Made by a program: the position numbers and the translations under genes. Shown one piece after another: positions 1 through 37,456 of a DNA stretch of 37,456 bases; the stretch's first letter is position 1, and the number at the start of each line of letters is the position of its first letter. Under the pieces are notes generated by a model. The model had not been told where the DNA came from. It worked only from the letters and a program-made list of their open reading frames with translations, and searched no databases. Source of the stretch: Macrostomum lignano (taxonomy: Eukaryota). Where the stretch lies: positions 1-37,456 of the forward strand of contig NIVC01000351.1 of assembly GCA_002269645.1 (NCBI GenBank). Reading direction: 5' to 3'.

Positions 1-945
1 AGACTAATGTCCCCTGATCTAGTCTAATCTAGACTAATGTCCCCTGATCTAGTCTAATGTCCCCTGATCTAGTCTAATAGACTAATGTCCCCTGATCTAG
101 TCTAATCTAGACTAATGTCCCCTGATCTAGTCTTATGTCCCCTGATCTAGTCTAATCTAGACTAATGTCCCCTGATCTAGTCTAATCTAGACTAATGTCC
201 CCTGATCTAGTCTAATCTAGACTAATGTCCCCTGATCTAGTCTAATGTCCCCTGATCTAGTCTAATGTCCCCTGATCTAGTCTAATCTAGACTAATGTCC
301 CCTGATCTAGTCTAATGTCCCCTGATCTAGTCTAATGTCCCCTGATCTAGTCTAATGTCCCCTGATCTAGTCTAATCTAGACTAATGTCCCCTGATCTAG
401 TCTAATGTCCCCTGATCTAGTCTAATCTAGACTAATGTCACCTGATCAAGTCTAATCTAGTCCAATGTGACCTAATCTAGTCGAATGTCACCTGATCTAG
501 TCTAATCTAGTCTAATGTGACCTGATCTAGTCTAATCTAATCTAATGTGACCTGATCTAGTCTAATCTAGTCTAATGTGACCTGATCTAGTCTAATCTAG
601 TCTAATGTGACCTGATCTAGTCTAATCTAGTCTAATGTGACCTGATTTAGTCTAATCTAGTCTAATGTGACCTGATCTAGTCTAATCTAGTCTAATGTGA
701 CCTGATCTAGTCTAATCTAGTCTAATGTGACCTGATCTAGTCTAATCTAGTCTAATGTGACCTGATCTAGTCTAATCTAGTCTAATGTCCCCTGATCTAG
801 TCTAATCTAGTCTAATGTGACCTGATCTAGTCTAATCTAGTCTAATGTGACCTGATCTAGTCTAATCTAGTCTAATGTGACCTGATCTAGTGTAATCTAG
901 TCTAATGTGACCTGATCAAATCTAATATAGTCTAGTGTAACCTAT
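1..945. repeat. Satellite built from 10-nt modules (20/30-bp units, TCTAATCTAG-ACTAATGTCC-CCTGATCTAG drifting to ...TCTAATGTGA-CCTGATCTAG)
   Basis: Tandem repetition read directly; runs off the window start. Confidence 0.95.
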
Positions 946-1007
946 GCCACAATGATCTACTCTAATATACTCTAATCTACTCTAAGCTAATCCAATCAAA
1001 TCTACAG

Positions 1008-3642
1008 ACGCACCTCGAACTCGACTGGGACGGCTCGGATGACAGTAACTTCACGTGCACCCCGTCCCGACGTCAAGCATTCGAGGCCGAGTCAGAGGCC
1101 CGAGCAGCCGCGGCCAAGCCGGAGTTTCACCTGTCGGAGCCGGCCAAGCCGCTGCATCACCGGTGCACCAGCCAGGCCATTAGCTACGACAAGCGGCTGC
1201 CGACCAGCGGGCCGCACCGACCGCTCTGGCCAGTGTGGGGCCGCTACATCTACGTGCCGGCTCAGCGGTGGCTGCACAGCCTCGAGCACGGCGGCATCGT
1301 CGGCCTGTACCATCCGTGCGCCCCGGCCGAGCAGGTGGAAGCCTTCGCTGATGCCATCGCGGGCTGCCTGCGGCGGCACGTCATTGCGGCTGACGGCGTG
1401 CGACTGCGGCCTGACAGGGTATGGGGCTGGTGATGGGGCTGGTGATGGGGTTGGTGATGGGGTTGGTGATGGGGTTGGTGATGGGGTTGGTGATGGGGCT
1501 GGTGATCGGGCTGGTGATGGGGTTGGTGATGAGGTTGGTGATGGGGTTGGTGATGGGGCTGGTGATGGGGCTGGTGATCGGGCTGGTGATGGGTTGGTGA
1601 TGGGGTTGGTGATGGGGCTGGTTATGGGGCTGGTGATGGGGCTGGTGATGGGGCTGGTGATGGGGCTGGTGATGGGGCTGGTGATGGGGCTGGTGATGGG
1701 GCTGGTGATGGGGCTGGTGATGGGGCTGGTGATGGGGCTGGTGATAGGGCTGGTGATGGGGTTGGTGATGGGGTTGGGAGATGGGTTGGTGATGGGGTTG
1801 GTGATGGGGTTTGTGATGGGGTTGGTGATGAGGTTGGGAGATGGGTTGGTGATGGGGTTGGTGATGGGGTTTGTGATGGGGTTGGTGATGAGGTTAGTGA
1901 TGGGGTTGGTGATGGGGTTGGTGTTGGGGTTGGTGATGGGGTTGGTGATGGGGTTGGTAATGGGGCTGGTGATCGGGCTGGTGATGGGGCTGGTGATGGG
2001 GCTGGTGATGGGGCTGGTGATGGGGTTGGTGATGGGGTTGGTGATGGGGTTGGTGATGGGGTTGGGAGATGGGTTGGTGATGGGGTTGGTGATGAGGTTG
2101 GTGATGGGGTTGGTGATGGAGTTGGGGGATGGAATTGGGATGGGATTGGGAATGGGATGGGGGTGGGATTTAAGGATGGGATTAGGGATGGGATTAGGGA
2201 TGGGATTATGGATGGGATTAGGGATGGGATTATGGATGGGATTAGGGATGGGATTAGGGATGGGATTAGGGATGGGATTAGGGATGGGATTAGGGATGGG
2301 ATTAGGGATGGGATTAGGGATGGGATTAGGGATGGGATGGGATTAGGGATGGGATTAGGGATGGGATTAGGGATGGGATTAGGGATGGGATTAGGGATGG
2401 GATTAGGGATGGGATTAGGGATGGGATTAAGGATGGGATTAGGGATGGGATTTAGGATTTGGCCTGGGTCAGATATCAAGACTGGATTTAATGTTTGGAT
2501 TATTTCGAAAAAAAGTCAATTAAACAATATGTACAAAACTATCCAACTGATCAACGTTTTTACAGCCATTCGCTCTTCTGGCTTACCGCAACAAGGTTTT
2601 GATGGCAAACTATGATAGAGGCACCGTTGAGAGCTTCATCTTGGTGAGTTGCAATATAAAAATGGGAAAGAATCAAAGTACAGACAGTTAGCAAGACAGG
2701 TACCAATACAGACACTAATAAAGGCACTGATGCAGACACAAAATGGACACTACTACAGGCACTATTGCAGACACTACTGCAGATACTAATACAGAATCTA
2801 CTACAGATACTACTACAGAATACAGACACTTACTACAGACACTACTACAGATACTACTACAGACTCTACTACTACAGGCACTGCCATAGATACTACTACA
2901 GACACTACCACATTTACTACTACAGACACTACTACAGATACTACTACAGACACTACTACAGATACTACTACAGACACTGCTACAGACACTGCTACAGACA
3001 CTGCTACAGACACTGCTACAGACACTGCTACAGACACTGCTACAGACACTGCTACAGCCACTACTACAGACACTGCTACAGACACTACTACAGACACTGC
3101 TACAGACACTACTACAGACACTGCTACAGACACTACTACAGACACTGCTACAGACACTGCTACAGACACTGCTACAGACACTGCTACAGACACTGCTACA
3201 GACACTGCTACAGACACTGCTACAGACACTGCTACAGACACTGCTACAGACACTGCTACAGACACTGCTACAGACACTACTACAGACACTGCTACAGACA
3301 CTGCTACAGACACTGCTACAGACACTACTACAGACACTGCTACAGACACTGCTACAGACACTGCTACAGACACTGCTACAGACACTGCTACAGACACTGC
3401 TACAGACACTGCTACAGACACTGCTACAGACACTGCTACAGACACTACCACAGCTTCTAAGCCATCCAGAGTCAGGCAGCCCCGCCCCCACTCTGCAGAG
3501 CCACGCCCTCAGAGGCCCGGAGCGCACGCCGCGTCAAGGCCAATACAGCCTCGGCCTGGTCACCCCGGCCAGCAATGTCACAGACTACCAAGACAGCATC
3601 CTGTGTCCCGGACGGGTGAACCGGACCCAGCTGCATTCGTGA
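1008..3642 (+). CDS. DUF3105 / TP53I13-like protein, 3' exons 1008-1418, 2566-2643, 3499-3642 (5' exon(s) not found in window)
   Basis: AG/GT-bounded phase-0 exons join in frame: ...[53 protein letters not shown]...PDR|[26 protein letters not shown]|[37 protein letters not shown]...*. The PTSGPH and LHxLEHG motifs are recalled as DUF3105 signatures. Confidence 0.8.
1425..2455 (+). repeat. G-rich intronic minisatellite: (GGTGATGGGGYT)n-type changing to (GGGATTAGGGAT)n
   Basis: Direct reading; accounts for ORFs 1039..2346, 1622..2479 and 2157..2615. Confidence 0.95.
2745..3450. repeat. 12-bp minisatellite (ACAGACACTRCT)n in intron
   Basis: Direct reading; accounts for the SVCS/RHCY/VAVS ORFs. 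Confidence 0.95.
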
Positions 3643-4859
3643 TCACTGATGCTGCACCAACTGCCTGCTTCCCCTGCTGCTATATGGGGAACTTTATTGT
3701 TCAGCTTCAAAGTTCAGTCAACATCTGATGAAGTTTGTGTGAAGCAGACAAATATAATAATCTAAAAAAAGTTAATTAGGGCGGTCACCTACACATCCGG
3801 GAATGATGAGATATCATAGCAGTTAGTTAGGCTGCTTCTGTTTGAGGTAGGTGAAATTTGTTCTGACGTTTTAATTAATACTCGTACGAGACGGGTTAAG
3901 GCACTTTAAAATAATTTGTTTTTGATTTTTTTAATTTTGTTTTATTTCTGCTAAGGGCCACGGGTTGTCGGACACGCAACTTACTTCTTGTACCAAAACA
4001 GCAACACAGAAGAAAGCTCGCACTGGTTTTTATCATTATCTCCTACTTGCAGTAGCAAGTTAAGCCTATGAGGCTATTATTGTCTGAATTTAATAAACCG
4101 AGCACTAAACCCAGTTCAGAAAAATGACTTACTAAGATTATAAAAATAAGCTGAATATTTGAGCTTGAGACTGCAAAGTTAAGCAGAGCTGGGCCCGGTT
4201 AGTACGCAGCTAAATAGGCTGCCTTCAAAGTAGCTACAAGGTCGCCACAGCCTCATCAGCTGCAGACAAACCAAACAGCTGCACTCTCTTGGGAAATTGC
4301 CGAGTGTTATCCCCAACCCTGCTGGAACTGGAATTATGGGATCTGCTGGCAGATTTCCCACCGAATTTCAGTGATGAAGCAAAGCGAAAAGATCCTCATG
4401 GAGAATGGCGGAGCGCGGCAGAGTGTCTCTCCGCCAGCTTCAGGCAAAGTCAGCCTTATCAATCTTTTATTTGCATGCAAAGCAGCGGAGGACAAAATAA
4501 TCAATCAATCCATTCTTGGAATCCAGATTATCTGTAAAAAGTGCGAAAAAGTCACGAGCTTAGCCGTGAGATTAGCACTCGACCATGTCAGCCTTCTGAC
4601 AGCGTGAAGGCTTCAAGGGTTCGCGACCTTGAGATTAAATTAGTGATGCCCTAAAGTCCATACTTGTTATGTGGTGGATTTCCACTGAGCCGTTAATGTT
4701 GATAAAAGTTGTAAAATGACTTCTTCGCTTAGCTGAGCAAACAGCTGCCGATTTCATGTTTTATTCATTAGGTTCATTTCCTGTTATTTTGCTTCAATTT
4801 CACATTTCTATGCAGACTGCATTTACCTCACCAATCTCTGCTTTTGCTCATTTGTGACT

Positions 4860-5495
4860 GCCTCTCCAGGTCTCTGGCGCCTCTCCCTGCATCTCCAGGT
4901 CTCTGGCGCCTCTCCCTGCCTCTCCATGTCTCTGGCGCCTCTCCCTCCCTCTCCATGTCTCTGGCGCCTCTCCCTGCCTCTCCAGGTCTCTGGCGCCTCT
5001 CCCTGCCTCTCCAGGTCTCTGGCGCCTCTCCCTGCATCTCCAGGTCTCTGGCGCCTCTCCCTCCCTCTCCATGTCTCTGGCGCCTCTCCCTCCCTCTCCA
5101 TGTCTCTGGCGCCTCTCCCTGCCTCTCCAGGTCTCTGGCGCCTCTTCCTGCATCTCCAGGTCTCTGGCGCCTCTTCCTGCATCTCCAGGTCTCTGGCGCC
5201 TCTTCCTGCCTCTCCAGGTCTCTGGCGCCTCTTCCTGCATCTCCAGGTCTCTGGCGCCTCTTCCTGCATCTCCAGGTCTCTGGCGCCTCTTCCTGCATCT
5301 CCAGGTCTCTGGCGCCTCTTCCTGCCTCTCCAGGTCTCTGGCGCCTCTCCCTGCCTCTCCATGACTCTGGCGCCTCTTCCTGCCTATCCAGGTCTCTGGC
5401 GCCTCTTCCTGCCTCTCCAGGTCTCTGGCGCCTCTTCCTGCATCTCCAGGTCTCTGGCGCCTCTTCCTGCATCTCCAGGTCTCTGGCGCCTCTCC
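4860..5495. repeat. 29-bp minisatellite TCCAGGTCTCTGGCGCCTCTYCCTGCMTC
   Basis: Direct reading; the translated ORFs repeat every 29 aa. Confidence 0.95.
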
Positions 5496-6202
5496 CTGCC
5501 TCTCTACCTCTCCCCGCCTCTCTACCTCTCCCTGCCTCTCTCTACCTCTCCCGCCTCTCTGTATTTTCCAACTGTCTCTATAAATAAAGTATGGCAACCA
5601 TGACCGGGTGAATTTTAGCAATATGGATAATTTTAGGATCATAGCTATAGCCAATAAGCTCCCTAATTAAACAACATCACTAATAATAGGGGCAGTGCCA
5701 GCCATCTCTGTCAAATCCTCGCACACGCTTCAAGCACGATAAGTACCGGCTTGTGGTATCTACCGGGTCCCTGCAGCTCAGGACGTTGGTCCAAATTTTT
5801 TGGCCGTCATGCCAGACTCAAGGATGCCTATTATAATAATTATTATAAGCTCTCGCTGGACTCCCTCTTCAAGATCTAAATTTAGAAACTGGGTAAGCTA
5901 AGAAAAACAATTTTCCTTCGCATTAATCGGTCCCCTGTGTTGCTTAATTCCGTCAATAGCTTTCAAGCTGACCGGATCGAATACCGGAGTTGGGATCGTC
6001 TTTAAAAATATTCCCCAAGATTTCGTAAGTCCAACATCGATATTTTCAAGCTCACACGAGTACAGCACGAAATTCTCCGGGGCTAAAAGAATCGATGCTC
6101 AGGTTGGGCCAATAGCAGCGGTTTGGGATGGGTAGACTTAAGCGCGTGGTCTTCTGTTTTGAAAATCCGAAAGAAAGCTGCTTCAGTTCAAGGCTTCAAG
6201 CA

Positions 6203-7327
6203 ATGGAAATTCAAGAACTGCCGGAGTCCCCAAAAAGGCCGCAACTATGGGTGGCACCCTGCTCTGGGGGTGGAAATGACAGGACCGGAAGTGGGACTAG
6301 AATCCAACGCGGAACAAGAAGTGAAACTAGAATTCAAAGCGAAATCAGAATTGGAACTAGAATCCAAAGCGGAACCGGAAGCGGAGCTGGAGGAATCCAA
6401 AGCGGAACCGGAAGTCGACCTGGAATTCAAAGCGGAACCGGAAGTATGGCTGGAATCCAAAGCAGAACCGGAAGTCGACCTGGAATCCAGAGCGGAACCG
6501 GAAGTATGGCTGGAGTCCAAACTGGAACCGGAAGCGGAGCTGCAGGAATCCAAAGCGGAACCGGAAGTCGACATGAAATCCAAAACGAAACCGGAAGTCT
6601 ACCTGGAATCCAGAGCGGAACCGGAAGCATGGTTGGAATCCAAAGCGGAACCGGAAGCGGATCTGGAGGAACCCAAACCGGAACCGGAAGAGGAGCTGGA
6701 GGAAACCAAACCGGAACCGGAAGCGGACCTGGAATTCAAGGCAAAACCGGAAACCAGACCGGAGATGGAACTCAAGCCAGCAGCGATAGCACCACCGAAA
6801 GCATCGCTAAAAACTGGTGCGGCATCGGAAGCGGCACGACTGCCGCCACAGTTGGCTGCATCGCAGCACTCGGATGAGCGGATATCGAAGCCGGAAACGT
6901 CAACGCGGATGCCAGCAGCAGATGTCAGGCACAGCTTAATTGTCAGCCGTTGCAGCAGCAGCAGCCGCCGCCGCTGCCGTCGCTGTCCTCCACGCTTAGT
7001 CGCGATCGTCGAACTCAGCCGGGCAACGCGCAGGGCACAACCTACCTGGGCATGTCGCTGATCACCTGCCTGTGCTTCAACTGCCTGCTCGGCTCGGTGG
7101 CGGTGGCCCTGTCGCTCAGGTCGCACCGGCTTCTACTGGCCAGAGACTGGCGTCGGGCCGCCCGGCTGGGCCGGTGGGCGCTGGCCGTCAGCGCGGCCGG
7201 CATCCTCAGCAGCATGGCGGCGGTGGCGCTGCTGTTCACTGAGGCGGGAGGCTTCGGCGGCAGCTTCGGCGTGGCAGGCGGCCGCCAGAACGATGGGGTT
7301 TCGGGTATGACCAGGACCCGGCCATGA
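6203..7327 (+). CDS. CD225/dispanin (IFITM/PRRT-like) membrane protein with a GIQSGTGS-repeat N-terminus; one in-frame TGA at 6875-6877 (possible pseudogene allele or error)
   Basis: C-terminal TYLGMSLITCLCFNCLLGSVAVALSLRSHRLLLARDWRRAARLGRWALAVSAAGILSSMAAVALLF fits the CD225 layout (hydrophobic segment with Cys, basic loop, TM helix). ORFs 6128..6877 and 6950..7327 share one frame. Confidence 0.65.
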
Positions 7328-8345
7328 ACTGTGAAGGGTTTGGCAAGGGAGTTGTCGTGCGATTCACAGCCAAGAGGGCCAGTTCCGAGGCCCTGAGAGT
7401 GTACATGCCGTTGTACACCCTGTGTGAGCGTGTGTGTGAGTGCGTGCGTTTGAATAAGCTTAATTATACCCATCTTCGTGCTTAAAATAATTTTAAGAGC
7501 TTCAGAAATGTTAATGGTAACATTGGATGAAAAATCTTGTTAGGGTGTCCATAGACATCTGGTGCCATCTGTTGAAGGTGCCGATGGCGTCTGTGTGATG
7601 ACGGAATGCTTGAGAGACTAGCTGAAGGTGTCTAGCAGCTGAGGCTTGCCCACTGTCGAAGCTTGATCAGCGAAACTCGAGAAATTCGCAACAGGGTGTC
7701 CAAAGTCGTCACCTGGTGCTACCTGTTAGAGGTCCAGAAGCTCCGTCTGGGTGACACATGTGGTCCGACGTGCTGATGAAATTTGGAGGCTTGGCAAGGC
7801 AGCACTGAGGCGCACAGGGTGTACTGAATACACTGGCGCTTGTGGGACAAATCAGACCTTCTGGCAGAATCGTCGAATATCTCGACAGTCCGGAATGCTG
7901 ACGACTTGATTCTTATTTGAGAAGCTGTGCAATAAAAAGTTTGCGCGAACTCTTGAATTTTTTGTGCGCTTGCAGTGCTCCGTTCCGACGTAGCAAAAAG
8001 CCATAATAAATAAAATAAATAAATATGCGAGCCAATCTGTAATACGATTGACAGCTTGAAAACCAGTCCAGTAATTATTGCACTTAACAAACAAAAACAA
8101 GAAACAATTTTTTATTAGTATAGAAAAAATTGATTAGAAGAGAAATATGAAGAAAAGGCTGAATTTACACTACAGCAGTGCCAGACTAGCATCAGAATTC
8201 GATTTGCGAGGTACAAATAGAGGTCAGTAGTAAATGAAGAAAACAATTTCTTAGTATAATTTAAAGCAAGCTCTCTCGCAAGAGAAAAAAAATCGATTTT
8301 TGTTAGAGAGAAACAGCTGTTTCAGATGGTCAGATAAGCACGCAA

Positions 8346-8752
8346 AGGGGCGTAACCAGGAAGCCACATCATCTGTGGGAGCGTCAAATCATTACTGGGT
8401 CTAATCTCAAGCCAGGAGCTTTAGCACCAGAGGCTTTAGCACAGCAGCGCCAGCACCGGGCTTTAGCACCAGGGGCTTTAGCACCAGGGGCTTTAGCACC
8501 AGAGGCTTTAGCACCAGAGGCTTTAGCACAGCAGCGCCAGCACCGGGCTTTAGCACCAGGGGCTTTAGCACCAGAGGCTTTAGCACCAGAGGCTTTAGCA
8601 CGGCAGCGCCAGCACCGGGCTTTAGCACCAGGGGCTTTAGCACCAGAGGCTTTCGCACAGCAGCGCCAGCACCGGGCTTTAGCACCAGGGGCTTTAGCAA
8701 TAGGGGCGCCGTTTGAGGGGGCGCCAGCAACTTGGCCCTTGGCTACGCCTCT
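8346..8752. mobile_element. MITE-like element with imperfect terminal inverted repeats and an internal 15-bp (GGCTTTAGCACCAGR) array
   Basis: Left end AGGGGCGTAACCAGGA versus reverse complement of right end AGAGGCGTAGCCAAGG (13/16 identical); no clear TSD. Confidence 0.5.
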
Positions 8753-9061
8753 AGGAATACTTACATGTAATCTAATCATCTACTTGACTAAGTGTAAATA
8801 TTTAAACTACATAATTACTTCACTGTTTGTCTAAAACAAGGAATAATACGCTTTACATTCGCCTCTCGCTACTTGCGAGTTAGCAATCAAGGACTGACAG
8901 TTGGGCAAGAAAACCCTCAACCAGAAAATTTGCGAGTAGGCGTGATAAAAATACATATTAAAATAGTAAAATAAAATCTTTTAAAATAAAAGCTGACGCA
9001 ATTCGACGTGGGAGCTGCAATAAACAAACATTGCTACTAACAGTAGCTGAATTCGACTGAG

Positions 9062-12000
9062 TCAAAGCGACTGAAATACGTTATACTTCTCAGAGAAAGA
9101 GACTGCGCTCATTTTGACTTGATTTCGGCGATTCTGCCCGATCCGGGCGCGCATGTCGGCCAGGCTGACATTGCCGAGCGGGTCAGCGCCGGTGGTCGGC
9201 GCGGCCGGCGGCGGCAGCTGCGACGGGGCGGACTTTTGTGGTAACGGTGCAGCTCTGAGAGACTGCGGCTGGCTCTCCTGCTGCTGAATGAGGCAGTTTA
9301 GAGAGGTTATGAGATGTTTGCCCAGGCTGGGGGTATGGGAAGTTCGCCTGGCAACTGAGGATCTGGGAGGCTGGCCTAGCAACTGAAAATCTGGCAGGCT
9401 GGCACAGCAACTGATGATCTCGGAGGCTGGCCCAGCAACTGAGGATCTGGGAAGGAGGTTGGCGCAGCAACCGAGGATGTGGGAGGCTGTCCCAGCAACT
9501 GAGGATCTGGTAGGCTGGCTCAGCAAATGAGGATCTGGTAGGCTGGCTCAGCAAATGAGGATCTGGTAGGCTGGTTCAGCAACTGAGAATCTGGGAGGCT
9601 GGCACAGCAACTGAGGATCTGGTAGGCTGGCTCAGCAAATGAGAATCTGGGAGGCTGGCACAGCAACTGAGGATCTGGGAGGCTGGCACAGCAACTGAGG
9701 ATCTGGGAGGCTGGCCCAGCAACTGAGGATCTGGGAGGCTGGCACAGCAACTGAGGATCTGGTAGGCTGGCACAGCAACTGAGGATCTGGTAGGCTGGCA
9801 CAGCAACTGAGGATCTGGGAGGCTGGCACAGCAACTGAGGATCTGGGAGGCTGGCACAGCAACTGAGGATCTGGGAGGCTGTCCCAGCAAATGAGGATCT
9901 GGTAGGCTGGCACAGCAACTGAGGATCTGGTAGGCTGGCACAGCAACTGAGGATCTGGGAGGCTGGCACAGCAACTGAGGATCTGGGAGGCTGGCACAGC
10001 AACTGAGGATCTGGGAGGCTGGCACAGCAACTGAGGATCTGGGAGGCTGGCTGGCACAGCAACTGAGGATCTGGGAGGCTGGCACAGCAACTGAGAATCT
10101 GGGAGGCTGGCACAGCAACTGAGAATCTGGAAGGCTGGCACAGCAACTGAGGATCTGGGAGGCTGGCACAGCAACTGAGGATCTGGGAGGCTGGCACAGC
10201 AACTGAGGATCTGGGAGGGCCAGCGAGTGCAAGCAGCCAGCAGGCTCACCGGCGCCTCAGCAGACTGAACAGATGCGCTGTCGCTGGCCGCGGCGCAGTC
10301 GGCGTTGCCGCTGTCCTTCTCTGCCGACATGCTGGCCTCGACGGGCCGGCGGTCGGGCGTGACGCAACGAACAACGCCGGGCACGGCGGAGCTGAGCTGC
10401 AGGCCGGCTTGCCGGAAGCGCCGGAGCGACTGCGGGCTGCAGACGAACAGGTCGACCCGGCCCGGCTGCGCCTTCACCCGGCTGACCACCGTGGCGTGCG
10501 AGGCGTCTTCTGTGAGGGGGCAGTGCAATTTGTTAGACAGGGTATGACAGTCTGTTAGACAGGGTAGATAGAAGCCTGTTAGACAGGGTGTATAGAAGTC
10601 TGTTAGACAGGATATAGAAATGAGGCAGCTTGTTATAAATCATCTATATTACTTATAGCAGTAGCTAATCGCAACTTTTTATCCTGGCCAATCAGCTTTT
10701 TGTTTAAATTACAGGTTTGTTAAAACGATACTTTGTTAAAAATTCCTTTTTATTTTTGTTTAAATGTCTTATGTTCACCCCCCTCCTTTGTCAACGATTA
10801 TATAAAGAGACAACTTGGACCGCCAAATATACAACTCGCGCTCACCCTCGTTTCTCAACTAAAAACTCAATAACTCTTAGCGATTGGAGTGTTCAACCTT
10901 AAACTTCCGCTAAGACTTGTTTTCGCTTTTTTATTTATTGAATAGGGAAACTTGAGGTCGTGGAGACCAAGAATTAGGGATCTGAATAGGGAAACTTGAG
11001 GTCGTGGAGACCAAGAATTAGGGATCTGAATAGGGAAACTTGAGGTCGTGGAGACCAAGAATTAGGGATCTGAATAGGGAAACTTGAGGTCGTGGAGACC
11101 AAGAATTAGGGATCTGAATAGGGAAACTTGAGGTCGTGGAGACCAAGAATTAGGGATTTAAATAGGGAAACTTGAGGTCGTGGAGACCAAGAATTAGGGA
11201 TTTAAATAGGGAAACTTGAGGTCGTGGAGACCAAGAATTAGGGATTTAAATAGGGAAACTTGAGGTCGTGGAGACCAAGAATTAGGGATTTAATAGGGAA
11301 ACTTGAGGTCGTGGAGACCAAGAATTAGGGATTTAAATAGGGAAACTTGAGGTCGTGGAGACCAAGAATTAGGGATTTAAATAGGGAAACTTGAGGTCGT
11401 GGAGACCAAGAATTAGGGATTTAAATAGGGAAACTTGAGGTCGTGGAGACCAAGAATTAGGGATCTGAATAGGGAAACTTGAGGTCGTGGAGACCAAGCA
11501 TAGAAACCTGAGTAGGGAGATCGAGATCGTATAGATCTTAAGAAAGCCGTGCGGGCTAATAATAGACATTAAGGATTAGGCATTAGGAATAGTTTAGCTA
11601 CTGCTGGACACCCTTGATCCTCGGAAAACGCTAGACTTTCGGACTAAAACTAGGGAATTAGACAGTGTCTTACCGCTCGGGCACTACACGCTATCACAAG
11701 GTTTCCAAGAAATCGTGTGAAATTAGAGAAAGGTCATAGTTTAGGGCAGCCAATACCACTAGAAATAGACAGCTTAGTGATAAGAACCAGAAAGTCTGTA
11801 AAGATTCAGTAGCTTTAAGGTGAAATTGCAGTTAGGAACGATTACGTCGGCGACACTTGGTGGGATATCGAAGAAGAAGGAAACACGTCTGTGACAGAAA
11901 TCTGTTAGAAAGTTTACATACATCTATAGATCTTTTTGCCAAGTGTATTTAGGAACCCATCAGACACTACTATTCTAATATTTGACCTTGATTGGAAGCA

Positions 12001-13046
12001 ATTAAAAATAGAACTATTGGTATAGTATATAAACAAAAGCAACTTATAACAAGTTTTTCTGGGCAGAAATTAGTTTCATTGATTTTAGTTCATAAAAATG
12101 ATCATTGGGTACTAGACACAATTACATGCTTCATTCTAGGTAGTAATTTTAGGAATCTATCTCCAAAATTTGGCAGCTCTCTACTTGCCATGAATACATA
12201 TTTAGATAACTATATTATACTGTCTAAAGTTATATTTTACTTCTAGATTGTAATTTAGTATGCAAACTAAAACTATGTATTTGCATATCAAGTATTTTGC
12301 AATATTTGCAGTCAATTAGGTTTTAGGAAAAAGCTTCTCCAACTATATCTATATTAACACTCATTAAGTAGTGTTATACTGGGCCTACTTAAAATTTGTT
12401 GAAGCTTAATAATTGCCATCAGCATCAGATATAGCTATTTTATTATGTATCAATACATTTTGTAGCAAAAAAGAACAATACTCAATAATGACAAAACACA
12501 ACAATTTTTAGATAAAATAGATACCATCATATCATAATAAATAAATATCATCATATACACCATATTATATAAAAAACCCAGTCAAATAATTGCAATTTCT
12601 CTGTCCTTGATTACCATTAAAATATATAATATATCTTGAAAATCAATCAGCTCAAGGTTATTACTGAAAGTAATTATTTTTGTTTAAAGTAAAGCAAAGT
12701 AAAACAAACAACAATAAGATAAATAATACATGTAAACAAATTTTCACAAGAACAGCATACTGAAAATTTGAATAAAAACAGTGTAAGCTATATTGGATAT
12801 CTCGAAAAGTAGTTGTCAATAAACTAAGCAATAATGAATATACTTACCAACATTTATTCCATTGACTTCAATCACAATATCATTTGCTCGCAGACCACCA
12901 AGAGCAGCTGGAGACAGAGGATCAACTTTGCCAATAAACTGCCCTGTCTTCCCCTTCTCTGCATGAAGATTGAATCCATAACCAGCAAAGTCATCCCACT
13001 TTCTAAGCATGCATAGTCGTGGCTTCTGGTTTTCAGGAACATTCAT
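9062..13046 (-). CDS. NHERF1-like: NHERF/EBP50-like PDZ scaffold, 226 aa; exons complement(13046-12848, 10509-10250, 9283-9062)
   Basis: Exon phases join (199+260+222=681 nt): PRLCMLRKWDDFAGYGFNLHAEKGKTGQFIGKVDPLSPAALGGLRANDIVIEVNGINV|EDASHATVVSRVKA... The C-terminus SEKYNVFQSL* resembles the NHERF ERM-binding tail (KKNELFSNL). Confidence 0.85.
9345..10216. repeat. 28-bp minisatellite GGCTGGCACAGCAACTGAGGATCTGGGA in NHERF-like intron 2
   Basis: Direct reading; 28-aa period in the translated ORFs. Confidence 0.95.
10941..11500. repeat. 44-bp tandem array AATAGGGAAACTTGAGGTCGTGGAGACCAAGAATTAGGGATYTR, about 13 copies
   Basis: Successive copies start at 10941, 10985, and so on. Confidence 0.95.
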
Positions 13047-13770
13047 TGATTCGATGGCGTCTTTGAAAACAAAAATCGATGTTTATGCTTCCATTAAAAT
13101 TAAAGTATTATGAGTAGTAGGACTAGGAGTAGTAGGATTAGGAGCAGTATCAAAACATGTAAAATTGCAAAAACACAGACAAAAATAACAAAAAGGACAG
13201 AATACAGACTTTATATAAAATAATATAATGAAATAGGTTACTCAAATGTATGTTGGTGTATGAGTGTGAATTCGACTTCGACAGGGAAACAAAATGCAGC
13301 TTCTTTGAAAATTGATTTTTTAATTTATATGTGCACGATAACTTACGTAATTTTCAAATCCGTCGGGTTATATGGTCAACTATATCTATCAGACTGGAGA
13401 GCTTGTCTTTAATGCATTATCTTTTAGTGCATTCAAATTATATAGTTTGATGATAAATATACAATAATTTTTCATAGAAATGGATAGATTCGAGCAAACA
13501 CGCATCGTGAATATTATCCGACGAAGTTAAAACGCAATAATAATAATAGACATCTCAAAGCTGTACGTACATGTGCCTGTGAAAACCGTGAGAAGGGAAA
13601 TTCGAACCAATGTTAATTATATACATGATTGATTTTTTGCTGAAAATGCTGTTGCGAGTTACTGGCGCCCTACTAGACAAACTAGACAAACAGTCTTTGC
13701 AGTCTTAATTTATTTGCGGTAAAGTTGCGCGTCTCAGAAAAAGTAGAATTAAGAAGGTGAGCGCTATCAT

Positions 13771-13822
13771 TTTTTATGCGACATGTTTCGCCTCGCGTCA
13801 GGCATCGTCAGGCTCTTAAAAT
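13771..13822 (-). ncRNA. Minimal type I hammerhead ribozyme in the PLE 3' pseudo-LTR
   Basis: Minus strand reads TTTTAAGAGC-CTGACGA-T-GCCT-GACGCG-AGGC-GAAA-CAT-GTC-GCATAAAA: core boxes, stem II GCCT/AGGC, palindromic ACATGT stem III, GUC cleavage triplet. Confidence 0.75.
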
Positions 13823-13957
13823 CAGTAACGATTTATTTGTTCATTTATATTTAACAATTAAGACTAAGAACGGGTCGATAAAAGTCAGAAATGTATGTAA
13901 ATTAACAGTAGATTGTACAGTCCGACGGAGCGCTCACAGAGTTGCAATGAGGGGAGA

Positions 13958-14023
<66 letters not shown>

Positions 14024-14677
14024 GAGTGAGATGAGCACAAGTGTACACCTAGAATACTCTAAGGAGGGCACTGGCACCGTGATTGGCAAGTTGCTTATTT
14101 AGGATTGGTCTACGCGATTTTATATACAGGGCTTCAAGCACTTTTAGTCTGTACTCATTTGAGCACGTATGGATGGTGGAAAAGTTTTTATCTATTTGGC
14201 TGTCACAGCATTCTTTGCATATCATCAGGTGGTCGTGCACGGCCGACATCTTTTGCCTATGTTCTCTACTTCTCACGTACAGGTGTCGGGTAGTTTCACC
14301 TATGTAGGTGATACTCTGGTCGCCAGAGCATTGAAATTGGTAAACGACACCTGCCCGTAAGGAGCTGGGAACGCGGCATTTCAAATTCTTAACAAAACGA
14401 CCGATTTTCTCGCAACGGAAAGTGACCATGAGCTTCACATTTAAATACTTATTAAACGCTCTGATGAGGTTCTTTTTAAAATGAACAGAAGAAGCAGGCC
14501 CATAGAAAGGAATGGAGATATGGGTGCAATCAATCCTCAGATCTTTCTGTTCTTTCTTATTCTGTCTATTGTTAGGATTCGCGAGTTTACCATCAATGAA
14601 TTTCCTAATGTGGTAATCGAGGAACCGTTTCGGGTAGTTGTTTTTTTCATATAAATCAACAAATAAATCGTTACTAA

Positions 14678-14728
14678 TTTTAAGAGCCTGACGATGCCTG
14701 ACGCGAGGCGAAACATGTCGCATAAAAA
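14678..14728 (+). ncRNA. Minimal type I hammerhead ribozyme in the inverted pseudo-LTR copy
   Basis: CTGACGA 14688-14694, GAAA 14710-14713, GTC 14717-14719; core identical to the minus-strand copy. Confidence 0.75.
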
Positions 14729-14755
14729 ATGATAGCGATCACCTTCTTAATTCTA

Positions 14756-14883
14756 ATTTATTTGCAGTCTTAATTTATTTGCAGTCTTAATTTATTTGCA
14801 GTCTTAATTTATTTGCAGTCTTAATTTATTTGCAGTCTTAATTTATTTGCAGTCTTAATTTATTTGCAGTCTTAATTTATTTG
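14756..14883. repeat. 17-bp tandem array (GCAGTCTTAATTTATTT) x7 at the PLE/LINE junction
   Basis: GCAGTC starts at 14764, 14781, 14798, 14815, 14832, 14849, 14866. Confidence 0.95.
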
Positions 14884-17054
14884 TACCACGGTGCAGATAA
14901 ATGCTGCTACCTCCTCGTGGTCAGAGCGGAGAGCCGCACTTAACTGCTGCGGCGGCCAAATGCGGCAGGACCTGCTTTGCCAGCGCCTTTAACACCGCGC
15001 TGGGCGAGAATCGTGGAAGTGCCGAGTATGCGGAAGTGTGCGCTGCAGTCAGAACCGCCTCGGAGCAAGCAGTCCCGATGATGCAACCGGCTCAACGTGG
15101 GCAGCCGGTCTGGCAGGACGACCCTGCGATTCAGGCAGCGAGGGAAGATCTGGAGAGGCTCCGCTTGAGCAGGCGACCAACCCGCGAGGCAGAGGCAGCT
15201 CTGGCGGCTGTCTACCTGCAGCGCCAACAAGCGGCTGTCGATGACGCCATTCAGGCTGTCTCTGCCGCTGGGCCCGATGCCAGAGGGCACGTGGCCTGGT
15301 CCGCCATCAACTCTCTGACGGGGCGAAAGCGGCGCAATCCGCTGAACCTGGCTGGTGACACTCCGGACGAGTGCAGGAACGAGCCGCGCGAGTTCTTCGC
15401 CGCCATCGTTAACGCGCCGCCACCCCCGCTGTCAGACAGTCTGACGCTGCCGCCGGAGACGCCGTTGCCGGCAGAGAAGAGTTTCAGCGTAGCCCCAGTC
15501 AACGCAGCCGACGTTGTCAAGCTCGCCCAGCAGTCACCGGGCGGGAAAGCGCTGGGTCCGGACGAGGTGCCCATCGAGGCGCTGCGCATCCCCTGTGTGG
15601 CCGCTGAGGTCGCCAGAGTGATGAACCGCGTGCTCTTCGGTGAGGCGGCGCCCAACGAATGGACCACGGCGCACATCGTCGCTGTTCCAAAGAAGCCGGG
15701 CACCACTATGCTTGAAGACCATCGAGGCATCTGCCTTCAGTTCTGTGCAGCGAAGCTGTTCAACCGGATGCTGCTTTCGCGGTTGCAGCCTGTGCTGGAT
15801 CCGTACCTGCGCCCAGAGCAGAACGGGTTCCGGCCCCATCGCGGCACAGTGGCGCAGATCCTGGCTCTTCGCCGAGTCATCGAGGAGGCGCAGATTCGCC
15901 AGTCGCTCCTGATTCTAATCTTTATAGATTTCAAGAAGGCTTTCGACTCGGTTGTCAGAGCCGTGCTTCCAATGGTGCTCCGCGCGTACAACGTGCCTGA
16001 GCAGCTGATCTCCGCCATCATGGCGATGTACCGTGATACGAAAGCTGCTGTGACAACACCGGACGGCCTATCGGACTCCTTTGAGACATCCTCCGGAGTA
16101 CTTCAGGGAGATACGCTGGCGCCGTTCCTGTTCGTCCTGGTGCTTGACTGGGTGCTGCGGACTGCTCTTCCTACCGACGACGACGGCTTTCTGCTGCGGC
16201 GACGCATAGGTTGACGTCAACCGGAGAAGCGGCTCAGCGTGCTTGGCTACGCCGACGACCTCGCCCTGCTGTCCTCGACCATCGAGGGCGCCCAACGGCA
16301 GCTGGACAGGCTAGTTGTCGTTGCGGCGAGCGTCGGCCTGGTGGTCAACACGCAGAAGACCGTTGTGCTCTGCGTGCCGGACGACACCGAGGCTGCAATA
16401 TTCTGCCGAGGCGCTGACGGGCAGTCGACCGAACTCCCGCGATGTCAGCAGTTCGTCTACCTCGGCGGTCTGGTTCCAGACGCTCGCGAGGACCTGCGAC
16501 GCCGCCGCGGGCTTGCCTGGGCTCCTTTTTGTTCTGTGAGGGCAGTCCTGCAGTCCGAGGCCCTACCGGACCGCCAGAGGGCGGCGCTGTTCCAGGCGGT
16601 AATCGAGACCGTCCTGCTGTACAACGCCGAGACCTGGACGCTGACGGACTCACTCGAACAGCAAGTCGATGCGGCGCACGCTGGCCTGCTGCGCGCCGCC
16701 TTCAACATCGGCGTCGAGCGGGTCACCAACGCGGCACTCTATCGCCGCGCTGGCCTGCCACGTCCAAGTGATCTACTGCGCCGTCGGGGACTCCAGCTAG
16801 CAGGCCATCTCATCCGCGCCGAGTCGTACTGCCCACAGCCGGTGCAGGAGGTGCTGCTGCTCACGCTGCAGGCACCCTACCGGCGAGGTCAAGCGCGAAC
16901 TCGGCGTTATGTCCACTGTCTGCTGGCTGACGCCGGCGCCCCAGACACTGCCGGTGGCGCGGCCTTTGTTCGCGCCCAAGCCATGAAGCGCGCCCTGTGA
17001 CGCTGACTTTTGCCATCTTGACAGCGTATTTTGTTTTTTTTGTTGTTGTTGTTG
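14884..17054 (+). mobile_element. 5'-truncated non-LTR retrotransposon (RTE-like) reverse transcriptase with one premature TGA at 16212-16214; T-rich/(TTG)n tail
   Basis: RT motifs KALGPDEVP, VPKKPG, EQNGFRPHRG, FIDFKKAFDSV, GVLQGDTLAPFLF, YADDL, YLGG and LAGHLIR. ORFs 14901..16214 and 16239..17000 share one frame; no endonuclease domain seen. The clade assignment is inference. Confidence 0.9.
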
Positions 17055-18546
17055 TAGACAAACAACAACAAAGCGACAAATAACACGTACGTACAATTCG
17101 CGTAAGCTATTGCTCTCATTACAACAGCGTCAATCTATCGATGGATTCTAAATTCTCTGCATAATTCTTCCATTTTTTATACAACCCCGAGGCAGACTCC
17201 TGAAAGAAATTTACAGCTGTATGGGCAAGGACTTCTAGACTAAGTCTAGCTAAGTCTAGAAGTCCTTGTGTATGGGTTGCACATTCACTATATTCCATTA
17301 AGGACATGCATGTACATGTACGACTTAAGTATTTTAAGCGTAGCTACCATAAGGACGACTTAATTACCATATTATCGTATATTATCAATTTAAGTATAGT
17401 CATTCATATTTGCATGTGCTTAAGTCGCCCTCGATTAATCCATGTCACATTTACAGGTTATATATGATTAGGCTAGTTGGGTTAAAAATCCGTAATGTGT
17501 GTAATTGCTGTTGAATAGTTATCCCAATACAGGTAATTAAAAAATTCAAAAGTAAATTAAGACTAGAATGATAACGCAAACCATTTAACGCAGACTAAAG
17601 CTACATTTTTAAATACATGAAAGTCAAATTTCAAACCTAAAATTTTTCTAGTGGGATAAAGATAAAGTCGTAAGAATAAATGAACGCTGTATTTTTATTT
17701 TCATGCAAGCAAGATCCAACTCAATATTGTTTAAGATATACTCGTCATCAATTAGATGAATCAATTTTTCCGCGTGCGACTAGCGGTCGCTGACCGGTCA
17801 TGCAAGCCGAACTGCTTCAACTCGTCCAGATCACGATCCAGTTTGCGCTCCATTTCTTCAACCTGCAGTTGCAGCCGACGGAACTCTCGGATCCGGCGAG
17901 GCTGTTGGCGCCGCGTCCGTCGTCAAGAGCAGCCGTTGCGGATGCATTCGTCTGTCGCGTGCGCCCAGTCTCGGTACTGACGACATTCGACGATCCAGAC
18001 GTCATTCCGCAATGCTCTTTTGGCAGTAAGTCCCACAGTGCTTTTGCTAATATATACTCGTAACCATGTAGATGTTGAAATATAGGCAGCGATAGTTGTA
18101 TTTATATATCAACAAGGGATGAGTTTGCTCAGCATTTAGCATCGCTGCTATAGTCAGGGCTGAATCATAATGGTTGAGTAAATACGCTTAGTTTAACTGC
18201 ACTGCAGGTGCGCACATCATTTGAATTGACATTTCGTGCTTAAAGCTGCATATGAACAATGAGACTTTAATGTTCTATTAAATAATCAAATATAGTTATA
18301 GAACTAGCTTCAGCTGAAGCATGAGGCTTAGCAGAATAAATCATTTCTTAGCTTGCGCTTCACTATACTGTACTACGAGTACCTCTGAACAAATTTATGG
18401 ATTTTAAGCTTTTAACGAGATGCGCCAAAACCAAAACCATGTACCTGCAGGGGCGTTTGACAAGGCGTTGGCCAAAATTATAGACTGCAGCCCCCCCCCC
18501 TAATGGGCTGGCAATATGCATGGTTACCTGGCCTTGCAGTAGCTGG

Positions 18547-18843
18547 CGCGCTTGGTGCTGGCGCCCCTGGTGCTGGCGCCCCTGGTGCTGGCGCCCCTGG
18601 TGCTGGGGCCCCTGGTGCTGGCGCCCCTGGTGCTGGGGCCCCTGGTGCTGGCGCCCCTGGTGCTAAAGCCCCTGGTGCTGGCGCCCCTGGTGCTGGGGCC
18701 CCTGGTGCTGGCGCCACTGGTGCTAAAGCCCCTGGTGCTAAAGCCCCTGGTGCTGGGGCCCCTGGTGCTGGCGCCCCTGGTGCTAAAGCCCCTGGTGCTA
18801 AAGCCCCTGGTGCTAAAGCCCCTGGTGCTAAAGCCCCTGGTGC
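18547..18843. repeat. 15-bp array (GGCGCCCCTGGTGCT / AAAGCCCCTGGTGCT); same family as the 8410-8700 array in opposite orientation
   Basis: Reverse complement AGCACCAGGGGCTTT matches the 8.4-8.7 kb unit; preceded by CAGGGGCGT near 18448. Confidence 0.9.
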
Positions 18844-21264
18844 TGTTAAATGTACGCTATAGTAATGGAGCCTTGTGGATACTGATGAGGACGCACTTTT
18901 TTCCAAATTTCCCGCTTGCACATGGGTTCCAAACTTGCTAGCTTACTAACAGCAGGCTGTGGGCGTTTTTCTCCTTCTTTTGTAATTTTTCTCGAATTCA
19001 TACTAGTAGGACTTCTGTAGCTATATTAATCTGCCATACTTGTAGTAATAATAACATAGGCGCGGTTTTTGGCTGCTTTTGGGTCATAAATCATTTCGTC
19101 TGAGCTGGTCTGACAGCCACCTGCGCCTCACTCAGTGTTGAGACTGGCGCCAGATGGTCTGAGAGGATGCGGGCGGTAGCTTTTTTCTCATCATTTTGAC
19201 AGGCCATCAAGATTTATGAGGTCAGGGCCTATTGTTCGGGTTCACTCAAGCGTGTGACAGCTTTGACAGCTATGCGTTTTACCCCTAAAAGTACGTTGGG
19301 ATTAGCGATTAGCGATTTCTCTTCATTACCTTCACTTTCTACTTAAATAAGAGCTTTCTAATGTATATTTTTTCATTAATTTCTGTCAATCCTACGCGAA
19401 AGGTCATAAATCATTTTGTTGCGATTTTGATTGATTTATGGCCGAACATGTCATATTTTTACGACCCCGAGGGAACTGATAGGATGTCCCGGTCACGTGA
19501 CTTTGGGTGGCAACAAGCTCAGCCAATCAGAAAATTAGACGCTCATTTTAACAAATCGGCTCAGCCAATCAGAATCGACGTGTTCCATTATAACAAACTG
19601 CGGTTACAGCTGCGAAGAACTAAGCCGATTCGGTCACTGTGGATTACCTGGTCTCCGGCTGTTGAGTTTCTGATTGGTTGGGTGAGAGGCTACTTAGACT
19701 TGCTTGATTGGGTGATCCCTTATCTGTCCCCTGTTTCAGTAGCTGGATTAGGCGCACACTTTTGCTCATTTTGTTCAGTAGTGCTGTTACTGAGGCAGAA
19801 ATCATTCAATAATACTGCTAGTAGTCTGAAGCTCTAATTTAATCTGAGGTGTGAAGTGATTCAAGGAGAAGGTTAAATCTGACAGTTATTTTTATCGGTT
19901 TTATTTCTTTGTTCGCCGATGGCTCAGATGAGTGGCTAAGCTAGTAGGCGCCGGTCATAGTGGACCAATGGCAAGGCAGTTCTCAATCTATCAGGTCAGT
20001 GAGCAAAATTGCCAATAGTGCAATATAGGCGCTAGAGATGTACTCTGTGCACTCTGGATTCGCCAAGCGGCTCGGGTAATGAATCATGCGGTCTCTGATG
20101 TTCGAGTTAGCCTATCATCAGCGCTACGAGAGGCTAGTTGGCGCGTTGAAGGCCAAAAGTACAATTTCTCGTATTTAGCAATGTAATAGTACATGTAACT
20201 ACCCCATAGTCTCGCCACTGCAAGAATCCCCTGCACAATTCCCCTCTGTACCTGCATGGCCAATGCGATCTAGTCCCAGCAGTGTCCCTTAACATCAGCT
20301 ATGACTTCGAGATTGACAGCAAAAAGACACTGCACTAGTTGGCAGGTAAGTGCTAAGCCCCTTCTAGTCGGAAGCCCGATTTCGAAAATTCCGGTTTGGT
20401 GAGCCAGGACGCATGGGCTGGTGGCAGCGGGTTAGTTAATCTGCGGATTAGCTGATCTCTACTTTCAAAATTCTCCCTGCTTGTCTCTCGCTGTCCCTCT
20501 CTTAGCTATAGGACCTAGACTGCTCGCCACACGATCAAGCTACCATGGGGCTGACCATCTGATAGGAGTGGGGGGCCAGGACTCTAATTGATTTATTTCT
20601 GAGACCTGAGGCCCGAAGGCTTCCCGAAAGGGGACGAAAGGTCGAAACCCATCAATACTATGGATACCCCCACCCCATGCTCCTGGGCTGTGTGCCTGGA
20701 TTCTGTGGAAGAGGTCAGACGTCAGCGCCGTTCCTGGTACATGTAAATGTAAATTTCCAAAGTGAGGCAATCCAAAAGGTTTCTATACTGAATAAAATAA
20801 GGAAGCGCATGTGGCGTCATGTGTTGAATCTATAACCTTTACTTACAAAGCCTCATCCCAGCTCCTGCATGTGCTGTAAATATAAATGTAAAAATAACCA
20901 ATGAAATACTTATATGAAAACGGTACTGTGCAAGCAAAAAGTGAGAAAAGTTCTCGTGTCTGTTTTACTTCGAATAAAACGCTTCAACTGTGTGAGCAAC
21001 AAAAAAAATTTTGAGCAAGGCGCTTCTAAAACAATGAAAGCGAATAGGTGCCAGTGTTAAAGCGAATTTATCTAGCTTAGCGTTAAAAATGAGAAAACTC
21101 TGGTTATAAAAAGTGAAAGTTCTAAAGAAAGTTTGAGCAATCAGCTAACGAAGCGTCGTTGTGATGGAAGAAAATTATACAAAGGCAGTTTCAGCTGTTT
21201 AGGCAAAAAGATGTCGGCACTGTCAATGCGAGCTTAAGTAAACAGTGAGTGGCTGATCAGTTTG

Positions 21265-21737
21265 TTAAAACAGGCTGAACTCTCGATTCGTGACGTGCAT
21301 CTTGTTGACGAAGCTGAAATGCAGAAAAAATTAGTAGAATTTAATAAAAAATCAGACCACTGTTATTAACTCGAGTACAGATATAGCCATATAAATTATT
21401 TCCAAAAATGCAAACCATGATTTATTACAGTTATGAAATTCTTACTCTGTCATCTCGCTGTTGATAATGGGATACCGTTTAACCTGGGACCAGGGCAGGT
21501 TCTGATGCACTGGGCTGAAGGCGTCCCAGGACCCAATGTCCTTTGATGTGGTTGCGGGCGTCTTGTACTCCACGACTGGGTAGACTGCAGAAAAATTTCA
21601 TCAGAAAATTTTTGTAACTATTATTTATACGAAAACAGAAGCAAGGCTTAGGTTAAATTTAAATAACTCATGAATGACAAACCTGATGGATCGTAGTTCA
21701 AATTTAGACTCGACTGTTTCTTCAATTTCGAAGCCAT
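21265..21737 (-). CDS. Small TEX49/SPMIP11-like (microtubule-inner-protein-like) ORF, 80 aa; exons complement(21737-21683, 21584-21446, 21313-21265)
   Basis: Canonical splice sites give MASKLKKQSSLNLNYDPSVYPVVEYKTPATTSKDIGSWDAFSPVHQNLPWSQVKRYPIINSEMTDFVNKMHVTNREFSLF*. The similarity to the TEX49 C-terminus (PW..PR..IKSAMTRF...DRTFSLY) is recalled from memory. Confidence 0.65.
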
Positions 21738-24297
21738 TTTTTAACTTGAAGATAGAATCTGAAAAAAATATTTTTTAGTAATTCAGGTCTCACTTTTGGA
21801 CAGAAAATTTTTTTATGTGCAGATTTTATGTGACAGAATTTACATGATGCATGTAAATTATCATTTAAGTAGTCTGCCGAAACGGTTTCCGTCATGATTT
21901 TTTTCAGTTTATTATTTAACTATTTAATTGTTTTAAATTATATTTTAAATTCCTTTTTTCTAAATTGTTTAGCACGTAAAAAGGTACAAGAGGTTTGTCA
22001 GCAGCTTGTCTAGCACCGAAAACGACTGAATTTATAGAAAGATACCTGAGCTTTTCCGTTTATACGTAAATTTTGTATTGCTTACTTAACATCTACATTT
22101 TTTCTTCAACGTCTTATACGTTTTCTAAGCAAAATATAAATGATAAAATAAAAACGTTAACTCACAGATGTTTTATTTTTTCAATCTTAGGCTCAGATGA
22201 GGAGTCGAGGGTCAGAATGCTACTGAAAAGCTCCAAAAACTGTTGACCACTGTTCAAATGTGAAGTTTATTTTTGCGGATTTTTTTGCTAGACTTCAAAA
22301 TTTAAACTCGCGCGAAAAAGTTTCCATGGTTTTCGCGCACGTTTCGTTACAAGTGCGTAAAATTATTGTTTTATTATTTTAGAAGCTTTTGGTTCTATCT
22401 AAAGGAAACAAGCTTTTAGAAATTTAGGCAATTTTTTAAGGTTAAGCTTCGATTGGTTAAATATTTTTACAGACCCGTTGTCAGGGACTATATTACACGT
22501 CGACACGACCGGGTTTTGTTCTTGACTAAGAAACACGAGGTACATTTTAATGTTTTAAGATTACTGCAAAAATTTCAACCGGTAATGGTGTGATTTTTTG
22601 TGATGACAGCTGCCTTTAGTGATCGTCAATTTCAAGTACTTCATTATGAACGACTGACTTACGCAGTTGGGTATGAGAAGGTTGCATGTATGCAGCACGC
22701 CTAAATGCAGTAAACTCGCCATTTTAAAGATAACTTAAAAGATGAAAGTGCTGCTCATGCTCTCGTAATATGTTTTAAATTTCTTGATTTCTGCAATTTT
22801 AACTGTAATTGGTAAACGTTTTAAAGCAAAAAATTGTCATTGCCTCCATGTTACGTACATTACGTAATTAATACGTTATTAATACGTAATACGTACGTAA
22901 ATACGTATATACTGCATGCAGGTATATATTTACGTATATACGTAAATACTATACGTACGTATTAATACGTACGTAATTAATACATTACGTAATACGTAAT
23001 ACATATATTACGTATTATGTACGTACATGTTACGTACATGTTACGGTCCTAAGGAAGTTAGTGAATTGCCACAGAATCGGATGTAAACGTACGCTCGTAA
23101 AATTTATTATACACTTAATTAGCCAATTGAACAGATATTCTAAAGCTTTAATTTGTGGTCTAACTTCCGTATAGCGCAAAGAAGTTATACCGTTTGAAAC
23201 TAGCTGCGTTTGAAGCTGTTGCATTTTCACTTCTATGAAAAGAAAAACAAATTTATTTACTACAGAAGGCATGTTAGGTTACACACAGGCGTTGGCCTTG
23301 AAAATAACAAATTTAGTGCGTGTCTTTAAAAAGCACGTGAATTCTGGTTAAAAAATTCTAAGCGAGCTCTAATTTAGGAAAAATATCAGGAAAACTTGTG
23401 CATCAATACACAGCGATTCTTTTGTTGCACAGCCGCATCAAGGTTGCAGTCTTCGACCTCAAGTCAGTCTCTGAGGTACCGATTGTAGAATTCTCGCACG
23501 TTCAAGATCACCTTGCTCTTGTCTCGCATGTGCAGCTCCACGGCCTCAATGTCTGGCAGGCGAATCTCCCTGGCGCCGTACCGTAGGACGGGCAGCTGCG
23601 ACTCGCCTGTGGATGCGGCCGGCGGCGGTGGCGGTGGCGGGGGAGGCGGCGGCGGCGCCTGCAGGACTCGTTTCGGTGGAGAAGGAGCAGCAGGCGGAGA
23701 CCTCGACCGCTGACTGGCCAGGCCGGCAGGTCCTCCGCCGCTGCGACCGGTGTACACCTCCATGTTGTTCCGATATGTGCCCAGGTCCGGTGGCGGAGGA
23801 GGACTTTGCGAACGCAGATGGTGCTGCTGCTGCTGCTGCTGCTGGAGCTGCTGCGAGTCACGTGGCGTCATGCCGGCAGCAGCTGGATTCCGGTAGCGCT
23901 CAACTGACACGGGCGGCGGCGGCTCCCGGCTGCTCGCCAGCGGCTCCGGATCTGGCAGAGGCGGCGGTGGTGGTGGCGGCAGCGCAACCCTCTGACGCTC
24001 CAGGGCTTCTAACGGCTCTTGCTGACTGTAAGCGCCGTTGTACGGCTTCAAAGGCCACTGCGGCTGACGCTGCTCGTGCTCCTGTTGCAGCCGCTGCAGC
24101 TGCATGGCCTGCTGCTCGGTGAGGAAGTTGCCGTACTCGGCGCCCGCCGTGCTGCTGTGGCTGTTCCTCACGTCCAGTGCGTAGTTTCTCAGGCCCTCCG
24201 GCGCCGTGATCAGCGAGGCTTTCTTGCCGTCGTAGAAATTGCCGTAAGTGTCGTTTGTTGTGAAGCCGGGCATGTAGGTTCTCTTGTAGATGGCCAT
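21722..24297 (-). CDS. Pro/Gln-rich protein of unknown family; exons complement(24297-23480, 22249-22166, 21758-21722)
   Basis: Long coding-like ORF MAIYKRTYMPGFTTND... with donor CG|GTACC (phase 2) joins CAG|T GGT CAA (GQQFLELFSSILTLDSSSEPKIEKIKHL), then TTTCAG|A TTC TAT (FYLQVKKWLRN*). Confidence 0.6.
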
Positions 24298-25041
24298 TGC
24301 TGCGCTGCTACTGACAACGGATCTTGTCTTCCGTTGTTATCGCTTCCCAATGGCAGGGCTGCTCCGCTCTCTTAGAGTCTTTTTAAACTCGACGCTCCGT
24401 GGCTATAGGGGCTTAAGCCTGCACTGTGAATCGCTGGCAGCGGAAGAGGGCCAACCCCGGCTCTATGGCAACTGCAGCTGTGCGAGAATTGAGAGCTGCT
24501 GCAAGGTGGGCTTGAAGACAGGGCAGAGCGAAAAAGGCTTACCTGCCTTCCCCATCGTCTCCTCGCCCTCCATCTAGCAGCTTGAGTTTGAGTCTGCAAC
24601 CAACTTCTTTCTCTTGGAATAATAACGTGCAAGCTGGCGCTACTGTGGGCGAGAGCGAGCGAACTGCATGCAGGGTTTGCTGAGGGAATGACAGGAGCTG
24701 TACAAGCCTGTGATGCACAGAACACAGTTAGCCTTGTGTACCCACCCCACCCGTGCTAACTTTGAATGCTTTAGAGAGTCACTTCTATCAATCCAACGGT
24801 ATTTTTGGTATAGCAAGGCCCGTGCCTATCAACTGGAGTTTTATTGACAAAACTGTGAGGTCCAGTGTTTAGTTTAATGTTTAATTTTTCTTATTTCGCA
24901 AGAAGCAAAAGTCTCTCCATTAAGTTTCCGGGTTTTATGACAAACATAAGTTTAGTCGATGAAAATGTGCGAGCATATTAATAAAATAGTAATTAGCAAT
25001 ACCAAGATACGCTGTCAGGGTCTTTAGAAGGCAGCTGTCTT

Positions 25042-25248
<207 letters not shown>

Positions 25249-25436
25249 CTAAAGGGTGCCTGCAGGGTGCCTGCAGCCCTCCTGTTATTACTATTATTCT
25301 ATTCTCGATCCCTCTTACTCCTAAAGCACACTTTAATAAGAAAGAATAAAATTGAAGCAGGACAAACTATTCCACAAAAGAAACATTGCCTTGGGGTGAA
25401 ATAAAACTGAAAAGAAAGCGGAATTTTAGCACGCGC

Positions 25437-25438
25437 TC

Positions 25439-25528
<90 letters not shown>
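25437..25528. repeat. (CT)n microsatellite
   Basis: Direct reading. Confidence 0.97.
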
Positions 25529-25531
<3 letters not shown>

Positions 25532-25861
25532 TTAGAACTGGTACGCTGGACTCACTACTTGCCTGGAGGGCTTTTTCCTCTCCTATCCACCCTAATCAAT
25601 AGACTGACTCAGTCCAAAAAAGTCACGCTTATATTGACGCTTTCATAATTCGTCAAGAAATTATAGTGTTGGAATAGCAGAACTGTTGGAGTCCTGTGTG
25701 TAGGTCAAGTGCATCTGATTCCTAAATTCTGACAAAATCATACTGAAAATCTGTTGTCCTAACATGTAATTAAGAACAATTATGGACTAAACTATGGGAA
25801 AATATATTTCAAAGTTGGAACATATTGACAATATTTGAGCTTGACATTGCAATGTTCGGGG

Positions 25862-26651
25862 AATTCTACTCCTTCAATTCTATTTCTTTTTCTACTCTCT
25901 GCTCAGAGCATTCTACTCCCTCAATTCTATCCCTTTCTACTCTCTGCTCAGAGCATTCTACTCCCTCATTCTATTCCTTTCTACTCTCTGCTCAGAGCAT
26001 TCTACTCCCTCATTCTATTCCTTTCTACTCTCTGCTCAGAGAATTCTACTCCCTCATTCTATTCCTTTCTACTCTCTGCTCAGAGCATTCTACTCCCTCA
26101 TTCTATTCCTTTCTACTCTCTGCTCAGAGAATTCTACTCCCTCATTCTATTCCTTTCTACTCTCTGCTTAGAGCATTCTACTTCCTCATTCTATTCCTTT
26201 CTACTCTCTGCTCAGAGCATTCTACTCCCTCAATTTAATTCCTTTCTACTCTCTGCTTAGAGCATTCTACTTCCTCATTCTATTCCTTTCTACTCTCTGC
26301 TCAGAGCATTCTACTCCCTCAATTCAATTCCTTTCTACTCTCTGCTTAGAGCATTCTACTTCCTCATTCTATTCCTTTCTACTCTCTGCTCAGAGCATTC
26401 TACTCCCTCAATTCAATTCCTTTCTACTCTCTGCTTAGAGCATTCTACTTCCTCATTCTATTCCTTTCTACTCTCTGCTCAGAGCATTCTACTCCCTCAA
26501 TTCAATTCCTTTCTACTCTCTGCTTAGAGCATTCTACTCCCTCATTCTACTCCTTTCTACTCTCTGCTCAAAGCATTCTACTCCCTCAGTCTATTCCTTT
26601 CTACTCTCTGCTCAGAGCATTCTACTCCCTCATTCTATTCCTTTCTACTCT
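25862..26651. repeat. 44-bp minisatellite CTACTCTCTGCTCAGAGCATTCTACTCCCTCATTCTATTCCTTT
   Basis: Direct reading; 44-aa period in the translated ORFs. Confidence 0.95.
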
Positions 26652-26866
26652 CACCCCAGAGTTCCATACACATTAAATTCCATCCCGTATGCAAAGTTAG
26701 GAACCAACTCAGTGAGCAAGCTTTTCATTGGCTTAAAGGAACTTCTTAAAGGAACTCGCCAATTCGGTTTCAAAAGTCTGGCTCTCGACAAACCAATACA
26801 GAAGACCGTCTTTTACTGGCATCTTGAGCTGCCTCTAAATTTTGTCAAATTTCAAACAAAAGCGAA

Positions 26867-29800
26867 ATGACCATCTCCAAGCGTTGGTCGGTTGCGAGAA
26901 ATCTTCTGGTCCTTCTGCTTCTAATAACGATTGTTCTCAATGGTGAGGTGGGCTTTTGTTTAGATCGATGCTTTCTAGCTCTGTTCCACACCCTGCATCC
27001 ACCGTCCTACAAGCTGCACCCTCTGTCGCACACCCTGCACCCTCTGTCCCACACCCTGCACCCTCTGTCCCACACCCTGCACCCTCTGTCCCACACCCTG
27101 CACCCTCTGTCCCACACCCTGCACCCTCTGTCCTACACCCTGCACCCTCTGTCCTACACCCTGCACCCTCTGTCCCACACTCTGCACCCTCTGTCCCACA
27201 CCCTGCACCCTCTGTCCTACACCCTGCACCCTCTGTCCCACACCCTGCACCCTCTGTCCCACACCCTGCACCCTCTGTCCTACACCCTGCACCCTCTGTC
27301 CTACACCCTGCACCCTCTGTCCCACACCCTGCACCCTCTGTCCCACACCCTGTACCCTCTGTCCCACACTCTGCACCCTCTGTCCCACACCCTGCACCCT
27401 CTGTCCTACACCCTGCACCCTCTGTCCCACACCCTGCACCCTCTGTCCCACACCCTGCGACCTCTGTCCCACACCCTGCGACCTCTGTCCTACACCCTGC
27501 ACCGTCTGTCCCACACCCTGCACCCTCTGTCCCACACCCTGCACCCTCTGTCCCACACCCTGCACCCTCTGTCCCACACCCTACACCCTCTGTCCCACAC
27601 TCTGCACCCTCTGTCCCACACCCTACACCCTCTGTCCCACACTCTGCACCCTCTGTCCCACACCCTACACCCTCTGTCCCACACCCTGCACCCTCTGTCC
27701 CACACCCTGCACCCTCTGTCCCACACCCTGCACCCTCTGTCCCACACCCTGCACCCTCTGTCCCACACCCTGCACCCTCTGTCCCACACTCTGCACCCTC
27801 TGTCCCACACCCTGCACCCTCTGTCCCACACCCTGCACCCTCTGTCCCACACTCTGCACCCTCTGTCCCACACCCTGCACCCTCTGTCCCACACCCTGCA
27901 CCCTCTGTCCCACACCCTGCACCCTCTGTCCTACACCCTGCACCCTCTGTCCCACACCCTGCACCCTCTGTCCTACACCCTACACCCTCTGTCCCACACC
28001 CTGCACCCTCTGTCCTACACCCTGCACCCTCTGTCCCACACCCTGCACCCTCTGTCCTACACCCTACACCCTCTGTCCCACACCCTGCACCCTCTGTCCT
28101 ACACCCTACACCCTCTGTCCCACACCCTACACCCTCTGTCCTACACCCTGCACCGAAATTTTTTATTTTTTGAGTGTGCTTAGTGTTAAAAAAATGAAAT
28201 TTTCCTGACCTAACAAAGTCAATAAGCAGTTCAAAATTCCTTAAAACTTTATTAAACGCTAAGCTATTAAAATTAATTTCAGACTAATTTCAGAATAGGA
28301 CTCTCATTAAGAAGCCGTTATTGCCTACCTCGCGAGGACAGAAAAATCATAAATCATAAATCATAAATCATAAATCATAAATCACAAATCATAAATCATA
28401 AATCATGAATCATAAATCATAAGTCATGATTTTCAAAGACCGACGATATTGATTTTAACTGCTCTACCATGCGATTTGGCCTCAGTGGTTGCCAATCAAA
28501 GCTGGTTTGTCCCCCTCCATTGATCAGCAGTTGCTGCCCTCCCCTACAATTTGCGATGGCGAGCGCTTGAATTGCTAGTCAGTCAATCAGTCAAGTGAGC
28601 AGTGCTCAAGAATGGGCGCTCTGATTTGGTGTTGCTACGCTGATTCAGATGGCTGTTTTAATCTGAGATTCGCCATGAGATCGGAGTGTTTCTGATTTTC
28701 ATGATGATGAGAATTAATCATTACAAAAAGTTCTGGACAAATGAAGAGGGTCTATGAAGATTCACGATTCTGATTGCCAAAATCTTATTTTGAGAGTTGG
28801 ATTGCAGAATCGTGACTCTGATTGCAGAATCGTGACTCTGATTGCAAAATCGTGACTCTGATTGCAGAATCGTGACTCTGATTGCAAAATCGTGACTCTG
28901 ATTGCAAAATCGTGACTCTGATTGCAGAATCGTGACTCTGATTGCAGAATCGTGACTCTGATTGCAAAATCGTGTGTCTGATTGCAGAATCGTGACTCTG
29001 ATAGCAAAATCGTGTGAGTTTGATTGCAAAATCGTGTGAGCCTGATTGCAAAATCGTGTGAGTTTGATAGCAAAATCGTGTGAGCCTGATTGCAAAATCG
29101 TGTGAGTTTGATAGCAAAATCGTGTGAGTTTGATTGCAAAATCGTGTGAGCCTGATTGCCAAATCGTGACTCTGATTACAAAATCTCGTGAGTCTGGTTG
29201 CAAAATCGTGACTCTGATTACAAAATCTCGTGAGTCTGGTTGCAAAATCGTGACTCTGATTACAAAATCTCGTGAGTCTGATTGCAAAATCGTGTGAGTC
29301 TGATTGCCAAATCGTGACTCTGATTACAAAATCTCGTGAGTCTGATTGCAAAATCTCGCGAGTCTGATTGCAAAATCTCGCGAGTCTGATTGCTAAATCG
29401 TGTGAGTCTGATTGCTAAATCGTGTGAGTCTGATTGCAAAATCTCGCGAGTCTGATTGCAAAATCTCGTGAGTCTGATTGCAAAATCGTGACTCTGATAG
29501 CAAAATCGTGAGTCTGATTGCAAAATCTTGTGAGTCTGATTGCAAAATCTCGTGAGTCTGATTGCAAAATCTTGTGAGTCTGATTGCAAAATCTCGCGAG
29601 TCTGATTGCTAAATCGTGTGAGTCTGATTGCAAAATCGTGTGAGTCTGATTGCAAAATCTCGTGAGTCTGATTGCAAAATCGTGTGAGTCTGATTGCAAA
29701 ATCTTGTGAGTCTGATTGCAAAATCGTGTGAGTCTGATTGCAAAATCTCGTGAGTCTGATTGCTAAATCTTGTGAGTCTGATTGCAAAATCTTGTGAGTC

Positions 29801-31340
29801 TGATTGCAAAATCGTGAGTCTGATTGCAAAATCGTGTAGCTCTGATTGCAAAATTGTGTGGCTCTGATTGCAAATATAGGGAATGTCTGAATGCTGAATC
29901 AGTTTTGAAAAGAAAGAGTTTTTTTCATTTTAATATTTTTCATTGAAGTCCCGGAGCGCTGCCTTCAGATTTTTTAATGCACTTTCCAGGGATTATGTAT
30001 TTGTATGCGATAGATACAGATTAATAACGGAAGATATTCAGTAAGGAGGCCTCCATGCAGCTTATATAAGAAACCGTGGAGAAGGGATCAAGATCGGAGA
30101 ATTAGGTGGCCAAAAATGGTGAATAAGATTTGCATTAACCACTGCAATATCCGGACTAGATTATAGTGGGAAAGCAGTAGTATTGTTATTGATTGGAAAA
30201 TCTTTTAGCTCCTACGAACTATACAGAGGACCTGACCGCTGGAATATAATCGATTAGCTATGAAAGCCTTGAAAACGGAATCAAGCTTGGATCGTTAGAG
30301 CTGCACTGACCTCGTTAAAGTTTGTTTAACTGCATGACTTTTCATGCTGCCTCTCGTTATATGCAATCAGACTGACTGATAATATTTCAGTAGCCTATGA
30401 CTGTAGCCTTGAATTTTTTAACCTGCCACTATCCCTCTCAGAACTTCAGTAACCTGCCGCTATCCCTCTCAGAACTCCAGTAACCTGCCGTTTTCCGCCT
30501 CTCGGAACTCCAGTAACCTGCCGCTATCCCTCTCAGAACTTCAGTAACCTGCCGCTATCCCTATCAGAACTCCAGTAACCTGCCGCTATCCCTCTCAGAA
30601 CTCCATCTCATTTCTCCTCGCCCTCCTTCGGTGTCCCAGGCGCCCGCGCCGGTAGAAATGAGAAGCGTCTGCTGCAGCACCTGCTTGAAAACAAATCAAA
30701 TCTGCACAACCCGATGGAGCGGCCTGTTGAGAACGACACCGAGATTCTGTACGTCTGGTTCAAGGTGTCACTGCAGCAGATTATCGATGTGGTAAGTTGC
30801 CTATCGTTTTGTGGCGCAAATCAGGTTTTACTCCATAATTTTTCCTTGTTTTCACTTTTCATTTTTATAGGATGAGAAAAATCAAATTCTATTCTCGAGT
30901 ATTTGGTTGGACTTGGTAAGTGGGCTTCGTGTGTCCAAGTTTTAATTTTGCTCTTTTCTACCGTCAAATTCATTTTTTTCAGTCGTGGACAGATTATCAC
31001 TTCAAGTGGGACCCCGCGGACTTTGGCAACATCACTAAAATTAACATCGACCCAAAGAGGGTCTGGCGACCGGACGTGCTGCTGTACAACAGGTTGGAGA
31101 CTGCTTAGGCTGTCCATAGAGTGAATTCAATCCTTACTCGACCCCCAGTTCCCCCATCCGCTCACCAACTCAGTCTTTTTTATTAGAGGCATGAGGGCTA
31201 ACCCTGGTGCACTTAAGGACATTTTCACACATTTTCACACTCGCACAACCGGCGATAGGCATTGCTGCCCATTCCACCGACTCCCCTGAGCAGGCACACA
31301 AGCGCGCGGATACGTACGCAGTCATACGCACCGGCACACA

Positions 31341-31382
<42 letters not shown>

Positions 31383-34300
31383 AGTTTACAGCGACCCTAA
31401 CTTTATTTATCGTTAGGCATGTACACTTCACTGTGCCTTGGGGCTTGGCCCTCAATGGCGTTAATTGCACAAGCAGAGCTAAGCCGAGATTCCAATTCAG
31501 CCCCAAACTAATGTGACTGCACTTGGAATCGAGCCTGGGCCACTGGCACATCAGAGCGCCGCGCCAGACCACTGGGCTACGCCCCCACCAACCCAGTCAT
31601 TCTCTCATACAAGCCGTAAGATATCAATGAAGCCTCCCTATCTTTTGACGATTTTTTTTAATAGCGCGGACGAAAAATTTGACGCCACTTATCCGACCAA
31701 CGTGGTGATCGACAACACGGGCTTCATGACCTACATACCGCCCGGCATGTTCAAGTCCACCTGCAAGATCGACATCACTTGGTTCCCATTCGATATGCAG
31801 GAGTGTCTGATGAAGTTCGGCTCGTGGACTTACGACGGCGGGACAGTTGATCTGCGTTTCAAGTGCGCCAACGAGAGTCTCAAGTCTGTCCAGGACCGGC
31901 TGAACGATCCGCGACGTTGCACCGAGAGAGGCAGCGGCGACACGTCCAACTATGTGAAGAGCGGGGAGTGGAACCTGGAAGGTGCGTCTCTTGCATGGAA
32001 GTTCTAGAAGCTCGTTCGAGTGGTCTAGATGGACTTTTAATGACGTCCGCTAGCGAAATTATTTCATTCAGATCGAAACTACGACTTGGGGTTATCGGTG
32101 ATAGTGGGCAAAGCAACTCACGTCAGCGGTAATGTCCTGACACTCGCCAAACACCCTATATTCAGGGTCTAGTGTACAGAAATTTTTCCCCAAGCTTGTC
32201 CGTTGTCTTTCACGTCCGTGAGGGCCAGATCAGAAAACAGATGCCTGCTCGCTTGGTAGATTATCGCATTGATTAAGAGACTCCCTTTTAAACTAACAAA
32301 CGGAGATTTTTAATTCCATTAGGTCTGTTAAAATTACGACTAACCGAAGCTGATGCTGATGCGCCCGTCAACTCGCGACAATTTCACTCGCCATCAACTG
32401 CATGCAGGCCTGTTGGGCGTTCGAACCAGCAAACTCTACGATTGCTGCCCGCATCCGTTTGTTGACCTGAAATTTTACCTGCGCATACGCAGGCGCCAGC
32501 TCTACTTTTTGTTCAACATGCTGGGCCCGGTGGCATTTCTGTCCACTTTAGCAATACTCTGCTTTCTAATTCCGCCAGACGATGGCGAGAAAGTCTGCTT
32601 CGGTGTGTTGATAGAGCTGTCAATGAGTTGTGGGCGTCACAAATGACAACTGTACACAGGGCTTTGATGTCCTGACTTTGTGTCAGATGTTTTGCAAACA
32701 AGAGCGCGCAAACGGCCTAAATACGCTCGTATATTTTGCACTACTTTGCTGAAACGTGCGCAAAATTTATTTCTCACGATCTACAAACGTATAGTCCGCC
32801 TTATCTGCGCGTTATCCTTACACATCAAAAGCTCTATTAGCCCTTTTACAGAACATAAGCTATATCTCAAATTAAAATCTCTCCGACCCTAGATTGACCA
32901 ACACCCTCCGACCCTAGATTGACCAACACCCCTCCGACCCTAGATTGACCAACACCCCTCCGACCCTAGATTGACTAACACCCCTCCGACCCTAGATTGA
33001 CCAACATCCCTCCGACCCTAGATTGACCAACACCCCTCCGACCCTAGATTGACCAACACCCCTCCGACCCTAGATTGACCAACACCCCTCCGACCCTAGA
33101 TTGACCAACACCCCTCCGACCCTAGATTGACCAACACCCCTTCGACCATAGATTGACCAACACCCCTCCGACCCTTAGATTGACCAACACCTCCATCGAC
33201 CTTAGACTGGCCAGCACCTCCTTCAAACCTCGACTGACCGACGCACTCACTCCATTCATTCTCCATTGAACAAAAAGCCAATGGACAAAGACAGGTAAAA
33301 TGATTCTCGATCCCCACGGCCCTTTAGTACCCCAAATATACTCGCCTTCCAACGCAGGCATGCCGGGTCAGAGAACCGCTTTACTGTACGACTGCTGCCC
33401 GTTTCCCTTCATCGACCTGAAGTACCGCATCAAGATTCGTCGGCGGACCTTATACTACGGCTTCAACCTTATCATACCGTGCGTGCTTATCTCCACTATG
33501 ACACTGCTCACCTTCCTCCTGCCGCCGGACGCAGGGGAGAAAATCTCTCTCGGTACGTACGCTCGTACGCGACAATTGGCATGTCTTTGCTCTGCAATGC
33601 TTATCAAAGTTTTGTCAAATGTAGATCCAATGTAGGAAAATCATGGATAACAGATTGTTGTCATTTTAGACACGTTTCCGACCGTGTAATTAGATCCTCA
33701 CTATATATTTTAAAGCATCAGATTCATTGCATTGTACAGGCGTGACAATACTATTGTCACTTATCATGTTTCTGCTACTAGTAGCAGACGCGATGCCGCA
33801 GACCTCGGAGTCTCTGCCGCTGATTGGTAAACTTCTAGAGCAGTCCATGTTATCACTGTCAAATTAAATCTTGAACGATGTACAGGCTTAGTTATCTTCT
33901 GTTTTGTGTTATCGTTGTGCTTCATGTTGTCAATATCGACTGTCTGAATTTAAGCTTTCGAACGTTCTACTAATCCAATGTGCCATGCATGTTGCATGAC
34001 TCACTGCTCTACTAACTCTATTTATAGGAGTCACTATCCTGCTGTCGCTCACCGTCTTCCTCATGACGGTTGGAGAGGCCATGCCCGCCACCTCGGACTC
34101 GGTGCCAGTCATCGGTAGGTGAACTCAGCAGGCGTCTTGCAACTCCTTCTTAAGCAAATTAGGAAACAATTGAGAGTTAAGAAGATTACTCTGTATCTAT
34201 GCAGAGCTGAGACCAGAATCCAGGAGGGACTGAGACCAGAATCCAGGAGGGACTGAGACCAGAATCCAGGAGGGACTGAGACCAGAATCCAGGAGGGACT

Positions 34301-37202
34301 GAGACCAGAATCCATGAGGGACTGAGACCAGAATCCAGCAGGGACTGAGACCAGAATCCATGAGGGACTGAGACCAGAATCCATGAGGGACTGAGACCAG
34401 AATCCATGACGGACTGAGACCAGAATCCATGACGGACTGAGACCAGAATCCATGACGGACTGAGACCAGAATCCATGAGGGACTGAGACCAGAATCCATG
34501 AGGGACTGAGACCAGAATCCTTGAGGGACTGAGACCAGAATCCATGAGGGACTGAGACCAGAATCCAGCAGGGACTGAGACCAGAATCCATGAGGGACTG
34601 AGACCAGAATCCATGAGGGACTGAGACCAGAATCCATGAGGCACTGAGACCAGAATCCATGATGGACTGAGACCAGAATCCATGAGGGACTGAGACCAGA
34701 ATCCATGAGAGACTGAGACCAGAATCCATGAGGGACTGAGACCAGAATCCTTGAGGGACTGAGACCAGAATCCATGAGGGACTGAGACCAGAATCCAGGA
34801 GGGACTGAGACCAGAATCCATGACGGACTGAGACCAGAATCCATGAGGGACTGAGACCAGAATCCATGAGGCACTGAGACCAGAATCCATGATGGACTGA
34901 GACCAGAATCCATGACGGACTGAGACCAGAATCCATGAGGGACTGAGACCAGAATCCATGAGGGACTGAGACCAAAATCCATGAGGGACTGAGACCAGAA
35001 TCCATGAGAGACTGAGACCAGAATCCATGAGGGACTGAGACCAGAATCCATGAGGGACTGAGACCAGAATCCAGGAGGGACTGAGACCAGAATCCATGAG
35101 GGACTGAGACCAGAATCCATGAGGGACTGAGACCAGAATCCATGATGACTTTGACCAGACCACGAAGTCCGGGTTCAGATTCCAGTAACCTGTATTTTGT
35201 CCATCGGTTACTAATGCCACATTTTCTGTTTCTGATTCCAATGAAACTAGAACAAATTCTGATATTACTTAACTAATTTACATGCACTTGCAAAATTAGT
35301 ATTAACATATGACTAACTTACCCCAACGCTACCCAAGGCTGATAGACAGTTGATACAAACCGAGCCAATTAAAACTTTGCGCTGTGGCATTTCAGGCATG
35401 TACTTTGCCTGCACAATGATCATGTGCAGTCTGTCGGTGGTATTCACGGTGATTGTGCTCAACTATCATCACAGGAATGCGGAGTCTCATCCCATACCTA
35501 ACTGGGTGAGTGAGATCACTATGCTTGCGTCATTTGCAGTGTAGTGAGCTGAAGTCAATGGCTCTGACAATGCTGCTGAGTGTATATTCGAACTAGATTT
35601 GTCAGTACAGTGGAACAGGTCACGTTTTCTTTGCCCGGATCAACCCTAGCTACTCAAACTCAAGCGGTTAACCTAAAATGCTATTTGATACATTTAACTA
35701 GATTTGAGGCGACAAATTATCAGATAAAAATTACAGCTGCAGGAGGGCCGTGGGGCACCCCGGCGCGACCGCCCTCGGTGACATCGTCTCACAACCAGCG
35801 CTGACGGCAATTCTGCCCGTTCCGCTGGCTCCTGAGCACAATTTACGAGCTACACGGTTTAGCGCTGAGTTGCTGATCTGCTCTGCTTAGCGAAAGTCAG
35901 TGAGAGACTCACTTTAGCCAGCCGGGTTGGCCTGTCGGTGCATGTGTCCGTCGCATTCATAGCCGGTCTCGAGCCCTAAATTGAGACAATAATCAGCCAA
36001 TCCACTCAATAATGCAGGTTCGCAAGTTCATCTGCGTCTACCTGGCCAGCATTCTGTGCATGCGGCACCACGGGCGGACGGAGCACTCCGAGCCAATCAG
36101 AGTGCGACGCCGGCTGAGCGACTGGCAGCGCAGGGCCAGCCAACTGCAGCGCCGCTCCGGCGGCCTGGAACTGCGGGAGCGCTGCTCGAAATCTTTGCTG
36201 GCGAATGTGCTGGACATTGAAGACAATTTCCGAACATCCGTGCACCGGCAGCAGCGACCATCAATAAGGTAGCTCTTTTCGATGATGTACATACAACGTT
36301 ATAGTAATAAATAACTAATGTACAAGCGTAGAAGGCCGCTCAGGTGCTTTCTAAATGGATTTAGCAAAGATGTTTTACAAAATCTGTCTATAAAAATCAA
36401 GGACCACCAGGAACACTTCGTTATTATAAGGACGTAACACTCGATTCGTGTAAAAATAGTTGAAGGCCGATTTTCGTTCTCGTATGTACATTAGTGAGAT
36501 AGACGAATTGCATGATTTTCAACATAATGTACTGAGTGCAGAAGCCTAGTAGTCCTTGATAAAAATTACAACGAAGAGACAGGACTGACGGTAGTTTTGC
36601 CAGAATAATAATATCAGATTGATTTTTCTGAAATTAACCAGCTTTAACTGGATAAAACAGTGATTTTTTTACAAAATCGACTTTGAGCCTAAGTTCATTC
36701 CTCACCAAATTATACGGACTGAGAGTTCAAGGCTGGAAGGCATCAGAGTTTGGCACCAGCACATAGCACAGAGTCAGAACTGGACGTCATTGCAGATCGT
36801 ATCCGACTGGACTGACGGCATCCTTTGATGAGACGCACGGCTGGGGCCAAGAGCGCCCGCTGCCGCCAGCAGCTGCCGACTGACTCGCCGACCTCCTACA
36901 GTCCTTGCCAACCCGGCCGGCGCGCCCGCGACGCCTCAACCGACTGGGGATCGCAGCTGGACCAGCCGGATCCGAAACAACCCGACGACTGCAACAGCCA
37001 GGCCGAGCTGGAGGCCATCATTCAGGAGCTTCGCTTTGTCACCAGGAAGATCGCGAACGACGTGGCGGACGGAGAAGTCAGCAGCGAGTGGAAATTCGCA
37101 GCCAGAGTGATTGACCGGCTCTGCCTGATCCTGTTCTCCGGCTTCACTCTGATTGCAACCTGTGCCATTCTGTTCTCTGCTCCTGACGTATTCAAAGGCT
37201 GA
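26867..37202 (+). CDS. CHRNA7-like: Nicotinic acetylcholine receptor alpha subunit, alpha7-like. Exons 26867-26942, 30640-30791, 30871-30915, 30983-31092, 31665-31981, [32408-32602 or 33358-33552], [33740-33826 or 34028-34114], 35396-35505, 36018-36268, about 36902-37202
   Basis: Signal peptide exon MTISKRW...[13 protein letters not shown]; [10 protein letters not shown]; DEKNQIL; [12 protein letters not shown]; Cys-loop [15 protein letters not shown]; GSWTYDG; loop C YDCC; M1-M4; [11 protein letters not shown]; [14 protein letters not shown]. Exon sizes 45/110/195/87/110 match the alpha7-type structure as I recall it. One isoform totals 1644 nt in frame. The last acceptor is uncertain. Confidence 0.95.
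26985..28152. repeat. 21-bp minisatellite CACACCCTGCACCCTCTGTCC in nAChR intron 1
   Basis: Direct reading; it extends the signal-peptide exon into a spurious 438-aa ORF. Confidence 0.97.
28345..28425. repeat. 7-bp repeat (AAATCAT)n
   Basis: Direct reading. Confidence 0.9.
28765..29872. repeat. 21-23-bp variable minisatellite TCTGATTGCAAAATC(TC/GT)GTGAG
   Basis: Direct reading. Confidence 0.95.
30418..30604. repeat. 31-bp tandem repeat AGTAACCTGCCGCTATCCCTCTCAGAACTYC, about 6 copies, just upstream of the nAChR exon 2 acceptor
   Basis: Direct reading. Confidence 0.9.
31345..31586 (-). mobile_element. tRNA-derived SINE-like element with (TG)n tail in a nAChR intron
   Basis: Minus strand GGGGGCGTAGCCCAGTGGTCT (A-box-like) ... 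GGCTCGATTCC (B-box-like), no clean cloverleaf, followed by a body with AATAAA and then (TG)n. Confidence 0.6.
32408..32602 (+). CDS. nAChR alternative exon 7a (loop C + M1 + M1-M2 linker)
   Basis: CAG|GC...G|GT, 195 nt, no stop: [65 protein letters not shown]. Confidence 0.8.
32884..33195. repeat. 26-bp minisatellite CCAACACCCCTCCGACCCTAGATTGA between exons 7a and 7b
   Basis: Direct reading. Confidence 0.95.
33358..33552 (+). CDS. nAChR alternative exon 7b (loop C + M1 + M1-M2 linker)
   Basis: CAG|GC...G|GTACGT, 195 nt: [65 protein letters not shown]. Confidence 0.9.
33740..33826 (+). CDS. nAChR alternative exon 8a (M2 pore helix)
   Basis: CAG|GC...G|GTAAAC, 87 nt: [29 protein letters not shown]. 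Confidence 0.88.
34028..34114 (+). CDS. nAChR alternative exon 8b (M2 pore helix)
   Basis: TAG|GA...G|GTAGGT, 87 nt: [29 protein letters not shown]. Confidence 0.9.
34206..35143. repeat. 23-bp minisatellite CTGAGACCAGAATCCATGAGGGA in the nAChR intron after 8b
   Basis: Direct reading; accounts for three minus-strand ORFs. Confidence 0.97.
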
Positions 37203-37456
37203 CGGAAGATATTTGGTCAGCAATTCAGTTAGCCATTGAAGAAATCGCTAGTTACTTTAAGTAGCAATATCAGCACATTTGCGTCTTTCAAATTTACTAT
37301 ACACACATATTATACTCAGCTACCGTAAGTCTAGTGTTCAGTCACATTTCACTGTAGTTACATTAAATTTTGTATTTGAAAGAGTTACAAGTGTATAGTA
37401 GTACATGCTATTATCAAACTATTCGCATCTAATTCAAATGTGATCTATGCATTGCT

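What the first reader, a model, noticed from the sequence alone, without database searches (positions are those of the whole stretch)
32408..34114. Two tandem exon pairs (7a/7b, 8a/8b) could let one nAChR gene swap its ligand loop C/M1 and its pore helix combinatorially
Seen: two 195-nt exons (32408-32602, 33358-33552) and two 87-nt exons (33740-33826, 34028-34114). All four are phase 1-1, AG/GT-bounded and stop-free, and the paired copies differ heavily in sequence while keeping exact length and key motifs. The order 7-7-8-8 implies two separate single-exon duplications; a block duplication or collapsed haplotypes would give 7-8-7-8 or near-identical copies. Known: insect alpha6 subunits use mutually exclusive exons 3a/3b and 8a/8b/8c. 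Inference: this gene makes up to four isoforms by mutually exclusive splicing, including a loop C/M1 exon swap that I do not know from other nAChRs. If the host is not an arthropod, the M2 swap would be convergent or very old.
Basis: partly seen in the sequence, partly recalled or inferred. Interest (0 to 1): 0.88.

Follow-up and report, generated by a model that had tools for sequence, protein, structure and literature searches.

The report
Swappable exons in flatworm nicotinic receptor
An alpha7-like nicotinic receptor gene of the flatworm Macrostomum lignano carries two adjacent pairs of duplicated exons that are most likely used one per pair, giving subunits with different M1 and pore (M2) helices. 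The pore-exon swap is known from insects, and I found no paper describing the M1-exon pair, although it also occurs in other worms and a brachiopod.

Summary
Four exons lie exactly where stated (195, 195, 87 and 87 nt). All are AG/GT-bounded, phase 1-1 and open, inside one alpha7-like nAChR gene at about 30640-37204 on the + strand. The host is the flatworm Macrostomum lignano.

The order e5-7a-7b-8a-8b-e9 recurs at 13 loci of this genome. These form four paralogous genes, each present in 3-4 near-identical copies. Between paralogs synonymous sites are saturated, yet all four exon types stay intact and conserved (omega about 0.02-0.16). Neither copy is therefore a dead pseudo-exon.

A divergent 7a upstream of a canonical 7b also occurs in a nemertean, two annelids and a brachiopod. 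The nemertean's RefSeq isoforms use 7a or 7b, never both. The 8a type is the only exon 8 in parasitic flatworms.

The differences that consistently separate a from b lie in pre-M1, M1 and M2, including pore positions 13', 16', 17' and 20'. None lies in loop C.

No transcript of this particular gene was found, so mutually exclusive use is inferred. How exclusivity is enforced is unknown, and the age of the duplications is not statistically resolved. I rate this a new variant of a known kind (insect alpha6 exons 3 and 8), of moderate interest.

The parts
26867..26942 (+). Tentative exon 1 (signal peptide [25 protein letters not shown], phase-1 GT donor)
   Evidence: ATG-initiated hydrophobic ORF with a GTGAGG donor in the phase that exon 2 needs. 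It is not supported by homology or RNA and is only a candidate.
30640..30791 (+). Exon 2 (N-terminal ligand-binding domain)
   Evidence: tblastn to human alpha7 and splice sites read from the sequence
30871..30915 (+). Exon 3, 45 nt, single copy (no 3a/3b pair here)
   Evidence: The flanking introns are only 79 and 67 nt, which leaves no room for a second copy.
30983..31092 (+). Exon 4, 110 nt
31665..31981 (+). Exon 5 (fused equivalent of alpha7 exons 5 and 6; Cys-loop C-x13-C; contains a lineage-specific insert); ends in phase 1
32408..32602 (+). Exon 7a: beta9, loop C (YDCC), beta10, M1, M1-M2 linker and M2 -1' to 3'. This is the divergent 'a' type (RRRQ, no M1 Cys, GEKVCF).
   Evidence: It is orthologous to 7a of paralog groups B-D. 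It evolves fastest in this gene, but pN is still far below pS.
32881..33218 (.). 26-nt x 13 minisatellite inside the 755-nt 7a-7b intron
   Evidence: Its length differs between haplotype copies (78 gap columns).
33358..33552 (+). Exon 7b: the same protein segment, canonical alpha7-like 'b' type ([19 protein letters not shown]...GEKISL)
   Evidence: It is 59.7% identical to human alpha7 over the exon.
33740..33826 (+). Exon 8a: M2 4' onward plus the start of the M2-M3 linker, 'a' type (13' M, 16'/17' LL, 20' D, PQTSE)
   Evidence: Parasitic flatworms use the same type as their only exon 8.
34028..34114 (+). Exon 8b: the same segment, canonical 'b' type (13' V, 16'/17' MT, 20' E, PATSD)
34207..35159 (.). 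23-nt x 41 minisatellite in the 8b-9 intron
35396..35505 (+). Exon 9, 110 nt (M3)
36018..36268 (+). Exon 10 (start of the cytoplasmic loop, with the [13 protein letters not shown] motif)
36902..37204 (+). Last exon (end of the cytoplasmic loop, M4, stop codon). The acceptor was chosen as the best in-frame AG and is not verified.

Best explanation
The window (a whole 37-kb contig of the Macrostomum lignano assembly) carries an alpha7-like nicotinic acetylcholine receptor alpha-subunit gene. The gene has two adjacent clusters of tandemly duplicated alternative exons.

The splicing machinery most likely includes exactly one exon 7 (a or b) and one exon 8 (a or b). This would give up to four subunit isoforms of identical length. 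Their ligand-binding core is the same, but they differ in pre-M1, M1, the cytoplasmic mouth of M2 (exon 7) and the upper two-thirds of M2 plus the first residues of the M2-M3 linker (exon 8).

All versions keep the alpha-type YxCC loop C and the GEK cation-selectivity motif. The swap should therefore tune gating, desensitisation, conductance or Ca2+ permeability, and possibly assembly. It should not change ligand class or charge selectivity.

Shown: the exon anatomy, its recurrence in four paralogs, purifying selection on all four exon types, the presence of the same kind of pair in other phyla, and either/or use in annotated isoforms of a nemertean ortholog.

Inferred: mutually exclusive use in this particular gene, the functional consequences, and the mechanism that enforces exclusivity. 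Steric hindrance, U2/U12 incompatibility and NMD look excluded here. That leaves RNA structure or trans-acting factors.
For: Anatomy. The exons are AG/GT-bounded, phase 1-1, 195/195 and 87/87 nt, and every one-of-each combination is in frame. Both the aa and bb isoforms pass Pfam Neur_chan_LBD and Neur_chan_memb. The best solved relatives are alpha7 (435 bits, against about 305 for the next subunit class).

Recurrence. The order e5-7a-7b-8a-8b-e9, with the same lengths and splice sites, occurs at 13 loci forming four paralog groups. A fifth paralog has only 7b and 8a.

Selection. Between paralogs pS is 0.5-0.87 (saturated) and pN is 0.02-0.25 for 7a, 7b, 8a and 8b. Omega is 0.02-0.16 where computable, similar to the constitutive exons 5 and 9.

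Type-specific residues are fixed across paralogs. In the exon-7 peptide these are positions 30, 34, 47, 62 and 64. In M2 they are 13', 16', 17', 20', 24' and 27'.

Other phyla. Tandem 7a/7b with the divergent copy upstream occurs in Lineus, Owenia, Capitella and Lingula. Five Lineus RefSeq isoforms, all 480 aa, carry 7a or 7b, never both.

Macrostomum gene models. Group D models have 7a+8b (P0008, P0133). Group C models have 7b+8a (P0011, P0021). Group E and the parasitic flatworms have fixed 7b+8a. At least three of the four combinations therefore exist as complete proteins.

Precedent. Insect alpha6 splices homologous 87-nt M2 exons 8a/b/c mutually exclusively (PMC1919356).
Against: No transcript or transcript-derived protein of this gene (group A) was found. 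The only public model of it co-includes all four exons (P0001).

The window's 7a is the fastest-evolving 7a: tree branch 0.51, loss of the M1 Cys, and 2' Ser changed to Cys. One near-identical copy of the locus (C352) has a 1-bp deletion in a G-run of 7a.

Both exon lengths are multiples of three. Double inclusion or double skipping would therefore stay in frame and would not be removed by NMD.

No conserved intronic docking or selector sequence, and no notable inverted repeat, was found. The a-b introns (755 and 201 nt) are too long for steric exclusion.

How far the RefSeq and MAKER models rest on RNA evidence could not be checked here.
Confidence: 0.75

Rival explanations
1. In this particular gene one copy of a pair, most plausibly 7a, is a pseudo-exon that is no longer spliced in. 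The gene would then behave like paralog E, with a fixed choice, and the extra copies would be relics of an ancestral alternative-exon system.
For: The window's 7a has the longest branch among Macrostomum 7a copies and lost the conserved M1 Cys. The A-lineage 7a accumulated about five times more non-synonymous change than the A-lineage 7b; I derived this from the pairwise dN values. The C352 copy has a 1-bp deletion in 7a. Paralog E shows that loss of 7a and 8b does happen. No RNA evidence was found.
Against: 7a is still 195 nt, open and AG/GT-bounded in two of the three copies. pN between A and B is 0.15 against pS 0.73, which is far from neutral. The C352 deletion lies in a homopolymer of a long-read assembly and may be a sequencing error. 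8a and 8b show no sign of decay.
Confidence: 0.15
2. All four exons are constitutively included, as in the public model P0001. The product would be a longer protein with duplicated loop C/M1 and M2 segments.
For: Co-inclusion stays in frame, and several database models are built that way (P0001, P0004, P0005, P0006).
Against: Co-inclusion would place a second extracellular loop C after a membrane-crossing M1, followed by two M2 fragments in a row. That is incompatible with the pentameric ligand-gated channel fold (inference from the established topology). Other models and the Lineus isoforms take one of each. In the tick alpha6, a transcript with both 3a and 3b gave no functional receptor (PMC13578988). 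Ab initio predictors routinely chain in-frame duplicated exons.
Confidence: 0.03
3. The pairs are an assembly artefact (collapsed haplotypes or a mis-joined paralog).
For: M. lignano has several near-identical copies of most loci, and this contig is a short alternative copy.
Against: The copies within a pair are only 59-62% identical. All other exons are single. The same arrangement appears at 13 independently assembled loci and in four other phyla.
Confidence: 0.01
4. The exon-7 pair arose independently in flatworms and again in nemerteans, annelids and brachiopods, with convergent M1 changes. It would then not be one ancient alternative exon.
For: The loop-C half of the exon groups all flatworm a and b copies together (99/99). 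AU tests do not reject a flatworm-specific duplication: p = 0.45 for the whole exon and 0.14 for the M1 half. Arthropod exon-7 duplicates form their own clade.
Against: In the whole-exon tree the spiralian 7a copies form one clade (95/92). In every lineage the divergent copy lies upstream. These copies share Lys/Arg at position 30, a bulky residue in place of Gly at 34, Leu in place of Met at 47, and Val and Phe at M2 1' and 3'. Lineage-wise grouping of the loop-C half is also what gene conversion or co-adaptation with the rest of the binding domain would produce.
Confidence: 0.3

Closest known systems
Insect nAChR alpha6 mutually exclusive exons 3a/3b and 8a/8b/8c (Grauso et al. 2002; Jin et al. 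2007, PMC1919356)
   Same: Both belong to the alpha7-like subunit group. The duplicated exon 8 is the same exon: 87 nt, covering M2 from 4' onward. The copies are tandem, of equal length and phase, and are chosen alternatively. One hemimetabolan variant (…IADALPQTSEAIPLL) shares the 20' Asp and PQTSE signature with Macrostomum 8a.
   Different: The host here is a flatworm. There are two exon-8 copies, not three, and there is no exon-3 pair. An additional, directly adjacent exon-7 pair is present, and the whole arrangement is multiplied over four paralogs. Orthology of the 8a variants to any insect variant is only weakly indicated (72/34 and 81/57 support).
Lineus longissimus (nemertean) alpha7-like gene, RefSeq isoforms X1-X6
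   Same: It has the same 7a (RRRK…GEKVSF) upstream of 7b (RRRT…GEKISL). The isoforms are of equal length and use either one.
   Different: Lineus has a single b-type exon 8, and it has exon 3a/3b and 4a/4b pairs that Macrostomum lacks.
Drosophila Rdl (GABA receptor) exons 3a/b and 6c/d (own knowledge, not checked here)
   Same: It is a Cys-loop receptor gene with two separate two-way mutually exclusive clusters that give four combinatorial isoforms.
   Different: It is a different receptor class. Both of its clusters lie in the extracellular domain rather than in M1/M2.
Vertebrate CHRNA7
   Same: It is the best solved-structure relative. Its exon lengths of 45/110/…/195/87/110 nt are, as I recall them, the same as those measured here. 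Exons 7b and 8b are 60% and 66% identical to the human protein.
   Different: It has single copies of exons 7 and 8. The human exon sizes come from memory and were not checked with a tool.
Bombyx mori alpha8 alternative 'exon 7' (PMC2045683)
   Same: It is a tandem duplicated alternative exon in an nAChR transmembrane region.
   Different: It is a different subunit and a different segment (TM2-TM3). The duplication is recent (86% identity). Only the exon number coincides.

Membership tests
[quoted passage not shown] | Neur_chan_LBD plus Neur_chan_memb domains above the curated thresholds | tested here: met
   The aa isoform scores 210 and 150 bits and the bb isoform 209 and 176 bits, against cut-offs of 26 and 28.
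[quoted passage not shown] | Cys-loop C-x13-C and vicinal Cys pair in loop C (the alpha-type signature) | tested here: met
   [15 protein letters not shown] lies in exon 5. YDCC is present in both 7a and 7b.
[quoted passage not shown] | Cation-selective M1-M2 motif (G-E-K at -2' to 0') and Leu at 9' | tested here: met
   GEK is present in 7a and 7b. L9' is present in 8a and 8b. Actual ion selectivity was not measured.
alpha7-like subgroup (vertebrate alpha7, nematode ACR-16, insect alpha5/6/7) | Closest to alpha7-type subunits rather than to other nAChR classes | tested here: met
   The top named database hits are alpha7 / ACR-16-like proteins. PDB alpha7 scores 435 bits, against about 305 for muscle alpha1 and alpha4.
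Cluster of mutually exclusive, tandemly duplicated exons | Adjacent homologous exons of the same length and phase, each with its own splice sites | tested here: met
Cluster of mutually exclusive, tandemly duplicated exons | Both copies maintained by purifying selection | tested here: met
   Omega is 0.02-0.16 between paralogs with saturated synonymous sites. Pairs are retained at 13 loci.
Cluster of mutually exclusive, tandemly duplicated exons | Mature mRNAs contain exactly one exon of the cluster | not testable with these tools
   No RNA data for this gene were found. The evidence is indirect: paralog models have one of each, and Lineus isoforms have 7a or 7b but not both.
Cluster of mutually exclusive, tandemly duplicated exons | A recognisable exclusivity mechanism (steric hindrance, U2/U12 incompatibility, NMD of the wrong combinations, or competing RNA pairings) | tested here: not met
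   The a-b introns are 755 and 201 nt. All sites are GT-AG. The exon lengths are multiples of three. No conserved intronic complementarity was found. This lowers no claim about function; it only leaves the mechanism open.
Orthologue of the arthropod alpha6 exon-8 cluster | Same exon position and length | tested here: met
   An 87-nt exon encoding M2 from 4', the same segment as in the insect proteins
Orthologue of the arthropod alpha6 exon-8 cluster | Variant-by-variant orthology (a single duplication in a common ancestor) | tested here: inconclusive
   The 28-column tree joins flatworm 8a with the hemimetabolan IADA variant at only 72/34 to 81/57. The AU test does not reject a flatworm-specific duplication (p = 0.16).

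The most novel reading that the evidence does not exclude
The alpha7-like gene of the last common ancestor of lophotrochozoans, or even of protostomes, may already have been modular, with an alternative M1 exon (7a/7b) and an alternative pore exon (8a/8b). Macrostomum would then be the only lineage seen so far that keeps both. Under this reading, insect alpha6 exon-8 variants, the exon-7 duplicates of hemimetabolous insects and crustaceans, and the single-type genes of parasitic flatworms, molluscs and bryozoans are all differential remnants of one ancient system of combinatorial channel tuning.
Probability: 0.15. Interest if true: 0.72.

Novelty: new variant of a known kind. Interest (0 to 1): 0.52.

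Why it matters
Mutually exclusive exons in nAChRs have been treated as an arthropod alpha6 speciality, important because alpha6 is the spinosyn target. This gene shows the same device in a flatworm. It also adds a second, adjacent cluster that swaps M1 and the inner mouth of M2. That second cluster appears widespread in spiralians, but I found no paper describing it.

This has three practical consequences.
- Flatworm and other spiralian nAChR gene models that chain the duplicated exons (for example P0001 and P0004, and the Owenia and Capitella proteins) or miss one of them (Lingula) are wrong and need re-annotation.
- The isoforms differ at pore-lining positions 13', 16'/17' and 20', and on M1. 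In alpha7, as I recall, these regions control desensitisation, Ca2+ permeability and allosteric modulation. One gene could therefore supply pharmacologically distinct receptors, which is relevant to cholinergic anthelmintic targets.
- The system offers a natural experiment on how M1 and M2 variants combine.

Tried and rejected
(1) Transcript evidence. A junction-spanning 203-aa query (end of exon 5, 7a, 8a, exon 9 and the start of exon 10) against the 5.8-billion-protein set found no RNA-derived fragment of this gene. The only Macrostomum hit was the paralog model P0008.

(2) Exclusivity mechanism. An inverted-repeat search over 31982-35395 gave only short, weak pairs. blastn of exon-masked introns between paralog groups A-D found nothing conserved apart from a shared repeat element in groups C and D.

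(3) Dating by phylogeny. The whole-exon tree supports one spiralian 7a clade. AU tests cannot reject lineage-specific duplications, and the two halves of exon 7 give conflicting signals. Exon 8 has too few columns. I therefore do not claim a date.

(4) Loci that could not be fetched. The Trichobilharzia and Zootermopsis gene ranges exceed 100 kb. The arthropod exon-7 tandem arrangement is therefore inferred from predicted proteins only.

(5) Literature. Five searches of the open-access library found alpha6 exons 3 and 8, tick alpha6 3a/3b and Bombyx alpha8 'exon 7' (a different segment). They found nothing on a loop C/M1 alternative exon or on flatworm nAChR splicing. Subscription journals were not covered.

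(6) A second exon 3 or exon 4 in the window. None exists, and the introns are too short to hold one.

(7) A tRNA-like origin of the repeat in intron 4-5. ARAGORN found nothing.
Full report
WHAT IS THERE. The window is a complete 37,456-bp contig (C351) of a 764-Mb, 5,269-contig assembly. Its best protein matches are all Macrostomum lignano, a free-living flatworm. The + strand from about 30640 to 37204 carries an alpha7-like nicotinic receptor alpha-subunit gene. I built the model from tblastn with human alpha7 and by reading the splice sites.

The exons are:
- 30640-30791
- 30871-30915 (45 nt)
- 30983-31092 (110 nt)
- 31665-31981
- 32408-32602 (7a) or 33358-33552 (7b)
- 33740-33826 (8a) or 34028-34114 (8b)
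- 35396-35505 (110 nt)
- 36018-36268
- 36902-37204

A candidate signal-peptide exon lies at 26867-26942. It is unverified.

CHECK OF THE OBSERVATION. Each is preceded by AG, followed by GT, and open in phase 1-1, with lengths of 195/195 and 87/87 nt. The copies are 59% and 62% identical in DNA, and 53% and 64% in protein. Every other exon is single. Any one-of-each combination gives a 521-residue product. Both the aa and bb products pass the two Pfam nAChR domains. The closest solved structures are alpha7 receptors at 435 bits, against about 305 bits for the next class.

Exon 7 encodes beta9, loop C (YDCC in both copies), beta10, M1, the M1-M2 linker and M2 -1' to 3'. GEK is present in both copies. 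Exon 8 encodes M2 from 4' to the start of the M2-M3 linker.

THE SAME ARCHITECTURE RECURS IN THE GENOME. A search of the whole assembly with the 7a peptide, followed by retrieval of 15 loci, gave the following.

The order e5-7a-7b-8a-8b-e9 occurs at 13 loci, always with 195/87-nt exons and AG/GT borders. The loci fall into four paralog groups:
- A: this window, C2517 and C352
- B: C702, C1984 and C1671
- C: C2207, C2951, C4109 and C4192
- D: C32, C56 and C1341

Each group has 3-4 near-identical copies. I attribute this to the known recent genome duplication of this species (own knowledge). A fifth paralog, E (C387, C4712 and C3901), has only a b-type exon 7 and an a-type exon 8.

Between groups, synonymous sites are saturated (pS 0.5-0.87). 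Non-synonymous divergence stays low in every exon type:
- 7a: 0.13-0.25
- 7b: 0.08-0.15
- 8a: 0.03-0.16
- 8b: 0.02-0.11

Omega is 0.02-0.16 where it can be computed, the same range as the constitutive exons 5 and 9. The exons are short, so single values are noisy, but the pattern is uniform. In the exon-7 tree the Macrostomum 7a copies form one clade (97/98). The 7b copies form another, which also contains the trematode sequences (97/97). The pairs therefore predate the paralog radiation and have been kept by selection ever since. This rules out assembly artefacts. For the family as a whole it also rules out dead pseudo-exons.

WHAT DISTINGUISHES a FROM b. In exon 7, the positions where all a copies differ from all b copies, across Macrostomum, Lineus, Owenia and Capitella, are peptide positions 30, 34, 47, 62 and 64:
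- Position 30: RRR-T in b, against RRR-K/Q/R in a.
- Position 34: Gly (Ala in Owenia) in b, against Ile/Val/Leu in a, at the start of M1.
- Position 47: Met in b, against Leu in a, within M1.
- Positions 62 and 64 (M2 1' and 3'): I-S-L in b, against V/L-S/T/C-F/C in a.

No position in loop C is type-specific. The b type is almost invariant and close to vertebrate alpha7.

In exon 8, the positions fixed between the Macrostomum types are:
- M2 13': Met in a, Val in b.
- M2 16' and 17': Leu-Leu in a, Met-Met/Thr in b.
- M2 20': Asp in a, Glu in b.
- M2 24': Gln/Lys in a, Pro/Ala in b.
- M2 27': Glu in a, Asp in b.

Positions 13', 16'/17' and 20' line the pore in this receptor family. In alpha7, as I recall, they influence desensitisation and Ca2+ permeability; I did not check this here.

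EVIDENCE FOR EITHER/OR USE. No RNA-derived sequence of this gene was found. The indirect evidence has four parts.

(i) Macrostomum gene models of paralog D carry 7a+8b (P0008, P0133). Models of paralog C carry 7b+8a (P0011, P0021, with the BOX15 locus tags of the assembly's own annotation). Other models chain all four exons (P0001, P0004, P0005). I regard chaining as the usual ab initio error for in-frame duplicated exons.

(ii) The nemertean Lineus longissimus has 7a and 7b in tandem. Its RefSeq isoforms X1, X2, X3, X4 and X6 are all 480 aa and contain one or the other.

(iii) Co-inclusion would put a second extracellular loop C behind a transmembrane M1. That is incompatible with the fold (inference).

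(iv) The combinations 7a+8b, 7b+8b and 7b+8a all exist somewhere as complete proteins, so the two choices look independent. Only 7a+8a has not been seen.

DISTRIBUTION OUTSIDE MACROSTOMUM. Genomic loci fetched for orthologs show the following.

| Species (group) | Exon 7 | Exon 8 | Other pairs |
|---|---|---|---|
| Lineus (nemertean) | 7a/7b | single, b type | 3a/3b, 4a/4b |
| Owenia (annelid) | 7a/7b, separated by only 72 nt | single, b type | none found |
| Capitella (annelid) | 7a/7b | single, b type | 3a/3b |
| Lingula (brachiopod) | unannotated divergent 7a upstream of the annotated 7b | single, b type | none found |
| Aplysia (mollusc) | single, b type | single, b type | none found |
| Watersipora (bryozoan) | single, a-like | single, b type | none found |
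| Paragonimus (trematode) | single, b-like | single, a type | none found |

All annotated neodermatan flatworm proteins seen also carry the a-type exon 8.

Predicted proteins of termites, locusts, bugs, decapods and a barnacle contain two exon-7 units. These group together with the single-copy arthropod exon 7s in a clade separate from the spiralian copies.

HOW OLD? The whole-exon tree puts all spiralian 7a copies in one clade (95/92). In every lineage the divergent copy lies upstream of the canonical one. The signal is nevertheless mosaic. The loop-C half groups flatworm a and b copies together (99/99), and only the M1 half prefers grouping by type. AU tests do not reject a flatworm-specific duplication: p = 0.45 for the whole exon and 0.14 for the M1 half.

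Two histories fit the data. One is a single ancient duplication followed by gene conversion, or by co-adaptation of the loop-C half with the rest of the binding domain. The other is recurrent duplication with convergent M1 changes. I favour the first at about 0.6-0.7.

For exon 8, the a type unites Macrostomum and parasitic flatworms (81/78). It joins a hemimetabolan insect variant only weakly (72/34 to 81/57). A flatworm-specific origin is not rejected (p = 0.16).

MECHANISM OF EXCLUSIVITY. All sites are GT-AG, and the a-b introns are 755 and 201 nt. Both exon lengths are multiples of three. Steric hindrance, U2/U12 incompatibility and NMD filtering therefore do not explain exclusivity here. 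I found no conserved intronic complementarity between paralogs and no striking inverted repeats. The mechanism remains open: lineage-specific RNA pairing or trans-acting factors. In Owenia (72-nt intron) steric exclusion is plausible.

THIS GENE SPECIFICALLY. The window's 7a is the most derived 7a (RRRQ, Pro-Val in place of Pro-Cys in M1, DDGEKVCF). From the pairwise values, its lineage accumulated roughly five times more non-synonymous change than its 7b. It is still far from neutral: pN is 0.15 against pS 0.73 in the comparison with group B.

The three group-A copies are identical from the 7a-7b intron through exon 8b, with a single mismatch further downstream in the 8b-9 intron. They differ by 3.3% in the intron upstream of 7a and by 1.5-2.1% within 7a, so those differences say little about constraint. 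One copy (C352) lacks one G in a GGGG run of 7a. This may be an assembly error. I give about 0.15 to the possibility that 7a is no longer used in this paralog.

COMPARISON WITH WHAT IS KNOWN. Insect alpha6 has mutually exclusive exons 3a/3b and 8a/8b/8c, dated to before the radiation of insect orders (PMC1919356). Tick alpha6 has 3a/3b (PMC13578988). Bombyx alpha8 'exon 7' is a different segment in a different subunit (PMC2045683). Five searches of the open-access library returned no description of an alternative loop C/M1 exon in any nAChR, nor of nAChR alternative splicing in flatworms or other spiralians. The library does not cover most subscription journals. The phenomenon is visible in RefSeq isoforms, so it is annotated but apparently not discussed.

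VERDICT. The feature is real and functionally constrained. It is a new variant of a known kind: two adjacent alternative-exon clusters in a flatworm alpha7-like gene family. The M2 cluster parallels insect alpha6. I found no description of the M1 cluster, which is shared with other spiralians. Interest is moderate (0.52). It would rise if RNA data confirm four isoforms and if the clusters prove to date back to the protostome ancestor.

Noticed in passing
window 1-30000 and the gene's introns (for example 4-943, 1421-2452, 2746-3446, 4858-5504, 9351-10218, 10941-11498, 25863-26652, 26979-28154, 28800-29874, 32881-33218, 34207-35159): The contig is packed with long minisatellite arrays (12- to 89-nt units, 13-76 copies). 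These include a 21-nt x 56 array right after the candidate exon 1, and arrays in the 7a-7b and 8b-9 introns whose copy number differs between haplotype copies.
   Followed up: partly
window 14901-17000 (+): Two consecutive open frames, broken by one stop, match reverse transcriptase (RVT_1; E = 1e-18 and 1e-5). This is a degenerate retrotransposon copy. A 229-aa open frame on the opposite strand just upstream (14049-14738) has no Pfam match.
   Followed up: partly
window 966-1433 (+): An open frame matches DUF3105 (E = 8e-25). It lies at the edge of a 12-nt minisatellite and may be an exon of an unrelated gene.
   Followed up: no
G000:C352:2199-2396 (locus L012): The C352 copy of exon 7a lacks one G of a GGGG run near its 5' end, which shifts the frame. 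This is either an inactivating mutation in one copy or a homopolymer error of the assembly.
   Followed up: partly
window 31982-32602 compared with C2517 and C352: The three group-A copies are identical from the 7a-7b intron through exon 8b, introns included, with a single mismatch in the 8b-9 intron. They differ by 3.3% in the intron upstream of 7a and by 1.5-2.1% in 7a. This points to a recombination or gene-conversion breakpoint at about the 3' end of 7a.
   Followed up: partly
window about 31440-31600 (intron 4-5); also the group C intron 5-7a and the group D intron 7b-8a: An interspersed repeat of about 320 nt is shared at 82% identity between the introns of paralogs C and D. By eye, a copy also appears to lie in reverse orientation in this window's intron 4-5. 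ARAGORN finds no tRNA-like structure in it.
   Followed up: partly
L027 (Lineus) 62458-62650 and 69553-69819; L030 (Capitella) 5311-5658: The nemertean ortholog also has tandem exon 3a/3b and 4a/4b pairs, the latter only about 57 nt apart. Capitella has 3a/3b. The exon-3 pair known from insect and tick alpha6 therefore also exists in spiralians. Macrostomum lacks it.
   Followed up: partly
L032 (Lingula) 9685-9885: An intact, divergent exon 7a lies about 500 nt upstream of the exon 7 used in the RefSeq protein of Lingula anatina. It appears to be unannotated.
   Followed up: no
proteins P0009, P0010, P0012, P0017-P0020, P0023, P0024, P0027, P0042: Predicted alpha7/alpha6-like proteins of termites, orthopterans, bugs, decapods and a barnacle contain two exon-7 units in series. 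In the insects the first unit is the same as, or within one to three residues of, the exon 7 of holometabolan alpha7 proteins, and the second resembles alpha6. This suggests that an ancestral arthropod gene with alternative exon 7s was later resolved into separate genes.
   Followed up: partly
G000 loci C387, C4712 and C3901 (paralog E): One Macrostomum paralog has lost 7a and 8b and is fixed for 7b+8a. Parasitic flatworms have the same combination.
   Followed up: partly
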